DNA of 64,000 nt, taken from Selenomonadales bacterium. GTDB lineage: Bacteria; Bacillota; UBA994. How positions within the stretch are numbered: the stretch's first letter is position 1; the number at the start of each line of letters is the position of its first letter. A model generated the notes under the pieces. The model saw only the letters and a list, made by a program, of their open reading frames with translations. It did no database searches and was not told the DNA's origin. Below, in pieces: positions 1 to 64,000 of the stretch. The stretch covers positions 25,189 to 89,188 of the forward strand of contig JAGXRZ010000053.1 of assembly GCA_018335585.1 (NCBI GenBank). The letters run 5' to 3'. Both the position numbers and the translations under genes were made by a program.

Positions 1-270
1 GAAGAGTTCTCTCTTAGCTGACAAGTATTCTGCCGTTTTGTCCATCATCCCCGAAGGGCCAAGGCGTTGCCAGTCTGCCTCATTCGCTGGTATATGTGCA
101 GACTGCGCAATCGCCAGTAGTAGCTTGGTCAGGGCAATTTTCTGGACAGGATTTCCCCCCAGAGCAGATAGTTGATGGTCGCTGAAAATTGCGCCAAGGC
201 TTACTAGGCCCTTCCCTACAACAGGGACCCATGGCTCATCCACCAGATTAAACCTCTGCGATAAGGGCAT
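1..270 (-). CDS. cse1: Cse1/Cas8e (CasA) large subunit of type I-E Cascade, N-terminal part only; the gene continues beyond the window start
   Basis: Reverse-strand translation from ATG ~268-270 gives MPLSQRFNLVDEPWVPVVGKGLVSLGAIF...LTKLLLAIAQ, which resembles the CasA N-terminus (nLLidnWiPv...ALalLvcigQ). It lies immediately downstream of cas3 on the same strand, which is the type I-E gene order. Confidence 0.6.
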   Translation of the reverse strand, partial: MPLSQRFNLVDEPWVPVVGKGLVSLGAIFSDHQLSALGGNPVQKIALTKLLLAIAQSAHIPANEADWQRLGPSGMMDKTAEYLSAKRELF

Positions 271-271
271 C

Positions 272-2851
272 TTAATTTCCTCCTCTCTTCTTAACGCCAT
301 ATCCCAAACACGAATCATAGCTTAACTCGAAATCCTCGTTGGCAATTGAACCGTCTATCCCTCGCACCTCGTCGCTCTCGAGCACCATTGCCGCCCGAAA
401 GGGGCTTTCCTCGTGGTCCCCCAGATACACGTAATCCCTTAGCCAGGAAATAGGTTTTGTTAAGACAGCAGGGGCATGATAGGCCGGAACAGTCACCGTG
501 TTTTTCAGCAAGACTGCGGCGATCCTGCGCCGCTCAGCCGGACTAGGGGATTGCGGCAGCATCAGCTCGGAGTTGTCCAAGAAACGTACTATTACTCCGT
601 TTTCCACGTTCACCTGCTTCTTCATCAACAGGACTTCCACTGACTCCATCTCCGAGTACCTGGTAGTGGCTTGGCTCTCCGGCAGTGTCTTCCCCCCCCT
701 CGATACACCGTACAGGGCCAGCCGAGACAGTTTGTCGCGCTCTTGCTCCACTAGGTGCTTGCTACGCGCCATGTCCCCAGTTTCGGTACGATCTTGGTAA
801 GTGGCCTCTAGTAAAGGTCGAATCCCCCCCGGCAACCTGACAATCTGCACATCCTGCCATACCTCAAGTGTCCGACACAGAACATAGGGGCTATAAACAG
901 CGGCTGATTTACCTAAGGTGCTGTGATTATCGATTGCCTCATGCAGGAAGGGGGCCAAAACCCATGCCTCACGCCTTGCTGCCTCTGGTCGGATGGAGTC
1001 ATTTTCACGATGCCTCCATAGCCGTCCCAACCGCTGAAACAGCATATCCGTAGGACATAGCCGGCTAACTAGGAAGTCAGCGTCGATATCCAGTGACTGC
1101 TCCAATACTTGGGTGCCTACCAAGATCCGCCCCTTCGCTTGCCGCAAGCTGTGTCCTTCCTTGCCGAAAAGACTGACCCACCTCCCCTCGTTTGCCTGTC
1201 GGTCTGTTTTGAGGAAGCGGGAGTGCAAGAGCCCGCATTCGAGCTGCAGCTCCACTGCCTTGGCTGCCAAGCCGCGATATCTCTGCTGGGCTTCGTCTAC
1301 GGTGTTCTCAATCCAGAGAACCTGTTCGCCTCTATCGGCCCGCAACAGAGCCTCATCAACGGCATCGTCGTCGCTATTGACAATGCGCACGTTTACCTCG
1401 GCATCCTCTAATTGTTCTACCCCTTGTTCCTGGATCTCCCCACCTGCCGGGCAACTAGTAATAAGGGGATAGGGGGAAATGGCCTCCTCTTGCTCGTTGC
1501 CCTTAGATGACACGCCGAGAATATTGCGCCTCTGATTATCTGTCAGGGTTGCGCTCAGGATAATGACCGTACAGTGCAGTGCTCGAAGCGAGCCGACCAG
1601 CTCTTTGAGAATGGTACCGGTATAGCTGTCATAGCTATGTACCTCATCGAGGATGACAACCTTCCCTGCCAGGCCAAAGGCCCTGACAAAACCATGCTTT
1701 ACATTCATCACAGCCATTAGAGCCTGATCTACGGTACCCACGGCAAAGGGAGCCAGAAGCCCGCGCTTGGAGCTGTTAAACCAGGACCGACCCGGAGCAC
1801 CGTCTTCACCCAGCTCCGTGTCCCGCAGCCACGCTAATCCATGCAACAACAGCGAGCGTCGGTTAGGGTCTTCCTCGTCCAAGATGCTGCTCAAAAAGCT
1901 ATTCATCCTGTCGTAGACCTTGTCTGAGGTTAGTTGAGTCGGGAGTGCGAAATACACCCCTGTTGCCCGCCCGCTCTCTAATGCCTTATAGGCCGCATAA
2001 AGAGCGGCTTCTGTCTTGCCTATTCCCATAGGGGCCTCTAAAACATAGACCCCCCAGTCATTTACCCGCTCTGCAAACCGCCTCTGGACATCGCGCGGAG
2101 CAAACCCACCCATGGATTCAAAGACTCTCTCAAAAGTAAGACCGCGGCGAACCCTAGGCGTGACAAAGCCTGCCTTAGTGACAGCTTCGGAAATGCGTTT
2201 CTGCACTGAATGGCGATCCCCGTGCACCCATGTCTCTGCATCATCGAATAGGGCGCCGGAACCAATCCAATCCGCCACACTGGTTAACCCCGCAAGGATA
2301 TCTGAATGAAGAGAGGTTGGTATGATGGGCCAATCCACATTCAAAGACTGCCTCAGGTTATCCAGTAGCTCTATGCGCTGTTTCTGCCAGGCAGGTCCAC
2401 CATACACTTCTGCATCAGGCTGGTGTGTATTGTGTGGAGTGTAGCCGTGATGCCTTCCCACAATCTCTGAGATATATCCTGGACACTGAGAGGTAGCTGC
2501 CTGGCTAACAGCAAAATGGTAGCCTATCTCCTTATCCCGAGCAGGCTGTGTGAACCCGAGTACCAGCCCGATCTCCCGGTGGATCTTCTCCTGAAATGCC
2601 GGACTGACTTTGCCCACATCGTGTGCCGCGGCAACCAGTTCGCTGCCTAGGGGGAAGAGGCTTTCCCTAAGGCGCGCAGGCAAACGAGATAATAGCTCGC
2701 GTGCAACTAGGCCTACCACTCGGCAATGCGTTTCCACAGATGCGCCCGGCCTGTTATCTAGCCCCTGACGAACAGTCTTTGCCAGGCACTTACTGAGAGG
2801 CAAAACGCTGATTTTGGAAGGCCCCGGCTGCTTGTTTCTAGGCTTCAACAT
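272..2851 (-). CDS. cas3: Cas3 CRISPR-associated nuclease/helicase (N-terminal HD domain + DExH helicase)
   Basis: 859-aa ORF. HD motifs (H...HDVGK), helicase motif I APMGIGKTEAAL, motif II VILDEVHSYD, and a C-terminal Cas3 domain. Confidence 0.85.
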   Translation of the reverse strand: MLKPRNKQPGPSKISVLPLSKCLAKTVRQGLDNRPGASVETHCRVVGLVARELLSRLPARLRESLFPLGSELVAAAHDVGKVSPAFQEKIHREIGLVLGFTQPARDKEIGYHFAVSQAATSQCPGYISEIVGRHHGYTPHNTHQPDAEVYGGPAWQKQRIELLDNLRQSLNVDWPIIPTSLHSDILAGLTSVADWIGSGALFDDAETWVHGDRHSVQKRISEAVTKAGFVTPRVRRGLTFERVFESMGGFAPRDVQRRFAERVNDWGVYVLEAPMGIGKTEAALYAAYKALESGRATGVYFALPTQLTSDKVYDRMNSFLSSILDEEDPNRRSLLLHGLAWLRDTELGEDGAPGRSWFNSSKRGLLAPFAVGTVDQALMAVMNVKHGFVRAFGLAGKVVILDEVHSYDSYTGTILKELVGSLRALHCTVIILSATLTDNQRRNILGVSSKGNEQEEAISPYPLITSCPAGGEIQEQGVEQLEDAEVNVRIVNSDDDAVDEALLRADRGEQVLWIENTVDEAQQRYRGLAAKAVELQLECGLLHSRFLKTDRQANEGRWVSLFGKEGHSLRQAKGRILVGTQVLEQSLDIDADFLVSRLCPTDMLFQRLGRLWRHRENDSIRPEAARREAWVLAPFLHEAIDNHSTLGKSAAVYSPYVLCRTLEVWQDVQIVRLPGGIRPLLEATYQDRTETGDMARSKHLVEQERDKLSRLALYGVSRGGKTLPESQATTRYSEMESVEVLLMKKQVNVENGVIVRFLDNSELMLPQSPSPAERRRIAAVLLKNTVTVPAYHAPAVLTKPISWLRDYVYLGDHEESPFRAAMVLESDEVRGIDGSIANEDFELSYDSCLGYGVKKRGGN

Positions 2852-3699
2852 GCTGGTCTCCTCCCATTCATTCCTGTCGCTCTAACTCCACGACAAACCG
2901 TACTCAGGTCCCCAGCGAATATGGCGTGTCATGATGCAGTCTGCCATGGGCAGGATCGCCATGACGCGAAGTGAATGTTGGGTTGCGCAGTCCTATTTGA
3001 ATTCTACATATGGTATATATTTCATCATTGATCATCAACATCCTGCTCAAAATCCTGCTCACTTTTGATAAAAGCAATGTCAACGTTGACATGAATGTTG
3101 GGGTTGCTGGCTGTGTTAATGGCGCTCTCTAGCTTTGGCCTGTCCAAAAACTAGTGCCGGACCCATTGACTGAACGTCGGCAAGTCAAAAATGAAAAGAA
3201 CTGCCGCCGCAGTCACCCTTAAGCTGTACTCTATGCTCCAGGAGGCGGTTGACCGTGAGTGATCGACTGCGAGAGCTATGCCGCCAAATGCGACTGGGGA
3301 ATCTGGCTATGCTTATTTAACCAAGTAGAGTATGCCGACAAAAAGCAGCACCTTACTGAGCTTCTGGAGATAGCTCACTAATGGCCGCTGACACTGCCCG
3401 TCCGCCCTTTGAAAAGCAAAATTGTTCATGCCGTCCTAGATCCACAAGGGCGGGAACAAGCAATTCCATTTGCATGCCTCGTTTTTTCTTCGCTCGCCGT
3501 TCATAGGCGGCCTGCTTCTCTCAACGCTCCTGTTCGTACTCTATCACTTCCCCAGTGATAGTAGATGCACTCAAAGAAATGACCTAGAGCAGCAGTTGAT
3601 CGCTACATCGTGGGTCGCTGCAGCGTGTTTCATAGACTAGCCACAAGTGGTAAACTACTATCAACAACCCCCTCCACCACATCCCAAAGGAGGCCCGAC

Positions 3700-3912
3700 A
3701 TGCTACCCCAAGCCAAATTAGATCGCCTTAACGCACAGGCGCAAAAGCAAAAGGAAGGCCAGCTCACCCCGGCGGAACAAAACGAGCAGAAGCTTTTACG
3801 CGCGGAGTATATACAGAGTTTTCGCAGCCGAGTCGCGGCCGACCTTGAGGCACAGGGCATGGAGCAGAAGCCTGCGCAGGGCTGTGCCTGCGGCTGCCGG
3901 CATAAGCACTGA
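3700..3912 (+). CDS. DUF896/UPF0291 (YnzC-like) small protein with a Cys-rich C-terminal tail
   Basis: SD AAAGGAGG 6 nt before ATG 3700. MLPQAKLDRLNAQAQKQKEGQLTPAEQNEQKLLRAEYIQSFRS matches the YnzC family pattern. The ORF-track entry 3610..3912 is an N-terminal over-extension. Confidence 0.55.
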   Translation: MLPQAKLDRLNAQAQKQKEGQLTPAEQNEQKLLRAEYIQSFRSRVAADLEAQGMEQKPAQGCACGCRHKH

Positions 3913-3992
3913 GCAAGCTGCGCTTTCGGCTGGCAATAAGCGTCTTTGCGGCAGGAGTGGCTGCTCTGCGCAAGCAGAGCGGCCTATTGATG

Positions 3993-4105
3993 TTTGTGGC
4001 TTGTGGCTTGTCGCTTGTCGCTTGTGGCTTGCGGCTTGCGGCTTGTCGCTCAAAGCTCACCGCTCACCGCTCACAGCTCCGTTCACACTCAGTTCACATT
4101 CACCT
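3993..4105. repeat. Composite heptanucleotide tandem-repeat array (locus A): (GGCTTGT)x7, (CGCTCAC)x3, GTTCACA units
   Basis: Direct reading: gtggcttgtggcttgtcgcttgtcgcttgtggcttgcggcttgcggcttgtcgct caaagctcaccgctcaccgctcacagctc cgttcacactcagttcacattcacc. Confidence 0.9.
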
Positions 4106-4154
4106 GATAAGCTACTAGCACCGAAGCGCACGCGGCCCATACGACAGTCTGGGG

Positions 4155-4838
4155 GTGAGTGAGATGGCTAAAATTCTCTTGGTAGACGACAACGCCAACA
4201 TACGCAAACTAATGGAGATCTACCTGGTGCGCGAGGGCTTTTTAGTCTTTCATGCCGAGCACGGCAAAGAGGCGCTAGACCTCCTAGCGCGCCAGCACAT
4301 CGATTTGATTGTGGCCGACATTATGATGCCGGAGATGGACGGTTTCGAGCTAACGGCTGCGCTGCGCGGCGCGGGTTTCACCGTGCCCATTCTTATGGTT
4401 ACAGCCAAAAACACCTGGCCGGACAAGCGACAGGGGTTTCAGAGCGGGGCGGACGACTACCTGACCAAGCCTGTCGATATGGAGGAGCTGGTCTTAAGAG
4501 TGCGAGCGCTCCTTCGCCGGGCGAGAATCAGCAGCGAACAGCAGCTGCGCATCGGCGACATCGTCCTCGACGCCGAGACGTTGGCGCTGCGCCACAACGG
4601 ACAGGAGCACACTCTGCCGCGCAAGGAGTTCCAAGTGCTCTTTAAGCTTTTGTCTAGCCCCGGCAAAATCTTCACCCGCCAGGAGCTGCTCGACGAGTTT
4701 TGGGGGCTCGACAGCGAAGTGGACGAGCGCACGGTCGATGTGCACATTAAGCGCCTGCGCGACAGGCTTGCCGATGTGAGCGAGTTTGAGATTGTCACCG
4801 TGCGGGGGCTTGGCTACAAAGCTATGCGGCGCGCATGA
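4155..4838 (+). CDS. OmpR-family two-component response regulator
   Basis: KILLVDDNANIRKL receiver domain; C-terminal winged helix (RTVDVHIKRLRDRL). Confidence 0.9.
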   Translation: MSEMAKILLVDDNANIRKLMEIYLVREGFLVFHAEHGKEALDLLARQHIDLIVADIMMPEMDGFELTAALRGAGFTVPILMVTAKNTWPDKRQGFQSGADDYLTKPVDMEELVLRVRALLRRARISSEQQLRIGDIVLDAETLALRHNGQEHTLPRKEFQVLFKLLSSPGKIFTRQELLDEFWGLDSEVDERTVDVHIKRLRDRLADVSEFEIVTVRGLGYKAMRRA

Positions 4839-6172
4839 TCAGGCGCTCAATTTATCTGCAGCTGGTGGCGATGCTTATCGGTATAGTTTTTATCAGTAAT
4901 GTGGTCGTCATGTTTACGTTTGTCGTTACCACCGAGCGCGGCATGCTCGCCGAAATGGAGGATGCCCTGTCCGAACTGACGACGCAACTGCGGAACCTGC
5001 ATGCGGCCGGCGCACTTCCTGCCGAACGCATTCCGCCGATGCTGCAGACTGGCTATTTTCGCGCCAGTGTCTACAGCAATCTAGACGAGGTGCGCGCGGC
5101 CAAGCTCGTGCGCCATTTCTTTAGGCCGGAAGACCTAGACCAGCTCGCAGCAGTCGGCGAGGTGCGAAGTTCCATCTATAACCGCATGACCTTCCGCCTG
5201 CCTGCCACCATTATGCGCTTAACCGGTACAGAGGGTGAAAGCTATCTCTTCGTGCATCCTAACTTAGGGAAGCTAGCGGCTAACTTTCGCCCGGTTATCA
5301 TTAGGATGAACTTCGTCTCATTGATTGTCGGCTCAATCATGGTGCTCATAGCCGCTAAATACATCGTGCGCCCTGTAAAAGAGCTTAGCGAAGCGACTAA
5401 GCAAGTGTCCCAAGGCAACTTCGAAGTGAACATCAAGACAAAGCGCCGCGATGAGCTAGGGCAGCTCGTAGCCGGGTTTAACGCCATGGCCAAGGCACTG
5501 CGCGGCATAGAGATTTTACGCAGCGACTTTATAGCCGCCATTTCGCATGAGTTTCGCACGCCTCTCACCTCTATTAAAGGCTTTGCCAAGCTTATCGGAG
5601 AAACAGAGAGCAAAGAACTGCGGCAGGAATACGCGGCTATTGTCGCCGACGAAACCGACCGCCTCGCCGCTCTTGCCAGCAGCATTCTGCAGATGAGCGA
5701 GCTAGAAAGCGGCGTGGGAGACTTCGCGCGGCAGTCGTTTCGGCTCGACGAGCAGCTGCGCCAGGTAGTTGTGCTGCTTGAGCCGCAGTGGAGCAAAAAG
5801 AACTTAGACTTGGCGGTAGACCTTGCCGCCGTAGATTACTGCGCAAACAAAGACCTGCTCTTTCAGGTCTGGCTAAATATCTTAGATAACGCCATTAAGT
5901 TCTCGCCCAACGCAGGCCGCGTGGAAGTTGTGCTAACCGCAGACAAAAACGCCGTCGCCTGTGTCATTAGGGACTTTGGCCCCGGCATCAAGAGCGAGAA
6001 CCAGCGCCGCGTCTTCGAGAAGTTCTACAAAGGCGATAAGGCGCGCGGGAGCCCGGGCAGCGGCCTGGGGCTATCGATAGCCAAACGCATCGTGGAGCTA
6101 CATCAAGGCGAGGTGTCTCTAAGTAGCGCGCCCGAGCGCGGCACAACTGTCACAGTAACGCTGCCCCTTTAG
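4835..6172 (+). CDS. Sensor histidine kinase (TM-HAMP-HisKA-HATPase)
   Basis: H-box ISHEFRTPL; N, G1 and G2 boxes (DNAIKFS, DFGPGI, GSGLGLSI). Overlaps the response regulator by 4 bp. Confidence 0.9.
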   Translation: MIRRSIYLQLVAMLIGIVFISNVVVMFTFVVTTERGMLAEMEDALSELTTQLRNLHAAGALPAERIPPMLQTGYFRASVYSNLDEVRAAKLVRHFFRPEDLDQLAAVGEVRSSIYNRMTFRLPATIMRLTGTEGESYLFVHPNLGKLAANFRPVIIRMNFVSLIVGSIMVLIAAKYIVRPVKELSEATKQVSQGNFEVNIKTKRRDELGQLVAGFNAMAKALRGIEILRSDFIAAISHEFRTPLTSIKGFAKLIGETESKELRQEYAAIVADETDRLAALASSILQMSELESGVGDFARQSFRLDEQLRQVVVLLEPQWSKKNLDLAVDLAAVDYCANKDLLFQVWLNILDNAIKFSPNAGRVEVVLTADKNAVACVIRDFGPGIKSENQRRVFEKFYKGDKARGSPGSGLGLSIAKRIVELHQGEVSLSSAPERGTTVTVTLPL

Positions 6173-6203
6173 TTAAGCGCCCAGAACGTCAGGAGGTTAT
6201 GTC

Positions 6204-9200
6204 ATGTCCTTACCCGCATTCGCCACATCGCGCCGCATCACGGTGTTGATGCTTGTCCTCATTACGGTAGTTATCGGCGTGATGTCTTACACGCGTACAC
6301 CCGTAGACTTGTTGCCTAACATGAACTTCCCCATGGCCGCCGTCCTCGTCTCCTTCCCCGGGGCTGCGCCGCAAGAGGTAGAAACACTTGTGACGAGGCC
6401 GCTCGAAGGGACGTTAGCGACCGTCAGCAACATTCGCGAAGTGTCCTCCACTTCGTCTGCCGGGCAGGCGACCATACTCCTGTCGTTTAACTGGGGCACT
6501 AATATGGACTTTGCCGCGCTGGAAATGCGCGAGAAGATTGACCTCATGCGTCGCCTGCTGCCGGCCGAAGTTGGCGCACCGACGGTAATGAAGTTTGACC
6601 CTTCGCTTATGCCAATAATGGCGGTTGACTTTGGTTCCGACACCCGCACCGGAGCAGAACTGCGCGACCTCGCCGATAGGGTGCTGGCTTCGCGCCTCGA
6701 ACGCGTCGCGGGAGTGGCCTCGGTCTCCGTTAGCGGCGGTCAGCAGACGGGCATAGAGGTGCGCCTAGACCCTGCTAAGCTCGAAGCGATGGGTATAACG
6801 CTCGCGCAAGTTACCGGGGCGCTCCGCACCGCGAGTCTAAACCTCCCCGGCGGCACCCTCAGCGTCGAGGGGCAAGAGTACCTAATCCGCAGCGTAGGGC
6901 AATTAACTTCTTTGAGTGAGATAGAAGACCTAATCGTAGGGATGCGCACCATCCGAACAGTGCGCACGGTTCCTGCGGCAACCGCGCTGACCATGCCGCA
7001 ACTTCCGCCCGGTTTGGTTATCCCGGGCCTGCCTGCGACCCCTTCGCCTACGCCGCAACAACAGGTTACTACCACAACCGAGCCTGTATACTTGCGGCAA
7101 GTCGGCACGGTGGCCGAGGTAAACGTATTAGGCAATACGGTCACGTTGCTCAACCGGTTGCCGAGCGTTTCCATTAGGCTGCACAAGCAGTCTGATGCTA
7201 ACACCGTCTTGGTGGCCAACCTAGTGCATGCCGAGCTCGAACAGCTGCGCGCGGATTTTGCCGACCTTACTATAGTCCCCACGCAAGACCAAAGCCGCTT
7301 TATTGAGGCGGCCATCAGTGCGGTAGGGCAGAACGCGGCCTATGGCGGCCTGCTGGCTGTGCTAGTTCTCCTCGTCTTCCTAAAGAGCGTTGCCCCAACC
7401 TTAGTAATTGCCATTGCCGTGCCGGTATCCGTTGTCGCTACCTTTGCGCTGGTCTACTTTGGCAACCTAACCATTAACATGATGACTCTCATGGGGCTAG
7501 CCCTAGGCATTGGCATGTTGGTCGACAACTCCATCGTAGTCTTAGAGAATATCTATCGTTACCAAGAAGAAGGCGCCGACCGCCTCACCGCTGCGCGCAA
7601 AGGCACCGAGGAAGTGGCCATGGCGATTACCGCCTCTACACTTACCACGGTGGCCGTCTTTCTGCCCGTGGCCTTTGTGGGCGGCATTACCGGCATGATG
7701 TTTAGGGAACTTGCTCTGACGGTGAGCTTTTCGCTCTTGTCGAGTCTTGCCGTCGCCCTAATAGTAGTGCCGGTTCTCTCGGCTACCATATTAAGGACAA
7801 GGCCGAGTCGGGCCGCGACAGGACAACGCCGCCTGAACCAGTACCAGGCGTCGCTAAAGTGGGCGCTCGGGCACAAGGCAGTAGTGGCGCTACTTACTTT
7901 GGCTTTGCTCGGGGGGAGCCTCCTCACCTTCGGTCGCATCGGCGGCGAGTTTATCCCCACTATGGATCAAGGTGAACTCAGCGTCACGGTGACGTTGCCC
8001 GCAGGCAGCGCCGTAAGCGAGACACAGGAAGTCGCTACCGTTGTCTTAGACGATTTGTTGGCGCGCCCCGAGGTCGGTTCGGTGTCGACGAGTATCGGCG
8101 GGGCAGGCGGCGGGCGCATGATGGGCATGGCCGCCGGACGCGCAAATCGCGCCACAATGACGGTGGTGCTTAAGACGGGTTACCGCAGTGCCGATATCGC
8201 CGCAGAGATAAACGCCAAGTATGCCGACTTCGCGGACGGCACCGTGCGCGCTTCAGCCGCGGCAGGCATGGGCGGGGGAGGGGGCATGGGTCTTGGCGGC
8301 AGCACTTCCGTTGTCGTTAACCTGTCCGGGCCTACTCTCGCCGGGCTAAGGCAGTACGCCGACCAAATTAAGGAGGCAGCCGCAACAATCGAAGGCATTA
8401 CGGAAGTGCGCGATAACGCCGGCGTCGGCGCGAACGAGCTGGTGGTGCGCGTAGACAGAGAGAAGGCGGCGCGCCTCGGTTTGGCTCCGACTGCGATAGC
8501 CGGTGCCGTGCGCACGGCGTTCCAGGGCGAGAACGTCTCCCGCGTCTCGCGTGACGGGCGCGAAATCGACGTCAACGTCAGCCTAATAGACTCCGCTCGC
8601 CAAAGCATAGCAGACCTCGAAAACCTAATTGTGGCCGCACGCGAGGGGCAGGTCGTTAGGCTTAGCCAAGTGGCATCTGTTGAACAGGCTGTCGGGCCGG
8701 CTTCGATTAACAGGCGGGCTAACCAGCGCTACGTCGCGATTACGGCTACCGTTGAAGGGCGCGACCTGCGGAGCGTGACGCGCGATTTGCAGGAAAGGCT
8801 CGACGCCTTAGAGCTCCCGGTGGATTACCGCGCCGAACTCGCGGGTGATGCGCTCGAGATGAACGAAGCCTTCAGCGGCCTAATTACCGCGCTAATCCTC
8901 GCTGTAGTGCTGGTGTATATGGTCATGGCCTCCCAGTTTGAGTCGCTGCTGTACCCGTTTATCGTCATGTTTACCATGCCGCTCGCGGTTATCGGCGTGC
9001 TGCTGGCGCTGTTCTTTACCGGCCAAACGTTTAACGTACCCTCGATTATGGGCGTTATCGTGCTGGCGGGGATTGTAGTTAACAACGCCATTGTCTTAGT
9101 CGACTACATTAACCAACTGCGCGCCCGCGGCCGCAGTGTGCACGACGCCATTATCGAGGCGGCGGGGGCAAGGCTTCGCCCCATCCTGATGACCACGACA

Positions 9201-9362
9201 ACTACAATCCTTGCGCTCGTGCCCATGGCTGTTTTAGGCGGTTCTGCCGCAGAGATGCAGCGCCCCCTAAGCATCGCTATTATCGGCGGGCTGACGATGT
9301 CGACGCTGCTTACGCTCTACATTATTCCCTTGGCGTATGACTTAGCGACGTTGAGAGAATAA
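6204..9362 (+). CDS. RND (HAE1/AcrB-family) efflux transporter, SwrC-like; no membrane-fusion protein gene adjacent
   Basis: 1052 aa with AcrB-like N-terminus and 12-TM topology. It contains Pro/Thr-rich and Gly-rich low-complexity insertions in the periplasmic domains. Confidence 0.85.
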   Translation: MSLPAFATSRRITVLMLVLITVVIGVMSYTRTPVDLLPNMNFPMAAVLVSFPGAAPQEVETLVTRPLEGTLATVSNIREVSSTSSAGQATILLSFNWGTNMDFAALEMREKIDLMRRLLPAEVGAPTVMKFDPSLMPIMAVDFGSDTRTGAELRDLADRVLASRLERVAGVASVSVSGGQQTGIEVRLDPAKLEAMGITLAQVTGALRTASLNLPGGTLSVEGQEYLIRSVGQLTSLSEIEDLIVGMRTIRTVRTVPAATALTMPQLPPGLVIPGLPATPSPTPQQQVTTTTEPVYLRQVGTVAEVNVLGNTVTLLNRLPSVSIRLHKQSDANTVLVANLVHAELEQLRADFADLTIVPTQDQSRFIEAAISAVGQNAAYGGLLAVLVLLVFLKSVAPTLVIAIAVPVSVVATFALVYFGNLTINMMTLMGLALGIGMLVDNSIVVLENIYRYQEEGADRLTAARKGTEEVAMAITASTLTTVAVFLPVAFVGGITGMMFRELALTVSFSLLSSLAVALIVVPVLSATILRTRPSRAATGQRRLNQYQASLKWALGHKAVVALLTLALLGGSLLTFGRIGGEFIPTMDQGELSVTVTLPAGSAVSETQEVATVVLDDLLARPEVGSVSTSIGGAGGGRMMGMAAGRANRATMTVVLKTGYRSADIAAEINAKYADFADGTVRASAAAGMGGGGGMGLGGSTSVVVNLSGPTLAGLRQYADQIKEAAATIEGITEVRDNAGVGANELVVRVDREKAARLGLAPTAIAGAVRTAFQGENVSRVSRDGREIDVNVSLIDSARQSIADLENLIVAAREGQVVRLSQVASVEQAVGPASINRRANQRYVAITATVEGRDLRSVTRDLQERLDALELPVDYRAELAGDALEMNEAFSGLITALILAVVLVYMVMASQFESLLYPFIVMFTMPLAVIGVLLALFFTGQTFNVPSIMGVIVLAGIVVNNAIVLVDYINQLRARGRSVHDAIIEAAGARLRPILMTTTTTILALVPMAVLGGSAAEMQRPLSIAIIGGLTMSTLLTLYIIPLAYDLATLRE

Positions 9363-9378
9363 TCTGGGGCTCCTAACG

Positions 9379-9518
9379 GGCTTTGAGCTTTGAGCTGTGA
9401 GCTGTGAGGGAAAAGGTGCAGTGTGTCTCTGTGTTCTCTGTGCCTCTGTGGTGAACAACTCCTCCCCGGTCGTCTCCACGCAGTGCTAAGTGCGAAGTGC
9501 TAAGTGCTAAGTGCTGTG
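9379..9518. repeat. Composite heptanucleotide tandem-repeat array (locus B): CTTTGAG/CTGTGAG, TCTCTGTG, (GTGCTAA)x5
   Basis: ctttgagctttgagctgtgagctgtgag...gtgtgtctctgtgttctctgtgcctctgtg...agtgctaagtgcgaagtgctaagtgctaagtgct. The CTTTGAG/CTGTGAG units are the reverse complement of the CTCAAAG/CTCACAG units at locus C. Confidence 0.9.
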
Positions 9519-9566
9519 GTTAAACCCCGCCCTGCGTGATACAATAGGCAGAGCAAGCTGAAGCGG

Positions 9567-10601
9567 GTGACGGCATTGCGCATTCTCTGCCCAGAAGAGC
9601 ATACGACCAAAGATAAATACATTGCCGAGGCGGCTGCCATTTTACGAAATGGCGGCCTAGTCGCATTTCCTACCGAAACGGTGTACGGGTTAGGCGCGCG
9701 GTTTGACTCCCCCGCCGCCATTGCGCGCCTCTTTGCCGCTAAGGGCAGGCCCCCCGATAACCCCCTGATTGCGCACATCTCGCACCCCAAACAACTTACC
9801 GAACTGGTTTCCCATATGACGCCTTTAGAGGAGCGCCTGATGCTCGCCTTTTGGCCCGGCCCGCTGACATTAGTGCTCCCCAAAACCCAAGCCGTACCCG
9901 CGCTCGCTACGGCAGGCCTTTCTACTATCGGCGTGCGTATGCCGGCCGACGACATTGCGTTAGCGCTAATTTCTGTAACCGGTGTGCCAATTGTAGCCCC
10001 GAGCGCAAATCTATCCGGTCTACCAAGCCCCACTACGGCCAGGCACGTAGCGCAGGATTTAGGCGACCGCATCGATGCCTTGCTAGACGGCGGCGAAACG
10101 CATCTAGGACTAGAATCCACGGTGGTGCAGGTGCGCGATGACGTCATTTATATCTTGCGTCCCGGCAGCATTACGCGCGAAATGTTAGCCGAGGAAACCG
10201 GTGCCGCGGTACAGGGTGCATGGGGAGAAAACGCTCAGGAAGCAGGCGCGCCGCTTGCCCCGGGCATGAAGTACAAGCACTACGCGCCGCGCGCCGCCGT
10301 GATTGTGTACGAAGGCGAGGCGGTTAAGCATATCGCTGCCGACGCAGAGCGCGAGGCGTCACCCCCCGCCGTAATTGCTTTTGCAGACACTTTGGCTGCC
10401 GTGCCGGAGCACGTCGCCCGTTTTACCCTAGGCGACCGCGGACAAGCAGACACAGCCGCAAAAAGGCTTTACGCTTACCTCAGAGAAATAGACGATTTGG
10501 GCCTTACCCGTGTGCTAGTCGAGGCGGTGCCCCCGCGCGGACTCGGTGAAGCGGTTATGAACCGCCTGCACAAAGCTGCGACACGTATCAAAGGGAGGTA
10601 G
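9567..10601 (+). CDS. tsaC: L-threonylcarbamoyladenylate synthase (YrdC + Sua5 domains)
   Basis: GGLVAFPTETVYGLGA motif; Sua5 C-terminal domain; first gene of the ywlC-ywlE-rpiB-glyA-upp synteny block. Confidence 0.85.
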   Translation: MTALRILCPEEHTTKDKYIAEAAAILRNGGLVAFPTETVYGLGARFDSPAAIARLFAAKGRPPDNPLIAHISHPKQLTELVSHMTPLEERLMLAFWPGPLTLVLPKTQAVPALATAGLSTIGVRMPADDIALALISVTGVPIVAPSANLSGLPSPTTARHVAQDLGDRIDALLDGGETHLGLESTVVQVRDDVIYILRPGSITREMLAEETGAAVQGAWGENAQEAGAPLAPGMKYKHYAPRAAVIVYEGEAVKHIAADAEREASPPAVIAFADTLAAVPEHVARFTLGDRGQADTAAKRLYAYLREIDDLGLTRVLVEAVPPRGLGEAVMNRLHKAATRIKGR

Positions 10602-10605
10602 ACAT

Positions 10606-11082
10606 GTGAAGGTCTTGTTTGTGTGCACCGGAAACACGTGCAGGAGTGCTATGGCCGAAGCCATCTTTAAGCGCTATGGCGGACACGAGGTGCGCTCGGC
10701 AGGCGTAGCGGCAGACGAGGGAGCAGAGGCCTCGCCGGGTGCGGTAGCTGCTCTTAAAATTAAGGGCTTTAGCTTAAGCACGCACCGCGCACAGCTGCTT
10801 AGCCAAGAGCTGGTGGAATGGGCAGACTTAATCCTGACCATGACGCGCAGGCACAAAGAAATTGTCACGGGCAAGTTCCCCGCCGTAAGCGCCAAGACGT
10901 TTACCCTAAAGGAGTTTGCGCGCGACGAGGCCACGCAAGCGGACGGCGAGCCAGACATTTACGATGTGCTAGACCCCTTCGGGCAAGACGAGGCCACCTA
11001 CAACGCCTGTGCGACAGAAATCGACAGCCTCGTCGTGCTGGTAGCAAGAAAACTCGGCCTGCCGTCGAATATGGTAGAATAA
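10606..11082 (+). CDS. ywlE: Low-molecular-weight protein arginine/tyrosine phosphatase (YwlE-like)
   Basis: VLFVCTGNTCRS P-loop (CX5R). Confidence 0.85.
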   Translation: MKVLFVCTGNTCRSAMAEAIFKRYGGHEVRSAGVAADEGAEASPGAVAALKIKGFSLSTHRAQLLSQELVEWADLILTMTRRHKEIVTGKFPAVSAKTFTLKEFARDEATQADGEPDIYDVLDPFGQDEATYNACATEIDSLVVLVARKLGLPSNMVE

Positions 11083-11136
11083 GAGCGGCGATCCGCCGGA
11101 GGCCCGAGCCGCCGGGCAGGGGGTAAGGAGGATACG

Positions 11137-11589
11137 ATGCAGATATCACTGGGCAGCGACCACGCCGGTCTAGCATTAAAGCAAGAGATAGCCATGTTTC
11201 TCACGCGCGTCGGTCACACCGTGCTCGACAGGGGCACAAGCACAGAGGCCTCTGTCGATTACCCGGATTTTGCGGCGCTCGTGTGTAACGACATACAGAG
11301 CGGCGCGGCCGAGCGGGGGATACTTATCTGCGGCACCGGCATAGGCATGAGCATTGCCGCGAACAAACACGCGCGTATTCGCGCCGCCCTCTGCCACGAC
11401 ACTTTTTCTGCCCGCGCCACGCGCGAACATAACGATGCGAATGTGCTCTGTTTAGGGCAGCGGGTTATCGGTCCCGGGCTGGCGTTAGACATTGTCGCCG
11501 TTTGGCTGGGAGCCGAGTTTGTCGGGGACAAGCACCTGCGGCGCCTAGAGAAGATTGCCCTGCTTGAGCAGGGTCAAAGCGAGCGCTAA
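11137..11589 (+). CDS. rpiB: Ribose-5-phosphate isomerase B
   Basis: [15 protein letters not shown]...[14 protein letters not shown]. Confidence 0.85.
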
Positions 11590-11630
11590 GAATCAATGTA
11601 CTAGGGGAAAAATGTAAAGGAGAGAGAAAC

Positions 11631-12869
11631 ATGAGTTTACGAGCTATCGACCCAGAAATCGCCGGTGTGTTAGAGCAAGAACTAGTACGCCAGCAAGACC
11701 ATCTGGAGCTTATCGCCTCGGAGAACTTCGTAAGTAAAGCGGTTCTTGAAGCCATGGGCTCGGTGCTGACCAACAAGTATGCCGAAGGTTATCCCGGCAA
11801 GCGCTACTACGGTGGCTGCCACGTCGTCGACCGCGCGGAAGACCTAGCGCGCGACCGCGCCTGCAAGCTCTTTGGGGCGGAGCACGCCAATGTGCAGCCG
11901 CACTCAGGCGCACAGGCCAACATGGCTGTGTACTTTGCCTGCCTTTCCCCCGGCGACACGGTGCTCGGCATGAACCTATCCCACGGCGGGCACCTCACCC
12001 ACGGCAGCCCCGTAAACTTCTCCGGTCTCCTCTATAAGTTTATTCCCTACGGCGTCGGCACGGACGGTTTTATCGACTACGCAGAAGTAGAGCAGCTCGC
12101 GCTCGCTCACCGCCCCAAGCTCCTCGTAGCCGGTGCTAGCGCTTACCCGCGCGTAATCGACTTTAAGCGCCTGCGCGAGATTGCCGATGCCTGTGGCGCG
12201 CTCTTTATGGTAGATATGGCTCATGTCGCCGGTCTCGTCGCCACCGGGCACCATCCGAGCCCCGTGCCGTTTGCGCACTTTGTGACTACCACAACGCATA
12301 AGACACTGCGCGGGCCGCGCGGCGGCATGATTCTGTGCACCGCCGAATGGGCTAAGGCTATCGACAAAGCCGTCTTCCCCGGCATGCAAGGCGGACCGCT
12401 AATGCACATTATTGCGGCTAAGGCCGTGTCTTTCCTAGAAGCGCTGCAGCCCGAGTTCCATGGCTACCAAGACCAAGTAGTTAAGAATGCCGCCGCGCTG
12501 GCCGCTGCACTTAAGCAGCGCGGGTTCACCTTAGTTTCCGACGGGACGGACAACCACCTGCTCTTAGTAGACCTGCGCAGCAAAGGCCTAACCGGCAAAA
12601 AAGCCGAGAAAGTACTCGATACCGTTGGCATTACCGTCAACAAGAATACCATCCCCTTTGACCCCGAAGGTCCCTTTACTACGAGCGGCATCCGCATCGG
12701 CACGCCAGCCATGACTACGCGTGGCATGAAGGAAGCGGCCATGGTGACTATTGCCGACTTAATTGCGGATGTACTCGAGAACCCAGGTGACGACGCCGTG
12801 CTTGCGCGCGTGCGCGCCGGAGTGGCTGCGCTTTGCGGTCAATTTCCGCTGTATAAGAGCGCCGAATAG
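11631..12869 (+). CDS. glyA: Serine hydroxymethyltransferase
   Basis: Full-length 412-aa SHMT; PLP lysine motif [14 protein letters not shown]. Confidence 0.95.
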
Positions 12870-12880
12870 GAGGAGTCCGC

Positions 12881-13510
12881 TTGAACCGCGTGCACCTAGT
12901 GGCGCATCCCATGATTCAGCATAAGCTGACCTTCATCCGCGACAAGAATACTGGCTCCAAGGAGTTTCGCGACTTGGTGGAGGAAGTGGCCATGTTTCTC
13001 GCGTACGAGGTGACGCGCAATCTCCCCCTCGCCGAGTGCGAAGTAGAAACGCCTGTGGCCAAGACTAAATCTAAAGTTATCGCGGGCAAAAAACTCGGCA
13101 TTATCCCCATCCTGCGCGCCGGCCTCGGCATGGTCAGCGGCATCCTGCGCCTTATTCCGGCGGCTAAAGTAGGGCATATCGGCATCTACCGCGACCCGGA
13201 AACGCTGCAACCGGTAGAGTATTACGTCAAGCTGCCAAGCGACGTAGCGGAGCGCGAGTTAATCGTGGTGGACCCGATGCTCGCGACAGGCGGTTCGGCC
13301 GTAGCCGCGATTAACTTTCTCAAGCAGCGGGGCGCGCAGTCCATAAAACTCATGTGCCTTATTGCGGCACCCGAGGGCATCGAGAAGGTTCACTGCCACC
13401 ACCCCGAGGTCGACATTTTTACCGCCGCCATTGACTCGCACCTTAACGAACACGCCTATATCGTGCCGGGTCTCGGAGACGCGGGCGACCGGCTCTTTGG
13501 CACTAAATGA
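12881..13510 (+). CDS. upp: Uracil phosphoribosyltransferase
   Basis: [28 protein letters not shown]; PRPP-binding site [11 protein letters not shown]. Confidence 0.9.
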
Positions 13511-13947
13511 CGCGGCCTAGCTGGGACGAATACTTTATGGCCATCACCCGCACGGTGGCCGAGCGCAGCACCTGTCTGCGCCGCCGCGTAGGTGCCGTGG
13601 TTATCCTGGATAAACGCATCCTCACTACCGGCTATAACGGCGCGCCGACGGGGCTTTCGCACTGTCTGGACATCGGCTGCCTGCGCGAGCAACAGGGCGT
13701 GCCGTCAGGGGAGCGACACGAGCTCTGCCGCGGACTGCACGCCGAACAAAACGCCATCATTCAGGCCGCCCTCTCCGGTGTGTCCATCAGGGGCGGGACT
13801 ATCTACACCACGCATTTCCCGTGCGTCCTCTGCGCCAAGATGCTCATTAACGCGGGCATCAAGCGCGTGGTGTACGCCGACGGTTATCCCGACCTGCTTA
13901 GCCGAGAACTTCTCACAGAAGCGGGCTTGCTGGTCGAGAGTATTTAG
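13507..13947 (+). CDS. dCMP/cytidine deaminase-family protein (ComEB-like)
   Basis: Zinc motifs HAEQNAI ... [17 protein letters not shown]. Confidence 0.8.
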
Positions 13948-13963
13948 CGAAGGGCGGCAGGTC

Positions 13964-15142
13964 ATGGCCATCAAAGTCTTTACCGTGTTTGGGGTACGGC
14001 CGGAGGCCGTGAAAATGGCCCCGGTCATTAGCGAGCTCGGGCGCTATCCTGAGTTTAGCGTTTCCGTGTGCGTCACCGGACAGCACCGCGCCATGCTAGA
14101 CCAGGTACTGCGCCTGTTTAGTATCGAGCCAAAATACGACCTAAACATTATGCGTGAGAGACAGACATTGCCCGAAACGTTTGCGCGGGCGCTTACCGGG
14201 CTTGACGAAATCTTTCGCGCCGACCGCCCGGACATTGTGCTAGTCCACGGCGATACGTCTACAACGCTCGCCGGCAGCCTGGCCGCTTTCTACAACCAAG
14301 TGCCGGTCGGGCACGTCGAAGCTGGGTTGCGTACGCACGAGAAGTACTTGCCTTTCCCCGAGGAAATAAACCGTAAGCTCACGGGCAGCCTAGCCGACCT
14401 GCACTTTGCTCCTACGCCGACGGCGAAGGGCAATCTGTTGCGCGAAGGCGTGCGAGAAGAGAGCATTTTCATTACCGGCAACACCGTCATCGACGCGCTA
14501 GCTACAACCGTGCGGCCGGATTACGAGTACCACGACGCCGCCTTGCGACAGGCGCTCGCCAAGACTACGGGACGATTGCTCTTAGTAGAAGTGCACCGGC
14601 GCGAGAACTGGGGCGAGCCGATGCAGGCCATGTGTTTGGCTTTGCTCGATGTGCTCGCGGCCTTCCCGGACTGCCGCATGATTTTTCCGGTTCACCTTAA
14701 CCCTGTGGTAAGGGAAGTGGTAATGCCTCATCTGGCGGGGCATCCGCAAATCACCCTGCTTGACCCGCTCGATACCGACGACTTCCACAACTTGATGGCG
14801 CGTTCTTACCTTATACTTACCGACTCAGGCGGACTGCAGGAAGAAGCCCCGGCGCTAGGCGTGCCGGTCTTGGTGATGCGCACCAGTACCGAGCGCCCCG
14901 AAGCCGTAGAGGCAGGCACCGTGCGCATCGTGGGGACGTCGCGCGCCGGGATTGTGGCGCATGCGAGCGAGTTGCTGGAAAGCAAAGCCGCCTACCAGTC
15001 CATGAGCACGGCGATTAACCCCTACGGCGACGGCCGCGCCGCAGGCCGCATTGCTCAAGCGTTGCTGCATTTCTTTGGCCGCACGCCGGAACGGCCAGCG
15101 GAGTGGAGAGGTGCCCAGTGCTCAGTGCCCAGTGCCCAGTAG
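13964..15142 (+). CDS. wecB: UDP-N-acetylglucosamine 2-epimerase (non-hydrolysing); the last ~10 codons come from the heptad repeat array
   Basis: MAIKVFTVFGVRPEAVKMAPVI at ATG 13964, in frame with ORF-track entry 13592..15142 (the upstream part of that entry overlaps the deaminase and is spurious). The C-terminus ...GAQCSVPSAQ* is encoded by the GTGCCCA repeats. Confidence 0.85.
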   Translation: MAIKVFTVFGVRPEAVKMAPVISELGRYPEFSVSVCVTGQHRAMLDQVLRLFSIEPKYDLNIMRERQTLPETFARALTGLDEIFRADRPDIVLVHGDTSTTLAGSLAAFYNQVPVGHVEAGLRTHEKYLPFPEEINRKLTGSLADLHFAPTPTAKGNLLREGVREESIFITGNTVIDALATTVRPDYEYHDAALRQALAKTTGRLLLVEVHRRENWGEPMQAMCLALLDVLAAFPDCRMIFPVHLNPVVREVVMPHLAGHPQITLLDPLDTDDFHNLMARSYLILTDSGGLQEEAPALGVPVLVMRTSTERPEAVEAGTVRIVGTSRAGIVAHASELLESKAAYQSMSTAINPYGDGRAAGRIAQALLHFFGRTPERPAEWRGAQCSVPSAQ

Positions 15143-15327
15143 TGGTAGCTGGCTCCTAGCTCCTGGCTCCTGGTAGAAAGACCCGCACTCCCCAGTTCAT
15201 GATTCACGATTCACGATTCATGATTTCTAACGCCTCAAGCCTAACGCCTCACCCTCTCAAAGCTCAAAGCTCAAAGCTCACAGCTCACAGCTCAAAGCTG
15301 GCGGCTGGCGCCTGGCGGCCGGCGGCC
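15111..15327. repeat. Composite heptanucleotide tandem-repeat array (locus C): (GTGCCCA)x4, (TGGCTCC)x3, (TTCAYGA)x4, (CTAACGCCTCA)x2, (CTCAAAG/CTCACAG)x6, (CTGGCGG)x4
   Basis: Direct reading of 15111-15327. Every block is built from 7-bp units. The module order is near-identical to locus E. Confidence 0.9.
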
Positions 15328-15338
15328 TACTCCCCCTG

Positions 15339-15367
15339 TTGCCTGCCACGGACAAAATGTGTAGTAT
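15339..15367 (+). promoter_or_regulatory. Candidate sigma-A promoter of the V-type ATPase operon (TTGCCT-17-TAGTAT)
   Basis: -35 TTGCCT at 15339, 17-bp spacer, -10 TAGTAT with TGtG upstream; about 55 bp before the first ATPase gene. Confidence 0.4.
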
Positions 15368-15421
15368 AGTGTGGGCGATAGTACCGAATTATTAATCCGT
15401 TCCCGAAGGAAGGTGATGACG

Positions 15422-15745
15422 ATGCAGGATGTTTTGCAGAAGATCAAACACGCCGAAACACAGGCCGAGCAGATGGTGCAGGCAGCTAAGGCGGAAGCCG
15501 CCAAACGCTTAGAAAAAGCCGAAGTTGAATACGAAGCGATAGTTAAGCGAGCGGTGAGTCAAGCTAAGCACAAAGCCGAGACAATAATCGAGCAGGGGAT
15601 GGCCGGCGCCGCAGCTAGCGCAGAGGAGATAGTGCTGCAGTCTGACGCCGAGTGCGCTGCCTTGCGCCAGCGAGCAAGCTCGCGACTAAACGCAGCGGTA
15701 AAGCTGATACGAGAGAGGATAATGACGCGCGATGGCCGTAGCTAA
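15422..15745 (+). CDS. V/A-type ATPase small coiled-coil stator subunit (G/H-like)
   Basis: Short Ala/Glu/Lys-rich coiled-coil protein opening the operon. SD GAAGGAAGGTG before ATG at 15416/15422 (start ambiguous by 2 codons). The ORF-track entry starts at 15371. Confidence 0.6.
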   Translation: MQDVLQKIKHAETQAEQMVQAAKAEAAKRLEKAEVEYEAIVKRAVSQAKHKAETIIEQGMAGAAASAEEIVLQSDAECAALRQRASSRLNAAVKLIRERIMTRDGRS

Positions 15746-17705
15746 AATGAAAAAAGTGCATATCGTCGCCCACTTGTCCCGCAAAACGGAGCTTGTGGCG
15801 GCGCTGCAGGAGTGGGCCGTACTGCAGGTAGCTGTCGCCGAACAAAAAGAACGTCATCACAACGTGCAAGCCGGCGCGAGCGCAGTTTCCGCCAGTGAAG
15901 CTGAGGCCCTGCAAGCAGAAATAGGCCGTGCTCTAGTCTACCTGAAGCGGTTTGACAGCTACAAAGAAGGTTTAATCGATAGCTTTATGGGTCTTAAGGC
16001 TGGCGTTTCGCCGGAGTTAGACGCACAGATTCGCGCTAGTTTCGACGCACGCACCGTAGCACAAGCAACGCGCGAGTACGACAAGCGCCTCACCGAGATT
16101 GCCTCCGAGCGGCGGCAGCTGCAAGCCGAACAGAGCGCGCTTTTGGCGTGGTCTAGTCTTAAAGTAAGGCTTAAGGCCGAGCTTAGCGGCACGGTAAACA
16201 TGGTGTTTGGCACCGTGCTACAGAAGGACATGCCGGCGTTTCTTGCGCGCTTGGATGTTGAGTGTGCAGGGCTGTACCACGTCGAGCAAGTGCAGTCTGC
16301 CGGCAATAAGCTAAACCTAGCTATTGTATACCATCGCTCTGTGTCGCCCGCCGTTATTAAGGAAGCTATCTTTACGCCTGCCGCTATCAGCACGGGGGAA
16401 GAGACACCGGCGGAAGCGCTGCTAGACGTACAGACTAAGCTACAAGCACTTCTGGCCGAGGCCGCAGCCATTGCGGCGGCGAGCGTGCGCCTAGTGGACG
16501 AGAAGCTAAAGCTTCAAGTAATGTACGACTACTATGGGTCGCTAATGCAGCGTGAGCGGGCACAGGCAGCCACGCAGGACACGCGGCAGACTTTTTGGCT
16601 CGAAGGCTGGACTGACGTCGACTCCGAGGCGCGCCTGACCGCAGAGCTAGCAGAGCGTTTTCCCGATGTCTACGTGCGCTTTGAGGAAGCACCTCCCGGC
16701 GAAACGCCGCCTATTAAACTTAAGAACGCGAAGTTGGCTAAGCCCTTTGAGATGGTCACAAACATGTATGGGTGGCCGATGTATACCGAAGTCGACCCGA
16801 CGTTCGCCTTAGCTCCGTTCTTTGGCTTCTTTTTCGCCTTAGCTTTAGGCGATGCGGGATACGGACTGTTAATCCTCGCGGCATGCTGGTGGTTTGTTAA
16901 GAAGTACAAGCTAGACTTAGGTTCAAGCAAGTTCTTTAGCCTCTTCATGCTTGCAGGGCTGATTGCGGTGCCGGTAGGTCTTGCTGTCAACGGGTTTTTT
17001 GGCGACCTCTTAAACTATGTGCCCATTCCAATGATCCAAGATATCAGGCAAAGCTTAGTCTTGATTGACCCGATTTCTAACCCCATGGGACTGATGGCTT
17101 TCTCCGTCGCTCTAGGGGTAATCCACATCTTGCTTGGCATAGGCCTAAAAGCCTATATGAGTTGGCGCAGTGGAGATACAAGGGGAGCGGTGTTAGACCA
17201 AGGATCATGGCTGTTTTTGCTGCTCTCGCTGGTCTTGCTAGCTTTGACGAGCGTTTTACCGGGGTTAGGCGGCATGGTTGGCCTAGCTCAGAGCGCTTCG
17301 TTGCTTGGCGCAGTTATAGTAGTGGCTACCCAAGGAAGAGGAGCAAAGGGTATTTTAGGTAAGCTTGGCCTAGGTCTGTATTCGCTGTATGGCGGAGTAG
17401 GTTACTTCAGCGACGCGTTGTCCTACACCCGTTTGATGGCTTTGGGGATGTCGAGTGCCGTCATCGCTATGGTTATAAACACCATCGCCATGATGTTGGT
17501 GCCTATACCTGTGGTGGGTTGGCTGGGGGCATTGCTCTTGTTGGTGGTGGGGCATCTGTTCAACTTGTTGCTTTCTGGTTTGGGCTGTTTTGTCCACTCG
17601 GCACGTCTCCAGTTCGTTGAGTTCTTCACCAAGTTCTTTGAAGGTGGGGGCGTGCCTTTTAAGCCTTTCCAGCGCGAGTCGAAGTTCACCGTCATTAGGG
17701 GCTAG
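15732..17705 (+). CDS. ntpI: V/A-type ATPase subunit I (a-subunit, membrane stator)
   Basis: 657 aa: long hydrophilic N-terminal domain followed by multi-TM C-terminal domain; MAVAKMKKV start. Confidence 0.85.
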   Translation: MAVAKMKKVHIVAHLSRKTELVAALQEWAVLQVAVAEQKERHHNVQAGASAVSASEAEALQAEIGRALVYLKRFDSYKEGLIDSFMGLKAGVSPELDAQIRASFDARTVAQATREYDKRLTEIASERRQLQAEQSALLAWSSLKVRLKAELSGTVNMVFGTVLQKDMPAFLARLDVECAGLYHVEQVQSAGNKLNLAIVYHRSVSPAVIKEAIFTPAAISTGEETPAEALLDVQTKLQALLAEAAAIAAASVRLVDEKLKLQVMYDYYGSLMQRERAQAATQDTRQTFWLEGWTDVDSEARLTAELAERFPDVYVRFEEAPPGETPPIKLKNAKLAKPFEMVTNMYGWPMYTEVDPTFALAPFFGFFFALALGDAGYGLLILAACWWFVKKYKLDLGSSKFFSLFMLAGLIAVPVGLAVNGFFGDLLNYVPIPMIQDIRQSLVLIDPISNPMGLMAFSVALGVIHILLGIGLKAYMSWRSGDTRGAVLDQGSWLFLLLSLVLLALTSVLPGLGGMVGLAQSASLLGAVIVVATQGRGAKGILGKLGLGLYSLYGGVGYFSDALSYTRLMALGMSSAVIAMVINTIAMMLVPIPVVGWLGALLLLVVGHLFNLLLSGLGCFVHSARLQFVEFFTKFFEGGGVPFKPFQRESKFTVIRG

Positions 17706-17740
17706 TGCCTATAATAAGGCTCAATATACAATGAAAGTAA

Positions 17741-18232
<492 letters not shown>

Positions 18233-18259
18233 AGAGCGGCTCGATAAGGAGTTGATCGT

Positions 18260-18856
18260 GTGTCTATAGAGAATATCGTCGCTAAGATTCTCGGCGATGC
18301 CGAAAGGCAAGTTCAAGCCATCCACGCCGCCGGCTATGCCGGCGAAGAAGCCAAGCTAGCCGAGGCCAAGCAGGTGGCTGCCGCACAGGCCGAGGGCCTT
18401 GTCACCGGGGCCGAGGCGCGCGTGGCCGAAGAAGGAGCGCGTTTGCTTACAGCGGCGAGACTTGAGGCCAGAAAAAAGCTGCTTGCGGTTAAGCAGTCGG
18501 TTATGGAAGAAGCCTTTGTCGCGGCCCTAGCGGAGCTCCGCGCCTTGCCGGTAGAGGAGCAGAGGAAGCTAATTAGCGCGATGCTGCTTGACGCCGCAGA
18601 GACCGGCGCAGAGCAGGTAGTGTGCGCCAAGGAAGACAGCCAGATTTTCACGCCCGCCTTTATCGCCGAAGTTAACGAGTCTTTGGCCGCGCAAGGCAAA
18701 CGGGGCGAGTTGACGTTAGCCAAAGAGCACCGCTCAACCGGGGGAGGGTTCTACCTCCTAGGCGAGAACCTCGAAATTAACGTTACCTTCCCGACTCTGC
18801 AGAAGTCTGTGCGGGAGCAGCTCGAACCGGAAGTAGCAGCGGTGCTGTTTAGTTAG
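18260..18856 (+). CDS. ntpE: V/A-type ATPase subunit E
   Basis: 198 aa; Ala/Glu-rich N-terminal coiled coil and globular C-terminus; position between K and C. Confidence 0.75.
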   Translation: MSIENIVAKILGDAERQVQAIHAAGYAGEEAKLAEAKQVAAAQAEGLVTGAEARVAEEGARLLTAARLEARKKLLAVKQSVMEEAFVAALAELRALPVEEQRKLISAMLLDAAETGAEQVVCAKEDSQIFTPAFIAEVNESLAAQGKRGELTLAKEHRSTGGGFYLLGENLEINVTFPTLQKSVREQLEPEVAAVLFS

Positions 18857-18892
18857 TGTCCACACTAACGCGCCCGTGAAGGAGTGAAGACT

Positions 18893-19903
18893 ATGTCCAT
18901 TTCACATGACTCTCGCTACGCCTATGCTGTCGGCCGCATTAGAGTCCTAGAGACCCGACTGCTCGATATGGCAAAACTAAGCCGCATGATCGAGGCCAAA
19001 AATGCCGACGAGGCCATGCGCATTTTGGGCGAGACCGAATACGCCGACTTAGTGTCGCGCGCAGCCGGTCCGCACGACTATGCGCAGGTTACGGCCGGGG
19101 AAATCACGCGCGTCTACAGCTTAATGAAAAAGCTCCTGCCGGATGAGCCACTGGTAGACCTCTTCTTAATCAAGTACGACATCCATAACATGAAGGTGGC
19201 GTTAAAGGCTCATTTCCAAGGGAAGAGCTTCGATCACCTCTTGATTGACGCGGGGCTGGTTCCGGCTAAGCTCATGACTTATGTCTGCCAACAGGAGAAG
19301 TTTCCCGGTGTGCCCGAGGAGTATTACGGGTTTGCCGCCGCTGCGGCGCGTGCCTACGAGGACAGCAAAGACCCCAAGGTTATAGACGTCGTGCTTGACC
19401 GTTTGCAGTATTCTCACACGATAGCGTTTGCCGAGCAACATGGCTACGCCTTTCTGGCGCGGTTGCTCGCGAGCCAGGCGGACCTTGCTAATATGAAGAG
19501 CCTCGTGCGGACAAAACGCTTAGGGCGTGGGCGAGATTTCCTCGCCGAAAACCTCCTCGCGGGGGGAACGATGCCGCAAGCCGCGTTTCTGGAAGCCGTG
19601 ACAGAGGACTATCCCGCCATTGTCGGGCGCTTTAGTGGTTCGCCCTATCGAGCGGTAGTCGAGCAGGGCATAGGCGCTCTCCTTGAGGGGCGCGGTCTGA
19701 CGACGCTAGAGAAGCTAAGCGACGGTTTTCTGACGGAGCTATCCCGCAAAGCACGCTTTCAGGCTTTTGGCCCGGAGCCCATAATAAACTATATACTGGC
19801 TAAAGAGAACGAAGTAAGAAACATCCGCATCATTATGATTGGCAAGTTGAACGGTGTACCCAACGAGGAAATTCGCGAAAGGCTGCGTGAAGGGTATGCA
19901 TAA
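18893..19903 (+). CDS. ntpC: V/A-type ATPase subunit C (d-subunit)
   Basis: ~336 aa; SD GAAGGAG before ATG 18893; position between E and F. Confidence 0.75.
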   Translation: MSISHDSRYAYAVGRIRVLETRLLDMAKLSRMIEAKNADEAMRILGETEYADLVSRAAGPHDYAQVTAGEITRVYSLMKKLLPDEPLVDLFLIKYDIHNMKVALKAHFQGKSFDHLLIDAGLVPAKLMTYVCQQEKFPGVPEEYYGFAAAAARAYEDSKDPKVIDVVLDRLQYSHTIAFAEQHGYAFLARLLASQADLANMKSLVRTKRLGRGRDFLAENLLAGGTMPQAAFLEAVTEDYPAIVGRFSGSPYRAVVEQGIGALLEGRGLTTLEKLSDGFLTELSRKARFQAFGPEPIINYILAKENEVRNIRIIMIGKLNGVPNEEIRERLREGYA

Positions 19904-20231
19904 GATTGGCCTGATTGGCGACAGCGATACCATCCGCGGCTTTAGCGCGCTAGGCCTTGCTACCTTTGAAGTCATCGACCGCGCTCAAGCGGTGGCGGCA
20001 GTCGAAGGAGTCTTAAAAGGCGGCTTTGCGGTCGTGTTTGTTACGGAGCGCATATATCCTCAGGTGGAATACCTGATTCGCGCGGCCCGCGAGAGCACCT
20101 TGCCTATTTTCACCGTGATTCCCGACAATCAGGGTAGCACCGGACTAGGACAGCAACGTCTCCGCAAGATGGTGGAGAGGGCTATCGGAGTAGATATTCT
20201 TTTCAAGGAAGAGGGAAAGACGAATGGCTAA
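19896..20231 (+). CDS. V/A-type ATPase subunit F
   Basis: [21 protein letters not shown], ~111 aa; ATG overlaps the end of subunit C; immediately precedes the catalytic A subunit. Confidence 0.75.
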
Positions 20232-21972
20232 TACCACACGGCAGGAAGGCGTTATTGTCAAAGTCTCCGGGCCCTTGGTCATTGCCGCGGGTATGTCACA
20301 TGCGCGCATGTATGACATGGTTATGGTCGGAGAGAAGGGCCTCATCGGTGAGATAATCGAAATGCGCGGCGACAGCGCCTCTATACAAGTCTACGAGGAA
20401 ACAGCCGGCGTAGGCCCGGGCGAGCCTGTAGTCTCGACCGGCTCGCCGCTTTCGGTCGAACTAGGCCCGGGGCTGATGACCTCGATTTACGACGGCATTC
20501 AGCGCCCGCTCAATAAGATTGAAGAGCGCGCCGGCGCGTTTATTACCCGCGGCATTCAGGTGCCGAGCCTAGACCGCGAGAGAAAGTGGGACTTTTCCCC
20601 GGCAGTCGCGGTAGGTGCACAGGTACAGCCGGGCACGGTGCTAGGCACAGTGCGCGAAACCGTACTGGTAACACATAAGGTAATGGTTCCACCGGGACTC
20701 TCCGGCCGCGTGGAATGGATACACAGCGGGCAGGCGACCATTACCGATGACGTGGTTCGCCTAGGAACAGAAAGCGGCCCCGTGTCGCTGACCATGATGC
20801 AGAAGTGGCCGGTACGCAAAGGCAGGCCCTACAGCGCAAAGCGCACGCCCGCAACTCCGCTCACTACCGGTCAGCGCGTTATCGACATGTTCTTTCCCGT
20901 CGCTAAGGGCGGCGTAGCCTGTGTGCCGGGGCCTTTCGGCTCGGGCAAGACCGTTGTGCAGCATCAGCTTGCCAAGTGGGCCGACGCCGATATCGTCGTC
21001 TACGTTGGGTGCGGCGAGCGCGGCAACGAGATGACGGATGTATTGATGGAGTTCCCCGAGCTGCACGACCCCAAGACCGGCGAGCCGCTCATGGAACGCA
21101 CGGTGCTTATCGCCAATACGTCCAATATGCCGGTAGCCGCGCGCGAGGCGTCGATATATACCGGTATAACCATTGCCGAGTACTACCGCGACATGGGTTA
21201 TTCCGTCGCGCTGATGGCCGATTCCACCTCCAGGTGGGCCGAGGCGCTGCGCGAAATGTCCGGCCGTCTTGAGGAAATGCCGGGCGAAGAAGGGTATCCC
21301 GCTTATCTTGGCTCGCGCGTAGCCGAGTTCTACGAGCGTGCCGGCACGGTCGCCAACTTAAACGGTTCGGAAGGCTCGCTTACCGCGATTGGCGCGGTCT
21401 CGCCCCCGGGCGGCGACTTGTCGGAGCCGGTGACGCAGTCGACGCTGCGCATTGTAAAAGTCTTCTGGGGTCTTGACGCGAGGCTGGCAGAGTCCCGCCA
21501 CTTCCCCGCCATTAACTGGCTTTTAAGCTACTCGCTTTACGCCGAACGGCTAGACGAGTTTTTTGCGGCTAATGCCGGCCCGGAGTGGCCGACTTACCGC
21601 CGGGACGCCATGCGCCTGCTGCAAAAGGAATCGGAACTCGAAGAAATCGTGCGCTTAGTCGGTATCGACGCCTTGTCGCCTACGGACAGGTTGGCGTTAG
21701 AGACGGCCAAGTCCATCCGCGAAGACTTCCTGCACCAAAACGCCTTCCACGAAGTAGACACTTACACTTCCTTGCCCAAGCAGTATCGCATTATGCGCTT
21801 AATTCTCACCTTCTACAAGGAAGCACAGGCAGCCATGCAGCGGGGGATGCCGCTAGAGCGCCTGCTAGAGCTCCCGGTCAGGGTAGAGATTGCGCGCTCT
21901 AAGTACCTGCCGGAAACCGAGATTGACCGTTTTGACACCATCGAAGCCCGTATCCGCGAGCAACTAAAGTAA
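20224..21972 (+). CDS. ntpA: V/A-type ATPase catalytic subunit A
   Basis: 582 aa; P-loop GPFGSGKT; the non-homologous insert typical of A subunits. Confidence 0.95.
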
Positions 21973-21986
21973 GGAGGGGAGCAAAA

Positions 21987-23366
21987 ATGCAGAAAGAGTA
22001 CCGCACGATAACTGAGATATCAGGGCCCCTCATGCTTGTCGACAAGGTTGAGGGCGTAAAGTACGAGGAACTAGTCGAGATTGAGCTCCCAAGCGGCGAA
22101 ATTCGCCGCGGCCGCGTGCTCGAGGCTATGCGCGGCAAGGCGCTTGTGCAGATTTTCGAAGGCACCTCAGGCATTAACATGGAGAAGAGCAAAGCGCGCT
22201 TCTTGGGCAAGGTTATCGAGCTGCCTGTATCGACCGATATGCTCGGCCGCGTCTTCGACGGTTTCGGCAACCCCCGCGACAACGGACCGGCCATTATCCC
22301 GGACAAACGCTTAGACATTAACGGCAACCCCATTAATCCGTATGCGCGCGCCTACCCTTCGGAGTTTATCCAGACGGGCATCTCGACGATTGACGGCATG
22401 AACACGCTAGTGCGCGGACAGAAGCTGCCCATCTTCTCGGGCTCGGGCCTCCCGCACGCTAAGCTAGCAGCGCAGATTGCCCGCCAGGCCAAAGTGCTCG
22501 GCAGCGACAGTGAGTTTGCCGTAGTCTTTGCCGCCATGGGTATTACCTTCGAGGAAGCCGACTACTTCACCAGCGACTTCCGCAAGACGGGCGCTATCGA
22601 CCGCGCCGTGCTATTTATTAACCTAGCTAACGACCCGGTTATCGAGCGCATTGCCACGCCGCGTATCGCCCTAACCTGCGCCGAGTACCTCGCCTACGAG
22701 AAGGGCATGCACGTTCTCGTAATTATGACCGACATGACCTACTACGCCGAGGCGTTGCGCGAAATCTCTGCCGCCCGCAAAGAAGTTCCGGGACGCCGCG
22801 GGTACCCCGGGTACCTGTACACCGACCTCTCCACGCTGTACGAGAGAGCGGGACGCATTCAGGGTCGGCCGGGCTCCATTACCCAGATTCCGATTCTCAC
22901 CATGCCGGAAGACGACAAAACGCATCCCATCCCCGACCTTACCGGCTACATTACCGAGGGACAGATTATTCTGGGGCGCGAACTGCATCGCAAGGGCATT
23001 TACCCGCCGGTTGACGTGTTGCCGTCTCTCTCTCGGCTTAAAGACAAGGGTATCGGCACGGGCAAGACGCGCGAGGACCACAGCGGTGTGCTGAATCAGC
23101 TGTTTGCAGCTTACAGCCGCGGTAAAGAAGCAAAAGAACTCGCCATTATTCTCGGTGAAGCCGCGCTCTCAGATGTAGACAAGCGCTTCTCTAAGTTTGC
23201 CGATGAGTTCGAGCAGCGCTTTGTCAACCAAGGTGAGTACGCCGACCGCGACATCGCCGCTACTTTGAATCTTGCCTGGGAACTAATGGCGCTGCTTCCG
23301 GTGACGGAACTTAAGCGTGTACGCGAGGAGCACATCAAGAAGTACCTGCCGGCCGAAGCGAGGTAA
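21987..23366 (+). CDS. ntpB: V/A-type ATPase subunit B
   Basis: 459 aa, B-subunit family; no canonical P-loop. Confidence 0.95.
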
Positions 23367-23371
23367 CAGCG

Positions 23372-23992
23372 GTGAACATTAGAGTCAACCCGACTCGCAT
23401 GGAGCTCCTGCGCCTAAAAAAGCGCGTGCGGGTGGCCAAGCGAGGACACAAACTGCTAAAGGACAAGCGCGATGAACTCATGAAGAGCTTTATGTCGCTC
23501 CTGCGTGATGTCAAGCGCTTGCGCCTAACTGTCGAGCAGAAACTGCGGCTTGGCTATCAAAGCTTCCTGATAGCCCGGGCCGTAATGACGCCGGAGATAC
23601 TCGACGAGGCCATCATGTTCCCCAAGCAGCACGTCGAGCTCTCGGTGACCGAGAAGCGAATGATGTCCGTTACCGCCCCGGTGTTTGGCTTGCGCCAGGA
23701 GGGCGATGTCTACGCCTACGGCATGGCCGGGACTTCGGGCGAGTTAGATATGGCGCTCGGCGTTTTTGCCGAACTTCTGCCGACGCTGATTGAGCTCGCG
23801 GGTATTGAACGTGCGCTTGAGCTCTTGGCAGAGGAAATCGAGCGCACGCGGCGCCGGGTCAACGCCTTGGAGTACGTGCTTATCCCGACGCTAGAGGAAA
23901 CAGTGAAAAGCATCTCTATGAAGCTATCCGAGCAAGAACGCGGCGCCATCTCGCGCCTGATGAAGATTAAGGACGTAGTGCGAGCCAAGTAG
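23372..23992 (+). CDS. ntpD: V/A-type ATPase subunit D (central stalk)
   Basis: 206 aa coiled-coil protein closing the operon; GTG start. Confidence 0.8.
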   Translation: MNIRVNPTRMELLRLKKRVRVAKRGHKLLKDKRDELMKSFMSLLRDVKRLRLTVEQKLRLGYQSFLIARAVMTPEILDEAIMFPKQHVELSVTEKRMMSVTAPVFGLRQEGDVYAYGMAGTSGELDMALGVFAELLPTLIELAGIERALELLAEEIERTRRRVNALEYVLIPTLEETVKSISMKLSEQERGAISRLMKIKDVVRAK

Positions 23993-24037
23993 CAGCGTAC
24001 GCGGACGCCGTAGCCTAACTGCAGAAAAACGGCCTGC

Positions 24038-24078
24038 CGCTGTTTGCATGGTGGCAGGCCTTTCGCGTGTGGTATATT
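24038..24078 (+). terminator. Stem-loop after ntpD (GGCCTGCC...GGCAGGCC followed by TTTCG)
   Basis: aaaaacggcctgccgctgtttgcatggtggcaggcctttcg; the 3' T-tract is short. Confidence 0.4.
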
Positions 24079-24129
24079 GTTCCTTCCCCCCGTCAATAAT
24101 TATCAGCACAGGGGAGGGAATATAAAAAC

Positions 24130-24849
24130 ATGGCGAAAGTAATAGTTGGGCTTCTGGTGATACTGTTAGGTCTGTTAGGGAGCGCGTTGGCGACACAGGT
24201 GTCGGTTCCTAATCTGACGAACTTAGAGCGGGCTTTTGCTGCTACTGGCGCAGCGCGACTTGAGGTCAGCATGAACGGCTGGGCTCTGCTTGCGGCAGGG
24301 GAGAGAACGCCGTCGGAACTTAAGCAGCTACTGCAGACGGCAAGCCAAGCGGCCTTTGCCGGCGTTCCAGCCGAACTGCATTACTCCGAAGAACCGGACA
24401 TGCGCATGGCCTCGCTTGCTTTTACGGCGGGACATCTGCACATAGAGGCCAATATACAGGCTTTGCCCGACGCAACTTATCTGGTGGCGACGGTGCGCTC
24501 CGGCGAGGCTGACGTGGGAGAGCTAGGCCAAGTACTGGCAAGCTTCTTCGCGGCGGCGGACGCTGCGCCTACGGTTACCGCGTGCGTGGTGGGAGTAGTG
24601 CAGGGTCGCCTTTCCCCGCAGACGGCTGAAAGGCTCGTGGGGGCAGTATTGCGGGTTTTGGCTGCGAACATGTTAGACTTCTACAGCGACGGGAGCGTCG
24701 TGAACCTTACAGCTTATAGTCGCATGCTACCCGCCGGGTTAGCCTTTGGAGGGCGAAAAACTAATTTGTCGTTAAGCATGCGCTACAATGAACAAGATGG
24801 CAACACGTGGGTGTGGTTGTCCTGGCCTACTTGTGCGGCCATCATTTGA
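24130..24849 (+). CDS. Secreted hypothetical protein, YwmB-like by position
   Basis: Signal peptide MAKVIVGLLVILLGLLGSALA; sits between the ATPase operon and murA, as ywmB does in Bacillus. Confidence 0.45.
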   Translation: MAKVIVGLLVILLGLLGSALATQVSVPNLTNLERAFAATGAARLEVSMNGWALLAAGERTPSELKQLLQTASQAAFAGVPAELHYSEEPDMRMASLAFTAGHLHIEANIQALPDATYLVATVRSGEADVGELGQVLASFFAAADAAPTVTACVVGVVQGRLSPQTAERLVGAVLRVLAANMLDFYSDGSVVNLTAYSRMLPAGLAFGGRKTNLSLSMRYNEQDGNTWVWLSWPTCAAII

Positions 24850-24909
24850 AGGAGCTTGTGTTCCGGGCATAATAAACTTGTGCCGTACACGGCAGGAAGG
24901 AGGGATATT

Positions 24910-26160
24910 ATGCCAAGTATATTCGTGCGCGGTGGCAACGAACTGCGCGGCCGTGTAGAAATAAGCGGAGCAAAAAACGCCGTACTCCCCATATTGGCGG
25001 CAGCGCTGATGGCACCGAGCGGCGTCACACAACTTGAGTCTGTACCCCGTCTCATGGATGTACTGACCATGGTCGAAGTGCTCGAGCATCTAGGCGTAGA
25101 AGCAGAGTGGCGCGAAGGTGTACTAGAGCTAAATGCCGAGCGGCTCACGGCGAGCGAAGCACCATTTCACTTGGTCAGCAAGATGCGCGCCTCTGTCCTA
25201 ATTATGGGGCCACTCCTTGGGCGCCTAGGGAAAGTTCGGGTGTCACTCCCCGGCGGCTGCGCCATCGGGGCACGTCCGCTCGATTTGCACCTTAAGGGCT
25301 TCAGTCTGCTCGGAGCAGACATTGTCCTAGGGCATGGGTTTATCGAAGCCACAGCCAGACAACTTACCGGCAATACTATTTACCTAGACTTTCCGAGCGT
25401 TGGTGCTACGGAAAACATTATGATGGCCGCCTGCTTCGCGCAAGGAGTAACGACGATTCAGAATGCCGCCGAGGAACCCGAAATAGTCGACCTCGCCTGC
25501 TTTATTAACAGCATGAGCGGCAGGGTCGAGGGAGCCGGGACAGACACTATCGTAGTACACGGACGACGCTCGCTCCATGCGCAGTCTTACCGGGTTATCC
25601 CCGACCGCATCGAAGCAGGAACTTACATGGTGGCGGCAGCAATCACGGGTGGCGAACTTATCCTTGAGAATGTTATCCCAGAGCACGTCATAAGCCTCAC
25701 TGCCAAGCTACGCGAAGCCGGTGTTACCGTCCACAGCTTGCTTGACGGCATGCATGTCAAAGGCAACGGCACTATCGAGCCGGTAGACATTAAGACGCTG
25801 CCGTATCCGGGGTTTCCTACCGACATGCAGCCGCAGATGATGGCCCTTCTAACTCTTGCGCGCGGCACCAGTATGGTCACGGAGACGGTCTTTGAGAACC
25901 GATTTATGCATGTGCCTGAGCTGCGCCGTATGGGAGCCGGTATACGCACCGATGGCCGAAGCGCCGTAGTGAGCGGGGTGCGCGCCTTAAGCGGCGCACC
26001 TGTCACCGCTTCGGACTTGCGCGCCGGAGCCGCCTTAATCCTGGCGGGCCTAGTGGCAGAGGGTGTCACGGAAGTGTGTGGCGTCAGCCACATTGAGCGC
26101 GGCTATGTCGGCATCGTCGAGAAATTAAAGTCTCTCGGCGCGGACATTTGGCTGGAATAG
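24910..26160 (+). CDS. murA: UDP-N-acetylglucosamine 1-carboxyvinyltransferase
   Basis: [28 protein letters not shown]; SD GGAAGGAGG before ATG 24910. The ORF-track entry starts earlier at 24856. Confidence 0.9.
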
Positions 26161-26324
26161 CTCACAATAGTTTTTCGATTAGGGGGGTGGCTTCTGCCGC
26201 CTCTTTGTCTTCTGTGCTCAACCTCAGGCCACTTAGTTTCACGCGATACTATCATAGGCACGTGATAGTATTGACAACATGCCTATAATATACCAATATG
26301 GGGGTAGAGATGGAGGGAAAGTGA

Positions 26325-26966
26325 ATGATTCATAAGCACCGAGGGGATTTGGGCCAAGTGCCTCTTCTCTTAACGGCGTTTTCCATCATTATGGGCGCGA
26401 TTTATGGATTTAACGTCCCGCGTTTCGGAGATCCTATTTGGGCTACCGTGCCTTGGGGCATCGCTCTGGTGAGTCTGGGCATCATGGTTTTTGCGCTTAG
26501 AACGACTTCGCGTAACGCCTTAAGCCTCGGTCTCCAGTACGTAAGCTTAGGCCTGATAGCAGTGATGCTGATGCCTCCCATAGTGCGATGGTTTGACGGG
26601 CAAGGCTTAGGTGTGCAGGGAGCTACTCCTGTGGCCCATTGGGCGTGGGTAATTCCCCACCTAGTACTGGCACTGCCTTGGGGCATCGCTCTGGTGAGTC
26701 TGGGCGTCATGGTTTTGACGCTTAGAGTGACGTCGCGTAACGCCTTAAGTTTCGGTCTCCAGTACGTAAGCTTAGGTCTGATAGCAGTGATGCAGATCCC
26801 TCCCACAGTGCTATGGTTTGCGTTTGACGGGCAAGGCGTAGGGGAACACGGAGCTACTCCTGTGGGACATTGGGCGTGGGCAGTTCCCCACATAGTCCTA
26901 GCCCTACTAGCCCTGTATACGGGCTACCTCGTGCGCTCGAGGCCTAACGACATTCCGCGAGTCTAA
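26325..26966 (+). CDS. Hypothetical integral membrane protein made of two ~77-aa tandem repeats
   Basis: Repeat 1 and repeat 2 are ~85-90% identical (WGIALVSLG(I/V)MV...TSRNALS(L/F)GLQYVSLGLIAVM...GATPV(A/G)HWAW). The underlying DNA is a ~231-bp tandem duplication. Confidence 0.6.
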   Translation: MIHKHRGDLGQVPLLLTAFSIIMGAIYGFNVPRFGDPIWATVPWGIALVSLGIMVFALRTTSRNALSLGLQYVSLGLIAVMLMPPIVRWFDGQGLGVQGATPVAHWAWVIPHLVLALPWGIALVSLGVMVLTLRVTSRNALSFGLQYVSLGLIAVMQIPPTVLWFAFDGQGVGEHGATPVGHWAWAVPHIVLALLALYTGYLVRSRPNDIPRV

Positions 26967-27013
26967 GTAGGGTTCACTTCGGCATATAGATGTTATGCCG
27001 GAGGTGAAACCGC

Positions 27014-28000
27014 GTGAAAACCCTGTGGCTGATTGCCGCATGTATCATCCTGGCGCTCATCGCAGTGCCCGCGCTCATAGTTTCAGTCTGGGGGTGGCTC
27101 GCGCCACCCCCTCCGCCTGTTGAAAGTCCATATCTAGTCAACGTGCTGCTGACAAGCACAGGGCAGGTAGTAACTATGACTCTGGAGGACTACGTGCAGG
27201 GTGTGGTGGCGGCGGAAATGCCGGCTCTGTTTGCCGAGGCTGCGCTAGAGGCTCAAGCTGTTGCCGCGCGCACCTATGCCGTACGCAGGATGCGGCAGTT
27301 TGGGGGCAACGGGTGCAACCGCCACCCGCAAGCCGACGTGTGCGACGACCCGGCGCACTGCCAAGCTTACTTGCCGCTAGCGGCGCAGAAGCAAAAGTGG
27401 GGCCTGCTAGACTTTGCGGCCAACTACTACAAGATTCGCCGGGCTGTGGAAAGTACGGCGGGTCTGGTCATTACTTATCGTGGGCGCGTTATCGACCCCA
27501 TTTTCCATTCCACCTGCGGCGGACGCACCGAATACGCACACTTAGTTTGGACGAATGAGTATCCTTACTTGGCGAGCGTCGCCTGCAACTTCTGTCAGCA
27601 CTCGCGGCGACTTACGGCAGAGCGACAGCTGACAGTCGCAGAGGTGGCGGAGCTTTTGGCAGCGTGGGACCCTGCCGTGGCTGTAACAGCGCGAGCTCTT
27701 AGGTCACGCACCCCGCCGTTGGCTGTCGTAGAGCGCAGCCAAAGCGGCAGGGTGCTAAGGGTAAGGGTGGGAAACCGCACCATGCCGGGGACAGAGTTCC
27801 GCGCTATATTTGGCCTCGACTCCACGAACTTTGCCTTGGCCATGCAGGGCGAAAGGGTGACGATAACTACCCGCGGCTTTGGTCACGGCGTAGGTATGTG
27901 TCAGTGGGGGGCGGATGGCTTGGCGCGCGAGGGCCGCAACTTTAGAGAAATACTTGCGCATTACTACGGTGGGGTGCAAGTAATCGAGCTGCCACGGTAA
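27014..28000 (+). CDS. spoIID: Stage II sporulation protein D (SpoIID/LytB domain)
   Basis: N-terminal TM segment; SpoIID-domain motifs (VAAEMP...ALEAQAVAARTYA, FHSTCGGRTE); located after murA as in Bacillus and Clostridium. Confidence 0.85.
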   Translation: MKTLWLIAACIILALIAVPALIVSVWGWLAPPPPPVESPYLVNVLLTSTGQVVTMTLEDYVQGVVAAEMPALFAEAALEAQAVAARTYAVRRMRQFGGNGCNRHPQADVCDDPAHCQAYLPLAAQKQKWGLLDFAANYYKIRRAVESTAGLVITYRGRVIDPIFHSTCGGRTEYAHLVWTNEYPYLASVACNFCQHSRRLTAERQLTVAEVAELLAAWDPAVAVTARALRSRTPPLAVVERSQSGRVLRVRVGNRTMPGTEFRAIFGLDSTNFALAMQGERVTITTRGFGHGVGMCQWGADGLAREGRNFREILAHYYGGVQVIELPR

Positions 28001-28058
28001 GCGACGTATAGACTGGTGGTTATTGGCTAACACTTATATTCAGGAGGTGTTAGCTCTT

Positions 28059-28859
28059 ATGAAGTTCATTCTCGCCCGTCTCGCGCGCCTGCGCCTATAC
28101 ACAGTGCTGTTAGTGCATCGCCTGGCCAAGCGGGTACGGGGCGCATCCCCGTCGCGCCTTGTGCGCAGCCGTCGCGCTCTTATCGCCGCCTACATGTTAG
28201 CGATAATCGCCTTAGCGGGGGCCTGGTGGTGGGATAACCCCGAGCGATTCCTCGGGCAACGCCCGCCTTTCACCCCACCCGACCGTCCGGCACCCCCCGT
28301 AGTCAACCCGCCGCTTGGCGACCCTGCTATTCAGCCTGCAGCGGACCCGGCAGGCGAGCAGCCTAAGGGGGCAGAACAAAAGCCGCCTGAACAGCCAGCT
28401 CCGGTAGCTCAGCCGACCACGCCGGCGGTGCCCGCTATAGCCGCGCCCGTGACCGTGAATATAGACACCCTGCACCGACCGGTGGCCGGGGAGATAATCA
28501 AGCAATACGGCTTTCGCTGGTCGGCCACACACCAGGATTTTCGCTACCACCTCGGCATCGGCATTGCCGCCTCCCCGGGCAGCACAATAGTCGCCGCGTA
28601 TGCCGGGCGCATTAAGAGTATCGAGACCAATCATCCCGAGTGGGGGACACTGGTCGTCGTAGACCACGGCGGCGGGTGGCGCACAGAGTACGCAAGTCTT
28701 GCGGCCCCGGCTGTCCGCGTCGGACAAACAGTCACAGCCGGGCAGAAGCTCGGCCAACTCGGCCCCAACCCCCCCGCCCGTAGCGCCGACGCCACTCAAC
28801 TCTACTTCGCCCTCTTTAAAGACGACGAATCGCACGACCCCGCGCCGAAGATGCGTTAA
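28059..28859 (+). CDS. Membrane-anchored LytM/M23-domain protein with a degenerate active site, SpoIIQ-like
   Basis: N-terminal TM segment, Pro-rich linker, then an M23 fold lacking the HxxxD Asp (YHLGIGI) and the HLH motif. This is the SpoIIQ architecture, and the gene is adjacent to spoIID. Confidence 0.55.
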   Translation: MKFILARLARLRLYTVLLVHRLAKRVRGASPSRLVRSRRALIAAYMLAIIALAGAWWWDNPERFLGQRPPFTPPDRPAPPVVNPPLGDPAIQPAADPAGEQPKGAEQKPPEQPAPVAQPTTPAVPAIAAPVTVNIDTLHRPVAGEIIKQYGFRWSATHQDFRYHLGIGIAASPGSTIVAAYAGRIKSIETNHPEWGTLVVVDHGGGWRTEYASLAAPAVRVGQTVTAGQKLGQLGPNPPARSADATQLYFALFKDDESHDPAPKMR

Positions 28860-29139
28860 GAGGGACGGGGAGTGTCGGAGAGGGACGGAGGAGTGCGACA
28901 TCAAAAATGAAATAAACGTGCGACAATTCCTGGGCCTTGTTCTATAGCCCACATGTTCTCCAGCCCACATGCAACCTCCTGGCCTCAAGGGAGGTTGTTC
29001 TCTTTCGCGCAACCAACCCAGCAGCAGGAAACGGGGAAGCTCAAATAGAACAGGTATCAGACGAGCATGCCTATGGCGTTAAGCTGCAAACCGAGCATAC
29101 TATTGCTGCTACAAAATATCGGATAGGGGTGAATCGGCA

Positions 29140-30366
29140 GTGACATCGAGGAACTTTGCTGAACAGAAGCGCGTTATTCGTGAGATTATCAAGGACTTGC
29201 ACCAAGGGCTTTCGCTCGCGGAGGCAAAGCAGAGGATGGAGGACGAGGTTGGCACAATTTCATCGCTAGAAATTGCCGAAGTGGAGCAGTCGCTAATCGA
29301 CGAAGGTATGTCGCCAGACGAGATTAAGCGCTTCTGCAATGTGCATGCCCTGCTGTTTGAGTCGGCTCTGCAAGTGGACTTAACGAACGAAGAAAACCCA
29401 GCGCACCCCGTCAGTCTGCTCAAGCGGGAGAACAGAGAGATTGAGAAACTTACCGCAGCCCTGAGGGAGCTTAGAAAGCAGGCCGAAGCCGGACAAGTCG
29501 CAGGCTTTGTGCGGGAGGCACGCGTTCTGCTCAAGCGAGCGCAAGACCTCGACCTTCATTACACAAAAAAAGAACAGCTCTTGTTCCCTTTCCTCGAGAA
29601 ATATGGCTTTATGGGGCCCTCCAAAGTTATGTGGGGGAAGCACAACGAGATTAGGGATCTGCAAAAGCAGGCCACGGCTGCTCTGGAAGATGTCGATACG
29701 ACTGCGGAGGTCGATGCATTTGTCGCCGAGCGCCTGAACCCGCTTATCGACGAAGTGGACGGCATGATCTTCAAAGAAGAGAACATTCTCTTCCCCGCTG
29801 CGCTAGAAAAGCTTAAGGCCGACGACTGGATTGAGATTCTTAAAGAGAGCGACCAAGTGGGTTACGCCTACATCCGGCCGCACGCAGAGACCACCGAACT
29901 GATCGCCGCGCTTAAAAAAGCCACGGCGGACAAACCGGCAATTGTCGATGGTCAGCTTAGGTTTCCTTCCGGGCTTATCTCGCCTACGGTATTGATGCAT
30001 ATGCTAAACGCCCTGCCAGTGGACCTAACGTTTGTGGATCACGAGGATACAGTACGCTACTTCACCGAGAACAAAGAGCGCATCTTCGTGCGCACCCGCG
30101 CAGTAATCGGGCGCAAGGTGCAGAACTGCCACCCGCCCCAAAGCGTAGACATGGTGGAGAAAATTCTCACTGCGTTTAAAGAGGGCAGCCGCGACAGTGC
30201 GGAATTCTGGCTGACGCTTAAGGGACGCATGCTCTACATCGTCTTCTTCGCTGTCCGCGACGAACGCGGCAAGTACCTAGGCACACTCGAAGTAACGCAA
30301 GACATCACTAAGCTTAGACAACTGACCGGCGAACGGAAGCTGCTTGACGAAGGAGGATATTCCTAA
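29140..30366 (+). CDS. DUF438-family protein with hemerythrin-like cation-binding and PAS-like regions
   Basis: 408 aa; H...E/HHE-like motifs (HNEIRDL, FPFLEKYGF); GTG start. Confidence 0.5.
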   Translation: MTSRNFAEQKRVIREIIKDLHQGLSLAEAKQRMEDEVGTISSLEIAEVEQSLIDEGMSPDEIKRFCNVHALLFESALQVDLTNEENPAHPVSLLKRENREIEKLTAALRELRKQAEAGQVAGFVREARVLLKRAQDLDLHYTKKEQLLFPFLEKYGFMGPSKVMWGKHNEIRDLQKQATAALEDVDTTAEVDAFVAERLNPLIDEVDGMIFKEENILFPAALEKLKADDWIEILKESDQVGYAYIRPHAETTELIAALKKATADKPAIVDGQLRFPSGLISPTVLMHMLNALPVDLTFVDHEDTVRYFTENKERIFVRTRAVIGRKVQNCHPPQSVDMVEKILTAFKEGSRDSAEFWLTLKGRMLYIVFFAVRDERGKYLGTLEVTQDITKLRQLTGERKLLDEGGYS

Positions 30367-31445
30367 CGCCACGCCTTCTCTAGCTCCATCGTCAGCTCCG
30401 CCATTAACGCCGGGACGGTCGTAATTTCACGTATGCGATGCACTTCCGAACCGCAGAAGGCGAAGCCGTCGTGCATCTGCCCTTGCGCGGAGTTAATCAG
30501 GGCGGAGGCAATGCAATAGGGCACTTGGCTGGGGACGCATGGTTTTAGGCAGTTGGTCACGCAGGTGTCTGGCATGCGCTCGCCGCGCGCTACTTCAGCG
30601 AGGAAAGCGCTGCGTATCGCCCGCCCGGGCATACCGACGGGGCTGTCGATAATTACGACGTCTTCGGGCTTTGCTGCGACATAGGCGGCCTTAAACTCGT
30701 CGGGAGCATCGCATTCCTCGGTAGCCACAAAGCGGGTAGACATTTGTGCGCCGCTCGCCCCGAGCCGGAGTATGCGGGCGATGTCGAAGCCCGTGTAAAG
30801 ACCGCCGCCGGCAACTACCGGCACGGCTGCGGCTCGCTCCCCAAGCAACTGCCTAAGCGCTGCCAAAACCTCAGTGAGAATGGTCTCGAGGGAGAATTTG
30901 CCCGAAGTATCGGCTAGCTGTTCGCGCGAGAAGCCAAGGTGTCCTCCGGCTAGCGGCCCCTCCACCACAATCATGTCCGGCAGACGGGCGTGCTTGTTGA
31001 GCCACTGCTTTGTCACCAAGACTGCAGCCCGCGCTGAACTTACAATCGGGGCTATGCATGTACCGGAGCCGGCAACTAAAGCGGGCAGCGACAGCGGCAG
31101 GCCGGCGCCGCTAAAGATTATGTCGGCCTGTGCCGCTACAGCCGCCGCTACCATCTCTTCGTAATCGTTTACGGCTACCATAATGTTGACGCCTACGAGC
31201 CCGCCTAAGGCTATCTCCTTGGCGCGCTGGATATGCCACATTAGAGCTTCCCGGTTAGCCCTAAGCTTGTCTGTAGCGTAAGTGGGCCAACTAAACCCAA
31301 TCTCCACGCCGGAGATTACTCCCACACCCCCTGCCTTAGCTACTGCTCCTGCTAGCCGGGAGAGGGATATGCCGACACCCATGCCACCCTGAACGATAGG
31401 CACGCGCGCCACGTTGTTGCCGAACCTAAGCTCTGGTATTTTCAC
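30363..31445 (-). CDS. NPD-family (nitronate monooxygenase/FabK-like) FMN oxidoreductase, last gene of the fab operon
   Basis: VKIPELRFG...IVQGGMGVGIS; SD AAAGAGGTG 5 nt before GTG 31445. The ORF-track entry extends to 31520. Confidence 0.7.
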   Translation of the reverse strand: MKIPELRFGNNVARVPIVQGGMGVGISLSRLAGAVAKAGGVGVISGVEIGFSWPTYATDKLRANREALMWHIQRAKEIALGGLVGVNIMVAVNDYEEMVAAAVAAQADIIFSGAGLPLSLPALVAGSGTCIAPIVSSARAAVLVTKQWLNKHARLPDMIVVEGPLAGGHLGFSREQLADTSGKFSLETILTEVLAALRQLLGERAAAVPVVAGGGLYTGFDIARILRLGASGAQMSTRFVATEECDAPDEFKAAYVAAKPEDVVIIDSPVGMPGRAIRSAFLAEVARGERMPDTCVTNCLKPCVPSQVPYCIASALINSAQGQMHDGFAFCGSEVHRIREITTVPALMAELTMELEKAWR

Positions 31446-31557
31446 TGCGGCACCTCTTTTACTAAAGGGGAAGCAGGAGGGACTGTCCCTGCTGCTTCCC
31501 CGTTGTGGCTTTCTAGCCATAAAGTTAGACAGCTCTACGGCGCGGAAGTGTCGTTAC

Positions 31558-32796
31558 TTAGCGGCCGTATTTCGTTAGCACCAAGCTGCAGTTATGGCCG
31601 CCAAAGCCAAACGAGTTTTTAAGGGCGGCGCGAATGTGAAGACTCCGCGCACCTTCCGGCACATAGTCTAGGTCGCACTCGGGGTCGGGTGAAGTGCGGT
31701 TGATGGTCGGATGAACGATCCTTTCGTGGATGGATAATGCCGTCGCTATCAGCTCAACCGCGCCCGCCGCCCCCAGCAAATGGCCAACCATGGATTTAGT
31801 GGAGCTGATAGCTAGTCTCTGTGCATGCTCCCCAAAGACCTCTTTTATGGCCTTAGTTTCGAACTTGTCGTTAAGGTCGGTCGATGTGCCATGTGCGTTC
31901 ACATAGTCCACCTCGTGCGGGTTGAGCTTGGCATCAGCTAAGGCTTTCTGCATGCACCGCACAGTGCCTCGAACTTCCGGGTCAGGCGAAGTAATGTGAT
32001 GCGCGTCGTTAGTCGTGGCATAGCCCTTAACCTCGGCGTAGATGCGGGCTCCGCGGGATAAGGCGTGCTCAAGGCTCTCTAGCACCAGTACTCCGGCACC
32101 CTCGCCCATCACAAAGCCGTCGCGCTCCTTGTCGAACGGGCGACTGGCTCGTTTCGGGTCATCATTCCTCGTGCTTAGGGCCCGCGCCGCGATAAAGCCG
32201 GCAATAGCGAGCGGGGTAATGGCGCACTCGGTGCCACCTGCAAGCATCACTTCGCTGTCGCCGCGCTCAATTACGCGGCACGCGTCGCCTACGGCTTGGG
32301 CGCCGCTGGCGCAGGCGGAGACGATGTCGCTCGAGGGGCCCCTGAGGCCAAAGGTAATCGCAATTTGTCCGGCCGCCATATTGCCAATCATCATCGGCAC
32401 AAAGAACGGGCTGACCTTCGCAGGGCCCTTTTCGCGCAGCACGGCGAACTGGTTCTCGAGCGTCTCCATGCCGCCGATGCCTGCCCCTACGTAGACGCCG
32501 ATTTGTGCGGCGTTGTCGGGTGTTACGCTTAGCTCGGCGTCCTCTAAGGCCAGGGAGGCCGCGGCGACGCCGTATTGGGCAAAGCGGTCCATACGCTTGG
32601 CCTCTTTTTTGTCCATGTATTGGCTCGGGTCAAAGTCCTTGACCTCGGCGGCAATCTTGGTGGCAAAGTCCGCAGTGTCAAAACGCGTAATGACGTCGAC
32701 GCCTGACGTGCCAGCTAAGAGCGCCTGCCAAAAGGAGCGGTGACCTGTGCCTATGGGGGACACAACGCCAAGGCCGGTAATCACAACCCTTTTCAT
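31558..32796 (-). CDS. fabF: 3-oxoacyl-ACP synthase II
   Basis: MKRVVITGLGVVSPIG; active-site Cys (SACASG) and His motifs. Confidence 0.9.
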   Translation of the reverse strand: MKRVVITGLGVVSPIGTGHRSFWQALLAGTSGVDVITRFDTADFATKIAAEVKDFDPSQYMDKKEAKRMDRFAQYGVAAASLALEDAELSVTPDNAAQIGVYVGAGIGGMETLENQFAVLREKGPAKVSPFFVPMMIGNMAAGQIAITFGLRGPSSDIVSACASGAQAVGDACRVIERGDSEVMLAGGTECAITPLAIAGFIAARALSTRNDDPKRASRPFDKERDGFVMGEGAGVLVLESLEHALSRGARIYAEVKGYATTNDAHHITSPDPEVRGTVRCMQKALADAKLNPHEVDYVNAHGTSTDLNDKFETKAIKEVFGEHAQRLAISSTKSMVGHLLGAAGAVELIATALSIHERIVHPTINRTSPDPECDLDYVPEGARSLHIRAALKNSFGFGGHNCSLVLTKYGR

Positions 32797-32808
32797 CTGC
32801 ATCTCCTC

Positions 32809-33042
32809 CTAGGCTAGCTTTGCAGATACGTAAGCAACGGCGTCTTCTACGCTCACAATCTTACCCATATCCGCTTCAGGAATGGAAATGCCAAACTCCT
32901 CTTCTAAGCCCATAACCAGCTCAACTAAGTCGAGCGAGTCGGCACCGAGGTCTGCCTTAAACGCGGCAGTAAGCACAACATCCTCCTCTTTTACGGACAG
33001 CTTGTCAGCAATAAGTGGGCGCATGCGATCAAATAGTTCCAT
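32809..33042 (-). CDS. acpP: Acyl carrier protein
   Basis: LGADSLDLVELVMGLEEEFGI phosphopantetheine-attachment motif. Confidence 0.9.
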   Translation of the reverse strand: MELFDRMRPLIADKLSVKEEDVVLTAAFKADLGADSLDLVELVMGLEEEFGISIPEADMGKIVSVEDAVAYVSAKLA

Positions 33043-33062
33043 GTCAACACCTCCTTTCAGGG

Positions 33063-33794
33063 TCATATGTTCATGCCGCCATCAATGGAGAGCACTTGCC
33101 CGGTGATGTAGTCTGCCTGAGGTCCGGCCAGGAACCCGACGGCAGCCGCTACGTCCGCGGGAGAGCCCGCACGGCGGAGGGGAATAGCTTCTAAGAGGCC
33201 AGCCTTAACTTCGGCCGGCAGGGCGTCAGTCATGGCTGTTTCAATAAAACCGGGCGCAACGGCATTACAGGTTATCCCACGACCGGCCAGCTCTTTGGCC
33301 AGGCTCTTAGTCAGACCGACTAAGCCCGCCTTCGAGGCGGCGTAGTTAGCTTGTCCGGCATTGCCACACAGGCCGACTACCGAGGAAATGTTGATGATTT
33401 TGCCGCTCCGCTGTCTAAGCATCACTTTGGCGGCCGCCCGGCTTACCAGGAAGGCCCCGGTTAAGTTAACGTCAATCACAGCCTGCCAGTCCGCTAACTT
33501 CATGCGCAGCAGCAGCGCATCGCGCGTAATGCCGGCATTGTTGACAACTACGTCAAGGCGGCCATAGCGCTTGAGAATCTCGGCAAGCATGGCCTCGACC
33601 CCGGATTCGTTGGCCACGTCAGCCATTACGGCAAGGGCACCACCGCCGTTGCCGGAGAGCTCCTGCACTAAGCTTTCTGCCTGTGCTCGATTGTTGCTGT
33701 AATGCACCACAACCACAAACCCAAGGCGAGCGAGCTCGCGGCAGACCGCCAGACCGATGCCTCCCGTTCCGCCGGTAACGAGGGCAACTTTCAT
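33063..33794 (-). CDS. fabG: 3-oxoacyl-ACP reductase (SDR)
   Basis: TGGTGGIG NAD(P)-binding motif; catalytic YAASK motif. Confidence 0.9.
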   Translation of the reverse strand: MKVALVTGGTGGIGLAVCRELARLGFVVVVHYSNNRAQAESLVQELSGNGGGALAVMADVANESGVEAMLAEILKRYGRLDVVVNNAGITRDALLLRMKLADWQAVIDVNLTGAFLVSRAAAKVMLRQRSGKIINISSVVGLCGNAGQANYAASKAGLVGLTKSLAKELAGRGITCNAVAPGFIETAMTDALPAEVKAGLLEAIPLRRAGSPADVAAAVGFLAGPQADYITGQVLSIDGGMNI

Positions 33795-34726
33795 GCTAAT
33801 GCCTCCAGTAGCTTATCAAGTCCCGCCTTATTTTCTATGCTTAACGCCTTGACTTCTTTGTCGATGCGCTTAACAAACGAAGCCAGTGAATTCCCCGGGC
33901 CCAGCTCGACGAAAGTACGGTACCCGTCGGCAAGTAAGCGGCGAATGGAATCTTCAAAGTGCACCGGCCTACTGACTTGTGCGACTAACAAGTCTGCTAG
34001 CTTTGCATCCGTGTGGTAGTCTGCAGTTACGTTGCTAACTACCGGTAAGCGAAGCGGTGTAAAGTCGGCCTGCGCCAAAAACGCACGCAAAGCTTCCCCG
34101 GCGCCCTGGAGGAGGGCGGTATGGAACGGTGCACTTACCGGGAGCTTTACCGTCCGCTTGGCACCGAGTGCGGCGCACTTGCTTAGCGCGGCATCCACGG
34201 CAGCCGCCTCGCCTGCTATGACTACTTGCCCCGGGCAATTGTAGTTAGCGATGGCCACTAGGCCAAGTCCTAGTTCCTGCACATTGGCGCAGGTCTGCTC
34301 AACTAGTTGTGTCTCTAGTCCCATTACCGCCGCCGCGGCGCCGTAACCTATGGGCACCGCCGCCTGCATGAGCCTGCCGCGCTCGCGTACCAGGCAGACC
34401 GCCTTCTCAAAGCGAAGTGCGCCGGCTGCTACCAGAGACGCATATTCGCCTAGCGAAAGCCCGGCTGTCGCTGTCGGTGTAATGCCATGCTTCTCTAATA
34501 CACGCAGCAGAGCGACGCTTGTAGTTAGAATCGCCGGCTGTGTAATCTCTGTCTGCGCGAGCTGCTCCGCTGGGCCACCCCAAACTACATCGCGCAGAGA
34601 AAAACCAAGGGCCCGGTCCGCCTCGGCAAAGACCTCCGCCGCTTCACCAAACTGCCCGGCAATCTCCTTGCCCATGCCGACATATTGGCTACCTTGACCG
34701 GGAAACAAAAACACTAGTTTTTCCAT
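33791..34726 (-). CDS. fabD: Malonyl-CoA:ACP transacylase
   Basis: FPGQGSQYVGMG; GLSLGEY active site. Confidence 0.9.
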   Translation of the reverse strand: MEKLVFLFPGQGSQYVGMGKEIAGQFGEAAEVFAEADRALGFSLRDVVWGGPAEQLAQTEITQPAILTTSVALLRVLEKHGITPTATAGLSLGEYASLVAAGALRFEKAVCLVRERGRLMQAAVPIGYGAAAAVMGLETQLVEQTCANVQELGLGLVAIANYNCPGQVVIAGEAAAVDAALSKCAALGAKRTVKLPVSAPFHTALLQGAGEALRAFLAQADFTPLRLPVVSNVTADYHTDAKLADLLVAQVSRPVHFEDSIRRLLADGYRTFVELGPGNSLASFVKRIDKEVKALSIENKAGLDKLLEALA

Positions 34727-35649
34727 ATGCCCCTCCCAAGTAACCTCTCCGTTTGTTCGACTAGAGACAACATCAGTTCTTGTGTCGAGAGAATGCTCTT
34801 AACCAGCCCTGCCGACTGCCCGGCCATTAACGAGCCCTTGTGGACGTCTCCCTGCTCGAATGCCAGTCGCAACCTGCCCGCGCCCAGCTTATGTAGCTCC
34901 TCTTCATCGGCGCCTTGGCGCTCTAGGACTGCGATTTCGCGCGTCAGTTGATTCTTTAGCGCGCGCACGGGGTGGCCAATTGAGGCACCGCAGATTATGG
35001 CATCGCGGTCGCCTGCCGCGACGATAGCCTCTTTGTAGTTCGCATGGGCTTCGCATTCGGTGGTGCAGATAAAGCGCGTGCCCAACTGCACGCCTTCTGC
35101 GCCTAGCATGAGCGCAGCGGCGATGCCGCGTCCGTCGGCGATGCCTCCGGCGGCGATTACTGGTACAGTTACAGCGTCGACTATCTGGGGGACCAAGGCC
35201 ATGGTAGAGATCTCGCCGATATGCCCCCCGGCCTCGTTGCCTTCGGCGACAATCGCGTCCGCCCCCATGCGCTCCAGCCGCCTAGCCAAGGCAACGGAGG
35301 CCACCACGGGAATAACCTTGCATTCCGCAGTCTTAAAAGCCTCCATGTAGGGACCTGGGCTTCCGGCACCGGTGGTAACTACAGGCACGCGCTCTTCGAC
35401 GACAACCTGTACTACGTCTTTGACCGCCGGCGACAACAACATTACGTTTACGCCGAAAGGCATGTCTGTTAGCCTACGAATTTTCCTGATTTCCTGCCGC
35501 ACCCATTCGCCCGGTGCGTGGCCGGCTCCCACAATGCCAAGGCCGCCCGCATCGGAGACGGCTGCGGCAAGAGCTGCTGTTGCCACCCACGCCATGCCGC
35601 CTTGCATAATCGGGTACTTAGTACCGAGCAGCGTTCTTACTCTGTCCAT
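34714..35649 (-). CDS. fabK: Enoyl-ACP reductase II (FMN-dependent, FabK)
   Basis: MDRVRTLLGTKYPIMQGGMAWVATAALAAAVSDAGGLGI is collinear with S. pneumoniae FabK. The ORF-track entry is extended at the N-terminus. Confidence 0.85.
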   Translation of the reverse strand: MDRVRTLLGTKYPIMQGGMAWVATAALAAAVSDAGGLGIVGAGHAPGEWVRQEIRKIRRLTDMPFGVNVMLLSPAVKDVVQVVVEERVPVVTTGAGSPGPYMEAFKTAECKVIPVVASVALARRLERMGADAIVAEGNEAGGHIGEISTMALVPQIVDAVTVPVIAAGGIADGRGIAAALMLGAEGVQLGTRFICTTECEAHANYKEAIVAAGDRDAIICGASIGHPVRALKNQLTREIAVLERQGADEEELHKLGAGRLRLAFEQGDVHKGSLMAGQSAGLVKSILSTQELMLSLVEQTERLLGRGIWKN

Positions 35650-35653
35650 ACCC

Positions 35654-36643
35654 TTAGCGCACCTGCCATTCCAATAAGCAGGAGCCCCACGTGAGCCCGC
35701 CGCCAAATCCCACCAGCATAACCTTGTCGCCCGTTCTAAGCCTCACTGCGCCAAACTCTTCGTGCAAAGCAACAGGAATCGACGCAGACGACATATTGCC
35801 ATATCTGTCAAGATTTACAGCGATTTTCTCCGGCGATAGCTTTAGTCGCTTAGCGAAGCCCTCGATAATGCGTAAATTCGCCTGATGAGGTATGTAGTAG
35901 TCGACCGCCTCAAAGCCGAGCCCCAGTTTGGCAAGCAGCTGTCCGCACGCCTCCTCTACTATCCGCACGGCGAACTTGTACACCTCTTGACCGTTCATGT
36001 GCACGTAGTGGCGGCGGCCGTTTACAGTCTCCAGCGAAGCAGGCAAGCGCGAACCCCCGGCGGGTAGTGTCAGCACATCGCCCGCCGTGCCATCAGCCCC
36101 GAGGTGTACCCCTAGTATGCGAGGCCCATTTCCATCCGCGCTTACGACGGCCGCACCCGCGCCGTCGCCAAACAAGACGCAGGTATTGCGGTCTTGCCAG
36201 TTTACAATGCGGGACAGCGTCTCCGCGCCAACTATTAAGACATGCCGCCAACTGCCAGACTCTATAGCCTGCTTGGCAAGCTGTAGCCCATACACAAATC
36301 CCGTACAAGCCGCGCCTAGGTCAAAAGCAATTGCGTTATGTGCACCTAACTGGCCCTGAATAATACACGCCGTAGAGGGGAACAACATATCTGGAGTGAC
36401 TGTGCAAACAATAATCGCGTCAAGGTCTGCGGGTTGTAGGCCTGCGGCTTCAATCGCTTGCTTGGCTGCCGGGTAAGACAAGTCCGAGGTAGCCTGCTCC
36501 GGCAGAGCGATGCGGCGCTCCCTGATGCCGGTCCTGCTCTCTATCCACTCTGCCGTGGTGTCTATGACACTTTCTAGCTCCTTGTTCGTCAAGACACGTG
36601 TCGGCACATACGCGCCGGTGCCTGAGATCACTGCTGTAGGCAC
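35654..36643 (-). CDS. fabH: 3-oxoacyl-ACP synthase III
   Basis: True start is GTG ~36643 (VPTAVISGTGAYVP) with SD GGGAGG. The ORF-track start at 36700 reads through the promoter and operator. Confidence 0.85.
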   Translation of the reverse strand: MPTAVISGTGAYVPTRVLTNKELESVIDTTAEWIESRTGIRERRIALPEQATSDLSYPAAKQAIEAAGLQPADLDAIIVCTVTPDMLFPSTACIIQGQLGAHNAIAFDLGAACTGFVYGLQLAKQAIESGSWRHVLIVGAETLSRIVNWQDRNTCVLFGDGAGAAVVSADGNGPRILGVHLGADGTAGDVLTLPAGGSRLPASLETVNGRRHYVHMNGQEVYKFAVRIVEEACGQLLAKLGLGFEAVDYYIPHQANLRIIEGFAKRLKLSPEKIAVNLDRYGNMSSASIPVALHEEFGAVRLRTGDKVMLVGFGGGLTWGSCLLEWQVR

Positions 36644-36674
36644 GATACACCTCCCATTTCGTTTCACATGTTGA

Positions 36675-36739
36675 AATATCCCTGTGCACACAATGTGCAC
36701 AGGGATATTATACTTACTCGGCGAGCGTTTGTCAACGAA
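36675..36739 (-). promoter_or_regulatory. fab operon consensus sigma-A promoter (TTGACA-17-TATAAT) overlapping a 16-3-16 perfect palindrome AATATCCCTGTGCACAcaaTGTGCACAGGGATATT
   Basis: Minus-strand reading: cgTTGACAaacgctcgccgagtaagTATAATatccctgtgcacattgtgtgcacagggatattt, then SD and fabH. The palindrome spans -10 and +1. Confidence 0.65.
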
Positions 36740-36766
36740 GCAAAAAGCTCCGTCCCTTTTGCTTCA
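36737..36766. repeat. 34-bp hairpin repeat copy 1 (AACGAAGCAAAAAGCTCCGTCCCTTTTGCTTCAC)
   Basis: 9-bp stem GAAGCAAAA/TTTTGCTTC with an 11-nt loop. It overlaps the stop codon of the Schlafen-like gene and abuts the fab -35 element. Confidence 0.85.
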
Positions 36767-38200
36767 CTTGGTGACAAAGCGCTGGTAACGGCTGCGAGGT
36801 CTTTCGGGCATCGTGAGGCGAATTTTCCCGGCATCAATTAGGGGCTGCACTAACTTGGACATCGTGTAGTATTGCGAGAATCCGGTAAAGCGGGTCAGCT
36901 CATCCCTCGACCTCGGAATGCTGCAAAACGTCAGTAACGCTGCCACCTGGTCGTGGCTTGCTTCTCTAATCGCCGCATGTAAGTTGTTTCTGAATGTGAC
37001 GACGAACTCACCCCTTTGGGCTGCAAAAAGCGGTGCAGGCAACTTGGCCTGATCACATTCTCTGCGGATTGTCGGGATGCCTGAATATCGATTCTCTGTA
37101 ACGGAAAGAAGTTCCAGTATGTTAGCAAGAGTCGGGTTGCGGGTGTCAGGACGCACCTTGCCAAGAGAATCGATGGAGATGTTCCCATATAGTCCGCCGC
37201 TGTTTGTCACCTCCATGCGGTCGCTATACATGACGATACGCACTGGGACAGATTCGGAGTGGATGCTGTAATCTCGATGCACGAGCGCGTTTAGGATGGC
37301 CTCGCGAACCGCCAAGGGAGGAAACTCTGGTCTGTCAACTCGCTTGCCGTCATCCCCAATGACGGTTGTTAGTCGTCCATTCCTTCGCACGAAGTCCACA
37401 GCAGCCTCTAACATGTCGGGTATAGGGCCCGTGATTCGCTGATTGGCTATGAAACGCTCGCCGGCAGTACCGGTATCCCCCATGCTCGTCCCGGGGACGA
37501 CGACTGCCGTGATGCACAGCTGCGGAAAGTTTGCCTGGGGATAGTGAGACAGCGCCATGAGGCCAGCTAGTGTAGGGGTTCCGTTCACCGTCACGCCCAT
37601 AAGCTCCAAAATGCCCTCATCAGATACGTTGTCGGCAATATTCCTTCGGTCGAGCTTAACTGCCCTTAAGTATCGCTCCACACGAGTGGGGTCAAAAAAT
37701 GACAGTCTTGCACTAACCACCGGCCGTAGGTCGTCACGGATACGTTTTCGAAAGGCGTCGAAGCTGTATATCTCATATTCACTCATCAGATCATTAGACT
37801 CCCCGACGCGAATGTACGATCCCTTGTTCCGGCCGACCCCTCTGTAATAGACTGGACGTTGGTCGGCGTCGACACTTGGTATTTCAGCCGCGACGACATG
37901 GTGCCCGTCTATCGTCGCAATGGTGAACAATGGGCGAACGATGGGCTCCATCTGTTTGCACTGCTCGGTAACCTTCCTCTGCAAGTCGTGCGGATCATAT
38001 ACGCCAACAGCACTAAAGCCCGCGCGCTCATCAAGACCAAACACAATCACCCCACCGTCATCTTGGTTAGAGAATGCGGACAATGTGCCGAACAGGCGAG
38101 TAGGGCAGCCATCACGGGCAGACTTCACCTCGATGCCCTGTGATTCGGTCTTCTGCGCTTGGATTTGATGCACCAAATCGACTAGCTCCTCAACCTGCAT
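36764..38200 (-). CDS. Schlafen/AlbA_2-domain ATPase with a C-terminal HATPase_c_4/wHTH region (the 'RecG-like putative transcriptional regulator' family)
   Basis: MQVEELVDLVHQIQAQKTESQGIEVKSA at ATG ~38200 with SD GGAGGTG; ~478 aa. The ORF-track entry extends to 38254. Confidence 0.6.
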   Translation of the reverse strand: MQVEELVDLVHQIQAQKTESQGIEVKSARDGCPTRLFGTLSAFSNQDDGGVIVFGLDERAGFSAVGVYDPHDLQRKVTEQCKQMEPIVRPLFTIATIDGHHVVAAEIPSVDADQRPVYYRGVGRNKGSYIRVGESNDLMSEYEIYSFDAFRKRIRDDLRPVVSARLSFFDPTRVERYLRAVKLDRRNIADNVSDEGILELMGVTVNGTPTLAGLMALSHYPQANFPQLCITAVVVPGTSMGDTGTAGERFIANQRITGPIPDMLEAAVDFVRRNGRLTTVIGDDGKRVDRPEFPPLAVREAILNALVHRDYSIHSESVPVRIVMYSDRMEVTNSGGLYGNISIDSLGKVRPDTRNPTLANILELLSVTENRYSGIPTIRRECDQAKLPAPLFAAQRGEFVVTFRNNLHAAIREASHDQVAALLTFCSIPRSRDELTRFTGFSQYYTMSKLVQPLIDAGKIRLTMPERPRSRYQRFVTK

Positions 38201-38219
38201 CTTCCCACCTCCTACCACT

Positions 38220-38346
38220 ATTATGACAACAATGCGGCAAAAATACAACAGCAAACGTTATTTTACGCAACAACAGTCCAAATTAACGCAACAACAGCGC
38301 GAAATAACGCAACAACAGGCCAACTTGAACCACATTGTTGCGTTAA
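38220..38346 (-). promoter_or_regulatory. Promoter (TTGTAT-17-CATAAT, TG-extended) preceded by three 21-bp-phased direct repeats TAACGCAACAACAG and one inverted copy
   Basis: -10 at 38220-25 and -35 at 38243-48 on the minus strand. Repeats at 38265-76, 38286-97 and 38307-18; inverted copy at 38333-46. Confidence 0.5.
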
Positions 38347-38360
38347 CTGAGTTTATCAAC

Positions 38361-38390
38361 GAAGCAAAAAGCTCCGTCCCTTTTGCTTCA
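38361..38390. repeat. 34-bp hairpin repeat copy 2
   Basis: aacgaagcaaaaagctccgtcccttttgcttcac, identical to copy 1. Confidence 0.85.
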
Positions 38391-38450
38391 CACCCATTTC
38401 CGAAAAAATGCTCAGTAGCCCTCCGGCGAGGAAACCAAACCAAAGTCCCT

Positions 38451-40235
38451 TCATGCGCACACCTCCGCCACATCACTTTGGCAGAGCACTTTTCCATGCT
38501 CAAATAGGCTGGCGTAATGTCCCTGTCGTGCCAAGAGCTCGGCGTGCGGCCCTGCCTCGACCACGCGCCCTCCATGTATAACGGCGATGCGATCCACGCG
38601 ACTTAAGAGATGCAGGCGATGCGTGACAATAATCTTGGTCGACGGAAGGCGCAATATGCAGTCTGTCACCAACCGCTCCGTTTTCATATCGAGCGCGGCC
38701 GTCGCTTCGTCTAAGAGCAAAACCGCGGCTCCGCGCAAAATGGCTCGCGCCAACGCTATCCGCTGTCGCTGCCCGCCCGATAGGGTACCCCCGCCCTCGC
38801 CTATAATCGTGTCGTAGCCCTGCGGCAGTGCCTTAATAAACTCGTCCGCTCCGGCCTGTGCGGCCGCCGCCCGAATATCTGTCTGCGTGGCGTCAAGATT
38901 GCCTAACCGGATGTTCTCTGCGATTGAGGTCGGCAAGAAGAAGTCATCCTGCGGGACATACGCCATATGCCGGCGCACGCAGGCGATTGACTCGGCGTCT
39001 AAGGCTTGACCGAAGCAAGAGACGACTCCGGCACTCGGTTGCCTAAAGCCAAGCAGGAGCTCCAGTAAGGTGCTTTTGCCCGCGCCGCTCGCCCCCACGA
39101 TGGCTAACGCCTCTCCGGTTCGCACCTTGAGGCTGAGCTCGCGCAACACGTCAGTCGCACCCGTAAACCCAAACGATACCCTATCGAATTCCACTGCGTA
39201 CTCCAGAGCGGCAGGCGGAGGCGGGCAGACCTTAGGCGGTAATGGCTCCACAGGCAGCTCCAGGACTTCCAGTACTCGTTCCGCCGCTTCACTGGCCGCT
39301 TTAATGTTTGCCAAGCTCTGCGCCACTCCCGAGAGCGGCCAGGTCAAGGCATTAAGCAGGTTTAGCAGTACAAAGAGCTGCCCTAAGCTCAGTCTGCCTG
39401 CGATAACGTCAAGCCCGCCTACGCCAAACAGCACGAGAAAAGGCACGACCGAGAACACTGTCATGGCTGCGTGCATCTGGCCCCGCAGCAAGGCGAGCTT
39501 AGCCGCATTGCCTACGGCGCTTTCCTGCAGGGCACTCATCCGTGCAACAAGGTAGTCGCGCATATTGTAGACCTTGGCAATGACTATTCCGGCCACCGTA
39601 TCTTGCGCGAGAACATTCACCTTAGCTATATCGCTTTGCCATAACTTGAGGACCGCACCCATGCGCCCGCCTAGCCAAGATGCGACAAACATCATGAGCG
39701 GCGCCATCGCCACCGTCAGCAATGTAACTTTCCATGACACGAGCAGCATTACCACCAGCGAGGCGACAAAGCCTAAGCTGCCTTGTGCGAGGTTTGGCAG
39801 GTGGCGCGCGAAGGCCGACCGCACGACTTGTGCGTCATTGCTAAGGCGAGAAACATACTCCCCGCTGTGCGTTTGTTCGAGCGCAGGGATGCGAGCCCGG
39901 CCAAGGTGCATGGCCACTTGCGCGCGCAGGCCGTGCATAACGCTCTCCGCGAGTTCTCCGGTAAGCAGTTGCCGCAGTAGCAAAGCAATGTCTCCGCCAA
40001 CCCAAACCAAAACTAACAGCAAAAACGTCTGCCCAAACGCCTCTCTGTCGGCAAGGATGCCTACATCAATAATTGCCCCAAGCTGCCGAGCTAAGAGCAC
40101 CCCCAGCGCCACTTGCAGAGCGATAACCAGCAACGCCCCAAGCGCTGTGATTCTATGCTGCCTGACGTACCCCCATAGTGCTTGCTGCCCTCGCCTTGGT
40201 TCCTTACTTGCTGCCGCCCGAGGTTTCCCCTGCAT
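38451..40235 (-). CDS. Fused TMD-NBD ABC exporter (MsbA/multidrug-type half transporter)
   Basis: Walker A GASGAGKST; signature LSGGQRQRIALARAI; Walker B LLLDEATAALD; six N-terminal TM helices. Confidence 0.85.
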   Translation of the reverse strand: MQGKPRAAASKEPRRGQQALWGYVRQHRITALGALLVIALQVALGVLLARQLGAIIDVGILADREAFGQTFLLLVLVWVGGDIALLLRQLLTGELAESVMHGLRAQVAMHLGRARIPALEQTHSGEYVSRLSNDAQVVRSAFARHLPNLAQGSLGFVASLVVMLLVSWKVTLLTVAMAPLMMFVASWLGGRMGAVLKLWQSDIAKVNVLAQDTVAGIVIAKVYNMRDYLVARMSALQESAVGNAAKLALLRGQMHAAMTVFSVVPFLVLFGVGGLDVIAGRLSLGQLFVLLNLLNALTWPLSGVAQSLANIKAASEAAERVLEVLELPVEPLPPKVCPPPPAALEYAVEFDRVSFGFTGATDVLRELSLKVRTGEALAIVGASGAGKSTLLELLLGFRQPSAGVVSCFGQALDAESIACVRRHMAYVPQDDFFLPTSIAENIRLGNLDATQTDIRAAAAQAGADEFIKALPQGYDTIIGEGGGTLSGGQRQRIALARAILRGAAVLLLDEATAALDMKTERLVTDCILRLPSTKIIVTHRLHLLSRVDRIAVIHGGRVVEAGPHAELLARQGHYASLFEHGKVLCQSDVAEVCA

Positions 40236-40341
40236 GTGCTACCCCCTTAATTTACAGACGTCTTCTGAGTGCGCGTCGTCATGCCCTCCAAAATATTCTA
40301 CATCTGACCCCCTCTACCTGCCGGCAAATGAAAAATTAAGC

Positions 40342-40371
40342 GAAGCAAAAAGCTCCGTCCCTTTTGCTTCA
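40342..40371. repeat. 34-bp hairpin repeat copy 3
   Basis: agcgaagcaaaaagctccgtcccttttgcttcac, located between the ABC gene and spoIIID. Confidence 0.85.
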
Positions 40372-40432
40372 CATATACCTGCTTCCAGCTCATATATGTT
40401 AAGTGAAGTAGTGAGCTACGGGGGGCGGGAGC

Positions 40433-40687
40433 GTGAATGACCACATCTACGAGCGGGTAGTGGAAATTGCACGGTACGTGGCAGCCACTAAGGCTACCGT
40501 GCGGGCTGCGGCCGACCATTTTGATGTTTCTAAGTCGACCGTACATAAGGACCTGACAGACAGGCTAAAAGCCATTAACACCGGCTTGTATGAAGAAGTG
40601 GCGGAAGTATTAAAGTTTAATAAGGCCACCCGGCATCTGCGCGGTGGCGACGCAACTCGCCGCAAATACGAGCGCGGCAACGCATAA
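40433..40687 (+). CDS. spoIIID: Stage III sporulation protein D (mother-cell DNA-binding regulator)
   Basis: MNDHIYERVVEIARYVAATKATVRAAADHFDVSKSTVHKDLTDRL...RHLRGGDATRRKYE is collinear with B. subtilis SpoIIID. Confidence 0.9.
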   Translation: MNDHIYERVVEIARYVAATKATVRAAADHFDVSKSTVHKDLTDRLKAINTGLYEEVAEVLKFNKATRHLRGGDATRRKYERGNA

Positions 40688-40753
40688 ACGCGCAGGAGAA
40701 TCCCCCTGCTTAGTAGAACTAACCCCTTTGACAGATGGCAAGGGGGTTTTCGT

Positions 40754-41782
40754 GTGTGGTTTAGGGGCAAAGACATCGGCATTGACCTAGGGACAGCAAC
40801 GGTACTGGTTTATGTGCGTGGGAAGGGCATAGTACTTAATGAGCCCGCTGTCGTCGCGATTGAGCGCACGACCAACAGAGTTTTGGCCATTGGCGAAGAA
40901 GCGCGCAAGATGATTGGGCGCACGCCTGGGCATATCACGGCGGTGCGGCCGCTGCGCGAAGGTGTGATTGCTGACTTTGACATCACAGAGAAAATGCTAA
41001 AACACTTTATCCTCAAGGTGTGCGGGGCGAACCCCCTGTTTAAGCCACGCGTAGTCGTGTGCGTTCCTTCCAGTATCACTAGCGTAGAAAAGAGGGCAGT
41101 CGAGGACGCGGCTACTAACGCCGGCGCTAAGGAGTGCTACTTAATCGAAGAGCCGGTGGCGGCAGCGCTAGGAGCCGGCATAGACATATGGAAGCCGCAC
41201 GGGAGCATGGTGCTAGATATCGGCGGCGGCACGACTGATGTGGCAGTTATGTCTCTAGGCGGCGTGGTCATCAGCGACTCCGTGCGCATAGGCGGCGATA
41301 AGTTCGACGAGGCCATGGTGCGCTATGTCAAGAAGCGCTACAACCTCTTAATTGGCGAGCGTACCGCCGAAGAGATTAAGATTAACGTCGGCACGGTCTT
41401 CCCTACGGGCCGCAACGCCAGCATGGAAGTGCGGGGGCGCGACCTTGTTTCGGGGCTACCTGCTTCTGTAACCCTGACTTCACTGGAGTGCTTAGAGGCC
41501 TTTGCCGAGCCTACCAACAACATTGTGGCCTTAGTGCGCACAGTGCTCGAGCGTTGCCCGCCTGAACTTGCCGCCGACATTGTGGACAAGGGGATTATTA
41601 TGACAGGTGGCGGCTCGCTCCTAGACGGCCTAGACAGACTTATCGCCGAAGTTACGCAGGTGCCCTGCAACGTCGCCGATGACCCGGTCTCTTGCGTAGC
41701 GCATGGCACAGGCAAAGCCTTAGAGAACCTCGATGTTCTGCGCGGTGCCGTCAGCGCTTCTCACCGCGACTTGCGGAGGTAA
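40754..41782 (+). CDS. mreB: Rod-shape-determining actin homologue MreB/Mbl
   Basis: [15 protein letters not shown] phosphate-1 motif; 342 aa; follows spoIIID as mbl does in Bacillus. Confidence 0.9.
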
Positions 41783-41787
41783 TAATC

Positions 41788-42246
41788 ATGGACAAACCAC
41801 TGGGTGCGCGCGAGATAATGGAGATAATACCGCATCGCTATCCTTTCCTCTTAGTTGACAGTATCGAATACGTAGTGCCGGGCGAGCGGGCCGTGGGCTA
41901 CAAGAACGTTACCGCTAACGAGCCCTACTTCGCGGGGCACTTCCCAAACTACCCGGTCATGCCTGGAGTACTAATAGTCGAGGCCTTAGCCCAAGTCGGG
42001 GCTGTAGCTCTGCTGTCTTTGCCCGAGAATAAGGGACGCCTAGCGTTTTTTGCCGGCATCGACGGCGTGCGCTTTCGTCGCCAAGTCTTCCCCGGCGACC
42101 GTTTGCGCTTAGAAGTGAGCATCTCATCTATGAAAATGGGTATCGGCAAGGGGGACGCAAAAGCCTACGTCGGCGAGGAGTTGGCCGTCAGCGGACAGCT
42201 GATGTTTGCCCTGGCAAAGGAGGAGTCGTCATCCGCAGAATCTTAA
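41788..42246 (+). CDS. fabZ: 3-hydroxyacyl-ACP dehydratase
   Basis: [26 protein letters not shown]...FAGHFP hot-dog motifs. The ORF-track entry 41692..42246 is extended at the N-terminus. Confidence 0.9.
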
Positions 42247-42929
42247 TTGTCGACGATGAGGAGAACATTCGTTCCGGCCTCAGTTATGCCCTCAAGCGTG
42301 AAGGCTTCGAGGTTTTTGCGGCCGACAACGGTTCGGAAGCCGTAAGGCTTGCGCTTTCGGTTGCTCCGGACGTAATTCTGCTTGACCGCATGCTACCGGG
42401 GCTAGACGGTGTAGAAGTATGCCGTCAGATTAGAGCGCAAAGCAGCGTGCCCATCATCATGGTTACGGCGCGCGACAGCGAGCTCGACACGGTAGTCGGT
42501 CTCGAAGTAGGCGCCGACGACTACATAACCAAGCCCTTCTCGCTCAACATTCTGCTGGCGCGCATCAGAGCGGTGTTGCGCCGCGTAGAGGCAAAGACGT
42601 CTCGCGAGTCTGCAACTGAGGTTGGCATCAGCTACGGGCCATTCACCTTGTATCCCGAAAAGTATGTCGCGCTGTGCGAGGGGGTGGACCTAGAACTAAC
42701 CCCTAAGCTGTTCGAGCTGTTTCTCTTGCTGGCTAAGAGCCCGGGTCGCGTATTTACGCGCGATTTTCTCTTGGAGCGAGTCTGGGGCATCGATTATGCC
42801 GGGGAGACCCGTACGGTCGATGTGCACATCACTTGGTTGCGCAAAAAGCTAGAGCAGGACCCCAGCGAGCCGCGCTACCTCCTAACTGTGCGCGGCGTGG
42901 GCTACAAGTTAGCTGAGCTCCATGCCTAA
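42231..42929 (+). CDS. phoP: OmpR-family response regulator (PhoP/PhoB-type), start codon uncertain
   Basis: (R)[15 protein letters not shown] receiver domain and winged helix. There is no in-frame ATG/GTG/TTG between the stop at 42117 and the conserved N-terminus; a strong SD AAGGAGGAG lies 7 nt before ATC 42231. Confidence 0.7.
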
Positions 42930-44631
42930 GACCTTGGCCGGGCAGTGGGTATTGCTTACGCTGGTAATCCTCACTGTTTCGCTTGCCTTTATGGGCAGTT
43001 GGCAGTTAGCACAGTATCGCCAGCTTGTTATTGGCCGTGTAACCGAGGATTTAACACGACAGGCCTATCTGGCCGAGCAGATAGTGCGAGCGGGTGCCGC
43101 CGCAACCGAGGCACAAGTCCTGGCCATGCAGGTGCGCGCCGCCACGGCAGCGGAAGTGGCACTCATCTCACCCACGGGGCTTGTACTAGCCGACACTAGG
43201 CGGGCGCCGCATACGCTTGGAAACCAGCTAGACAGACCGGAGGTAGCCCAAGCTCTCAAGGACGGCGTCGGCGTTGATACGCGTGCCGACGAGCTACACG
43301 TGGCAGTTTTATCGCGCTTCGCGGACGGCACCCCCAAAAAGATAGTTCGCCTGTCGCTCGGCCTACACGAGGTAGATGCCGCATTGGCACGCGTGCGCCT
43401 GCAAGTGACGGCGTGGGGCATCTTGGTCATCTTGCTCGTCACTGTAGTATCTATGGCCTATGTCGGAAACATCGGCGAGCTCTTGCGCGGCATGACAGCA
43501 GTCGCCGGACGCATTGCCCGCGGACAGACCTCGGAGCGCGCGTCAGCGGAAGGGCCGGAGGAGACAAGCGACCTGGCACGCTCGCTTAATGCCATGGCCG
43601 ACAGCCTGCAGCTAGAACTGCAACATGTGCAGATGTCTGCCGAGCGCTTAGGCGTGGTGCTCGGCTCAACGCGTGACGGCGTAGTGCTTATCGACAAGCA
43701 AGAGAACATCGAGCTACTTAACGCCGCCGCCGAGGCTATGCTCGGGTTTAAGGCAGCCGCTGCCGTGGGGACGCGCGACTCTCTGCTCGAGCGGTACCCA
43801 GACCTCGCCTCGCTCCTCAGGCAGGCGCGCCGGGATCGCATCGCCGTAAACCGGCGCGTGTCGCTTAGCGGCACGGGTGCCGGCGTAGTGCGCGCCGCAG
43901 TAGTGCCGCTCGTATCCGGGCGTATTCTCATCACGCTGCAGGATTTGACCGAGGTGTACCGCGCGGTAGACGTGCGGCGCGATTTTGTGGCTAATGTCTC
44001 GCACGAGTTGCGCACGCCGCTTACGGCCCTAGCGATTATGGTCGAAAATCTCCTGCGCGGGGCAATCGACGAGCGGGAAGTAGCAGTGGATTTTTTGCGG
44101 CGTATGGCAGGGGAAATAGACCGGCTCACGAAAATGGTAGTTGAGCTCTTATTGCTTTCGCGCCTTGAGAACGAACGCGAGCAGTTAATTAAGAGCGAGT
44201 TTCAGGTAAGCGAGTTAATCGCAGAAGTTATTGAAGACCTGCGCGGGCTCTTTGCAGGCAAAGAGCAGCGCATAAAGCATGTCGCGCGGCCAACCGTAGT
44301 CCACGCCGACCGGGCAAAGCTTAAGCAGGTGTTTATTAATCTGCTGGACAACGCCATAAAGTTTTCTCCCGCCGGAAGCGCAATTACGGTAGAGGTAGAA
44401 GAGCTGGCCTCCGGCGTGAAAGTGGCGGTTAAGGACGAAGGTCCGGGCATTCCCGTGGAGCATCTGCCGCGCGTCTACGAGCGCTTCTTTAAGGGGTCCG
44501 CGGCGCGGGGCGGGGGCACCGGGCTTGGCTTAGCCATCGTCAAACACATCATAGAAGCCCACGGTGGGACAGTGGCGGTAGAGAGCAAGACCGTCGGGGG
44601 AGCGACGTTTGTTTTTGTCTTGCCTTTTTAA
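42922..44631 (+). CDS. phoR: PhoR-type sensor histidine kinase (TM-HAMP-PAS-HisKA-HATPase)
   Basis: H-box VSHELRTPLT; PAS region; ATPase G-boxes; immediately upstream of pstSCAB-phoU. Confidence 0.85.
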   Translation: MPKTLAGQWVLLTLVILTVSLAFMGSWQLAQYRQLVIGRVTEDLTRQAYLAEQIVRAGAAATEAQVLAMQVRAATAAEVALISPTGLVLADTRRAPHTLGNQLDRPEVAQALKDGVGVDTRADELHVAVLSRFADGTPKKIVRLSLGLHEVDAALARVRLQVTAWGILVILLVTVVSMAYVGNIGELLRGMTAVAGRIARGQTSERASAEGPEETSDLARSLNAMADSLQLELQHVQMSAERLGVVLGSTRDGVVLIDKQENIELLNAAAEAMLGFKAAAAVGTRDSLLERYPDLASLLRQARRDRIAVNRRVSLSGTGAGVVRAAVVPLVSGRILITLQDLTEVYRAVDVRRDFVANVSHELRTPLTALAIMVENLLRGAIDEREVAVDFLRRMAGEIDRLTKMVVELLLLSRLENEREQLIKSEFQVSELIAEVIEDLRGLFAGKEQRIKHVARPTVVHADRAKLKQVFINLLDNAIKFSPAGSAITVEVEELASGVKVAVKDEGPGIPVEHLPRVYERFFKGSAARGGGTGLGLAIVKHIIEAHGGTVAVESKTVGGATFVFVLPF

Positions 44632-44666
44632 CATTGTTTTAACACTATCTTGTCCTTATCTTAGTG
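44627..44666 (+). promoter_or_regulatory. Pho box: four TT(T/A)ACA-like direct repeats with 11-bp periodicity upstream of pstS
   Basis: TTTAACAttgtTTTAACActatcTTGTCCttatcTTAGTG. Confidence 0.55.
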
Positions 44667-44723
44667 TGCGCGCAGTATGCTTCCCCCTGTGCGCATTAAC
44701 AAATAGGCACGAGGAGGATTACC

Positions 44724-45554
44724 GTGAAGAAGCTTCTATTAGTAGTTTTGGCGTTCGCTGTTGCTTTGGTTGCCATAGGCTGTCAGCGCGAAAAGACCGT
44801 AATCGACGTTAACGGCTCCGACACCATGGTAAATATGGGGGCAGCGCTAGCCGAAGAGTTTATGAAGGCTAACCGCAACGTCGAAGTTGTAGTCTCCGGC
44901 GGTGGTTCCGGTACCGGTATTGCAGCCCTAATCGACGGCAAAGCCGACATTGCGCAGTCTTCGCGCGATATTAGGGAGAGCGAACGTACCAAGGCGCAAG
45001 CGCGCGGCACACTGCACGAGATTATCGTAGCCTGGGACGGTTTGGCGATTGCCGTACACCCCTCTAACCCGGTCAAAGAGCTAACCATGGGCCAGTTGGC
45101 AGCAATTTATAAAGGCGAAATCACCAACTGGAAGCAGGTTGGCGGCAACGATGCAGCCATCGTCCTGTTATCACGTGATACTACGTCCGGTACACACGTC
45201 TTCTTTAAGGAATTTGTGCTTGATAAGGCCGAGTTTGCTCCCGCCACGATGATGATGCCTTCTACCGAGGCCATCGTGCAGGAATTAGCGCAAAACCAAA
45301 ACGCTATCGGCTACATTGGGCTTGGCTATGTTCGCCCAACCGTCTCAATTCTTGGCATTAAGGCGGACGAGGCCTCCCCGGCAGTAGTAGCTTCGATTGA
45401 AGCCGTGCTGGATCGCTCGTACACCTTAGCTCGCCCCCTGTTCTTCTACGTCATCGGCGATATCACCGGCGACCTCAAAAAGTTCATCGACTTTGTAGTC
45501 GGCGCTGACGGGCAAAAAATCGTGCGCGACTTAGGCTTCGTGCCGGTTAACTAA
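44724..45554 (+). CDS. pstS: Phosphate ABC transporter substrate-binding lipoprotein
   Basis: Lipoprotein signal sequence; PBP-like fold; SD GAGGAGG. Confidence 0.9.
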   Translation: MKKLLLVVLAFAVALVAIGCQREKTVIDVNGSDTMVNMGAALAEEFMKANRNVEVVVSGGGSGTGIAALIDGKADIAQSSRDIRESERTKAQARGTLHEIIVAWDGLAIAVHPSNPVKELTMGQLAAIYKGEITNWKQVGGNDAAIVLLSRDTTSGTHVFFKEFVLDKAEFAPATMMMPSTEAIVQELAQNQNAIGYIGLGYVRPTVSILGIKADEASPAVVASIEAVLDRSYTLARPLFFYVIGDITGDLKKFIDFVVGADGQKIVRDLGFVPVN

Positions 45555-45577
45555 AGCAATATCTAGGAGGGTCGGCT

Positions 45578-46435
45578 GTGCCGTACCAACAGAAGCTAGT
45601 CACCTTGGCGGGATACACTGTCCTGCTCTTGACCGCCGCGATATTTCTGTTCGTTGCGGCACAGGCGTGGCCGTTCTTTCGGGAACAGGTTGATCTCAGT
45701 TTCTTTACTGGAGACCGGTGGTTACCGGTCTCCACTCCGCCTTCTTTTCAGATTCGCGGCTTTCTTGTCAGCTCGCTGATGATTACGTCCATGGCCATCG
45801 TAGTCGGTTGCCCGATTGGCATTCTCTCGGCCGTAAGTCTAGCCGAGCTACTGCCGCGCCACGTTAGCGTGCTCTTGCGCTCCGTGTTCGAAATGACGGC
45901 CGGCATCCCTTCGGTAGTATGGGGATTTTTAGGGCTGACAGTGATTGCGCCGTTCGTGGCACGTGTCTTTAACTTGAACACGGGGCTAACCGGGTTTTCG
46001 GCCGGACTGGTCTTGAGCATAATGGTCTTGCCCACCTTGGTTAGCCTTGCGGACGAGGCGCTGCGGGCCGTGCCCCGCGAGTATGCCGAAGCGTCCTACG
46101 CTTTGGGCGCAACGCGTTGGCAGACCATTTGGCGCGTTATTGTCCCCGCTGCGCGGAGCGGCATTATCGCGGCCGTGTTACTGGCCATGGGGCGAGCCAT
46201 CGGTGAAACGATGACCGTCCTGATGGTCGCCGGGGGAAGGCTCACGACGCCGGGCAGCATCTTCGAGCCGATGCGCCCGATAACAGCCCTTATTGCCGCC
46301 GAGGTCACTAATGCGGCGCGCCACAGCGAGCAGTACCACGCCCTCTTTGCCGCCGGGCTCGTGCTGTTTGCCATCACCCTTGCGGTTAACGCCATTGCCG
46401 CCGCAGTAATCGTCGGCAGGAAGGGAGCGGCTTAA
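45578..46435 (+). CDS. pstC: Phosphate ABC transporter permease PstC
   Basis: EAA-loop permease motif ([13 protein letters not shown]). Confidence 0.9.
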   Translation: MPYQQKLVTLAGYTVLLLTAAIFLFVAAQAWPFFREQVDLSFFTGDRWLPVSTPPSFQIRGFLVSSLMITSMAIVVGCPIGILSAVSLAELLPRHVSVLLRSVFEMTAGIPSVVWGFLGLTVIAPFVARVFNLNTGLTGFSAGLVLSIMVLPTLVSLADEALRAVPREYAEASYALGATRWQTIWRVIVPAARSGIIAAVLLAMGRAIGETMTVLMVAGGRLTTPGSIFEPMRPITALIAAEVTNAARHSEQYHALFAAGLVLFAITLAVNAIAAAVIVGRKGAA

Positions 46436-46436
46436 G

Positions 46437-47276
46437 ATGCGGCAAGCATACACCCTGCCAGAGCTGTTCCTACTTGGCGCCCTAGGCTTAGCGCTCTTGC
46501 CACCCCTAGCGGCAGTGCTCTACATCTTCATCCGCGCTGCCGGCGGCATTTCGCTGGAGTTTATCTTTGCTATGCCTGCACAGCGCGGCATTACCGGGGG
46601 CATACTGCCGGCGATAGTTGGGACATTGTGGCTGCTCTTTGGGACGACGCTCATCGTGTTACCCGTCGGCGTAGGGGCTGGCGTTTACCTTGCGGAGTTT
46701 GCGCCACGCAACCGCCTCACGAACCTGCTGGAAATGGCCCTCATCAACCTCGCGGGCGTGCCTTCGGTCGTGTTTGGCTTGTTTGGCTATGCGCTCTTTG
46801 TGCTTATCCTAGGCTTCGGCTCGTCGCTCTTGTCGGCCTCCCTTACCTTATCTGCGCTTACGCTTCCCTTGGTCGTAACCGCAACGCGTGAAGCGCTGCA
46901 CGGCGTGCCGGGGTCGTTTCGCGAAGCGTCCCTAGCGTTAGGAGCCACCCGCTGGCAGGCTGTGTCGACTGTGACCCTACCTTGCGCCCGAAGCGGTATC
47001 CTTACGGGAACATTGCTGGCTTTGTCGCGCGCTGCGGGCGATACCGCCACTATATTGATTACCGGCGCGGCGTTCTTTTTGCCACGGCTCCCTACTTCGT
47101 TCACGAGCCGATTTATGGCGTTGCCCTATCACCTGTACATTTCGGCGACCCAGCTTCCCGGTATGCCGCCCGAGCGCATCTGGGCCACGGCCGGGGTATT
47201 GTTATCCATAGTGCTGATTATGCAGGTTAGTGCGACCCTGTGGCGGGAGAGGGAAAGGAGACTTAAGAAGTGGTAG
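46437..47276 (+). CDS. pstA: Phosphate ABC transporter permease PstA
   Basis: [13 protein letters not shown]. Confidence 0.9.
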
Positions 47277-47281
47277 AGAAC

Positions 47282-48034
47282 ATGCATAAAGTTAGTCTTA
47301 AGGACGTATCGATTTTCTACGGCAAGCTGCATGTCGTAAAGCACGTGTCAGCCGATTTTCCCGAGAAGGAAATCACAGCAATTATTGGGCCTTCCGGCTC
47401 CGGCAAATCCACACTTTTGCGCTCGCTTAATCGCATGAATGACCACATCAGCGGCATGCGCATCACGGGCGAAGCCATAATTGACGGCCAGAATATTTAT
47501 GCTAACGGGGTAGACGTCGTGGCGCTGCGCCGCAAAGTAGGCATGGTGTTTCAGCGTCCGAATCCCTTTCCTAAGAGCATCTACGAGAATGTGGCCTACG
47601 GACCTAAGCTGCAGGGCTTGCGCAGTAAGGCCGATCTCGATATTATAGTTGAAAACTCTTTGCGCCAAGCTGCACTCTGGGAAGAAGTCAAAGACAGGCT
47701 GCATGTCTCCGGCTTTGACCTCTCCGGCGGCCAGCAACAGCGCCTGTGTATTGCCAGGTCGCTTGCCGTAGGGCCCGAAATTCTCCTTATGGATGAACCG
47801 GCTTCCGCGCTTGACCCTGCAGCTACCGCCAAGATTGAGGAGCTTATGCTTACGCTTAAGCGAACGCTCACAGTCATCGTAGTTACGCACAACATGCAGC
47901 AGGCGGCAAGAGTATCGGATCGCACGGCGTTTCTCCTAGGCGGGGAACTCGTAGAATATGATGCCACCAGGAAGATTTTTACTACACCACAAGATAGGCG
48001 CACCGACGATTACATCAGTGGGAAAATGGGATAG
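47282..48034 (+). CDS. pstB: Phosphate ABC transporter ATP-binding protein
   Basis: Walker [10 protein letters not shown]; signature LSGGQQQRL; Walker [12 protein letters not shown]. Confidence 0.9.
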
Positions 48035-48046
48035 GGAGGTTCTGCC

Positions 48047-48697
48047 ATGCTACGTCAAAGTTTTCAAAAGGAGCTAGACGACCTCCATGCGCGGCTATTA
48101 GCCATGGGTGGGCGCATCGAGCAAATGCTGCATCTTGCCCTCGAGGCCCTGCGGACGGGCAATGAGCAGGCGGCTAACCAGGTCGAGGAAATGGAGCTTG
48201 TCATCGACGAGATGGCGGCCGAGATTGATGCGGTGGCTATCGAATTAATCGCCAAACAGCAGCCTGTCGGACAGGACCTCAGGCGCATTATTGGAGCTAT
48301 GCGCTTAGCTGTAGACATGGAGCGGGTCGCCGACATCTCGACTAACATTGTCGAGCAATCTCGCCTTTTGCCGCGGCCTCTCATTAAGCCGCTTATTGAT
48401 ATTCCTAAGATGGTAGACGTAGCCGCGGGTATGCTGCAGGACTCACTCAATGCCCTGATTAATTCGGACGTCAACCTCGCCATTGATGTCTGGAAACGCG
48501 ACGATATCGTCGACGAGCTATGCGATCGCATTATTGTCGAGTTGCGCGGGATGATGACCGCCGACGGCTCAATCGTGCCGAAAGCCTTGCCGCTCCTTAT
48601 TATTGCCATTCAAATCGAGCGCATTGCCGACCATGCTACAAACCTAGCGGAATCCGTTATGTTTATCGCTACCGGGAAGCGCGTAGTCACACTTTAA
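48047..48697 (+). CDS. phoU: Phosphate signalling modulator PhoU
   Basis: Two PhoU repeats (E/DxxxD motifs). Confidence 0.85.
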   Translation: MLRQSFQKELDDLHARLLAMGGRIEQMLHLALEALRTGNEQAANQVEEMELVIDEMAAEIDAVAIELIAKQQPVGQDLRRIIGAMRLAVDMERVADISTNIVEQSRLLPRPLIKPLIDIPKMVDVAAGMLQDSLNALINSDVNLAIDVWKRDDIVDELCDRIIVELRGMMTADGSIVPKALPLLIIAIQIERIADHATNLAESVMFIATGKRVVTL

Positions 48698-48739
48698 GTC
48701 TCAGATTTTGTTGCAGATTCTCTGCCTATAATGTAAGGT

Positions 48740-48790
48740 AGACGACGGGTAAAGCAAGCACCCGTCGTCTATTGTTTTTTTGCAGGATAG
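48740..48790 (+). terminator. Rho-independent terminator after phoU
   Basis: agacgacgggtaaagcaagcacccgtcgtct followed by attgttttttt. Confidence 0.7.
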
Positions 48791-48830
48791 GCCGGGCAGA
48801 AAGCGAATTAGAAACTAAGAGGTGTGTAAC

Positions 48831-49463
48831 ATGCCATACATCGTGGGTATAGCGGGCGGCACCGGTTCGGGAAAATCTACGTTGGCGGAGCGCATGATAA
48901 CCGGTTTTGTCGGGCAGGCGCTCCTGATCCGCCACGATAACTACTACCGTGACCAATCTCACCGTTCCATGGAAGAGCGCATTGTCCAGAACTACGACCA
49001 CCCGGAAGCATTTGAAGATACGCTGCTGACGGCGCACCTCAGCGCACTGCGCGAGGGCAGGTCGGTCTTTGGCCCGCTCTATGACTTTTCTACCCACACC
49101 CGCAGCGAAAAAAAGCAGCTGCTTGAGCCGCGTGACTTAATTGTGGTAGAAGGGATTTTGGCCTTGCACAATCCCGCCCTGCGTTCTCTCTATGACCTTA
49201 AGGTCTTCGTGGACACCGACGCGGATGTGCGCGTGTTGCGCAGATTAACGCGCGACATGATGGAACGCAGCCGCAGTATGGAGTCAGTAATCGACCAGTA
49301 TCTATCTACTGTTAAGCCCATGCATGAGCAGTACGTCGAACCCAGTAAGAGATATGCGGATGTAATTATCCCCGAGGGAGGCCTTAACCCCGCTGCGTTG
49401 GCGTTAATAGCTTCGCGGCTGCGTCACGCGCTAGAAGCAGCTGCCACCATGCGGGGTGATTAG
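48831..49463 (+). CDS. udk: Uridine kinase
   Basis: MPYIVGIAGGTGSGKSTL P-loop; SD AAGAGGTG. Confidence 0.85.
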   Translation: MPYIVGIAGGTGSGKSTLAERMITGFVGQALLIRHDNYYRDQSHRSMEERIVQNYDHPEAFEDTLLTAHLSALREGRSVFGPLYDFSTHTRSEKKQLLEPRDLIVVEGILALHNPALRSLYDLKVFVDTDADVRVLRRLTRDMMERSRSMESVIDQYLSTVKPMHEQYVEPSKRYADVIIPEGGLNPAALALIASRLRHALEAAATMRGD

Positions 49464-49497
49464 AGGGAAGCACAAGGATTAGACAGGGGGATGCAGC

Positions 49498-50061
49498 ATG
49501 AAAGGTTATCTCGAAGTAATCTGCGGCGGCATGTACAGCGGTAAGTCCAGTGAACTTATCCGCCGCGTCAATCGCGCTAAGTACGCGCGCAAGCAAGTGC
49601 AGCTCTTTAAGCCTACGCTTGACGGTCGCTACCACGCCACGCAGGTTGTCGCGCACGACAACCGCAACCACGCGGCCCAGGCAGTGGCCAACGCGGCGGA
49701 GATACTGGCACTGGTCGACGCTAGCACTGATGTAGTCGCAATTGACGAGATTCAGTTCTTCGCCGCAGACGAAACGGTTAAAGTCGTACACGAACTTATG
49801 TTGCGTGGGAAGAAGGTCATCGTCGCGGGGTTAGACCTAGACTTCGCGGGCAGACCCTTTGGGGCCATTCCGCACCTTTTGGCCGTAGCAGACGAAATCG
49901 ACAAGCTGCGCGCTATCTGCATTAAGTGCGGTAACAAGGCCTATATCAGTCAGCGTCTAGTTAACGGCGAGCCTGCCTCGCTGCGCGACCCACAAATCCA
50001 GGTCGGCGGAGTAGAGGCCTACGAAGCGCGCTGTCGGGCCTGCTGGGAAGTTAAGGACTGA
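49498..50061 (+). CDS. tdk: Thymidine kinase
   Basis: GGMYSGKSSELIRR P-loop; C-terminal zinc ribbon CxxC...CxxC. Confidence 0.9.
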   Translation: MKGYLEVICGGMYSGKSSELIRRVNRAKYARKQVQLFKPTLDGRYHATQVVAHDNRNHAAQAVANAAEILALVDASTDVVAIDEIQFFAADETVKVVHELMLRGKKVIVAGLDLDFAGRPFGAIPHLLAVADEIDKLRAICIKCGNKAYISQRLVNGEPASLRDPQIQVGGVEAYEARCRACWEVKD

Positions 50062-50771
50062 CCGGCCGTAAGCTGCATCTTCCACTGTCTGCACAGGGCA
50101 TCTACACAAAGTACCATAGCTACAATTCCCGCCAAAATTACCCCGACGTTTGGCCAGAGCTGAAACTGAATGTTGGCGTACAGCAGCTCGCCGATGCCGC
50201 CGGCACCGACTAATCCTAACACTGTAGCTAGGCGGATGTTCGTCTCTAGGCAGGTGAGGCTTCGGTCAAGCAGATTCGCCGAATTGCCCGTAGCAAAGCG
50301 GCCTAGCGAATAGAGCGTGAGGGCTGTAAGTCCGGCTGTCGGGCCGGCCCCTAAGCCACGCACGAGCACGAGGGCCCACACCAAGGCGTGAACTGCCCCT
50401 ACCCCGCGAAGACACATATGTATCACGCGACTCACACTAGGCGGCAGGACGACGCTCGCACGCACCCAGCCGCTAAGTATAACCGCCCCCGTCGCTATCG
50501 CCGTGCTGAGCAGCGCAATCAGCAGACTCTCGCTCAGCTCGCCGCTGATGCGCCCGAAATAGCCAAAGTTAGGCGGGAACATTTGCATAACGACGCCCAA
50601 CATGGCGCGCGGGCCATCTGCAAGCTGGGCCCATCCGCCTGTAAATCCGGCACCGCCCCAGCGCAGCCCAATCAGCATAGCGCCTACTGTCAGGGCTATC
50701 AGTCCATGGCGTTTGAGTAACGACAGCAGGTTTCCCAAGCACATCTCTCCTCGATCGTGGCCTGCGCACAA
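50019..50771 (-). CDS. PhnE-like ABC permease remnant (orphan; EAA loop apparently deleted)
   Basis: GPTAGLTALTLYSLG...ETNIRLATVLGLVGAGGIGELL matches the PhnE C-terminal signature. The EAA(x)GA(x)Q loop is missing, and there are no adjacent phnC/phnD genes. Confidence 0.45.
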   Translation of the reverse strand: MCAGHDRGEMCLGNLLSLLKRHGLIALTVGAMLIGLRWGGAGFTGGWAQLADGPRAMLGVVMQMFPPNFGYFGRISGELSESLLIALLSTAIATGAVILSGWVRASVVLPPSVSRVIHMCLRGVGAVHALVWALVLVRGLGAGPTAGLTALTLYSLGRFATGNSANLLDRSLTCLETNIRLATVLGLVGAGGIGELLYANIQFQLWPNVGVILAGIVAMVLCVDALCRQWKMQLTAGQSLTSQQARQRAS

Positions 50772-50798
50772 CTCTAGCTCTGCGCAGTAGCAGAATAA

Positions 50799-51446
50799 CT
50801 ACTGAGTTTTGATATTTACGAGTGCATGAGTCACTATCGACACCCATAACCTTCCGGTGCCGAGGCTAAGGGCGCTTTTGTCATTTTGTGGAGCGTACAA
50901 TAAGCAAAGGAGAAGTCCACTCACAAATGCCTGCAAAAAGTTGTCGTGGCGCAAACCGAAAATGACCGTACTAAGCAATATCGCCGGCCATCTCTTCGGC
51001 ATATATTCCGACAATCTGCGGAGCAGGAAGCCTCTAAATAGCAGTTCCTCGGCCAGAGGAACTGTGACCACGCTGGTGAACATGTCGGACTGCATTGGAA
51101 GAAACAGCATGTTGAGCTTGTTCAGGCCTCCGTCAAACAAAAGTCTAATCAAAAAGCCTACCGGCACAATAATACCCATGGGAAGTGTCTTGCGTGAATC
51201 GTTGGTGCCCCACAGCCAGACACTCCCCCATGATCTGCGTCTATAGACAAGCAGGACATAGGCGATAACAAACACACCATGTAAGGTTCGCGTCACATTA
51301 TTGGCAAAAGTAAGGTTAGTTAGTTCAGGCAATCTAGGAACTAATGCCATGCAGGCCAACGGAATGATAACCGCACCAACGACGCTTATGAGTATGTACT
51401 CGCCAATAACTAATAGAATGTTATGCAAGCTATTTCTTTGTAGCAT
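50799..51446 (-). CDS. CPBP-family (CAAX/Abi) intramembrane metalloprotease
   Basis: PLAEELLFRGFL EExxxR motif; FGLRHDNF; second His motif. Confidence 0.8.
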   Translation of the reverse strand: MLQRNSLHNILLVIGEYILISVVGAVIIPLACMALVPRLPELTNLTFANNVTRTLHGVFVIAYVLLVYRRRSWGSVWLWGTNDSRKTLPMGIIVPVGFLIRLLFDGGLNKLNMLFLPMQSDMFTSVVTVPLAEELLFRGFLLRRLSEYMPKRWPAILLSTVIFGLRHDNFLQAFVSGLLLCLLYAPQNDKSALSLGTGRLWVSIVTHALVNIKTQ

Positions 51447-51567
51447 GTCGTCCCCCTATATAACAGCGCTACCTAATTTAGTATATCAAGCTCCGGACGG
51501 TAACACAAGGCAAGCGCGACACTCTTCTCTCACTCCTCCGTCTAGACAAACGAAGGGGTGATTTTTC

Positions 51568-52401
51568 TTGACAAAAATAGTCGTAGACAGTGCGCTCAAC
51601 ATACCGACCGACCTACTTAGCAGATTCGGCATCGGCGTTGTGCCTGTCAGCCTCACCATTGACGGTAAGAGCTACCGCGAGGGAGTAGACGCAACGCGGG
51701 CAGAACTAATCTCGCTTATCGGCCGCTCCGACGCACTCTCGACTTCCCAGCCCTCACCGGGCGACTTCCTCGAAGTGTACGACCGGCTCGGCGGCGAGAT
51801 TGTCTCTCTGCACATCACGGCCAAGGCGAGTGGCACCTACCAGTCGGCGGTGATGGCCGCCGGCATGACCAAGGCCAAAGTCACCGTCGTCGACACTGCC
51901 AACGCCTCCATGGGTGGCGGATGGCAGGCCATAGCGGCTGCGCTGCTCGCGGAGAAAGGCGTCTCGGCAGCCGAAATCGCCGCCAAAGCAGAGGCAGCTA
52001 AAAGAGAGACCTCGACGTTCTTATCGGTGCCCACTATGAAGTATCTCTCGCGCAGCGGGCGGGTCGGCTTAGCCAAAGCCCTCTTGGCGTCACTTCTCTC
52101 CGTCAAGCCGATTATGACGTTTAACGACGGCGTCGTCGAGGTCGTGGCGCGCTCGCGCAGCATGACCGGCGCCTGCAAGGAAATGGCCGGCTTGCTTAAG
52201 GACAAGTATGGCGCAAAACCCGTGGCCGTGGCCGTAATGCACGCCGACGACGTGGCTCTCGCACAGCAGTTTCAGGAGCTCCTGGCTAAATCTCTAAATG
52301 TCAAACTGGCACTTACCACAGACCTTACTGCCTCGCTCGTGGTACACGGCGGCCCCGGCACCATCGCCACCTCCGTCATCCCCTTTGAGTACGTCGAGTA
52401 A
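51568..52401 (+). CDS. DegV-family fatty-acid-binding protein
   Basis: KIVVDSALNIPTDLLSRFGIGVVPVSLTIDGKSYREGVD; TTG start. Confidence 0.85.
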   Translation: MTKIVVDSALNIPTDLLSRFGIGVVPVSLTIDGKSYREGVDATRAELISLIGRSDALSTSQPSPGDFLEVYDRLGGEIVSLHITAKASGTYQSAVMAAGMTKAKVTVVDTANASMGGGWQAIAAALLAEKGVSAAEIAAKAEAAKRETSTFLSVPTMKYLSRSGRVGLAKALLASLLSVKPIMTFNDGVVEVVARSRSMTGACKEMAGLLKDKYGAKPVAVAVMHADDVALAQQFQELLAKSLNVKLALTTDLTASLVVHGGPGTIATSVIPFEYVE

Positions 52402-52412
52402 GAAGCAAAAGG

Positions 52413-52442
52413 GAAGCAAAAGGGACGGAGCTTTTTGCTTCA
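52413..52442. repeat. 34-bp hairpin repeat copy 4 (inverted orientation, preceded by a partial duplicate)
   Basis: agaagcaaaagggaagcaaaagggacggagctttttgcttcac. Confidence 0.85.
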
Positions 52443-52462
52443 CAACCGGCTCCCAGCTCGAG

Positions 52463-52496
52463 GCAGCAGGAAGCTATCCTGCTGCTTTCTGTTTTT
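52463..52496 (+). terminator. Rho-independent terminator after degV
   Basis: GCAGCAGGAagctaTCCTGCTGC followed by tttctgttttt. Confidence 0.7.
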
Positions 52497-52498
52497 GA

Positions 52499-52606
52499 AG
52501 TCGCTTACCGCTCACCGCTTACCGCTAACCGCCCACGGCCCCCCACAAGCGACAAGCGACCGGCGTCCTGCGACATCGCCTTGCACAAGCGACAAAAACG
52601 CCAAGC
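52499..52606. repeat. Composite heptanucleotide tandem-repeat array (locus D): (CGCTYAC)x5 and (ACAAGCG)n
   Basis: tcgcttaccgctcaccgcttaccgctaaccgcccac...cacaagcgacaagcgac...cacaagcgacaaaaacgcc. ACAAGCG is the reverse complement of the CGCTTGT unit at locus A. Confidence 0.85.
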
Positions 52607-52638
52607 AATGTTACAATGTGTGTCGTAGAGGTGATCCG

Positions 52639-53511
52639 ATGATAGAAGCACTGTTTGCCTGTGTCTTGCGTGCTCACAGGACGATGCGCACACATCCGGT
52701 AGCAGTTTGGTTCCCAGCCCTCTTTAGCGTGGCTATGTTTGTCGTATTTCTCTTGATTGCGGTGGTACTAATCCTCCCTATTGTGCCCGATATTCTGACC
52801 CAACCTAACCCTGCCACCCTTGCCTCGCCTGCGGTTGTGCTCGCTCTATTTCCCCGCATTCTGCTCCTAATCGCACTAGCGGTGCCGTTAGTGCTAATCA
52901 CCGACGCAGGGACGCTGTACATACAGGCGCAAGCGGTGCGAGGACAGGATGTCGACACGAGTCACTTCTTCCTTGGCATGCGCAAGCTGTCTTGGCGGTT
53001 ACTTGCCGGTAGGGTCATCGAGTGGACGCTCTATTTGCTGCTCTCGGTCCCTCTGCTTGTGTCCGTAGTGCTGCGGGTCGTGAAGCTCATTGGGCCGGAA
53101 GGCCCTATGATGCTTGCGCCTGAAGAGCCAGTTTTCAGGGCGTTTATGGATTTTCTGCCCCTTGCCTTACTCACCGGCGCGATATATGTTGCCGTGGGCG
53201 TCTTGATGAGCATGTGGGCACGCGTGCTTGCCCTGCGGGAAGTGACTATGTTTCGCGCGCTTATCGCCGGCGCATCGTTTGCCCGCGCACATTTTTTCTC
53301 CATACTACTAGTCTTCATCGGCCAATGGGTATTGGCCTCCTTGCTGCAAAGGGTGCTTGGCGAAGGGGAGCTAGCAGGGATGATTGGGCTAGCCTTAGGC
53401 TATATCCTGCGCGTCTATGCTGGCATGACGCTTATGCACTTATATGAACTTCGTACTGCCGCCACACCGCAATCCGCCGCCGACGTGCAACCAATGGAAA
53501 ACGGAGGATAG
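52639..53511 (+). CDS. Hypothetical polytopic membrane protein immediately upstream of metK
   Basis: [15 protein letters not shown]...; about 6 TM helices. The upstream part of ORF-track entry 52435..53511 is repeat DNA. Confidence 0.5.
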
Positions 53512-53513
53512 AG

Positions 53514-54725
53514 ATGCGACACTTTTTTACCTCAGAGTCAGTGACAGAAGGGCACCCCGATAAAATCTGCGATCAAATTGCCGACGCCGTACTAGACGCC
53601 ATTCTCACGCAAGACAGCACCGCCCGCGTAGCGTGCGAAACGGCGGTCACTACCGGACTTGTCCTGGTCATGGGCGAGATATCCACTACCTGCTATGTGG
53701 ACATCCCGCGTATAGTGCGTGACACCGTGCGCGAAATCGGCTACACGCGGGCTAAGTATGGCTTTGACGCCGAGACGTGTGCAGTAATTACGTCCATCGA
53801 CGAGCAGTCGCCCGATATCGCCCAAGGCGTCAACCAGGCACTAGAGCAAAGGGAGGGTGGCGAGGCGCCCGACCAAGCCTCGAGCACCGGTGCCGGCGAC
53901 CAAGGCATGATGTTTGGCTATGCCTGTGCAGAGACGCCGGAATACATGCCTTTGCCCATTAGTCTGGCCCATAGCCTCGCACGCCGCCTGAGCGCCGTGC
54001 GCAAACAGCGCATTATCCCTTATCTCCGGCCCGATGGCAAAACTCAAGTCACCGTGGAATACGAGGGACATCGCCCCGTGCGGGTTGACACGGTTGTAGT
54101 CTCGGCGCAACACAAACCGGAGGTCACACTCCCGACCATTCGCGAGGACATCATTGCGCAGGTCGTGCGCCACTGCATCCCCGCGCACTTGCTCGACCAC
54201 AAGACAAAGTTCCTTATAAATCCAACGGGCCGATTTGTGGTGGGCGGGCCGCAGGGCGACAGCGGCCTCACCGGGCGCAAAATCATGGTCGACACTTACG
54301 GTGGTGCAGCACGCCACGGCGGCGGAGCGTTTTCCGGCAAAGACCCAACCAAAGTTGATCGCTCGGCGGCGTATGCGGCGCGCTATGTGACGAAAAACAT
54401 CGTAGCCGCAGGGTTAGCGGAGCGCTGTGAGTTGCAGGTCGCCTACGCCATTGGGGTGGCGAAGCCCGTCTCGATTATGGTCGATACCTTTGGCACGGGT
54501 GCAGTAAGCTCAGACAAGCTAGCCCAGATTGTAGGCCGCCATTTTGACTTACGTCCGGCAGCGATTATCGCGCACCTAGGCCTGAGGGCGCCAATCTATC
54601 GCCAAGTAGCGGCTTATGGCCACATGGGGCGCCCTGACCTTGACCTCCCCTGGGAGCGACTTGATAAGGTGGCGGAGTTAAGGCAGTATGTGGGTGCCCA
54701 GTGCCCAGTGCCCAGTGCTCAGTAG
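53514..54725 (+). CDS. metK: S-adenosylmethionine synthetase; the C-terminal 10 residues come from the heptad repeat array
   Basis: [10 protein letters not shown]; GAGDQG; [18 protein letters not shown]. The terminal ...[12 protein letters not shown] is encoded by the GTGCCCA repeats. Confidence 0.95.
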
Positions 54726-54900
54726 AACGGGGGACTCTTGGCTCCTGGCTCCTGGTAGAGGGAGTGCTTAGCGGTTAAAGCGTACGGCTTACAGCGTACA
54801 GCTTACAGCCATCAGCGGACAGCCACTCCGCAGTGGCAGTTCATGATTCACGATTCCTGATTCATGATTGCTCAATGCTCACCGCTCACCGCTCAAAGCT
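54694..54900. repeat. Composite heptanucleotide tandem-repeat array (locus E): (GTGCCCA)x4, (TGGCTCC)x2, (GCTTACA)x3, (TTCAYGA)x4, (CGCTCAC)x2
   Basis: Module order mirrors locus C. Confidence 0.9.
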
Positions 54901-54940
54901 AAAAAGGTGGAGAGGCCAAAGCCTTTCCACCTTTTCATTT
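54901..54940. terminator. Bidirectional terminator between metK and nhaC
   Basis: aaaaaGGTGGAGAGGCcaaaGCCTTTCCACCtttt. Confidence 0.65.
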
Positions 54941-54954
54941 AACCAGATTCCAAA

Positions 54955-56346
54955 CTATTCGTCCTTGAGCTTAGCCATGGAGAACCCGGTGTAGCCGTAG
55001 ATGACATTAATTACTGGCACAAGCAGGTTGAAGAAGGCAAAGGGGAGGTACGCCGCAGGAGCAACGCCTAGTGTCGCCGCCATAAACGCGCCGCACGTGT
55101 TCCATGGAATCAGGGCCGAAGTCACGGTGCCGGCTCCCTCAAGGGCACGCGACAAGTTCTTTGGCGCTAGGTCGCGCTTTGCATATTCTTCCTTAAACAG
55201 GCGACCGGGCAGTACGATGGCGAGGTACTGGTCGGCAGCGAGAATGTTGGTGCCGATGCAAGCCAGCACGGTGCTCAGCACGAGCGAGCCGGTGCTCTTA
55301 GCTGCGGCAAAGACCTTCTTGCCGACAGCCTCTAACATGCCCGTCTTCTCTAGCACGCCGCCGAAAACTAAGGCGCAGACGATCAGTGATACCGTAAACA
55401 TCATGCCGTCGAGTCCGCCACGGTTAAGCAGCCGGTCTACCGCGGCAACGCCTGATTCAATCTCAAAGCCGAAGTGGGCCGATCCGATGATGTCGCCAAT
55501 GGAAGCGCCCTGGAACAAGGCCGCGAAGATGGCACCGACTACCGAGCCGGCGATTAACCCCGGCAGAGCGGGAATCTTCATCGCGATTAGGCCAATAACC
55601 ACCAGTGGCGGTATCAACAGCCAAGGTGAAATAGCGAAGTTGTCGCGGAGGGCGTTAAGAATAACGTTGATGCGCTCGGCGTCTAGTGTGCGCCCAGCGA
55701 ACTTCATACCCAGTACGCCGTAAAGTATCGCAGAAATAGCAAAAGCTGGGAGGGTGGTGTAGAGCATATGCTTGACATGAGCGAACAGAGAGCTGCCGGA
55801 AACAGCGGGAGAAAGGTTCGTCGTATCAGACAGAGGGGAAAGCTTGTCGCCAAAGTATGCGCCCGACACAACGGCGCCTGCCACCATACCGGCGGGGACA
55901 TCAAGGCCGATGCCGATACCGGTAAGCGCAATACCTACCGTGCCGGCTGTACCCCAAGAGGTACCTGTCGCTAACGAGACGACGCAGCAAATGAAGAACG
56001 TAGCAACTAGGAATATACTAGGAGACAGAATCTGCAGGCCGTAGTAAATCATCGCGGGAATCGTTCCGCTTAGAATCCATAGGCCGATTAGCGTACCGAC
56101 TACCATCAGGATAAGGATAGCCTGTAACGTGGCGGTGAGCGTAGCGCGCATGCCGTCCTCTAGTTCTCCCCAAGGTATGCCGAGCATTGTTATAGCGACA
56201 ATGGAGGCTACGATAGTTCCGAAAATAAGCGGGATGTGTGGGTAGGCTTCGTGCACGAGCACAGCATAGGATAGAGCGGCAACCGTCACAACAATAGGAA
56301 TAAGAGCATGGAGAATCGTTGCTTCTTTACGTTGCTTCGCGATCAC
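54955..56346 (-). CDS. nhaC: NhaC-family Na+/H+ antiporter
   Basis: 463 aa, ~12 TM helices, NhaC-like N-terminus. Confidence 0.8.
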   Translation of the reverse strand: MIAKQRKEATILHALIPIVVTVAALSYAVLVHEAYPHIPLIFGTIVASIVAITMLGIPWGELEDGMRATLTATLQAILILMVVGTLIGLWILSGTIPAMIYYGLQILSPSIFLVATFFICCVVSLATGTSWGTAGTVGIALTGIGIGLDVPAGMVAGAVVSGAYFGDKLSPLSDTTNLSPAVSGSSLFAHVKHMLYTTLPAFAISAILYGVLGMKFAGRTLDAERINVILNALRDNFAISPWLLIPPLVVIGLIAMKIPALPGLIAGSVVGAIFAALFQGASIGDIIGSAHFGFEIESGVAAVDRLLNRGGLDGMMFTVSLIVCALVFGGVLEKTGMLEAVGKKVFAAAKSTGSLVLSTVLACIGTNILAADQYLAIVLPGRLFKEEYAKRDLAPKNLSRALEGAGTVTSALIPWNTCGAFMAATLGVAPAAYLPFAFFNLLVPVINVIYGYTGFSMAKLKDE

Positions 56347-56529
56347 TGATTTCCCTCCTTATAATTTTTCACTGAGCGCCTCAATCTCTTTCTATATTGC
56401 GGCCTCCCTCACCTTCTCAAAAAAAATGAATTGTACAATAAAATTTTAACTTGGCGGCCTCAATTAAGCAAGAGACAGATTTAGGATGAGCACTGAGCAC
56501 TACTCCACTGCATACCATAGTGCAAGGGG

Positions 56530-56892
56530 GTGGGGCGCGTGCTCTGGATACTCGTCTTCGTGTTGGCGACAATCCTCTGCGCGCTTTGCGCGGCGAGACA
56601 GACCCGCATAGATGAGCCGCATGCATTAGGTCTAGACTTCGGGGATTCGCCTGAGCTGGTGGAGTATACGCTGCGGGCTATCGCCAAGCGAGCGGAACGT
56701 GAGGGCATCTGCAATCTAAACATCTATCTCGAGGCCCGCGACGAGGAGTGTAAGCGCATTGCCGCGCGCTTGTGTGAGTATATTCCGCTATACTTACACC
56801 TTGGAGCGCATACTGCTGTTCCGGCGGTGCAAGTCGCAGCCTTTGCAGGTGTTAACATGGTGCAGAAAATGAGTTTTAAGTCATTGGTCTAG
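56530..56892 (+). CDS. Hypothetical protein with an N-terminal hydrophobic segment
   Basis: ORF only. No recognisable motif beyond an N-terminal TM or signal segment and several Cys residues. Confidence 0.3.
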   Translation: MGRVLWILVFVLATILCALCAARQTRIDEPHALGLDFGDSPELVEYTLRAIAKRAEREGICNLNIYLEARDEECKRIAARLCEYIPLYLHLGAHTAVPAVQVAAFAGVNMVQKMSFKSLV

Positions 56893-56964
56893 TGAAAGCC
56901 GCTCGGTGCAGGAGATGCGCCTGACTTGTCAAATATAGCGGGTGAGATAAGGTGAGGTGAGCGC

Positions 56965-59130
56965 GTGCTGCAGCTAAAAGGAACTATTGAGCGTGTGGTC
57001 TTCTATAATCCAGCCAATCACTACAGTGTACTGCGCTTTAAGCTGCGCGATAACCAGATTGTTACGGTCGTAGGGCTTATCCCGGGCGCAGCTGTGGGCA
57101 AGGAGCTGGAGCTAACAGGGGAGTACACCTCGCACCCGCAGTACGGCAAGCAGTTTTCGGCCACCGCGTACGTCGAGCGTGCGCCGCTAGAGGCAGTAGG
57201 CATAGAGAAGTATCTGGGCTCGGGGCTTGTCCCCGGCATCGGCCCGGGCACGGCCAAGCGGCTTGTCGCCCATTTTGGGGCCGATACTCTGCGCGTCCTT
57301 GAGCACTCGCCGGAGCGCTTACAAGAAGTGCCCGGACTAGGCGCCTCCAAACGCGCCAAGCTGCTTAACGGTTTGGCAGGGCAGCGGGAAGTGCAAAAGG
57401 TAATGGTCTTTCTGCAGGGGCACGGCATTACCCCGGCCTACGCCAGCCGTATCTACCGCGAGTACGGTGCCGAAACCGAAGCCGCCATCCGCAAAAATCC
57501 TTATCGCTTGGCGGACGACGTGTTTGGCATCGGCTTTCGCACGGCGGACAAGCTAGCGCGCGAATTAGGTTTCCTACCGGAGGAGCCGCGGCGCTTAGCG
57601 GCCGGCATCCGCTTTGTCTTGCGCGAGGCGGAAAACAGCGGCCACTGCTACCTACCCCTCGGCGTGCTAGAAAAAGACGCCGCAGCGGCGCTCGAGGTGC
57701 CGCCGGAGCTAATCGCCCCCATAGTAGAGAACCTTGTGCAGGGCAAACACCTCGTGCGCGCCGTTCAGGGAGAGGAAACCCGCATCTACCGTGTTCCCGT
57801 CTACGCCGCCGAAGTCGCAGTCGCCGGTAAACTGCGCGATTTAAGCCGCCTGCCGGTGCCTTTTCTAAGCGAAAGCCTCGCGGCAGAGCTGCAGGCCTTT
57901 ACCGCGCGCTACGGCATTGCCTTAGTCGAAGCGCAGCGCCAAGCTATAGCCACCGCGCTTAGTCACGGCGTCACGGTCATTACGGGCGGCCCGGGTACGG
58001 GAAAGACGACGCTTGTTAAGGCTCTCGTGCACATTTGCGAGGCGCGGCAGTGGTCGGTATACTTAGCTGCGCCTACCGGCAGGGCCGCCAAACGCCTGCA
58101 GGAGGCCACCGGGCAGGAAGCTAAGACGGTGCATCGCCTGTTGGAATACACGCCGCAACAGCAACACTTTCACTTTGCCCGTAACGAGGAGAATCCCCTC
58201 CGCTGCGACATGTTAGTGCTCGACGAATCGTCCATGATGGACCTGTCGCTGATGTACCACCTGTTGCGGGCCGTCCCCCTAGGTTGCCGCCTCGTCCTCG
58301 TAGGCGACGTCGATCAACTCCCCCCCGTAGGCGCAGGTAACGTCCTGCGCGATATTATCAGCTCGGGCCTCTTGCCGCTCGTACGCCTCGAAGTCATTTT
58401 TCGCCAAGCCAAAGAGAGTCTAATTATTTCTAACGCACACCGCATCAATCGCGGCGAGTTTCCTTATCTGGCCACCAACAGGCGCGACTTTTTGTTCCTG
58501 GCGGAGGATGACCCCGAGCGAGTCGTAGCTTGTGTCTTAGAGGTAGTGCAGCAGCGCCTCCCCAAGCTATACCGCTATCACCCCATCCAAGACATACAGG
58601 TGTTAACGCCGATGCGCCGCACCGCTACCGGCGTGGACAACCTAAATCTCCTATTGCAGCGGGCACTTAACCCGCCCTCTCCCAGTAAGGCTGAAGTACA
58701 GACGCCCGGCACCGTGCTTCGCTTAGGCGATAAAGTTATGCAAATTCGCAACAACTACACGCGTTTCGTTTATAATGGAGATGTAGGAACTATTGTCGCT
58801 ATCGACGGCGAAGATGGCGAGCTGACCGTAGCCTACCCTGAGCGCAACGTCGTCTATGAGCTGACCGAGCTGTCGGAGCTGACGCTAGCCTATGCCTCGA
58901 CAGTGCACAAGAGCCAAGGCAGCGAGTACCGAGCCGTAGTACTGCCCTTTACCACCCAGCACTATGTGATGCTACAGCGTAACCTCCTCTACACCGCCAT
59001 TACACGCGCACGCGAAATGGTAGTTATAGTGGGCAGCAAAAGAGCAGTAGCGATTGCTGTTAAGAACAACAAGCTAGAACAGCGGTACACCGGCCTGGCT
59101 ACGCTCCTCACACAGGGATGGCTGCTCTAA
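56965..59130 (+). CDS. recD2: RecD2 (RecD/TraA-family) 5'-3' DNA helicase
   Basis: Walker A VITGGPGTGKTT; DESSM; SF1B motifs; N-terminal OB/HhH region. Confidence 0.9.
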   Translation: MLQLKGTIERVVFYNPANHYSVLRFKLRDNQIVTVVGLIPGAAVGKELELTGEYTSHPQYGKQFSATAYVERAPLEAVGIEKYLGSGLVPGIGPGTAKRLVAHFGADTLRVLEHSPERLQEVPGLGASKRAKLLNGLAGQREVQKVMVFLQGHGITPAYASRIYREYGAETEAAIRKNPYRLADDVFGIGFRTADKLARELGFLPEEPRRLAAGIRFVLREAENSGHCYLPLGVLEKDAAAALEVPPELIAPIVENLVQGKHLVRAVQGEETRIYRVPVYAAEVAVAGKLRDLSRLPVPFLSESLAAELQAFTARYGIALVEAQRQAIATALSHGVTVITGGPGTGKTTLVKALVHICEARQWSVYLAAPTGRAAKRLQEATGQEAKTVHRLLEYTPQQQHFHFARNEENPLRCDMLVLDESSMMDLSLMYHLLRAVPLGCRLVLVGDVDQLPPVGAGNVLRDIISSGLLPLVRLEVIFRQAKESLIISNAHRINRGEFPYLATNRRDFLFLAEDDPERVVACVLEVVQQRLPKLYRYHPIQDIQVLTPMRRTATGVDNLNLLLQRALNPPSPSKAEVQTPGTVLRLGDKVMQIRNNYTRFVYNGDVGTIVAIDGEDGELTVAYPERNVVYELTELSELTLAYASTVHKSQGSEYRAVVLPFTTQHYVMLQRNLLYTAITRAREMVVIVGSKRAVAIAVKNNKLEQRYTGLATLLTQGWLL

Positions 59131-59780
59131 TGCAGTGGCTACTTGAGCTCGTGTTCCCCCCGCGCGCGCGGTGTGCTATCTGTAGCGAGCCGAGTGAAGA
59201 AGAAATCTGCGCCTTCTGTACGGCCGATATCGCAGCATTTAGGCGCCTCTGTAGCACAGGTCGCATCGCCTTTCCAGGCAATGTCAAAATCGCCGCACTC
59301 TTGCCGTATGAGGGGCGCGTGCGAAAAACAATCCATCGGCTTAAGTTCGCCAACAAACCGGCCATAGCGCGCTCTTTGGCACGAGCTTTTGCGGCAGCCG
59401 CGGTATTACCTAGCACAGGCATCGACCTGGTCACGGCCGTGCCTATGCATAGAGCGAGATACCTAGAGAGAGGCTACAACCAGGCAGAGCTGTTAGCCAA
59501 AGAACTAGCCGCACTGCAGAACTTGCCGTTTAAGCAGGTGCTCGCGCGCACGCGCGCCACGCCGCCGCAGAACACATTAGGACGCAAAGCGCGCGCCACG
59601 AACGTAGCGGGAGCCTTTGCGGCAAAGGAAGACTTGACCGATCGCGGCATTCTGTTAGTTGACGATGTGTGTACTACCGGAAATACGGTACTAGCCTGCA
59701 GAGAAGCCCTTTATAAGGCAAACGCACGGGACGTAGTTATCGCAGCTGTAGCAATATCCCTAGCTCCGGGCCAAGGGTAA
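59118..59780 (+). CDS. comFC: ComF-family protein (ComFC; Zn-finger + phosphoribosyltransferase fold)
   Basis: CAICSEPSEEEICAFC zinc finger; LLVDDVCTTGNT PRT motif. Confidence 0.8.
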   Translation: MAALMQWLLELVFPPRARCAICSEPSEEEICAFCTADIAAFRRLCSTGRIAFPGNVKIAALLPYEGRVRKTIHRLKFANKPAIARSLARAFAAAAVLPSTGIDLVTAVPMHRARYLERGYNQAELLAKELAALQNLPFKQVLARTRATPPQNTLGRKARATNVAGAFAAKEDLTDRGILLVDDVCTTGNTVLACREALYKANARDVVIAAVAISLAPGQG

Positions 59781-59823
59781 GCAACGCTGCTAACGATTCA
59801 AAGCATATTGGGAGGTTACAGTC

Positions 59824-60027
59824 ATGAAGCAGCAGGGGAAAGTTAAGTGGTTTAATCAGCAGAAGGGGTTTGGGTTCATTACTACTAACGCGGGGCAGGA
59901 CGTGTTCGTCCACTTCTCGGCAATCGTGGGCGAGGGCTTTAAGTCACTCGAAGACGGCCAAGATGTGGAGTTCGAGGTCGTAGACGGACCGCGCGGTCCT
60001 CAGGCAACTAACGTCGCCAAGAAATAA
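59824..60027 (+). CDS. csp: Cold-shock protein (CspA family)
   Basis: [18 protein letters not shown]1 motif; [11 protein letters not shown]2 motif. Confidence 0.95.
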
Positions 60028-60029
60028 AC

Positions 60030-60065
60030 TAGGGGCCGAATGCGGCCTCTCTTCTCTTTTTTGCA
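60030..60065 (+). terminator. Rho-independent terminator after csp
   Basis: GGGGCCGAATGCGGCCTC followed by tcttctctttttt. Confidence 0.7.
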
Positions 60066-60171
60066 GGAGTCTTTATCCAAGGTAGCGAATACACCTAAAC
60101 AAAGCTAGGGAGTGTGAACGAGTTCCACGCGAATCGCGCACTTCGTAAGCTGAGAAGGAGGAGTACAGCGT

Positions 60172-60687
60172 ATGCAAGTTAGCGTCAGAGGTAAGAACGT
60201 CGAGGTCACTGATGCACTACGCGACTACGTCTTCAAGAAGGTAAAAAAACTGGACAGGTATTTTGAGGGGGCGGGTGAAACCTACGCTACACTAAGCCTA
60301 GAAAAAGACCAACACCGGGTAGAAGTCACGATTGGGTTTAACGGGCTGCTACTGCGCGGCGAAGAACAAAGCGCGGACATGTACGCCTCAATCGACCTCG
60401 TGGTCGAAAAGCTTGAGAAACAGGTCGACAAGTACCGCACAAAAATTGCCCGCCGTCTGCGCACAGGGGGCAGTCCGCTCCCGGTGACCGAAGAGACGCA
60501 AGATGCGCCGAAGGTCGTGCGCAACAAGCGGTTCCCCATGAAACCTATGCATGTCGACGAGGCCATTCTGCAGATGAACCTGCTCGGGCACGATTTCTAT
60601 GTCTTCACTAACGCCGAAAGTGAGCTGGTAAACGTAGTCTACCGGCGCCGCGACGGCAACTTTGGGCTAATCGAACCACAGGTATAG
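60172..60687 (+). CDS. hpf: Ribosome hibernation-promoting factor (long form)
   Basis: MQVSVRGKNVEVTDALRDYVFKKVKKLDRYF with a C-terminal dimerisation domain. Confidence 0.9.
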   Translation: MQVSVRGKNVEVTDALRDYVFKKVKKLDRYFEGAGETYATLSLEKDQHRVEVTIGFNGLLLRGEEQSADMYASIDLVVEKLEKQVDKYRTKIARRLRTGGSPLPVTEETQDAPKVVRNKRFPMKPMHVDEAILQMNLLGHDFYVFTNAESELVNVVYRRRDGNFGLIEPQV

Positions 60688-60692
60688 AGCGG

Positions 60693-62048
60693 ATGCTCGA
60701 CGTTCTGCTGGTTAAACTTAACTACGAGGCTGTGCTCTCGGTGGACCGCGAGTTTGACCTTGGCACGGCCTACCTTGCCGCCGCATTGCGGCGGCAAGGC
60801 TATGCAGTAGAGATAATTGACGCCTCGCTCGAAGAGCTGTCCTTTGACGAAACCGTGTCCCGCATCCTCGGCAAACCGGCGGCTATCATCGGCCTCAGCG
60901 TCTGGCTGCATCGCCTAGTAGCCGCGAGCGAGCGCCTTATTGCGGAGCTTAGGCAGCGCGGCGTAAGCAGCCACATCACCGTCGGGAGTCACTCCCCGAC
61001 GTTTCTCTATGCCGAACTACTGGAGCACAATCCTGGGCTCGACTCTGTAGTGTGTGGCGAGGGCGAGTGGACGTTGCAGGAGCTAACCGAGCGCGTCTGC
61101 CACAATAAACCCTGGCACGACATTCCCGGTTTAGCCGTGCGCACTGACGGCAGAGTAGTTCTTAAAGTGCGGCCGGCTGTATGCGAGCTTGACGAGTTAG
61201 CGCCGCCTGCGCTCGACTATCTTCCCCACATTAAGCAGCGCGGGCAGTTTATGTCTATACTTACGAGTCGCGGCTGCTACGGCAAGTGCACGTTCTGTAG
61301 CACCAGTCCCTTTTACCGTGCCGGGGGAGGGAAGCCTTGGCGTGCCCATAGCCCCGAGCGTGTCCTAAGCGAAATTGCGGCCCTGTACAGAGAAGGCATA
61401 AGGCACTTCGGCTGGCGCGACGACAACTTTATCGGGCCGGGGCGGGTAGGGCGGGAACGCGCGCGAAGGATTGCCGAGCTCATCATAGAACACAAGCTTC
61501 GGCTCTCATTCTACATGGCTTGTCGCGTAGACGACGTGGAGCGCGAGCTTTTTGCCCTGCTTAAACAAGCCGGACTAAAGCGCGTGTTTCTCGGTGTAGA
61601 GTCGCTCTCCCCGCGACGCCTAGCCGCCTTTAATAAGCTGGCGACGGTAGAAGACAACGAAAAAGCCATGCGCATCCTCGGGGAACTGCAGATACCTTAT
61701 ACCTTGGGTTACATAATGCTGTCGCCGGACACCACTTGGGCAGAATACCGCGAAAGCAGCACGCGCTTAGCAGAGGTGCAGCGCAGCATACCCGGCGCGG
61801 CCGACGCTCTGCAGGACGCCTACAGCGCGGTGGAAATATTGCCGGGGACGGCTATTGCCAGAGAACTGCGCGAGAATAAGCGCCTGTCTGGAGACCACCG
61901 GGCGTACCGCTATCGGTTCGAGGACCCGCGCGTAGCGTTGTTGCACGGCGCGGTCACGACTTTGCGCGCTCTGACGCGGCCGTTAGCGCGAAAAATCGCG
62001 GCAGCGGTACGCGAGGACCGCCGCCGGGAGTTAAGGAGTGAGGATTAA
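60693..62048 (+). CDS. B12-binding-domain radical SAM protein (class B-like)
   Basis: N-terminal B12-binding Rossmann-like region; CYGKCTFCS CxxxCxxC cluster. Starts 6 bp after hpf. Confidence 0.75.
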   Translation: MLDVLLVKLNYEAVLSVDREFDLGTAYLAAALRRQGYAVEIIDASLEELSFDETVSRILGKPAAIIGLSVWLHRLVAASERLIAELRQRGVSSHITVGSHSPTFLYAELLEHNPGLDSVVCGEGEWTLQELTERVCHNKPWHDIPGLAVRTDGRVVLKVRPAVCELDELAPPALDYLPHIKQRGQFMSILTSRGCYGKCTFCSTSPFYRAGGGKPWRAHSPERVLSEIAALYREGIRHFGWRDDNFIGPGRVGRERARRIAELIIEHKLRLSFYMACRVDDVERELFALLKQAGLKRVFLGVESLSPRRLAAFNKLATVEDNEKAMRILGELQIPYTLGYIMLSPDTTWAEYRESSTRLAEVQRSIPGAADALQDAYSAVEILPGTAIARELRENKRLSGDHRAYRYRFEDPRVALLHGAVTTLRALTRPLARKIAAAVREDRRRELRSED

Positions 62049-63153
62049 CTTGCGCATTGCGGCGGTAATCTTTGAGGGCGGTGCGCCGCGCCACGCCGTC
62101 GTGCGGGAGCTCACGCGCGTGCGCCACGGCGTGGTGCTAGATACCATCGCCAAGCTCTCGGCGGCGCCCCGCGTGGACGAGATAATTCTCTGCACTAACT
62201 ACCCGCAGCTTGCCGAGGAAGCGGCCGCGCTTGGGGCTAGAGTGGTTGCAGATTCATCTCCGTTTCACTTTGGCCGAGCCTTGCAGAAAATAGTGCGCGA
62301 AGCGCAGTGTGACGGCATAATTTACCTTGGCGGCGCGGCGGCTCCGCTCCTTTCCGTGGCCGAGTTTGACCAACTAGCCGAGGGCTTGCGCGCCCGTGCA
62401 CCTGTGGTTATTACGAACAACCCGCAATCTGCCGACATTGTGGCTTTTGCCCCGGCGGATGCGCTTTTGGCACTCTCTCCGCCGGAAAACGACAATGCCC
62501 TGGCCACATTGCTTAAAACGGGTGGCCTGACGCGCGAGTTTATGCCGCACTCCGTCGGCGTGCACTTTGACTTAGACACGCCAAACGACGCTTTGGTGCT
62601 GTCCCTTTCGCCACACACAGGCGAACGCACCCAGGCGGCACTGCAGGAACTAACCTGGGACAGCGCGCGCCTCACGCAGGCTATAACCCGCATGCGCGCT
62701 ACACACTGCGAGTGCGCGCTTATCGGCCGCGTCAGCCCAGCGGTAATGGCCCACCTTAACCGGCATACGTTTTTGCGCCTGCGGGTTTTCTCGGAGGAGC
62801 GCGGCATGAAAGCGCTCGACCGCGAAGCGCAAGGCCTGGTCGTGAGTCTGCTTGGGCACTACCTCGCAGCGGTTGGGCCGCGCCGCTTCTTTGCCGACCT
62901 AAGCCAGACCGCAGATGTCGCCTTTATCGACACGCGCGTGCTCTTTGCGCACTTTAAGCTAAAGTTAAGCGAGGACGTGCGCTTTCTTTCTGACCTTGGC
63001 AGATACGAAGAAATATCTCACCCTTGGCTGCGGGAGTTTACCCAAGCGGCGGCAGAGGCCGGCATCCCGGTCGTCTTAGGCGGCCATTCCCTGGTCTCCG
63101 GGTGCATGTGGGTTGTGGCCGAGCATTTAGCCTGCCGTAATGAAAATTCTTAA
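62038..63153 (+). CDS. Hypothetical protein with an N-terminal GT-A/MobA-like nucleotidyltransferase-type fold
   Basis: AAVIFEGGAPRHAV...VLDTIAKLSAAPRVDEIIL resembles NTP-transferase glycine-rich and Asp motifs. Overlaps the rSAM gene by 11 bp. Confidence 0.35.
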   Translation: MRINLRIAAVIFEGGAPRHAVVRELTRVRHGVVLDTIAKLSAAPRVDEIILCTNYPQLAEEAAALGARVVADSSPFHFGRALQKIVREAQCDGIIYLGGAAAPLLSVAEFDQLAEGLRARAPVVITNNPQSADIVAFAPADALLALSPPENDNALATLLKTGGLTREFMPHSVGVHFDLDTPNDALVLSLSPHTGERTQAALQELTWDSARLTQAITRMRATHCECALIGRVSPAVMAHLNRHTFLRLRVFSEERGMKALDREAQGLVVSLLGHYLAAVGPRRFFADLSQTADVAFIDTRVLFAHFKLKLSEDVRFLSDLGRYEEISHPWLREFTQAAAEAGIPVVLGGHSLVSGCMWVVAEHLACRNENS

Positions 63154-63218
63154 GTCCACAAGGAGTCCTGCGTGCAAAGGCGAATACAATTAGAAGTCTG
63201 TCTTGAAAGAGGTGTGCG

Positions 63219-63851
63219 ATGAGTAAAGAGCGGAGTTTAGCAATTGAGGAACTGGTGTGTTCCCTGCAGGGGGTAGACTCAGCGCGGGCTGTGCTAGACC
63301 CAAACGGTGAGATTACCGAACTGCATATTCTCAGCGACCAGAGCCGTAATCCGCGCCTCATCGTGCGTGACACCGAGACTTTACTGCTTGTGCGCATGGG
63401 TATTAACGTGGATCACAAGCGCATTAGCGTCGTGCAATTTGCCGAGCGCCCCGAGGCCGAGGTCAAGCGCATTAGCCTGCGCGGCATAAGCTACAAGCTT
63501 AACCGCGGCGCGGCCGAAGTAGGGGTCACCCTGACACTCGGGGACAAACAAGCTGAGCATACGGCCTCCGGGCCCAATTCGCTGCAAAACCAGCTGCGCC
63601 TTGTCGCAAACGCCACCGTAGGCGCGCTGCGCGAGCTTTTGGGCAACATGGTAGGCTTTGTGGTCGAGGACGTCACGCAGTTTCCCTTTGCGCGTGGCGA
63701 GGTTGTGGTAGTAGGTGTTTCCGTGGTAAGCGGCACCGGCGAGGAGACGCTAGTCGGCTCCGCCTTTGTGCGGAGCGACGCCAAAGAGGCAGTCGTCAAA
63801 GCGACGCTCGACGGCGTCAACCGCCGCTGCCAGCGCTACTTCGGTACATAA
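63219..63851 (+). CDS. Hypothetical protein, possibly two ~100-aa repeats; family not recognised
   Basis: ORF with a good start context; unknown fold. Confidence 0.3.
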   Translation: MSKERSLAIEELVCSLQGVDSARAVLDPNGEITELHILSDQSRNPRLIVRDTETLLLVRMGINVDHKRISVVQFAERPEAEVKRISLRGISYKLNRGAAEVGVTLTLGDKQAEHTASGPNSLQNQLRLVANATVGALRELLGNMVGFVVEDVTQFPFARGEVVVVGVSVVSGTGEETLVGSAFVRSDAKEAVVKATLDGVNRRCQRYFGT

Positions 63852-64000
63852 GTTTTTCACAGGTTTTCGTTTTGGGGGGGCGAAACACAATCAATCTACA
63901 AGCGGAGCGGTGGCCTGTCCGGATTTTAGCGGAGTGGGACAGAGTCAGCACGCAAGGAGGTCTTGGTTGTGAAAAAGGTTATGCGCATTGTCGCTCGTTT

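Follow-up and report, generated by a model that had tools for sequence, protein, structure and literature searches.

Intergenic heptanucleotide arrays of an uncultured Bacillota lineage are collinear mosaics of short cassettes

Results

Period-7 tandem arrays in five spacers

The stretch of DNA analyzed here (64 kb, referred to below as the window) belongs to an uncultured Bacillota MAG. A MetK protein identical to the one it encodes is labelled 'Selenomonadales bacterium' in NCBI, the closest MetK homologues come from Bacillota/Peptococcaceae MAGs, and the host is not a heterocystous cyanobacterium. Five spacers, designated loci A to E, are flanked by unrelated housekeeping genes (metK, wecB, V-ATPase, tsaC, degV). 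Tandem Repeats Finder (TRF) run on the window detected period-7 tandem arrays in all five of them, as the original prediction had proposed, and a sliding autocorrelation over periods 4-15 returned runs only at period 7 (eight segments) and its multiple 14 (four segments), while 50 block shuffles of the window yielded no run at period 7 or at any other period. Iteration of 7-nt units beyond chance, by which prokaryotic tandem heptamer repeats are recognized, was thus found at these loci. All of them had been described as intergenic and do lie between ORFs, except that about 30 nt at the start of loci C and E, their first block, fall inside the 3' end of the upstream ORF.

About 13 families of heptanucleotide units act as cassettes, typically of four units, with conserved short linkers between them. 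In locus A, a reversed block is joined to a forward one: eight TTGTGGC/TTGTCGC units, i.e., cassette M11 (AAGCGAC/AAGCCAC) on the minus strand (3994-4050; TRF, TTGTGGC ×8.1, and tokenisation), are followed on the plus strand by 4.6 units of M8 (GCTCAAA/GCTCACC/GCTCACA) and then by degenerate TTCACAY units (4048-4102; TRF and pattern matches), the GCTCACA ×4.6 array itself being placed by TRF at 4048-4079. Locus B is an entire composite in reverse orientation (9380-9515, minus strand; TRF and tokenisation). It contains reversed M8 (GCTTTGA/GCTGTGA ×4, 9380-9408; TRF, GCTGTGA ×4.1), a block of 3.5 copies of TGTGTCTC with a linker (9422-9450; TRF), which is, as had been noted beforehand, the only 8-bp unit, and reversed M3 (AGTGCTA ×5, equivalent to GCACTTA, 9482-9515; TRF, ×4.9).

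Locus C (15111-15326, plus strand; TRF and tokenisation) begins with M1 (GTGCCCA ×4, then GTAG, 15111-15140; TRF, ×4.3) and M2 (TGGCTCC ×3, then TGGTAGA and a linker, 15149-15173; TRF, CTGGCTC ×3.6), and continues in the same orientation with CAG and M7 (TTCAYGA ×4, 15196-15225; TRF, TTCACGA ×4.3), M9 (three CCTAACG-type units; tokenisation), M8 (GCTCAMM ×6, 15256-15299; TRF, CTCAAAG ×6.3) and M10 (GCTGGCG ×4, 15297-15326; TRF, ×4.3). A promoter-like site lies just downstream (15343-15370), and a search for a terminator by locus C found none. Locus D (52502-52605, plus strand; TRF, tokenisation and comparison) comprises M8-like CGCTYAC ×5 followed by CCCC (52502-52536; TRF, CGCTCAC ×5) and M11 as ACAAGCG ×2 followed by degenerate GCGNNNN heptads (52545-52560; TRF, ×2.3), both on the plus strand; it ends in the shared right flank ACAAGCGACAAAAACGC, which precedes a TACAAT promoter-like box.

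Locus E (54694-54900, plus strand; TRF, tokenisation and empty-site alignment) consists of M1 (GTGCCCA ×4, then GTAG, 54694-54723; TRF, ×4.3), M2 ×2 followed by TGGTAGAGGGAG (tokenisation), M4 (GCTTACA/GCGTACA ×4-5, then the linker GCCACTCCGCAGTGG; tokenisation), CAG with M7 ×4 (54840-54869; TRF, TTCATGA ×4.3) and a last block of M8 ×4-5 (54870-54900; TRF, ×4.4), all on the plus strand, and TRF also reported arrays at 54735-54755 (×3) and 54779-54809 (×4.4). Alignment with an empty site placed its insertion point between the end of metK and a bidirectional terminator. Loci C and E have blocks, block order, linkers and an identical 20-mer, CAGTTCATGATTCACGATTC, in common. Besides the five loci, there is a sixth site with a two-unit remnant of M1 (TGAGCAC ×2, 56487-56501, minus strand; TRF, tokenisation and comparison).

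A hairpin-type dispersed repeat, GAAGCAAAAGG...CTTTTGCTTC, recognized in the sequence at 52402-52445 (plus strand), adjoins composites. A second, inverted copy of it lies at about 40336-40375, and in L136 and L194 it abuts the M3 cassette.

Relations between the loci were also as anticipated: the CTCAAAG/CTCACAG units appear in locus B on the opposite strand, CGCTTGT of locus A recurs in locus D as its reverse complement, ACAAGCG, and the units shared across loci make the five spacers one real repeat family.

Composites are collinear subsets of one cassette arrangement

The five loci are not isolated tracts, since about 40 more composites built of the same units were found in contigs of the same or close organisms. 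A metagenome scan with the CAGTTCATGATTCACGATTC motif gave 65 distinct loci, about 25-30 of which come from the same sample series (52-60% GC) and have the same cassettes and linkers. The sample of this lineage amounts to about 250 kb, most of it chosen for carrying cassette M7. Tokenisation of the window together with related contigs yielded 45 composites of more than one cassette, 42 of which were strand-coherent. Cassettes follow, roughly, the order M3 (GCACTTM)/M2 (TGGCTCC)/M1 (GTGCYCA), M12 (ACCTTTC), M4 (GCTTACR), M5 (GCGGAWA), M6 (GCTGAGY), M7 (TTCAYGA), M8 (GCTCAMM), M9 (CCTAACG), M10 (GCYGGCG) and M11 (AAGCGAC), and order concordance was 0.93, as compared with 0.66 ± 0.02 after shuffling (2000 shuffles, maximum 0.74). 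Each composite is a collinear part of a longer arrangement that comprises at least 13 cassettes, and the earlier statement that the arrays do not represent the decay of one long repeat is therefore misleading at the composite level. The ends of composites are not fixed, as different copies begin and finish at different cassettes.

The number of units per block has a sharp maximum at four (92 of 213 blocks). Among M7 arrays, 24 of 30 have four units, with at least nine internal sequence variants, and the persistence of the peak despite these variants points either to a constraint on length or to inheritance from four-unit masters.

Genomic context and effects on neighbouring genes

Twenty-seven composites are situated between tandem genes, seven between convergent and six between divergent genes. 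A check for positional bias toward the 3' side of genes showed that they occur in all gene contexts and are not confined to 3' ends; strand bias relative to the flanking genes was not found either (10 composites between tandem genes co-oriented with them, 17 opposite). Arrays are found either ahead of a -35 box or past a stop codon, and several composites begin directly after the stop codon and lie no more than a few tens of bases before a start codon.

At two loci, the repeats reach into coding sequence. The last ~10 codons and the stop codon of wecB (15111-15142, plus strand; translation) and of metK (54694-54725, plus strand; translation) are encoded by M1, and both ORFs, ending at 15142 and 54725, close with GAQC(S/P)VPSAQ before the stop codon, the tail of WecB being GAQCSVPSAQ. 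The NCBIfam wecB model stops at residue 369 of 393, and the MetK tail is missing from relatives whose MetK (393-399 aa) is 91-97% identical. With these 10-residue junk tails the repeats lengthen the annotated MetK and WecB proteins, which appears to be an incidental effect on neighbouring genes.

The proximity to stop and start codons would suit a role at the RNA level, in which composites, as parts of UTRs, are bound by heptad-reading single-strand binders of the cold-shock-domain type or fold into regulatory or stabilizing structures. An inverted-repeat search revealed that M3 is partly complementary to M1/M6, and for TAACTGA repeats the idea that each heptamer is occupied by one cold-shock protein has been considered (PMC4679880). 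Nevertheless, we regard this role as very improbable, since orientation relative to the flanking genes is unbiased, composites also occur between divergent genes, and locus C is situated upstream of its promoter-like site. Furthermore, scanning the 64-kb window with Rfam 15 gave no match at family gathering scores, and folding energies of locus C, locus E and the longest composite (L188) resembled those of shuffled sequences (z = -0.1, -1.0 and -1.0, respectively). The structured-RNA reading was dropped, as these energies are no better than those of shuffles.

Stability and turnover among strains and relatives

The arrays are not assembly artefacts, because locus E is base-for-base identical in five near-identical contigs (JGI, ENA, Logan), and a sixth, slightly divergent contig differs there by point substitutions only. 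Composites of near-identical strains, taken from independent metagenome assemblies, are identical and do not vary in copy number. A pair of 97%-identical strains differed by one 21-bp (three-unit) indel and by cassette loss, and in this pair GTGCCCA units were replaced in concert by GTGCTCC between identical flanks. The absence of copy-number change among near-identical strains, together with the four-unit peak, does not fit the simple picture of a live microsatellite.

These findings bear on the possibility that the arrays are contingency loci, in which slippage in copy number switches adjacent genes (phase variation). Heptanucleotide repeats are known to switch the hmw promoters of Haemophilus (PMC8262952), and the three-unit indel is a change of the expected kind. 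We hold this explanation to be extremely improbable and rejected the class, because assemblies made independently from near-identical populations agree in copy number, the adjoining genes have housekeeping functions, and the arrays are placed outside -35/-10 spacers and 5' coding regions.

In more distant relatives, the sites are remodelled or empty. In L198 (~86% identical), composites at the metK and degV sites differ from those of the window in cassette content and order, and the site orthologous to the 56487-56501 remnant holds a full reverse composite (M8, M12, M1). In L200 (~74% identical), the site at metK is empty between the same flanking genes, and the one at degV is empty save for a trace of ~2.5 units; the empty sites at locus D and upstream of nhaC are too diverged to define exact insertion boundaries. 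A Logan contig terminates inside the locus E array, and a related MAG (L199) has 100-N gaps, which may hide arrays, exactly at these sites. Both observations indicate that the repeats probably break assemblies.

Presence or absence of composites at orthologous sites, their many dispersed, collinear copies in both orientations and their conserved linkers would also be expected of non-autonomous elements of the MITE or REP/BIME type that are mobilized by a transposase or recombinase whose gene lies elsewhere in the genome, with the heptads being secondary. The metK composite of L198 is even flanked on both sides by AAGGYGG, which is a single copy in the empty site. However, we consider such an origin decidedly unlikely. 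Terminal inverted repeats were not found at the composite ends (only the metK terminator hairpin and the partial M3/M1 complementarity were detected), the ends are variable, and target-site duplications are inconsistent, as the metK copy of the window has no left AAGGTGG. Nor did an unsystematic inspection reveal a transposase adjoining the composites. The MITE class was rejected for the missing end inverted repeats and the lack of a consistent duplication at the one comparable empty/filled site.

The BIMEs of Escherichia coli are mosaics of REP/PU units, whose modules are imperfect palindromes of ~35-40 bp in alternating orientation. The composites resemble them in being modular intergenic mosaics that vary in module number between strains, are missing from some relatives and lie beside terminators. 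Unlike those of BIMEs, their modules consist of heptads repeated directly on a single strand, and the REP/BIME class was also rejected, since these modules are not hairpin palindromes (z from -0.1 to -1.0).

Discussion

The original prediction regarded the arrays as an undescribed repeat class. Yet intergenic tandem heptamers of no known function are already on record: they are reported to be the most abundant tandem repeats of prokaryotic intergenic DNA, were classed as 'LSSR5-11' by Mrazek et al. 2007, and were surveyed with SPADE by Mori et al. 2019, with no clear clue to a function (PMC6344855). The arrays described here share with them 7-nt tandem units in spacers, a sporadic phylogenetic distribution and the absence of a known function, and differ in their fixed-order cassettes, conserved linkers, four-unit mode and stability among near-identical strains. 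Moreover, three tandem GCTCAMM (M8) units were found in at least 120 stretches of reference genomes from many phyla, and among the matches listed, their flanks contained 205 period-7 runs as compared with 2-20 for other periods; the source genome was not among these matches. This unit was also present in 36 viral contigs, and the M7 motif was absent from viral contigs. In the other phyla, unit variants interrupt perfect heptad runs, so that histograms of run length there do not bear on the four-unit peak, and TCAC occurs in 25% of co-occurring units, a figure that variants of GCTCAMM itself distort and that was therefore left out of account. The family is therefore a well-organized example of widespread bacterial intergenic heptamers and not a new repeat class. 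Still, no description of a collinear cassette arrangement of heptamers was found in the searchable literature.

The arrays had also been called STRR-like, which holds insofar as they are tandem heptanucleotides in spacers. It does not hold for the units or the host, since the latter belongs to Bacillota and not to cyanobacteria, and a search of both strands of the window for tandem dimers of the STRR1-3 consensus units found none. These consensus units are CCCCAGT (STRR1), TTGGTCA (STRR2) and CAACAGT (STRR3), and M1, when rotated to GCCCAGT, is one position apart from STRR1. Tandem TAACTGA dimers and the GGGAATC consensus were not found in the window either. Three heptanucleotide STRR families are known from Calothrix/Nostoc (PMC4692102), and mixed heptamer arrays have been noted in Microcystis (PMC4679880). 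Like these, the present arrays comprise several intergenic heptamer families per genome, with differing arrays adjoining each other. Elements of Xanthomonas (GGGAATC, PMC4692102) and Geobacter metallireducens (PMC2700814) are similar in being dispersed, in having mostly four heptads and in occurring in dozens to hundreds of copies. They are, however, single-unit families, as opposed to the 13 or so families concatenated here in fixed order, and the Xanthomonas repeats are G-rich and quadruplex-forming, while the units found here are not G-tracts.

A different parallel is offered by operators of inc18 plasmids such as pSM19035, in which the ribbon-helix-helix repressor omega occupies adjoining WATCACW heptads, one dimer on each. 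Contiguous 7-bp arrays, a TCAC core (present in TTCACGA of M7 and GCTCACC of M8) and function independent of unit orientation are the points of likeness. By analogy, the cassettes might be protein-binding arrays at the DNA level, in which about four heptads form a cooperative site for small dimeric proteins, one dimer per heptad, and the composite serves as a generic element that structures the chromosome or insulates one transcription unit from the next. This explanation would account for a copy number quantised at four despite sequence turnover, for the missing strand bias, which matches an orientation-independent action, and for the position of composites, which come after the end of a gene or after a terminator and before the next promoter. 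Four-heptad elements of Geobacter have been proposed as sites of a global regulator (PMC2700814), and deletion of heptamer repeats changed the action of a regulator at the Nostoc recO promoter (bioRxiv 10.1101/2022.06.06.494920). We nonetheless think it unlikely, because about 13 unit families would demand many proteins or a single highly tolerant one, cassette content is not conserved at orthologous sites of the ~86% pair and the sites are empty at ~74%, and no candidate protein was identified. An omega-type operator in the strict sense was rejected, as neither AATCACA nor TATCACT occurs as a dimer in the window. Unlike omega operators, the units are not WATCACW, are of many kinds, and are chromosomal and dispersed, and an omega-like gene was not identified.

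On balance, we favor, with somewhat better than even confidence, the explanation that the loci hold one mosaic repeat, non-coding and particular to this lineage, which was born by slippage, was spread and is reshuffled by recombination, and is tolerated in spacers. The heptads would have arisen when slipped strands mispaired in steps of 7 nt, and they may occasionally still change in this way; indeed, polymerase slippage has been proposed for heptamers, the dominant intergenic tandem repeat of prokaryotes (PMC6344855, PMC4679880, PMC4692102). Recombination, gene conversion or template switching, presumably not a transposase, would then copy whole cassettes or composites from one locus to another, remove them or exchange them. 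Copies would occupy, in either orientation, dispensable spacer extending from a gene end or terminator to the next promoter or terminator, and would have no locus-specific regulatory job, their effects on neighbours being incidental. It is solely the missing conservation at orthologous sites that points to neutrality. Free slippage would predict a broad or geometric distribution of copy number together with polymorphism, which counts against it in view of the four-unit peak. The four-unit heptad elements of Xanthomonas and Geobacter, which could indicate a function (PMC4692102, PMC2700814), also count against the mosaic-repeat explanation.

We deem it quite improbable that the four-unit quantisation, the linkers and the fixed order reflect a dedicated system, i.e., heptad-reading proteins acting on 28-bp cassettes or a templated copying machinery by which cassettes are written into spacers. 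If true, such a system could, given the four-unit elements of Xanthomonas and Geobacter and the recurrence of units across phyla, provide a general explanation of the period-7 signal in prokaryotic intergenic DNA. The cassettes supply defined 28-bp probes for protein-binding tests. With its ordered cassettes, four-unit preference and graded series of empty, remodelled and identical sites, this lineage is an unusually clear case of intergenic heptamers, and the graded series of relatives makes the origin and turnover of such repeats directly testable by genome comparison.

Heptad arrays in the window and their surroundings

Inspection of the five regions together with Tandem Repeats Finder bore out the original prediction that loci A (3994-4102), B (9380-9515), C (15111-15326), D (52502-52605) and E (54694-54900) are built almost entirely of back-to-back 7-bp blocks, an 8-bp block at 9422-9450 being the sole non-heptad repeat block within them. 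Sliding autocorrelation over the whole window (periods 4-15) gave runs in 8 segments at period 7, in 4 at its multiple 14 and at no other period; 50 block shuffles used as a control gave none. The window's other large spacers contained promoters, terminators and small genes, and no heptad arrays save a two-unit remnant at 56487-56501. Two tandem repeats unrelated to the heptads were also seen: 2.8 copies of a 21-bp unit (ACGCAACAACAGCCCAAAATA) at 38265-38323 and 2.1 copies of a 16-bp unit (TGTTCTACAGCCCACA) at 28938-28971, in a 280-bp spacer. The stretch 2852-3700, about 850 bp that separate the DUF896 gene from a large gene on the minus strand, has no long ORF. It holds short direct and inverted repeats (including a 12-bp repeat at 3035-3061 found by Tandem Repeats Finder) and could be what is left of a gene or an element that has decayed.

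The genes beside the five loci are housekeeping genes unrelated to each other, encoding a DUF896 protein and a response regulator (A), an RND permease and TsaC (B), WecB and the V-type ATPase operon (C), DegV and a protein of no assigned function (D), and MetK and NhaC (E). The upstream ORFs of loci C and E (wecB and metK, respectively) read through the first block, which supplies the tail GAQCSVPSAQ* of WecB and a near-identical 10-residue tail of MetK; the wecB stop lies about 24 residues beyond the end of the NCBIfam wecB model. At locus C, a promoter-like site was found downstream of the arrays and no terminator was found; the entire window had no Rfam matches. The window comes from an uncultured member of the Bacillota, represented by a MAG: an identical MetK is labelled 'Selenomonadales bacterium' at NCBI, and the nearest homologues come from Bacillota/Peptococcaceae MAGs.

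This exact MetK is present on 24 contigs. Locus E was the same in five of six places read in JGI, ENA and Logan assemblies (one of these five contigs stops within the array), and the sixth copy differed by point substitutions only. This agreement among independent assembly copies refutes an assembly artefact, and the array was not hypervariable at this locus; we regard phase variation of the arrays as extremely improbable.

A collinear family of cassettes

Loci C and E have blocks, block order and non-repetitive linkers in common, and one 20-mer is identical between them. Scanning metagenomes with CAGTTCAYGATTCAYGATTC returned 71 stretches, representing 65 distinct loci, of which about 25-30 carry the window's cassettes (blocks of one unit family) and linkers; all of these come from the same sample series, have 52-60% GC and do not overlap the window. 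The arrays are thus not five isolated tracts without shared units elsewhere.

Thirteen cassettes were defined and used to tokenise the window and 21 related loci. Of the 45 composites recovered that have two or more cassettes, 42 carry them all on one strand, and the relative order of cassette pairs was 93% concordant vs 66 ± 2% (maximum 74%) in 2000 within-composite shuffles. This strand coherence and order concordance show that every composite is a collinear part of a single longer arrangement. One such composite, reversed, makes up locus B, and locus A joins reversed M11 (AAGCGAC) to forward M8 (GCTCAMM). Copy number peaks at four units (92 of 213 blocks); M7 (TTCAYGA) has exactly four in 24 of 30 distinct arrays, and its four-unit arrays show at least nine distinct internal variant patterns. 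M1 (GTGCYCA), M6 (GCTGAGY) and reversed M3 (GCACTTM) are all variants of GTGCNNA, and at 6079-6170 of L188, the locus with the longest composite, (GCACTTA)n of M3 and (GTGCCCA)n of M1 lie on either side of M2 (TGGCTCC) and show 77% reverse complementarity across 26 nt.

Composites mostly occupy the greater part of their spacer. They lie between tandem genes (n = 27, of which 10 run with the genes and 17 against them), convergent genes (n = 7) or divergent genes (n = 6), with no orientation bias relative to genes. This, together with RNA fold z-scores of -0.1, -1.0 and -1.0 (locus C, locus E and the longest composite), argues against a strand-specific RNA role, and a function at the RNA level is very unlikely. 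Since the composites possess neither terminal inverted repeats nor consistent duplications, their true transposition also seems rather improbable.

Heptad composites are adjoined by a dispersed hairpin repeat, GAAGCAAAAGG(N8-10)CTTTTGCTTC, which resembles a terminator or a REP-type element. Copies were found at 52402-52445 and about 40336-40375 (inverted) of the window, and at about 4060-4095 and 235-270 of the related contigs L136 and L194, in both of which it lies directly against an M3 cassette. In a relative (L198), the 3' arm continues into an AAGAGGC/AAGAAGC heptad array, so the hairpin may seed or anchor composites.

Turnover among relatives

Orthologous metK regions were compared in relatives L198, L199 and L200 (about 85-88%, 80% and 74% nucleotide identity to the window, respectively). 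L198 has composites at the same metK and degV sites, differing from the window in cassette content and order; at the site of the window's two-unit remnant, it has a complete composite in reverse orientation. In L199 (GCA_964349715.1), N runs of exactly 100 positions occur at 7686-7785, 8980-9079 and 11186-11285. Two of the three lie at positions orthologous to loci D and E, which is consistent with assembly having broken at heptad arrays and left scaffold gaps or masked sequence. No period-7 arrays were present in 15 kb of L200, nor in 20 kb of L201, whose MetK is 82% identical. The metK-nhaC spacer of L200 is a bidirectional terminator alone, and its flanks align precisely on either side of the window's 206-bp composite. 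Its site downstream of degV is empty except for GTGAATCAGGAATCGTGA (about 2815-2840), about 2.5 reversed M7 units, so traces of the heptad family extend to this more distant relative.

Composites were identical between near-identical strain pairs. In a pair with 97% identity, the differences were an indel of 21 bp (three units), lost cassettes and, between unchanged flanks, a block in which three of four GTGCCCA units had been replaced by GTGCTCC; change thus proceeds by whole heptads and whole cassettes. Array change is slow at the population scale and fast at the species scale.

Heptamer repeats in other phyla and interpretation

Among longer simple repeats, heptanucleotides form the most abundant category in many bacterial genomes (Mrazek 2007, summarized in PMC4679880 and PMC4692102), and mixed heptamer arrays have been noted in Microcystis (PMC4679880). 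A scan for three GCTCAMM units, a motif that matches loci A, C and E and for which no chance matches are expected, found at least 120 stretches with one genome taken per species; the matches listed include Gemmatimonadota, Acidobacteriota, Planctomycetota, Bacteroidota, Chloroflexota, Verrucomicrobiota, Streptomyces, Streptococcus and others. The 8-kb flanks of the listed matches contained 205 period-7 runs vs 2-20 for periods 4-12, and many were multi-unit mosaics, e.g. in Aequorivita, Kiritimatiellia, Chloroflexi and Gemmatimonadales. GCTCAMM arrays also occur in 36 viral or proviral IMG/VR contigs (L202-L237), and the lineage-specific M7 motif was found in none of the IMG/VR viral contigs. 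Given this distribution and literature, the proposal of an undescribed repeat class was not sustained.

An Aequorivita MAG (L020, Bacteroidota; 400-700 and 1780-2660) bears an extreme heptad load, with thirteen period-7 arrays within 7.7 kb; among them, a higher-order unit of about 105 bp is repeated about five times, each copy with an AAACTAT array. In a Kiritimatiellia MAG (L049), one composite occurs twice (2300-2540 and 3680-3850) in the order GAACGNN array, CAACGCT array, GC-rich hairpin, GAACGCA array; fixed-order heptad mosaics therefore exist in another phylum too.

We lean towards the view that the heptad loci are a lineage-specific non-coding mosaic repeat. Heptads would have arisen by 7-nt slippage, recombination would copy cassettes and swap them among loci, and copies would be tolerated in dispensable spacers, with only incidental effects on neighbours. 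The main feature that this mosaic-repeat reading leaves unexplained is the four-unit preference, which the cassettes share with dispersed four-heptad elements reported in Xanthomonas (PMC4692102) and Geobacter (PMC2700814) and which keeps alive the alternative, in our estimate unlikely, that the cassettes bind a protein. The heptad family belongs to a known but unexplained kind of repeat rather than to an established new class of element. It adds useful new details: cassettes in collinear order, a copy-number mode of four units, and sites that range from empty through remodelled to identical. With these, the origin of heptamer repeats in bacteria can be tested.

Follow-up and report, generated by a model that had tools for sequence, protein, structure and literature searches.

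Repeat copies in the spoIIID-fabH interval

The window, that is, the whole 64-kb stretch of DNA analysed here, with positions counted from its first letter, carries four copies of a short palindromic repeat. Three lie between spoIIID and the fab operon, around a Schlafen-like gene and an ABC exporter gene, and the fourth follows degV. The features are as follows.

36707..36735, minus strand: fab operon promoter, TTGACA-17-TATAAT, 12/12 consensus, abutting copy 1
36727..36736, minus strand: 10-nt flank of copy 1, GTTGACAAAC on the canonical strand, containing the fab -35 TTGACA
36734..36767 (core 36737-36765), minus strand: repeat copy 1, canonical strand GTGAAGCAAAAGGGACGGAGCTTTTTGCTTCGTT
36764..38206, minus strand: Schlafen/AlbA_2 + HATPase_c_4 gene (Schlafen-like gene), 480 aa, lying between copies 2 and 1, which share one orientation
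38351..38360, minus strand: 10-nt flank of copy 2, GTTGATAAAC, duplicated along with the repeat
38358..38391 (core 38361-38389), minus strand: repeat copy 2, separating the ABC exporter gene from the Schlafen-like gene
38451..40235, minus strand: ABC exporter gene (ABC-A), fused TMD-NBD, 594 aa, between copies 3 and 2
40339..40372 (core 40342-40370), minus strand: repeat copy 3, in the region from which spoIIID and the ABC exporter gene diverge
52402..52443 (core 52413-52441), plus strand: repeat copy 4, between the degV stop codon and a terminator hairpin at 52460-52495

A 34-mer is present in exact form as copies 1 and 2, where 0 matches are expected in shuffled sequences, and recurs as copy 3 with one mismatch (AGC for AAC, at the 5' end). 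Four copies of its 29-nt core, GAAGCAAAA-N11-TTTTGCTTC, are present in the window (chance expectation 0), and the loop of the plus-strand core is the reverse complement of the loop in the other three. A search of the 64 kb that allowed up to 7 substitutions detected no degenerate further copies. The copies reported in the earlier note are real, its coordinates differing from those given here by at most 1-3 nt, and the gene order that it described (fab promoter, copy 1, Schlafen-like gene, copy 2, ABC exporter gene, copy 3, spoIIID) was recovered, as was the overlap of copy 1 with the stop codon of the Schlafen-like gene (TGA, 36764-36766). Copy 1 also lies directly against the -35 box of fab. 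The 10-nt flanks of copies 1 and 2 agree at 9 of 10 positions, that of copy 2 reading TTGATA as previously noted, and together with these flanks the two copies form a 41-nt direct repeat (98% identical) around the Schlafen-like gene. The copy 2 flank is also present in Logan contigs L183-L185, which carry the Schlafen cassette. The fourth copy has the expected partial duplication, an 11-nt 5' portion of the arm (GAAGCAAAAGG) at 52402-52412, and the gene that precedes it is indeed degV.

Hairpin structure and sequence conservation

Each core can form the 9-bp stem and 11-nt loop proposed earlier, and on the GGGACGG strand the stem is extensible to 11 bp (by G.T and G-C), leaving a 7-nt loop. 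Folded as single-stranded DNA, the hairpin has a dG of -7.7 kcal/mol (z = -3.0). With a 29-nt core and a 9-11-bp stem, it falls among the short (20-40 bp) imperfect palindromes known as REPs; set against MITEs, which have TIR and a target-site duplication, the element is one palindrome by itself.

The loop motif of the family is GGGACGG[A/T][G/T]C[C/T]. In 1.28 Mb, 159 of 343 GGGACGG heptamers occupy an 11-nt loop whose two flanking arms pair at 8 or more of 9 positions, compared to 0-1 matches for five control heptamers in the same test, and 40 of these 159 hairpins have non-canonical stems. Among the copies that flank the transposase gene described below, two-sided changes were found at 6 of 9 stem pairs, and 40 compensatory cells were counted, relative to 11.4 +/- 3.4 in shuffles (0 of 500 reaching 40) and 3-18 in slid controls. 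Stems covary across lineages while the loop motif stays constant. The dominant loop variant differs from genome to genome, even at orthologous sites, a pattern of concerted evolution, and loop orientation flips in situ between orthologous sites.

Partial arm duplications, located on the 5' side and truncated at the 3' end, accompany 39 of 89 copies. No unpaired GTAG or CGTC terminal tag is present on the repeat; its ends (GT...AC) prolong the stem, and CGTC occurs solely within the loop, on the complementary strand. Among the matches listed, 11 neighbouring pairs are separated by 150 nt or less, and 10 of these are direct and one is inverted, which does not agree with a REPIN or BIME, where inverted doublets predominate. 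The MAG CAYSKJ01 has direct doublets with a conserved 37-bp spacer. Neither a transposition event nor a target-site signature was found, nor was there a clean empty/filled pair for a single REP, and the QLUB site after degV holds a decayed remnant, not an empty site. The conserved loop, the lack of a GTAG/CGTC tag, the mostly direct close pairs, the 5' partial duplications, and the loop flips are unusual traits of this family.

Dispersal in related genomes and association with a transposase

A stem-only pattern matched at least 120 stretches, and these loci contain at least 92 GGGACGG-loop copies in at least 10 related MAGs (about 11; 32-57% GC), including at least 27 in QLUB01, at least 27 in CAYSKJ01, at least 14 in DBBC01, and at least 11 in CAYGHR01. 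The repeat is therefore dispersed and of high copy number in relatives, as REPs are, and the count for the window's own genome is 4 copies in 64 kb. The clade is mostly serpentinite- or anaerobe-associated and is related to NPL-UPA2, UBA994, and Dethiobacter-like MAGs. Location was analysed for 96 copies, consisting of 92 among the matches listed and the four of the window. One of the 96 lies deep inside an open frame (at least 150 nt within an open frame of at least 600 nt), compared to 58% for positions drawn at random from these loci, and the copies are thus extragenic in the manner of REPs. They bracket syntenic housekeeping genes encoding MurJ, a CtpB-like S41 peptidase, PepF, RmuC, and a nitroreductase, the first four being conserved between QLUB and DBBC.

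In relatives, the repeat is associated with a transposase gene. At L017/L129, positions 3004-3789 encode a Y1_Tnp protein (Pfam E = 3e-12) whose best NCBIfam match is the REP-associated tyrosine transposase (RAYT) model NF047646, at 66 bits and under the curated cut-off of 80; against the IS200 model it scores 19 bits (cut-off 55). Its sole PDB sequence match, to E. coli TnpA-REP (4ER8), is weak (E = 0.25); the alignment pairs the HUH and YIxxNPVK motifs. The RAYT motifs HUH (NHVHLV), Q-x-R-Y/F, and Y-I-x-N-N-P-V-K are present, some database sources name homologues RayT, and the protein bears a C-terminal extension of about 140 aa. The gene lies between two inverted hairpins, with a + copy upstream and a - copy downstream. 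Similarly, a homologue at L011 (43% identity, 34% GC) is flanked by hairpins, and the inverted arrangement was also found in at least 11 independent metagenome loci and persists around homologues down to about 40% identity (loci with + upstream and - downstream copies: L017/L129, L130-L133, L011, L137-L142, L147, and L157). This is the flanking arrangement of REP/RAYT systems (Nunvar 2010), here present in relatives. The QLUB01 loci examined contain one RAYT copy. Because a tblastn search detected no RAYT gene in the 64-kb window, the cognate enzyme was inferred from relatives of approximately 76-78% nucleotide identity. Overall, the genome-wide search bears out the earlier suggestion of a REP-like dispersed family, having found many extragenic copies in related genomes and a probable cognate RAYT.

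Variation of the interval among relatives

The repeat beside the fab -35 box has an orthologous copy in L081, L121, L122, L123, and L125, and the gene content beyond it differs among the window, L125, L121, L122/L081, and L123. The fab promoter is kept in relatives, and its -10/+1 region has its own separate conserved 33-bp palindrome. The suggestion that the flank of the repeat supplies the fab -35 box is correct as to position, but the box belongs to the host promoter, is conserved in five relatives, and lies outside the repeat.

The closest relative, L125 (FabH 98% identical), is without the Schlafen-like gene and window positions 36771-40071, and has a single repeat where the window has copies 1 and 2; identity to the window changes from 97.8% to 90.4% across the repeat cluster. 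Copy 3 is present in L125, identical in sequence and flanks. In L125, approximately 55 codons from the 5' end of ABC-A also remain, joined to the 3' end of a paralogous second ABC gene, which is missing from the window. The window's ABC gene is what is left of an older locus with two ABC genes and does not form a discrete cassette. At the Schlafen site, QLUB/QLTZ have a HepT/MNT pair between two repeats, L121 and DBBC have no gene, and DBBC has one repeat and no cassette. The Schlafen-like gene varies in presence among close relatives, and the insertions and deletions of this gene, the ABC exporter genes, the HepT/MNT pair, and spoIIID end at repeat edges. Relatives do differ between spoIIID and fabH in gene content and breakpoints, but the repeats equally bracket housekeeping genes.

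Interpretation of the repeat

We conclude, with a probability of roughly 0.85, that the repeat is the REP of a REP/RAYT system in a clade of uncultured Bacillota. It is a known kind of element, a REP, and not a new cassette system. In the proposed mechanism, the 29-33-nt unit would fold as single-stranded DNA into a 9-11-bp stem with a conserved loop motif, and a domesticated, IS200-like Y1/HUH transposase, the candidate RAYT, which is probably present in single copy, most likely recognises the hairpin and loop. Such recognition would allow copies to spread, to be homogenised, and to be maintained in intergenic DNA. Copies 1-3 occupy an old REP site just upstream of the fab promoter, now a hot spot of rearrangement. 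RAYT probably acts on these hairpins, the window's own genome is likely to encode such an enzyme, and the local rearrangements were probably made by REP-associated breakage or recombination and not by coincidence.

The earlier note linked the repeat to accessory cassettes, in which case REP-bounded genes would be mobile and would accumulate as gene-plus-REP units at the fab promoter site. Movement could occur in trans, with direct REPs acting like the end hairpins of IS200/IS605 and RAYT moving the intervening gene, or circular DNA with one REP could integrate via REP x REP recombination. The right end of IS608 is cleaved 10 nt 3' of its hairpin, and the repeated unit of copies 1 and 2 (41 bp) extends past the REP by exactly 10 nt on the 3' side. 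Additionally, copies 1-3 are all directly oriented; the Schlafen unit, both REPs included, recurs at 89% protein identity in L186 and is absent in the relative with 98% FabH identity; HepT/MNT sits between two REPs in QLTZ/QLUB where DBBC, with one REP, is empty; and the CAYSKJ01 doublets resemble miniature two-ended elements. However, the syntenic housekeeping genes of QLUB and DBBC are REP-bracketed as well, the REPs about the QLTZ toxin-antitoxin cassette are inverted and not direct, none of the cassettes was found in a second genomic context (the Logan contigs break off within REPs), and no single REP x REP event converts the window arrangement into that of L125 or the reverse. What stands of the accessory link is the variability of the Schlafen-like gene and HepT/MNT and the 41-bp direct repeat; with housekeeping genes also bracketed and the ABC gene forming no discrete unit, mobile cassettes are unlikely. 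A tyrosine recombinase inserting cassettes at an integron-like or Xer/dif-like site (an attC/pdif analogue) is barely credible, even though the genes are individually bracketed and the 11-7-11 layout, GAAGCAAAAGG-GACGGAG-CCTTTTGCTTC, resembles a tyrosine-recombinase core site. By inspection, the ends have no R''/R' core motifs (RYYYAAC / GTTRRRY), and the length is 29-34 bp compared to 57-141 bp for attC, so that identity with an integron attC was rejected. The tens of copies per genome adjoin housekeeping genes in mixed orientation, and the recurrent neighbour gene encodes a Y1/HUH transposase, not an integrase.

The hairpin could instead act mainly as RNA, being conserved as a terminator or 3'-end stabiliser of the upstream gene, which the earlier note had also raised. 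E. coli REPs stabilise upstream mRNA (reviewed in PMC3733652), many copies here begin 0-30 nt after a co-oriented stop codon, and G.U pairs lengthen the stem on the GGGACGG strand only. An intrinsic terminator has a GC-rich stem and a U-tract oriented with the upstream gene, whereas the stem here is without a U-tract; the sole terminator-like copy, copy 3 with its chance T-rich flank, lies in a divergent promoter region and has no co-oriented upstream gene, and downstream of copy 4 lies a distinct canonical terminator. Orientation is weakly biased (17 co-oriented and 12 anti-oriented copies) and flips in situ at orthologous sites, and no Rfam match was obtained. A stabiliser would also leave the conserved loop sequence and the RAYT association unexplained, and as a primary role this function is not supported and is quite improbable. 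An operator role, with a transcription factor binding the repeat to control fab and adjacent genes, is most improbable. Although in five genomes the palindrome immediately precedes the fab -35 box, most copies are at 3' ends or between convergent genes, the fab promoter already has its separate conserved palindrome, and the conserved loop is asymmetric and flips orientation.

Comparison with known systems

In integron attC cassettes and Acinetobacter pdif modules, single genes, toxin-antitoxin and defence-like ones among them, are likewise bracketed at variable loci by short imperfect palindromes. In contrast to these, the repeat has no core motifs and no integrase or Xer gene was seen beside it, an HUH transposase being found instead, and it is dispersed genome-wide beside housekeeping genes. 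Like IS200/IS605 elements and PATEs or hairpin MITEs, the system has a Y1 HUH transposase of the kind that works on single-stranded hairpins, and the direct doublets and direct gene-flanking REPs mimic left- and right-end hairpins on one strand. However, the transposase gene lies between inverted hairpins, there is no tnpB, and the repeat far outnumbers the gene; with these inverted hairpins and the IS200 model score under its cut-off, an IS200/IS605 insertion sequence was rejected.

The GTAG and CGTC REP superfamilies (PMC3733652) share with the repeat a stem of 8-13 bp and an extragenic location, mainly downstream of genes, and the CGTC tetranucleotide is present here on the complementary strand of the loop. 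They differ in having an unpaired terminal tag. CGTC families have loops of 4-5 nt and no dedicated transposase (PMC3733652), whereas the loop here is 7-11 nt and conserved in sequence, and the repeat has a transposase.

The closest comparison is with the REP/RAYT systems ('REPtrons') of Proteobacteria (Nunvar 2010, PMC2817692; Bertels & Rainey 2011, PMC3116915; Bertels 2017, PMC5581495). In contrast to those systems, the host is a member of the Bacillota, and Firmicutes are unmentioned in a 2013 survey of tagged REPs (Di Nocera et al., PMC3733652). Additionally, the stem foot has no GTAG and the invariant motif sits in the loop; copies are mostly singlets, with close pairs direct and not inverted; and the C-terminal extension of RAYT, the 5' arm duplications, and in-situ loop inversion are further differences. 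Nevertheless, as with E. coli REP/BIME and TnpA-REP (4ER8) and Pseudomonas REPIN/RAYT, the copies are extragenic palindromes of about 30 nt that number tens or more, a Y1/HUH transposase gene with RAYT-type motifs lies between two inverted copies, and the repeat variant is specific to the genome, copies at orthologous sites having persisted vertically for a long time.

Repeat copies in the window

The earlier note had described three 34-mer copies of a hairpin repeat and a fourth, inverted copy, and a pattern search of the window recovered all four with their coordinates:

36734-36767, minus strand: copy 1, exact match to the 34-mer
38358-38391, minus strand: copy 2, exact match to the 34-mer
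40339-40372, minus strand: copy 3, the 34-mer with one mismatch
52413-52441, plus strand: copy 4 (core), with an 11-nt partial duplication of its 5' arm directly before it

Strands refer to the canonical orientation, in which the loop reads GGGACGGAGCT. The 29-nt core, GAAGCAAAA-N11-TTTTGCTTC, starts at 36737, 38361, and 40342, and the core at 52413 has its loop reverse-complemented relative to copies 1-3. No occurrence of the core is expected in the window by chance, and no degenerate copies beyond these four were found in the 64 kb. Copies 1 and 2 have 10 further flanking nucleotides in common (GTTGA[C/T]AAAC, canonical strand), so that a direct repeat of 41 nt encloses the Schlafen-like gene. 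The previous gene assignments are right, namely FabH, FabK-like, FabD, FabG, the fused ABC exporter, SpoIIID, Mbl, DegV, and the Schlafen-like product, which carries Schlafen/AlbA_2 and HATPase_c_4 domains. A perfect sigma-A promoter (TTGACA-17-TATAAT) adjoins copy 1, and the TGA stop codon of the Schlafen-like gene indeed lies within this copy, as had been claimed.

A dispersed extragenic family

Dispersal was checked in relatives by a stem-only pattern scan of one genome per species, which returned at least 120 stretches. The loop GGGACGG[A/T][G/T]C[C/T] is present in at least 92 copies in these loci (at least 96 including the four of the window), which come from about eleven metagenome-assembled genomes (MAGs) among the matches listed, with locus GC from 32% to 57%. 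The hosts include candidate division NPL-UPA2 GPS119 (QLUB01), Firmicutes UBA994 (DBBC01), HKB212 (QLUS01), CAYGHR01, CAYSKJ01, and CAZHJK01. Among the matches listed, every genome has its own dominant loop variant: AGCC in QLUB01 (26 of 27 copies), TTCT in CAYSKJ01 (20 of 27), and AGCT in the window (4 of 4). Nearly all copies are extragenic. In a stop-to-stop ORF test that counted a position as inside when it lay at least 150 nt within an open frame of at least 600 nt, 1 of 96 REPs among the matches listed was inside, versus 58% of random positions in the same loci. Between co-directional genes, 17 REPs were co-oriented and 12 anti-oriented with the genes, by a crude gene call among the matches listed. 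TTGAC[AT] lies right beside REPs in 10 flanks versus 1.2 expected, an enrichment that is only suggestive because about five independent sites remain once orthologues are merged.

Rfam yielded no family, either with permissive E-values on 36000-41000 or at gathering thresholds on the whole window. Similarly, a full-text literature search for the repeat sequence and a BLAST search of the 41-mer against plasmid and phage collections gave no match.

Association with a RAYT transposase

The repeat is very probably a REP family of a RAYT (REP-associated tyrosine transposase) clade in Bacillota. The candidate cognate enzyme is a Y1_Tnp protein (Pfam E = 3e-12) encoded by an ORF in QLUB01 (3004-3789 in L017, identical to L129). 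Among NCBIfam models, it best matches NF047646, REP-associated tyrosine transposase, with a score of 66 bits (cut-off 80), compared with only 19 bits for the IS200 model. The sole PDB sequence match, E. coli TnpA-REP 4ER8, is weak (E = 0.25), and the HUH, QxR(F/Y), and YIxxNPVK motifs align between the two. Database sources already use the name RayT for some homologues. Upstream of the QLUB01 gene is a canonical-strand hairpin with a partial duplication (2897-2939), and downstream is an inverted hairpin (3830-3882). The same architecture is found around an orthologue in OW818645 (43% identity, 34% GC), and the orthologues in DBBC01 (74% identity) and JBMOKT01 likewise adjoin a hairpin. A RAYT-alignment scan of metagenomes gave 54 loci, and homologues down to about 40% identity, on contigs of 29-57% GC, have same-loop hairpins upstream (plus) and downstream (minus). 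No RAYT gene was found in the window by tblastn over 64 kb.

The link between the GGGACGG motif and the hairpin is specific. In 1.28 Mb, 159 of 343 GGGACGG heptamers lie in an 11-nt loop between paired arms, 40 of the 159 with non-canonical stems, versus 0-1 for five control heptamers in the same test. Covariation was assessed in 38 RAYT-flanking hairpins, with 13 copies removed in which the heptamer has a different architecture. Six of the nine stem pairs vary on both sides, and there are 40 compensatory cells versus 11.4 +/- 3.4 in shuffles and 3-18 in slid controls. Thus, the guess of the earlier note that the repeat is REP-like is borne out by a dispersed extragenic hairpin with a RAYT association, and the hairpin together with the Y1 transposase that it flanks falls within the definition of a REP/RAYT system (Nunvar 2010, PMC2817692).

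Additionally, in metagenome contig FUWD013079314.1 (L148), the RAYT gene has on both sides a long perfect palindrome, TTAGGGACGGTTCCTCGCG/CGCGAGGAACCGTCCCTAA, whose stem contains the GGGACGGTTCC motif. This is a REPIN-like variant of that motif.

Structural variation between spoIIID and fabH

Loci in relatives were anchored by FabH homologues.

Content of the interval in relatives, with FabH identity
L125, 98%: mbl-spoIIID, copy 3 with identical flanks, a 76-codon fusion ORF, one REP
L121, 90%: mbl followed directly by one REP, without spoIIID, ABC, or Schlafen-like gene
QLTZ/QLUB01 (L122/L081), 86%: REP, orf87-MNT-HepT, REP, the REPs mutually inverted
DBBC01 (L123), 83%: spoIIID remnant and one REP

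Directly upstream of the fab -35 box, a REP is retained in each of the five relatives examined, and the content beyond it differs. Window positions 36771-40071 are missing from L125. Its fusion ORF begins with the 5' end of the ABC gene and continues into the 3' end of a paralogue, a second ABC gene not present in the window. Identity between L125 and the window is 97.8% on the fab side (35339-36770) and 90.4% on the spoIIID/mbl side (40072-41421), a difference that suggests a recombination break point at the REP cluster. Two deletions, that of the second ABC gene in the window and that of spoIIID-ABC in L121, have an end point at the 5' edge of a REP, which is the side that carries partial duplications. 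Therefore, given these deletions and the differing content beyond a conserved REP, the site is a REP-associated hot spot of structural variation.

In the window, a 34-codon ORF overlaps the ABC stop codon and runs into copy 2, and may represent the beginning of the second ABC gene that was lost. spoIIID is intact in the window and L125, absent in L121 (1805-1905), and 5'-truncated in L123 (2860-2930), and thus its loss is under way in the lineage. A 33-bp perfect palindrome, ATATCCCTGTGCACA-CAA-TGTGCACAGGGATAT (36676-36708), covers the -10/+1 region of the fab promoter, and is kept in L081, L121, L122, L123, and L125. It probably serves as the fab repressor's operator.

Other samples also contain the Schlafen-like cassette with both REPs, in one case at 89% protein identity. 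In unrelated genomes, REPs are absent near Schlafen-like homologues, which are instead paired with an AEP-TOTE gene. In L187, L189, and L190, the AlbA_2/HATPase_c_4 gene is followed by this gene in a two-gene, conflict-system-like pair; the window lacks the second gene of the pair. L190 also has a RAYT homologue, with a GGGACAC-loop hairpin, immediately following a truncated AEP-TOTE gene. Three direct 21-bp repeats and one inverted copy, with the core T[A/T]ACGCAACAACAG, precede the Schlafen-like gene in the window (38255-38350); they resemble iterons or operators and are conserved in the 89% version (L186).

Arm duplications and loop inversions

Among the matches listed from loci L001-L120, 39 of 89 REPs have at least one 3'-truncated copy of the 5' arm directly upstream, and 2 of 89 have a partial duplication on the 3' side. 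The duplicated arm takes the forms GAAGCAAAA, ...AAGG, ...GGGAC, and ...GGGACGGT, and in the RAYT-downstream copies of L138, L147, and L162 it tracks the local arm sequence. Nested insertions were rejected as their source, since a split copy would leave its 3' remainder downstream, and none is present there; with the varied truncation points, this argues for 'restart' duplications. Loops are also inverted in situ, with unchanged stem position, at orthologous sites: at the fab promoter (window 36737-36765 versus L081 6497-6525 of QLUB01), and at another site between DBBC01 (L030 3634) and QLUB01 (L080 5411). Such flips could arise if the palindromic arms recombine or if the template is switched between them.

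In CAYSKJ01 (L042, L046, L066, L078, and L099), direct REP doublets with a conserved 37-bp spacer, ACAGCCGG...AATGCGCATTTTCC, form a composite element of about 95 bp specific to that 44%-GC genome.

Other repeats in the window

Intergenic arrays at 3987-4102, 9380-9515, 15110-15326, 52502-52575, and 54693-54904 consist of short successive blocks of different heptamers (including TTGTGGC, GCTCACA, AGTGCTA, GTGCCCA, CTGGCTC, TTCAYGA, and CTCAAAG) in 3.6-8 copies each. The block order is identical at 15110-15326 and 54693-54904, which therefore represent a second dispersed repeat, roughly 220 bp long. In related MAGs (L019, L022, L034, L080, L083, L103, and L130), comparable arrays lie beside many REPs and one RAYT gene. 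The arrays are reminiscent of the cyanobacterial STRR heptamer repeats. Two tandem units of about 230 bp (147-nt and 84-nt segments, 85-91% identical) occupy 26449-26905.

Alternative explanations

The earlier note proposed that the repeats may mediate cassette insertion. Such movement would require that RAYT acts on a pair of direct hairpins, as on IS200/IS605 ends, or that REPs recombine with each other (REP x REP). Part of this stands: gene content varies at REP edges, and the Schlafen-like gene is missing from L125 and L121. However, REPs elsewhere individually bracket syntenic housekeeping genes (oligopeptidase F, RmuC, MurJ, a CtpB-like S41 peptidase, and nitroreductase), the ABC gene is the remnant of a two-gene locus, the REPs at the QLTZ toxin-antitoxin cassette are inverted, and no cassette was seen in two genomic contexts. 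Cassette movement is therefore a minority possibility, and we consider it unlikely; moreover, no single REP x REP event can derive the window from the L125 arrangement or vice versa. An attC/dif site was rejected by inspection of the repeat ends, and because the gene that recurs beside the repeat encodes an HUH transposase. Rather than an integron-like array, the local 'island' is a rearrangement hot spot marked by REPs.

The suggested main role as a terminator or 3' stabiliser finds no support. Folding predicts a stable hairpin in both orientations, but it lacks a U-tract, a true terminator follows copy 4, and copy 3 is located in a divergent promoter region. The hairpin may have a secondary mRNA-stabilising effect, which would leave the loop conservation and RAYT link unexplained.

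Comparison with known REP systems

To our knowledge, REP/RAYT biology is based almost entirely on Gammaproteobacteria. The Bacillota family is a second, well-separated test case, with a RAYT clade across genomes of 29-57% GC. For annotation of uncultured serpentinite-associated Bacillota, the REP explains recurrent contig breaks, and its sites mark positions at which accessory and defence-like genes are gained and lost. It may even be a distinct REP class, a reading with a probability of about 0.12, in which RAYT would read the loop GGGACGG rather than a stem-foot tag. RAYT or REP x REP recombination would then move whole genes, for example the Schlafen-like, HepT/MNT, and ABC genes, via direct copies, into and out of hot spots such as the fab promoter, and abortive templated re-synthesis at the cleaved hairpin would have left the reiterated 5' arm fragments as scars. 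If true, this would be an HUH-transposase-driven analogue of integron cassette shuffling.

As a REP family of a RAYT clade, the repeat belongs to a known kind of system rather than representing a new type of genetic element. GTAG/CGTC-tagged REPs have a terminal tag (PMC3733652), whereas the Bacillota repeat has none and its conserved part is the loop. Likewise, proteobacterial REP doublets are inverted, whereas close pairs here are direct in 10 of 11 cases among the matches listed. At the sequence level, the invariant loop and covarying stems point to a different recognition mode, and recognition architecture and arrangement together set the Bacillota REP apart from the proteobacterial paradigms.

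Follow-up and report, generated by a model that had tools for sequence, protein, structure and literature searches.

The question raised by this locus is which factor acts on a long perfect palindrome that overlies the promoter of a fatty acid synthesis (fab) operon. The locus lies in a 64-kb stretch of DNA, the whole of which was analysed and is called the window below. Known bacterial regulators of fatty acid synthesis are only a handful (FapR, FabT, FadR/FabR, DesT and FasR), and in many Firmicutes lineages no regulator of this pathway is known.

Palindrome, promoter and surroundings of the fab operon

The palindrome at positions 36675-36709 is an inverted repeat (AATATCCCTGTGCACA-CAA-TGTGCACAGGGATATT) with 16-nt arms of 100% complementarity and a 3-nt spacer. 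Dinucleotide shuffles of the window contain no match to it, even with 3 mismatches allowed. Likewise, neither the palindrome nor its half-site nor TGTGCACA-N3-TGTGCACA was found anywhere else in the 64-kb window at up to 3 mismatches. The promoter matches the consensus at 12/12 positions with a 17-nt spacer and is the sole such site in the region 36300-38600. On the minus strand its TATAAT is followed by atccctgtgcacattgtgtgcacagggatattt, then by GGGAGG and by the GTG of fabH. The features of the region are as follows.

36737..36765, no strand: copy 1 of the clade-specific hairpin repeat (GAAGCAAAAAGCTCCGTCCCTTTTGCTTC), abutting the -35
36730..36735, minus strand: -35 hexamer TTGACA, invariant in 7 lineages, followed by a 17-nt spacer of variable sequence
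36707..36712, minus strand: -10 hexamer TATAAT, the last 3 nt of which (AAT) are the outermost bases of the left arm of the palindrome
36675..36709, no strand: perfect 16-3-16 palindrome, read as an extended operator; its outer 5 pairs covary among lineages
36684..36700, no strand: conserved core GTGCAC-N5-GTGCAC (GTGCAC-ACAAT-GTGCAC), the only strict GTRYAC-N5/6-GTRYAC site of the window
36683-36690 and 36694-36701: the two TGTGCACA boxes making up the core
36700, minus strand: predicted transcription start G, placed by the geometry conserved in 7 fabH promoters
36660..36676, minus strand: second conserved leader element TTTCAACATGTGAAACG (also written TTTCAAYATRTGAAACG), window clade only
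36650..36655, minus strand: Shine-Dalgarno sequence GGGAGG
36643-36641, minus strand: fabH start codon GTG

The first GTGCAC opens with the G at 36700, the canonical +1 at 7 nt past the -10; the site reads TATAAT + 6 nt + GTGCAC and so covers +1. The first-order Markov expectation for the strict pattern is 0.037 sites in the 64-kb window, and the single site observed is the one at the fabH promoter. The original prediction had described a perfect 16-3-16 palindrome over the -10 and +1 of a consensus sigma-A-type promoter driving the fab operon. Both parts of this description agree with the features listed above, from the fully complementary arms with the AAT of the -10 inside to the 12/12 promoter positions followed by GGGAGG and the fabH GTG. 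The argument from promoter overlap is supported as well, as the palindrome begins within the -10 box and the core starts at the predicted +1.

The predicted regulated operon runs from fabH through a second NMO gene (30363..36643, minus strand), as assigned by Pfam and by gene calls on the identical contig L001. It consists of seven genes.

36643-35654, minus strand: fabH
35649-34714, minus strand: fabK/NMO
34726-33791, minus strand: fabD
33794-33063, minus strand: fabG
33042-32809, minus strand: acpP
32796-31558, minus strand: fabF
31445-30363, minus strand: second NMO gene

An identical FabH is encoded on a 106-kb ENA metagenome contig and on several Logan contigs. The closest relatives of FabH come from MAGs of uncultured "Firmicutes/Bacillota bacterium", and the nearest cultured organism by this protein is Hydrogenibacillus (62% identity).

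The upstream neighbour of the operon encodes an accessory protein with SLFN/AlbA_2 and HATPase_c_4 domains and is itself preceded by an ABC exporter, spoIIID, mbl and fabZ. In the relatives the place upstream of fabH is taken by mbl, by a HEPN/MNT pair, by dus or by a hydrolase gene. Neither fapR nor plsX is present in the window, in L001 or in L007-L011. The SLFN gene was considered as a regulator and rejected, as it is absent in L007, L008 and L009, which keep the palindrome. Because these loci lack the gene and because hairpins bracket it, it is taken as an accessory insertion and not as the cognate regulator. The bracketing element is a 29-nt hairpin repeat (GAAGCAAAAGGGACGGAGCTTTTTGCTTC) with copies at 36737, 38361, 40342 and 52413. 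Copies 1 and 2 flank the SLFN gene and both have an extra GTTGAYAAAC. Copy 1 is probably a terminator or insulator for the upstream gene; other assemblies break exactly at the hairpin. With regard to these surroundings the original prediction also stands: no regulator gene is adjacent (the neighbour is the SLFN/AlbA_2 + HATPase_c_4 gene, with no fapR, plsX or fabT), and the promoter abuts hairpin copy 1 at 36737 and the accessory island.

Conservation of the element at fabH promoters

The fabH promoter of the window was compared with those of six further loci (L007, L008, L009, L013, L010 and L011), whose FabH proteins are 90% to 68% identical to that of the window (100-68% for the whole set). 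All seven lineages keep TTGACA-17-TAtAAT with unrelated spacer sequences. An invariant core TGTGCAC-N5/6-GTGCACA is found in 7/7 of them, its first G being the 7th base after the -10. The cores are given below.

Window: cTGTGCAC-attgt-GTGCACAg
L007: cTGTGCAC-gtgtt-GTGCACAg
L008: tTGTGCAC-gtttt-GTGCACAa
L009: tTGTGCAC-gtctt-GTGCACAa
L013: cTGTGCAC-aaaatt-GTGCACAg
L010: tTGTGCAC-aaaatc-GTGCACAa
L011: tTGTGCAC-gaaaat-GTGCACAa

The seven inner pairs of the palindrome show no variation in this alignment. The five outer pairs covary and stay complementary (12 cells, a value reached by 0/500 shuffles), and the signal collapses in the control in which the partner is slid by 1-3 columns. The outer arms fall into three forms.

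Window and L007: ATATCCC/GGGATAT
L008 and L009: ATACCCT/AGGGTAT
L011: ATTAGCT/AGCTAAT

The promoter and the core are also kept in L010 and L013, where the arms measure only 8-10 bp, and therefore the long arms are dispensable. Since the inner pairs are invariant while the outer ones change yet stay complementary, the element is two-layered as read from this alignment: a core conserved in sequence is surrounded by outer arms conserved in symmetry alone. Sequence-specific recognition on its own does not account for the covarying outer arms. Their symmetry could result from selection (by a tetramer or by shape readout), from a cruciform, or from template-switch quasipalindrome correction around the inner repeat. 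The covarying arms offer a natural test case for the origin, by selection or by mutation, of dyad symmetry that reaches past the contacted bases.

The motif at the helix-turn-helix gene of a candidate regulator

The GTDB genomes were scanned with TTGTGCAC-N5/6-GTGCACAA. Most of the matches listed are uninformative and represent conserved coding sequence in Acidobacteriota (…TTCGATTGTGCACCCTGGGTGCACAAAGCC…), oriC-like clusters of DnaA boxes in Actinomycetota or chance matches; the informative ones among those listed are L039, L020, L114 and L131. In L039, a Bacillota MAG, TACAAT-aag-TTGTGCACAGAGTTGTGCACAA is located directly 5' of a gene for a 180-aa helix-turn-helix (HTH) protein. The gene order in this locus is dus, the HTH gene, a 300-aa gene without Pfam match and an acyl-ACP-reductase-like gene. 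Homologues of the last three genes immediately follow fabF in L010 and L013, again with dus upstream, so that the HTH gene of these loci lies in or next to the motif-headed fab operon. The HTH gene of L151 is arranged with fab in the same manner.

Further loci were fetched by the HTH protein alone, namely the assembly loci L134-L148 and 80 metagenomic loci (L149-L228). The gene order in them is dus - HTH gene - 300-aa gene - (acyl-ACP-reductase-like gene) - greA. The 80 metagenomic loci (489 kb) contain 46 strict GTRYAC-N5/6-GTRYAC sites versus 1.0 expected from shuffles, and 45 of the 46 are situated ~30-130 nt upstream of the HTH gene. In the sequences inspected, the strict sites at this gene directly follow a TAnAAT -10 (for example, gctaaaatatgtatGTACACaatgttGTGCACatatacta). 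Most of the remaining metagenomic loci have degenerate versions of the motif, such as tgtgaacaatgatGTGCAC, and in the assembly loci L134-L147 the motif is likewise found upstream of the HTH gene. A bipartite GTRYAC-N5/6-GTGCAC is placed after the -10 and ahead of the ribosome-binding site of this gene in about 50 independent metagenomic loci. The geometry of these promoters is that of fabH, with the site 3-6 nt past the -10 (TAAAAT-atgtat-GTACAC, TAGAAT-gtat-GTATAC). Judged by the arrangement of sites and genes, such an association is the classic signature of an autoregulated repressor with its operator.

Most of the putative autoregulatory sites pair GTAYAC with GTGCAC, which leaves one position non-complementary (~30 sites). 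The mismatched hexamer pairs imply that the family conserves sequence and not pairing, and this points to recognition by a protein. As the fab sites consist of two perfect GTGCAC hexamers and the autoregulatory ones usually of the weaker combination GTAYAC + GTGCAC, the comparison suggests that fab would be repressed more tightly than the regulator gene itself.

The spacer between the hexamers measures 5 nt at fabH of the window clade and 6 nt at the HTH promoter of L135; 5-nt spacers upstream of the HTH gene exist too (L196 and L223). The differing spacers are a point on the contrary side, as a rigid dimer might not accept both 5 nt and 6 nt. Long arms occur sporadically at sites upstream of the HTH gene or in its operon (20 bp in L189, 12 bp in L209). 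At fabH, the outer 8-9 bp of the arms are outside the family-wide motif, yet they are kept complementary by compensatory changes.

The candidate regulator is a protein of ~174 aa with an XRE-like HTH. Its representative in L135 (P0145) is 70% identical to the L010 regulator. A tblastn search detects no regulator gene in the 64-kb window. Locus L135 carries both the regulator and, directly after the HTH gene, the hairpin repeat (GAAGCAAAAGGGACGGAGCCTTTTGCTTC) that is private to the window clade, from which we infer that this clade has the regulator between dusB and greA. Among the 228 loci (1.59 Mb) the repeat is found, besides L135, only in the window clade (L001, L007, L008 and L009); in L136 an assembly gap falls within the hairpin element. 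The proteins P0142 and P0131 were considered as proteins of the window organism and rejected, as the samples differ.

Pfam gives only sub-threshold HTH_31/HTH_3 matches at residues 26-52 of the regulator, NCBIfam gives no match passing its cutoffs, and neither of these profile searches reveals a MarR/FabT signature. The sequence search against the PDB returns only weak matches to the HTH of XRE and C proteins. The AlphaFold2 model, calculated with a 20-sequence alignment, has a pLDDT of 85.7 and is composed of three parts.

Residues 13-53: short β-hairpin and three-helix HTH
Residues 54-58: disordered linker
Residues 62-173: Rossmann-like β-α-β domain

The C-terminal Rossmann-like domain presumably binds an effector. 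Foldseek comparison of the model with the PDB yields no match below E = 1e-3; the weak matches are PhyR, the CoA-binding domain of succinyl-CoA synthetase alpha and a Rex-family repressor. The family is small, with 182 representatives at 50% identity (E <= 1e-3) among 1.84 billion proteins. All members with a named source belong to Bacillota, including Thermaerobacter, Dethiobacter, Methylomusa and Syntrophothermus MAGs. No published description of the regulator family or of the motif was found in the literature searched.

Three unrelated Bacillota (L020, L114 and L209) have a perfect site in front of a class-III aminotransferase gene; in L209 this gene comes after the HTH and 300-aa genes. 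In L131 a perfect site stands before an NMO gene that shares 53% identity with the gene closing the fab operon of the window. The predicted regulon would comprise the fab operon of the lineages with at least 68% FabH identity, the regulator's own operon with its acyl-ACP-reductase-like enzyme, the class-III aminotransferases and the NMO/FabK-like gene. The acyl-ACP-reductase-like gene matches the N-terminal part of PigE, which is a reductase-aminotransferase fusion. Reading the reductase as PigE-like, together with the aminotransferases, suggests that the regulon falls within lipid metabolism; the presence in it of a module leading from acyl-thioester through aldehyde to amine is speculative.

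Proposed mechanism and alternative readings

The element is, with high probability, a protein operator of some kind. Its more specific assignment as the fab-operon operator of the XRE-like regulator family, encoded elsewhere in the genome, is somewhat less certain and still probable. In the proposed mechanism the repressor operator would overlie the transcription start of the fab promoter, and its two GTGCAC hexamers, with centres 11-12 bp apart (about one helical turn), would be bound by a regulator dimer or by a pair of dimers. One HTH dimer could reach successive major grooves; two dimers may be possible too because each hexamer is itself palindromic. The binder would be built of the N-terminal XRE-like HTH, a flexible linker and the C-terminal Rossmann-like α/β domain. 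Its gene would lie elsewhere in the genome, as in the relatives, where the putative regulator gene, situated between dusB and greA, heads a lipid-related operon, and the motif at the matching position of its own promoter would result in negative autoregulation. With the regulator sitting from +1 to about +20 and in contact with the -10, RNA polymerase would be blocked and FASII shut down. The binding would be relieved or enforced by a ligand, for which an acyl-thioester or a nucleotide is plausible.

A wider reading is possible and is proposed with some doubt. According to it, a new family of narrowly distributed lipid master regulators of ~174 aa, with XRE-like HTH and Rossmann-like sensor domain, would replace FapR and FabT in a set of deep-branching, mostly uncultured Bacillota. 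Through GTGCAC-N5/6-GTGCAC at +1 they would co-regulate FASII and an acyl-ACP-reductase/aminotransferase module, perhaps a source of fatty aldehydes or fatty amines. At fab, the sites would have been lengthened during evolution to perfect palindromes of unusual size, with selection acting on the symmetry as such.

A repressor operator on a fab promoter is of a known kind; the regulator family, the motif and the regulon appear to be new. If the assignment is true, it adds to FapR and FabT a third, unrelated Gram-positive control of membrane lipid synthesis. It also provides a clade without a cultured model with a candidate operator-regulator pair, namely a 35-bp site and a protein of 174 aa whose structure model is confident, together with a predicted regulon. 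If it is confirmed, lipid homeostasis would gain a new sensor domain, probably along with a new effector logic, and the pair could serve as an orthogonal repressor/operator part.

Two alternatives dispense with a protein. The element could act mainly as RNA, namely as a 5'-terminal stem-loop (GUGCACA-UUG-UGUGCAC) that guards the fab mRNA from 5'-end-dependent decay or modulates translation; we regard this as unlikely. Stem-loops at the 5'-terminus do stabilise mRNAs in Bacillus and E. coli, and the transcript starting from +1 at 36700 forms a hairpin of 7 bp at its 5' terminus. In 7/7 lineages the G of GTGCAC stands at exactly 7 nt past the -10, and GTGCAC is self-complementary, hence two copies of it always pair. 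However, any stem would do for this purpose, yet the sequence of the hexamer is invariant, and ~30 sites upstream of the HTH gene have the central mismatch (GTAYAC versus GTGCAC). The covarying outer left arm is upstream of the predicted +1, so it is outside the transcript. The fold of the whole leader is not better than that of shuffled sequence (z = -0.08), and Rfam contains no family for it, the only match being a spurious miRNA hairpin (26 bits versus a gathering score of 99). A role as RNA could exist as a secondary effect alongside the operator. The other alternative is a DNA structure: either a cruciform formed under negative supercoiling would hide the -10 and +1, or the outer arms would have no function and be kept perfect by template switching around a functional inner repeat. 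The outer arms speak for it, since in the five outer pairs both partners change without loss of complementarity, the arms are unrelated between lineages (ATATCCC, ATACCCT and ATTAGCT), and long arms are sporadic at the sites of the HTH gene or its operon (L189 and L209); the central spacer is also always A/T-rich. We nevertheless give this explanation a low probability, as L010 and L013 manage with 8-10 bp arms, cruciform extrusion from 16-bp arms is rare in vivo, and the invariant GTGCAC and the link to the HTH gene are left unexplained. It is best seen as an add-on for the outer arms and not as a replacement of the operator.

If a protein operator is accepted, binders other than the XRE-like family have to be considered. 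A divergent operator of FapR or FabT, whose gene would then lie elsewhere, is a very improbable reading of the palindrome. The palindrome does not resemble the 17-bp FapR box or the FabT box: the region 36675-36709 contains no 17-bp TTAGTACCAGATACTAA-like repeat and no palindrome like AGTTTGA-N3-TCAAACT, and no MarR gene is adjacent. A genuine fapR-plsX-fabH locus is present in the Hydrogenibacillus-like genome L012, the FapR of which matches NF003359 with 220.7 bits. Upstream of this fapR stands TTAGCACCAGGTCATAA, which resembles the FapR box, and there is no GTGCAC motif there. The HTH protein accompanying the motif is unlike FapR (no BLASTP similarity to that of L012) and has no MarR domain. 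The original prediction had noted that the palindrome differs from the FapR and FabT boxes, and the sequence of the site and the element at fapR of L012 agree with this. Its two proposals were a divergent operator of the FapR/FabT type, the regulator being encoded at a distance, and control by some other repressor; the evidence supports the operator and the distant regulator and points to a repressor other than FapR or FabT. A unique palindrome without a copy near lipid genes had been named there as speaking against an operator. Within the window the palindrome is indeed unique, but in a comparison of genomes the core is found at fabH (7 lineages), upstream of the lipid-related operon of the regulator, at class-III aminotransferase genes and at an NMO gene. 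Equally remote is the reading of TGTGCACA as DnaA boxes (TTGTGCACA compared with TTATCCACA or TTGTCCACA), a reading that would tie transcription of fab to the initiator of replication. Among the matches listed, pairs of TTGTGCACA do occur beside TTGTCCACA and TGTGGACAA in oriC-like regions of Actinomycetota and some Bacillota (L015, L028, L030, L106 and L124 are examples). However, in the window and L007 0/4 possible 9-mers have the required T at position 1 (CTGTGCACA, GTGTGCACA), and none of the window 9-mers CTGTGCACA, GTGTGCACA and ATGTGCACA corresponds to TTWTNCACA or TTGTCCACA. The flanking base varies between C and T among the lineages, and DnaA leaves unexplained the constant site between the -10 and the ribosome-binding site of one HTH gene in ~50 lineages.

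The regulator of the XRE-like family preferred here shares features with several known systems. FapR occludes RNA polymerase from boxes that lie inside the fap promoters or just downstream of them (PMC5052256). Like the candidate, this global repressor of Bacillus and Staphylococcus has an inverted-repeat operator in or just past the fab promoter and its own one, an N-terminal HTH and a C-terminal ligand-sensing domain (PMC5052256). The two differ in that FapR combines a DeoR-type winged helix with a hot-dog thioesterase-like malonyl-CoA domain, whereas the candidate combines an XRE-like HTH with a Rossmann-like domain. The FapR operator is unrelated in sequence to the palindrome of the window, and in the window clade the regulator gene is not beside plsX or fabH. 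FabT, a MarR-family protein of streptococci, enterococci and some clostridia, represses a fabH/fabK-type FASII cluster via a promoter palindrome and is autoregulated. It is encoded at the head of the fab cluster and uses acyl-ACP as corepressor, whereas the candidate has no MarR domain and its palindrome is different.

The redox-sensing repressor Rex (winged helix and Rossmann NADH domain, operator TTGTGAA-N4-TTCACAA) has the same layout of a DNA-binding part and a Rossmann-like sensor as the candidate. Its operator shares the outer bases TTGTG...CACAA and the placement at the promoter with the site in the window, but the distance between TTGTG and CACAA is 8 nt for Rex and 11 nt for the window site, and the inner bases differ. 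The Foldseek match of the candidate to the Rex-family RSP is weak and not significant (E = 0.057, TM 0.29). The regulon context of Rex is fermentation, and that of the candidate is lipid.

XRE/Cro-type repressors and the controller (C) proteins of restriction-modification systems have the same type of HTH as the candidate, in line with the weak HTH_3/HTH_31 matches and those to C proteins of the PDB. They also resemble it in a bipartite operator of two palindromic boxes about one helical turn apart over the regulator's own promoter. The candidate differs from both groups, as it has an additional α/β domain of 115 aa and a housekeeping (dusB, greA) and lipid context, with no phage or restriction-modification module. 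A link to restriction-modification, considered on account of the ApaLI site and the weak C-protein matches, was rejected: GTGCAC occurs 21 times in the window, that is, it is not avoided, and the context is housekeeping.

Hairpin repeats and the accessory SLFN gene

The 29-nt hairpin repeat GAAGCAAAAGGGACGGAGCTTTTTGCTTC is clade-specific and occurs in both orientations, the loop being inverted in some copies. Besides the window, it was found in the close fabH relatives L007, L008 and L009 and in L135, a locus with a candidate HTH regulator. It is also a break point of short-read assemblies.

Repeats in the window
36737-36765, hairpin repeat, copy 1
38361-38389, hairpin repeat, copy 2
40342-40370, hairpin repeat
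52413-52441, hairpin repeat
38255-38350, three 21-nt tandem repeats (ACGCAACAACAG...) and the inverted repeat TTAACGCAACAA / TTGTTGCGTTAA

Copies 1 and 2 flank the SLFN gene and have an extra 10 nt in common, the -35 included, which suggests an insertion or duplication via recombination between hairpin copies. The tandem and inverted repeats lie between copy 2 and the point where the SLFN/AlbA_2 + HATPase_c_4 gene begins; they look like a putative operator array of this accessory gene.

Surroundings of the proposed fab operator

A further element is flanked by the operator and the Shine-Dalgarno sequence:

36660-36676, minus strand, leader element TTTCAACATGTGAAACG

It is kept in L007-L009 as TTTCAAYATRTGAAACG and is missing from L010, L011 and L013, the fabH loci compared from outside the window clade. 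It may form a small stem of 5 bp or serve as a second site for a protein. The Logan contig L004 starts within the palindrome (window position 36682) at GGGATATTT; here the assembly broke because the palindrome is perfect, which is a technical artefact without biological meaning.

Proposed operator sites at other genes

Class-III aminotransferase genes with the same operator upstream are present in at least three unrelated Bacillota:

L020 (locus from the GTDB genome motif scan), 4754-4775
L114 (locus from the same scan), 2687-2708
L209 (metagenomic HTH-gene locus), 4438-4455

Considered alongside the acyl-ACP-reductase-like gene, whose closest resemblance is to PigE in its N-terminal part, these sites suggest a fatty aldehyde or amine module controlled by the same candidate regulator.

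The sequence TTGTGCACCCAGGGTGCACAA lies within a conserved coding sequence of many Acidobacteriota genomes (L017, L026, L037 and about 25 more loci among the matches listed), sometimes twice per locus. This coding sequence has the appearance of a repeated or mobile gene and is unrelated to the fab operator.

Other features of the window

3987-4079, 15110-15307 and 54693-54901, intergenic 7-nt tandem repeat arrays of the GCTCACC/GCTCAAA/GGTGCCC type
26325-26966, ORF with two internal repeats (about 230 nt, 85-91% identity; pairs 26449-26595/26674-26820 and 26591-26674/26822-26905)
272-2851, minus strand, Cas3 gene (HD nuclease + helicase)

An array comparable to the 7-nt ones, (GCGGACA)n, is located 3' of the HTH gene in L134. 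The ORF is flanked by murA and spoIID, and a Pfam search with it gave no match. The Cas3 gene is at the window edge, and the remainder of any CRISPR-Cas locus around it would lie beyond.

Follow-up and report, generated by a model that had tools for sequence, protein, structure and literature searches.

What reads the short, regularly spaced repeats that lie directly upstream of a Schlafen-like gene in this Selenomonadales genome, and to what end? The window, i.e. the whole 64-kb stretch of DNA analysed, is chromosomal DNA of a spore-forming Firmicute, in which spoIIID, mbl, fabZ, a PhoP/PhoR pair and an ABC exporter lie upstream of the gene and fabH-fabK-fabD-fabG downstream. An earlier note on this DNA had described three direct repeats with 21-bp phasing and an inverted copy, and had proposed either a cooperative, possibly autoregulatory, array of binding sites on one face of the DNA or an ‘iteron set’. 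Comparison of this locus with its homologues indicates that the repeats are probably the cognate operator array of the adjacent Schlafen-GHKL-wHTH gene's own product. The features on which the analysis is based are listed in Table 1.

Table 1. Positions of the gene, its predicted promoter, the repeat copies and the bracketing elements in the window
Feature	Position	Strand	Remarks
Schlafen(AlbA_2)-GHKL(HATPase_c_4)-wHTH gene, 478 aa	36764..38200	-	‘Schlatpase-HTH’ / pSlfn-HisKinase-HTH class
C-terminal winged HTH coding region	36767..36988	-	residues ~405-478
Putative recognition helix and preceding turn	36833-36886	-	residues 439-456
Shine-Dalgarno GGAGGTG	38206..38212	-	5 nt ahead of ATG 38198-38200
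-10 CATAAT	38220-38225	-	TG extension at 38227-38228
-35 TTGTAT	38243-38248	-	17-nt spacer to -10
Degenerate copy over TG-extended -10	38223..38233	-	ATTGTTGTCAT; from sequence and L024 comparison
Degenerate copy over -35	38243..38251	-	CTGTTGTAT; putative weak site; kept in L024
Strong direct site 3, promoter-proximal	38263..38276	-	CTGTTGTTGCGTAA; centre ~-53 from predicted start
Strong direct site 2	38284..38297	-	CTGTTGTTGCGTTA; centre ~-74 from predicted transcription start
Strong direct site 1, promoter-distal	38305..38318	-	CTGTTGTTGCGTTA on gene strand; centre ~-95 from predicted start
Inverted full-core copy, distal array end	38335..38346	+	TTGTTGCGTTAA; exact in 89%-identical L024
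41-bp repeat, upstream copy	38351..38391	-	contains dispersed 29-nt hairpin
41-bp repeat, downstream copy	36727..36767	-	40/41 identical; overlaps gene stop codon and fabH promoter -35

The array and the gene behind it

Exact copies of ACGCAACAACAG begin at 38265, 38286 and 38307 on the plus strand, i.e. exactly 21 bp apart from start to start, as the earlier note had them. Two of these extend to the 14-mer TAACGCAACAACAG (38284 and 38305) and the third reads TTACGCAACAACAG (38263); read along the minus strand, on which the gene lies, each unit has the form CTGTTGTTGCGT[TA]A with a spacer of 7 nt behind it. All three copies agree at positions 1-12 of the 14-bp core, the proximal one departs from the others at two positions, and the 7-bp spacers, unlike the cores, have diverged from copy to copy. 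The inverted copy beyond the direct repeats was likewise found, as a full-core copy (TTGTTGCGTTAA) 16 bp past the third direct one, giving an array of four full-core sites (three direct and one inverted). To this description we add two degenerate copies, CTGTTGTAT and ATTGTTGTCAT, which overlap the promoter.

The motif search that had been suggested was run on the 64-kb window, where the exact 12-mer ACGCAACAACAG occurs at the three array positions only and the 11-mer TTGTTGCGTTA is confined to the array, while looser matches to ACGCAACAACAG (one or two mismatches) elsewhere stay at chance level (7 vs 5.6 expected). Motif density is 40-fold higher within the upstream region than outside it, a value that is inflated by the motif having been picked from inside and that was excluded as evidence. 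A coding explanation was rejected, the open reading frame through the repeats being of low complexity and overlapping the ABC gene.

The Shine-Dalgarno sequence, the TG-extended -10, the -35 and the 17-nt spacer all lie where they had been placed, yet the -35 TTGTAT fits the consensus at only 3/6 positions, i.e. is weak, and the consensus promoter scan did not call this promoter.

The encoded protein starts with a SLFN_AlbA_2 domain (PF04326, E=2.7e-13, residues 19-139), followed by a GHKL ATPase domain (HATPase_c_4, PF13749, E=6.7e-23). The winged HTH (wHTH) that had been described as contained in HATPase_c_4 is present, but it forms a separate C-terminal domain after HATPase_c_4 and is not part of it. 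A Fic-like_C wHTH profile matches the last 76 aa with E=1.7e-5, just under the Pfam cut-off, and in the AF2 model this end of the protein (residues 407-477) has the fold order H-H-H-beta-beta (H407-425, H432-439, H443-456, E460-462 and E475-477; pLDDT 77-88, in a whole model of moderate confidence with pLDDT 70). E19, E24 and D72 of the nuclease domain are invariant in family alignments and, judging by the E-x4-[ED] spacing, probably correspond to the published catalytic residues. The ATPase N-box E300-x3-N304 is invariant as well, with an E-x3-N spacing equal to that of E314/N318 in RzAgo.

A structural link to a characterised DNA-binding relative was sought with Foldseek, which returned only the uncharacterised structures 3LMM and 2KYY as the closest, followed by GHKL kinases (PDK/HK853 GHKL domains); 2KYY matches the Schlafen domain by both sequence and fold. 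With PADLOC, partial matches to pAgo-associated Schlafen models were obtained. The nuclease domain, the GHKL domain with its N-box and the short C-terminal HTH, all of which are present, place the protein in the Schlatpase-HTH class. This architecture was named ‘Schlatpase’ with a short C-terminal HTH (bioRxiv 10.64898/2026.05.29.728809) and, as pSlfn-HisKinase-HTH, accounts for 19% of the 5,930 Schlafens of prokaryotes surveyed (PMC13056530). Our protein shares with both published classes the domain order SLFN_AlbA_2, HATPase_c_4, wHTH, as well as the conserved acidic nuclease residues, the E-x3-N and the organization as a single-gene mobile unit.

Arrays in homologous loci and their mobility

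To place the array in a wider context, around 100 loci with homologues of 44-89% identity (labelled L) were gathered from named genomes, metagenomes and public assemblies, of which 80 were unique. The hosts comprise Clostridia, Oscillospiraceae, Erysipelotrichaceae, a Riflebacteria MAG and two Methanomassiliicoccus (archaeal) MAGs. Nearly all of these genes are preceded, within 250 bp, by a cluster of short repeats of their own, with a motif that differs by clade and is common within a clade, for example: AGTTGGCAA in L008, L026 and L044; AAGTTGCTA in L013; CGATTCT in L014, L015 and L048; TTTTAGTGTTGAT, present in nine copies at 21 bp, in L031, L035 and L036; TTTTATAAGA in L082-L087; AACTCAAA in L068, L070, L074 and L077; and AACATAAGAA in L017 and L018.

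Arrays were scored by the most repeated 9-mer (at most one mismatch, both strands, 250 bp upstream). Over the 80 unique loci, the best 9-mer reaches a mean of 4.8 copies vs 2.75 in shuffles of the same regions, and 43/80 loci lie above the maximum of 20 shuffles. When regions of at least 240 bp are considered, the 78 test regions hold a mean of 4.9 copies vs 2.8 in 48 intergenic gaps taken from these loci as controls, and at least five copies are found in 50% of the former vs 4% of the latter (Mann-Whitney p = 5e-14). By the 9-mer criterion, about one-fifth of the loci are without a clear array; the arrays hold 3-9 sites each. Promoter-proximal repeats of their own are likewise present in remote homologues (25-30% identity), the HTH of which is of a different kind. 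Distant plasmid homologues had been considered as a control lacking the wHTH and were rejected, since they turned out to be complete, to bear another kind of HTH and to have repeats as well. Placement of a single inverted copy at the distal end was not significant as a family rule (9/26 vs 5.7 expected, p = 0.09).

The association of gene and array is independent of context. The upstream neighbours fall into 57 clusters (n=60) and the downstream neighbours into 61 (n=63), with synteny already gone at 75% identity, and the family loci are insertions of a single gene into the chromosome, with no genes for replication, partition or transfer. Conflict-system genes sometimes adjoin them, such as AEP-TOTE and a DEAD helicase in L022/L025. 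For the window itself, the closest comparison is L109, the DNA of which is 97.8% identical over spoIIID and the ABC gene; homology ends at 38385, at the hairpin element, and a second ABC gene occupies the place of the window's array and Schlafen gene. Since homology to L109 ends exactly at the hairpin, the array is part of the incoming block and not host intergenic DNA.

The hairpin copies that bracket the gene and its array coincide with a synteny breakpoint, and the two 41-bp repeats in which they lie have about 10 extra bases in common. The hairpin was considered as a cassette attachment site and rejected, as the 29-nt element is dispersed in the window; with four occurrences there, it is better described as a dispersed REP-like element than as a cassette-specific one.

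These observations bear on the proposal of a replication ‘iteron set’, according to which the repeats would be the iterons or centromere repeats of a mobile replicon and the adjacent protein its initiator or adaptor. In iteron plasmids (pPS10 RepA, F RepE, R6K pi, RK2 TrfA), repeats phased at ~21-22 bp are bound by a winged-helix protein, and inverted or promoter-overlapping copies serve autorepression. The likeness is apparent, i.e. tandem repeats of ~21 bp and an inverted copy beside the gene of the presumed binder, and the gene is horizontally mobile. However, the loci are chromosomal and part of no replicon, the sites overlap the gene's own promoter, and the protein is a Schlafen-GHKL-wHTH protein unrelated to Rep, i.e. 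neither a WH1-WH2 Rep-type initiator nor a ParB/ParR. By tblastn, the family was found in only 6/72,556 plasmid records, the sole close match being a 2.6-Mb replicon. Of two traits of plasmid iterons, the repeat geometry is present and a Rep-type initiator on an autonomous replicon is not, and with the family nearly absent from plasmids and this domain content the iteron proposal was dropped as scarcely credible.

A second possibility is that the repeats are sites of a host transcription factor, either a LytTR-type response regulator or the OmpR/PhoP-type regulator encoded at 42390-42929, with the Schlafen protein uninvolved. LytTR sites consist of 9-bp direct repeats 12-13 bp apart (21-bp phasing where the spacer is 12 bp) just upstream of the -35, and have the consensus [TA][AC][CA]GTTN[AG][TG]. 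The 21-bp phased direct repeats near the weak -35 of the window have this classic geometry, as known from AgrA, ComE and PlnC/D, and TGCGTTAAT resembles the PlnC-type TACGTTAAT, although it is not an exact match to the consensus; the PhoP/PhoR pair, moreover, lies only 4 kb away. On the other hand, the conserved core measures 14 bp and not 9, sites also lie on the -35 and -10, no LytTR regulator was found among the ten neighbouring genes scanned, and Pho boxes (TTAACA with 11-bp phasing) are absent. With the motif confined to the array within the 64 kb, no regulon is visible, and the array belongs to the block that is missing from L109. A host factor does not explain why each homologue, in unrelated hosts and contexts, has a different motif, which changes with the linked Schlafen gene. 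Both PhoP and LytTR host regulators were therefore set aside, since the motifs are specific to clades and go with the gene from phylum to phylum, and we regard a host factor as very unlikely.

No trans-factor other than the gene's own product, which has a wHTH, accompanies the array in every case, which makes this product the candidate binder.

Geometry of the arrays and possible covariation with the protein

Spacings between adjacent same-strand sites peak at 11 bp (30 cases), 20-21 bp (70 cases), 30-32, 41-42, 52 and 61-64 bp, with almost nothing between the peaks. The resulting period of ~10.4 bp matches the helical repeat of B-DNA. Considering that the spacings peak at helical multiples, the 21-bp phasing is a property of the family and places the sites on one face of the duplex.

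The same periodicity favours recognition of double-stranded DNA and speaks against a role at the RNA level, in which repeats in the 5' leader or in read-through transcripts of the ABC gene would be bound by the Schlafen domain. Such a role would fit with the lack of a strong terminator between the ABC gene and the array, and with the RNA binding known for Schlafen domains (PMC13056530). Yet a ~10.4-bp periodicity with sites in both orientations is the mark of B-DNA recognition, most sites in the family loci lie upstream of the transcription starts predicted from heuristic promoters, and only a weak folding signal was seen; the Rfam search gave nothing beyond a miRNA hit at the fabH palindrome that is put down to chance. 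We consider an RNA-level element highly improbable.

In 15 arrays with at least three consecutive ~21-bp-phased sites, the seed-core columns, which are conserved partly by construction, are 85-96% identical, while the spacers are 34-61% identical. Since duplication of whole units would conserve the spacers equally, the cores seem to be selected and not merely duplicated. L024, with 89% protein identity to the window, points in the same direction: its array differs from that of the window by exactly one 21-bp unit, and, although the sequence around them has drifted, L024 retains the inverted copy, one strong copy and the two weak ones on the promoter. Copy number thus shifts in unit steps with the cores maintained.

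A step of precisely one unit would also be expected of a neutral minisatellite, i.e. a functionless 21-bp unit duplicated by slippage, and L097, with six near-identical whole 21-bp units, represents such a recent duplication. L097 is, however, the only array that shows conserved spacers, whereas the window and most other arrays keep the core only, with diverged spacers. Moreover, the helical phase is held across inverted copies and across spacings that are not tandem (11, 31, 42 and 63 bp), and ~80 loci have an array in this position, with different motifs. Slippage alone is accordingly a poor candidate, with very little probability left to it, and the comparisons indicate that the cores are under selection and the spacers are not.

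The sites also stand in a recurrent relation to the promoter, the positions of which are heuristic in the loci other than the window. By these heuristic calls, a strict site overlaps the predicted -35 to -10 interval in 50/65 arrays, and in most loci the leader is short and the -10 is TG-extended, with sites spanning ~-130 to +10. In the close relatives L005, L007, L022 and L025, the last motif copy is fused to TATAAT.

If the protein binds its own array, changes of the motif should be mirrored in the recognition helix. By eye, S-x-[YF]-Y-T-M-S pairs with GTTG-type sites in clades at three tiers of identity to the window protein (54-56%, 60-66% and 71-76%), YAIQT with TTTGAGTT, YALRRY with TTCTTA, SRTHTM with TTATCA and YLRRS with CGATTCT. 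A rank partial-correlation scan over all pairs with 12-aa windows placed the helix 8th of 156, behind GHKL windows of low variability. In an identity-stratified scan of moderately close pairs, residues 439-452 came first among 14-residue windows (delta 0.111, next 0.074) and residues 443-456 second of 465 windows, and a value as high as that observed arose in 0/300 label permutations. Because the array is physically linked to the gene, common ancestry by itself yields some correlation between motif and protein; both covariation tests are confounded by it, and the permutation control breaks relatedness. Taken with these limits, the data give moderate support to the notion that the motif changes together with the recognition helix of the wHTH.

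A putative self-contained switch and its meaning

Own phased arrays in unrelated contexts, conserved cores and, in one of two tests, the tracking of helix and motif favour the earlier proposal of a cooperative one-face array with autoregulation, in which the protein would bind through its wHTH. The GHKL domain of the SLFN+GHKL supradomain drives oligomerisation (bioRxiv 10.64898/2026.05.29.728809), which would give cooperativity a physical basis. We envisage that the wHTH reads the ~14-bp core CTGTTGTTGCGTTA and that protomers two helical turns (21 bp) apart on one DNA face touch via the oligomerising Schlafen-GHKL body. Cooperative binding would start from the three strong direct sites (~-53, -74 and -95) together with the distal inverted one and would then spread to the weaker copies over the -35 and the extended -10 and switch transcription off.

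The net effect would be repression, i.e. tight negative autoregulation of a potentially toxic tRNase, and the arrangement of strong sites upstream and weak copies on the -35 and -10 fits with this. The direction of regulation is nevertheless uncertain, because the -35 is weak (3/6) and the strong sites lie at positions that are also typical of activators; activation at low occupancy is possible. Since the layout is kept in the archaeal hosts (L014 and L015), contacts specific to bacterial RNA polymerase are disfavoured as the mechanism. Tight control appears sensible given that induction of TrlG, a relative with the same two domains, stops growth (bioRxiv 10.1101/2020.06.02.129163). Considering that promoter, operators and regulator sit within ~1.6 kb, the cassette would keep its own control when moving between hosts.

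It is tempting to extend this by analogy and to speculate that the array serves as more than an operator, i.e. as a docking scaffold and sensor on which an inactive, DNA-bound oligomer is held, a reading that partly overlaps with plain autoregulation. Such a private, co-evolving array would be docking track and operator in one, and loss of binding upon infection would derepress the gene and release the protein for ATP-driven assembly into the active tRNase; host DNA damage, competitor DNA, a change in topology or ATP-driven tetramerisation could act as triggers. The 3-9 strictly helically phased sites, four of them full-core in the window, are more than simple autorepression requires, and the layout is unchanged in L014 and L015 despite the different basal transcription machinery of archaea. 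In addition, SLFN-pAgo, which has the same SLFN+GHKL supradomain, is controlled as an inactive filament and an ATP-driven active tetramer (bioRxiv 10.64898/2026.05.29.728809). However, a single chromosomal array holds only a few protomers, ordinary cooperative repressors often have multi-site operators, and the scaffold is drawn purely from analogy. We hold it to be unlikely; if true, it would constitute a DNA-tethered, self-contained immune switch portable across bacteria and archaea.

As a principle, the self-operator array of iteron-like geometry is not new. Type II toxin-antitoxin systems, BrxR/CapW and RptR (PMC12255303) resemble the locus in that a toxic or defensive gene is held by a DNA-binding domain at repeats in its own promoter, but here the HTH is fused to the effector, 3-9 phased sites take the place of one or two palindromes, and the array sequence is idiosyncratic for each clade. 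TrlG of Photorhabdus also combines AlbA_2 with HATPase_c_4 and causes growth arrest upon expression, but it is a distant relative, belongs to a temperature-induced three-gene operon and has no reported array (bioRxiv 10.1101/2020.06.02.129163). Text searches of PMC13056530 and bioRxiv 10.64898/2026.05.29.728809 found neither upstream repeat arrays nor a role for the HTH, and full-text literature searches turned up no account of such arrays in front of Schlafen genes of prokaryotes. The arrays and their apparent covariation with the recognition helix therefore appear to be a new addition to the published architecture classes.

Bacterial Schlafens were shown to be phage-defence tRNases only in 2025-2026 (PMC13056530; PMC13462974; bioRxiv 10.64898/2026.05.29.728809). 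For the combination of Schlafen, GHKL ATPase and short HTH, the commonest prokaryotic Schlafen architecture, the arrays provide a candidate DNA partner, and 3-9 sites at multiples of 10.5 bp upstream of a COG2865-type gene may serve as a signature for annotation. If the gene's own product is indeed the binder, the DNA ligand of the HTH could be read straight from the genome for thousands of members, so that experiments on binding, specificity swaps and regulation could be designed at once, and the family would be a natural source of orthogonal wHTH/operator pairs that differ in specificity. It would also explain how a toxic single-gene effector can move between very different hosts and bring its own control along.

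A dispersed hairpin at the synteny breakpoint

The perfect 29-nt hairpin GAAGCAAAAGGGACGGAGCTTTTTGCTTC is a dispersed, intergenic REP-like element, occurring in four exact copies in 64 kb, versus 0 expected. For the two copies flanking the array and the Schlafen gene, the common match extends to 41 bp (40/41). In the relative L109 (97.8 % identical), the hairpin located in the interval from spoIIID to the ABC gene is conserved. Homology between L109 and the window stops at the copy upstream of the array, at position 38385. This point is therefore a synteny breakpoint, with the partner ABC gene lost in the window. In L109, a complete 560-aa second ABC gene is present with the same ATGA overlap; the 32-aa ORF MKGLWFGFLAGGLLSIFSEMGVKQKGRSFLLR of the window is the remnant stump of this second ABC half-transporter gene.

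On the other side of the Schlafen gene, the 41-bp repeat shares its last bases with the -35 element of a fabH promoter. A perfect palindrome spans the likely fabH transcription start and is probably an operator for a fatty-acid-synthesis repressor.

Features in the window and in loci encoding Schlafen homologues
Feature	Locus	Position	Strand	Remark
29-nt hairpin copy	window	36737-36765	(-)	exact match to GAAGCAAAAGGGACGGAGCTTTTTGCTTC
29-nt hairpin copy	window	38361-38389	(-)	exact match to GAAGCAAAAGGGACGGAGCTTTTTGCTTC
29-nt hairpin copy	window	40342-40370	(-)	exact match to GAAGCAAAAGGGACGGAGCTTTTTGCTTC
29-nt hairpin copy	window	52413-52441	(+)	exact match to GAAGCAAAAGGGACGGAGCTTTTTGCTTC
32-aa ORF MKGLWFGFLAGGLLSIFSEMGVKQKGRSFLLR	window	38356-38454	(-)	compared with L109:5680-5749
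fabH promoter	window	36707-36735	(-)	perfect consensus, TTGACA-17-TATAAT
Perfect palindrome ATATCCCTGTGCACA-TTG-TGTGCACAGGGATAT	window	about 36676-36708	(-)	directly after fabH promoter
Extreme array	L097	1130-1360
Extreme array	L031	2260-2430
AEP-TOTE neighbourhood	L022	9703-11952
AEP-TOTE neighbourhood	L025	3000-3569
Archaeal array	L014	5750-5990		Methanomassiliicoccus MAG
Archaeal array	L015	5800-5990		Methanomassiliicoccus MAG

Neighbours and arrays of the Schlafen homologues

In L022 and L025 (75-76 % identity), an AEP-TOTE (PF22548) gene lies directly 3' of the Schlafen gene. In L022, a DEAD/ResIII helicase gene comes next as well, and a tRNA nucleotidyltransferase-like gene is close by. 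Such a neighbourhood resembles a conflict-system island, and the genes may be functional partners in the L022/L025 subclade.

The L097 array, with six or seven whole, almost identical 21-bp units, is the product of recent tandem duplication, while those of L031, L035 and L036 hold nine copies in an alternating 42-bp superstructure; array size thus alters fast through unit duplication. Upstream of the L045 homologue (gene at about 521-1957), no array was found, the best 9-mer having two copies. Its translation comprises only 409 aa and ends just past the GHKL domain, although tblastn similarity runs on to residue 477, i.e. the gene is probably a frameshifted pseudogene. The direction of this single, anecdotal case agrees with a link between wHTH and array.

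Schlafen homologues (55 % identity) were also found on archaeal contigs, one of 275 kb. In both loci, L014 and L015, seven to eight copies of (G/T)CGATTCT form a higher-order repeat of 52 bp or 41 bp upstream of an apparent TATA-like element. Archaeal homologues with an array of their own imply inter-domain transfer of gene and array together.
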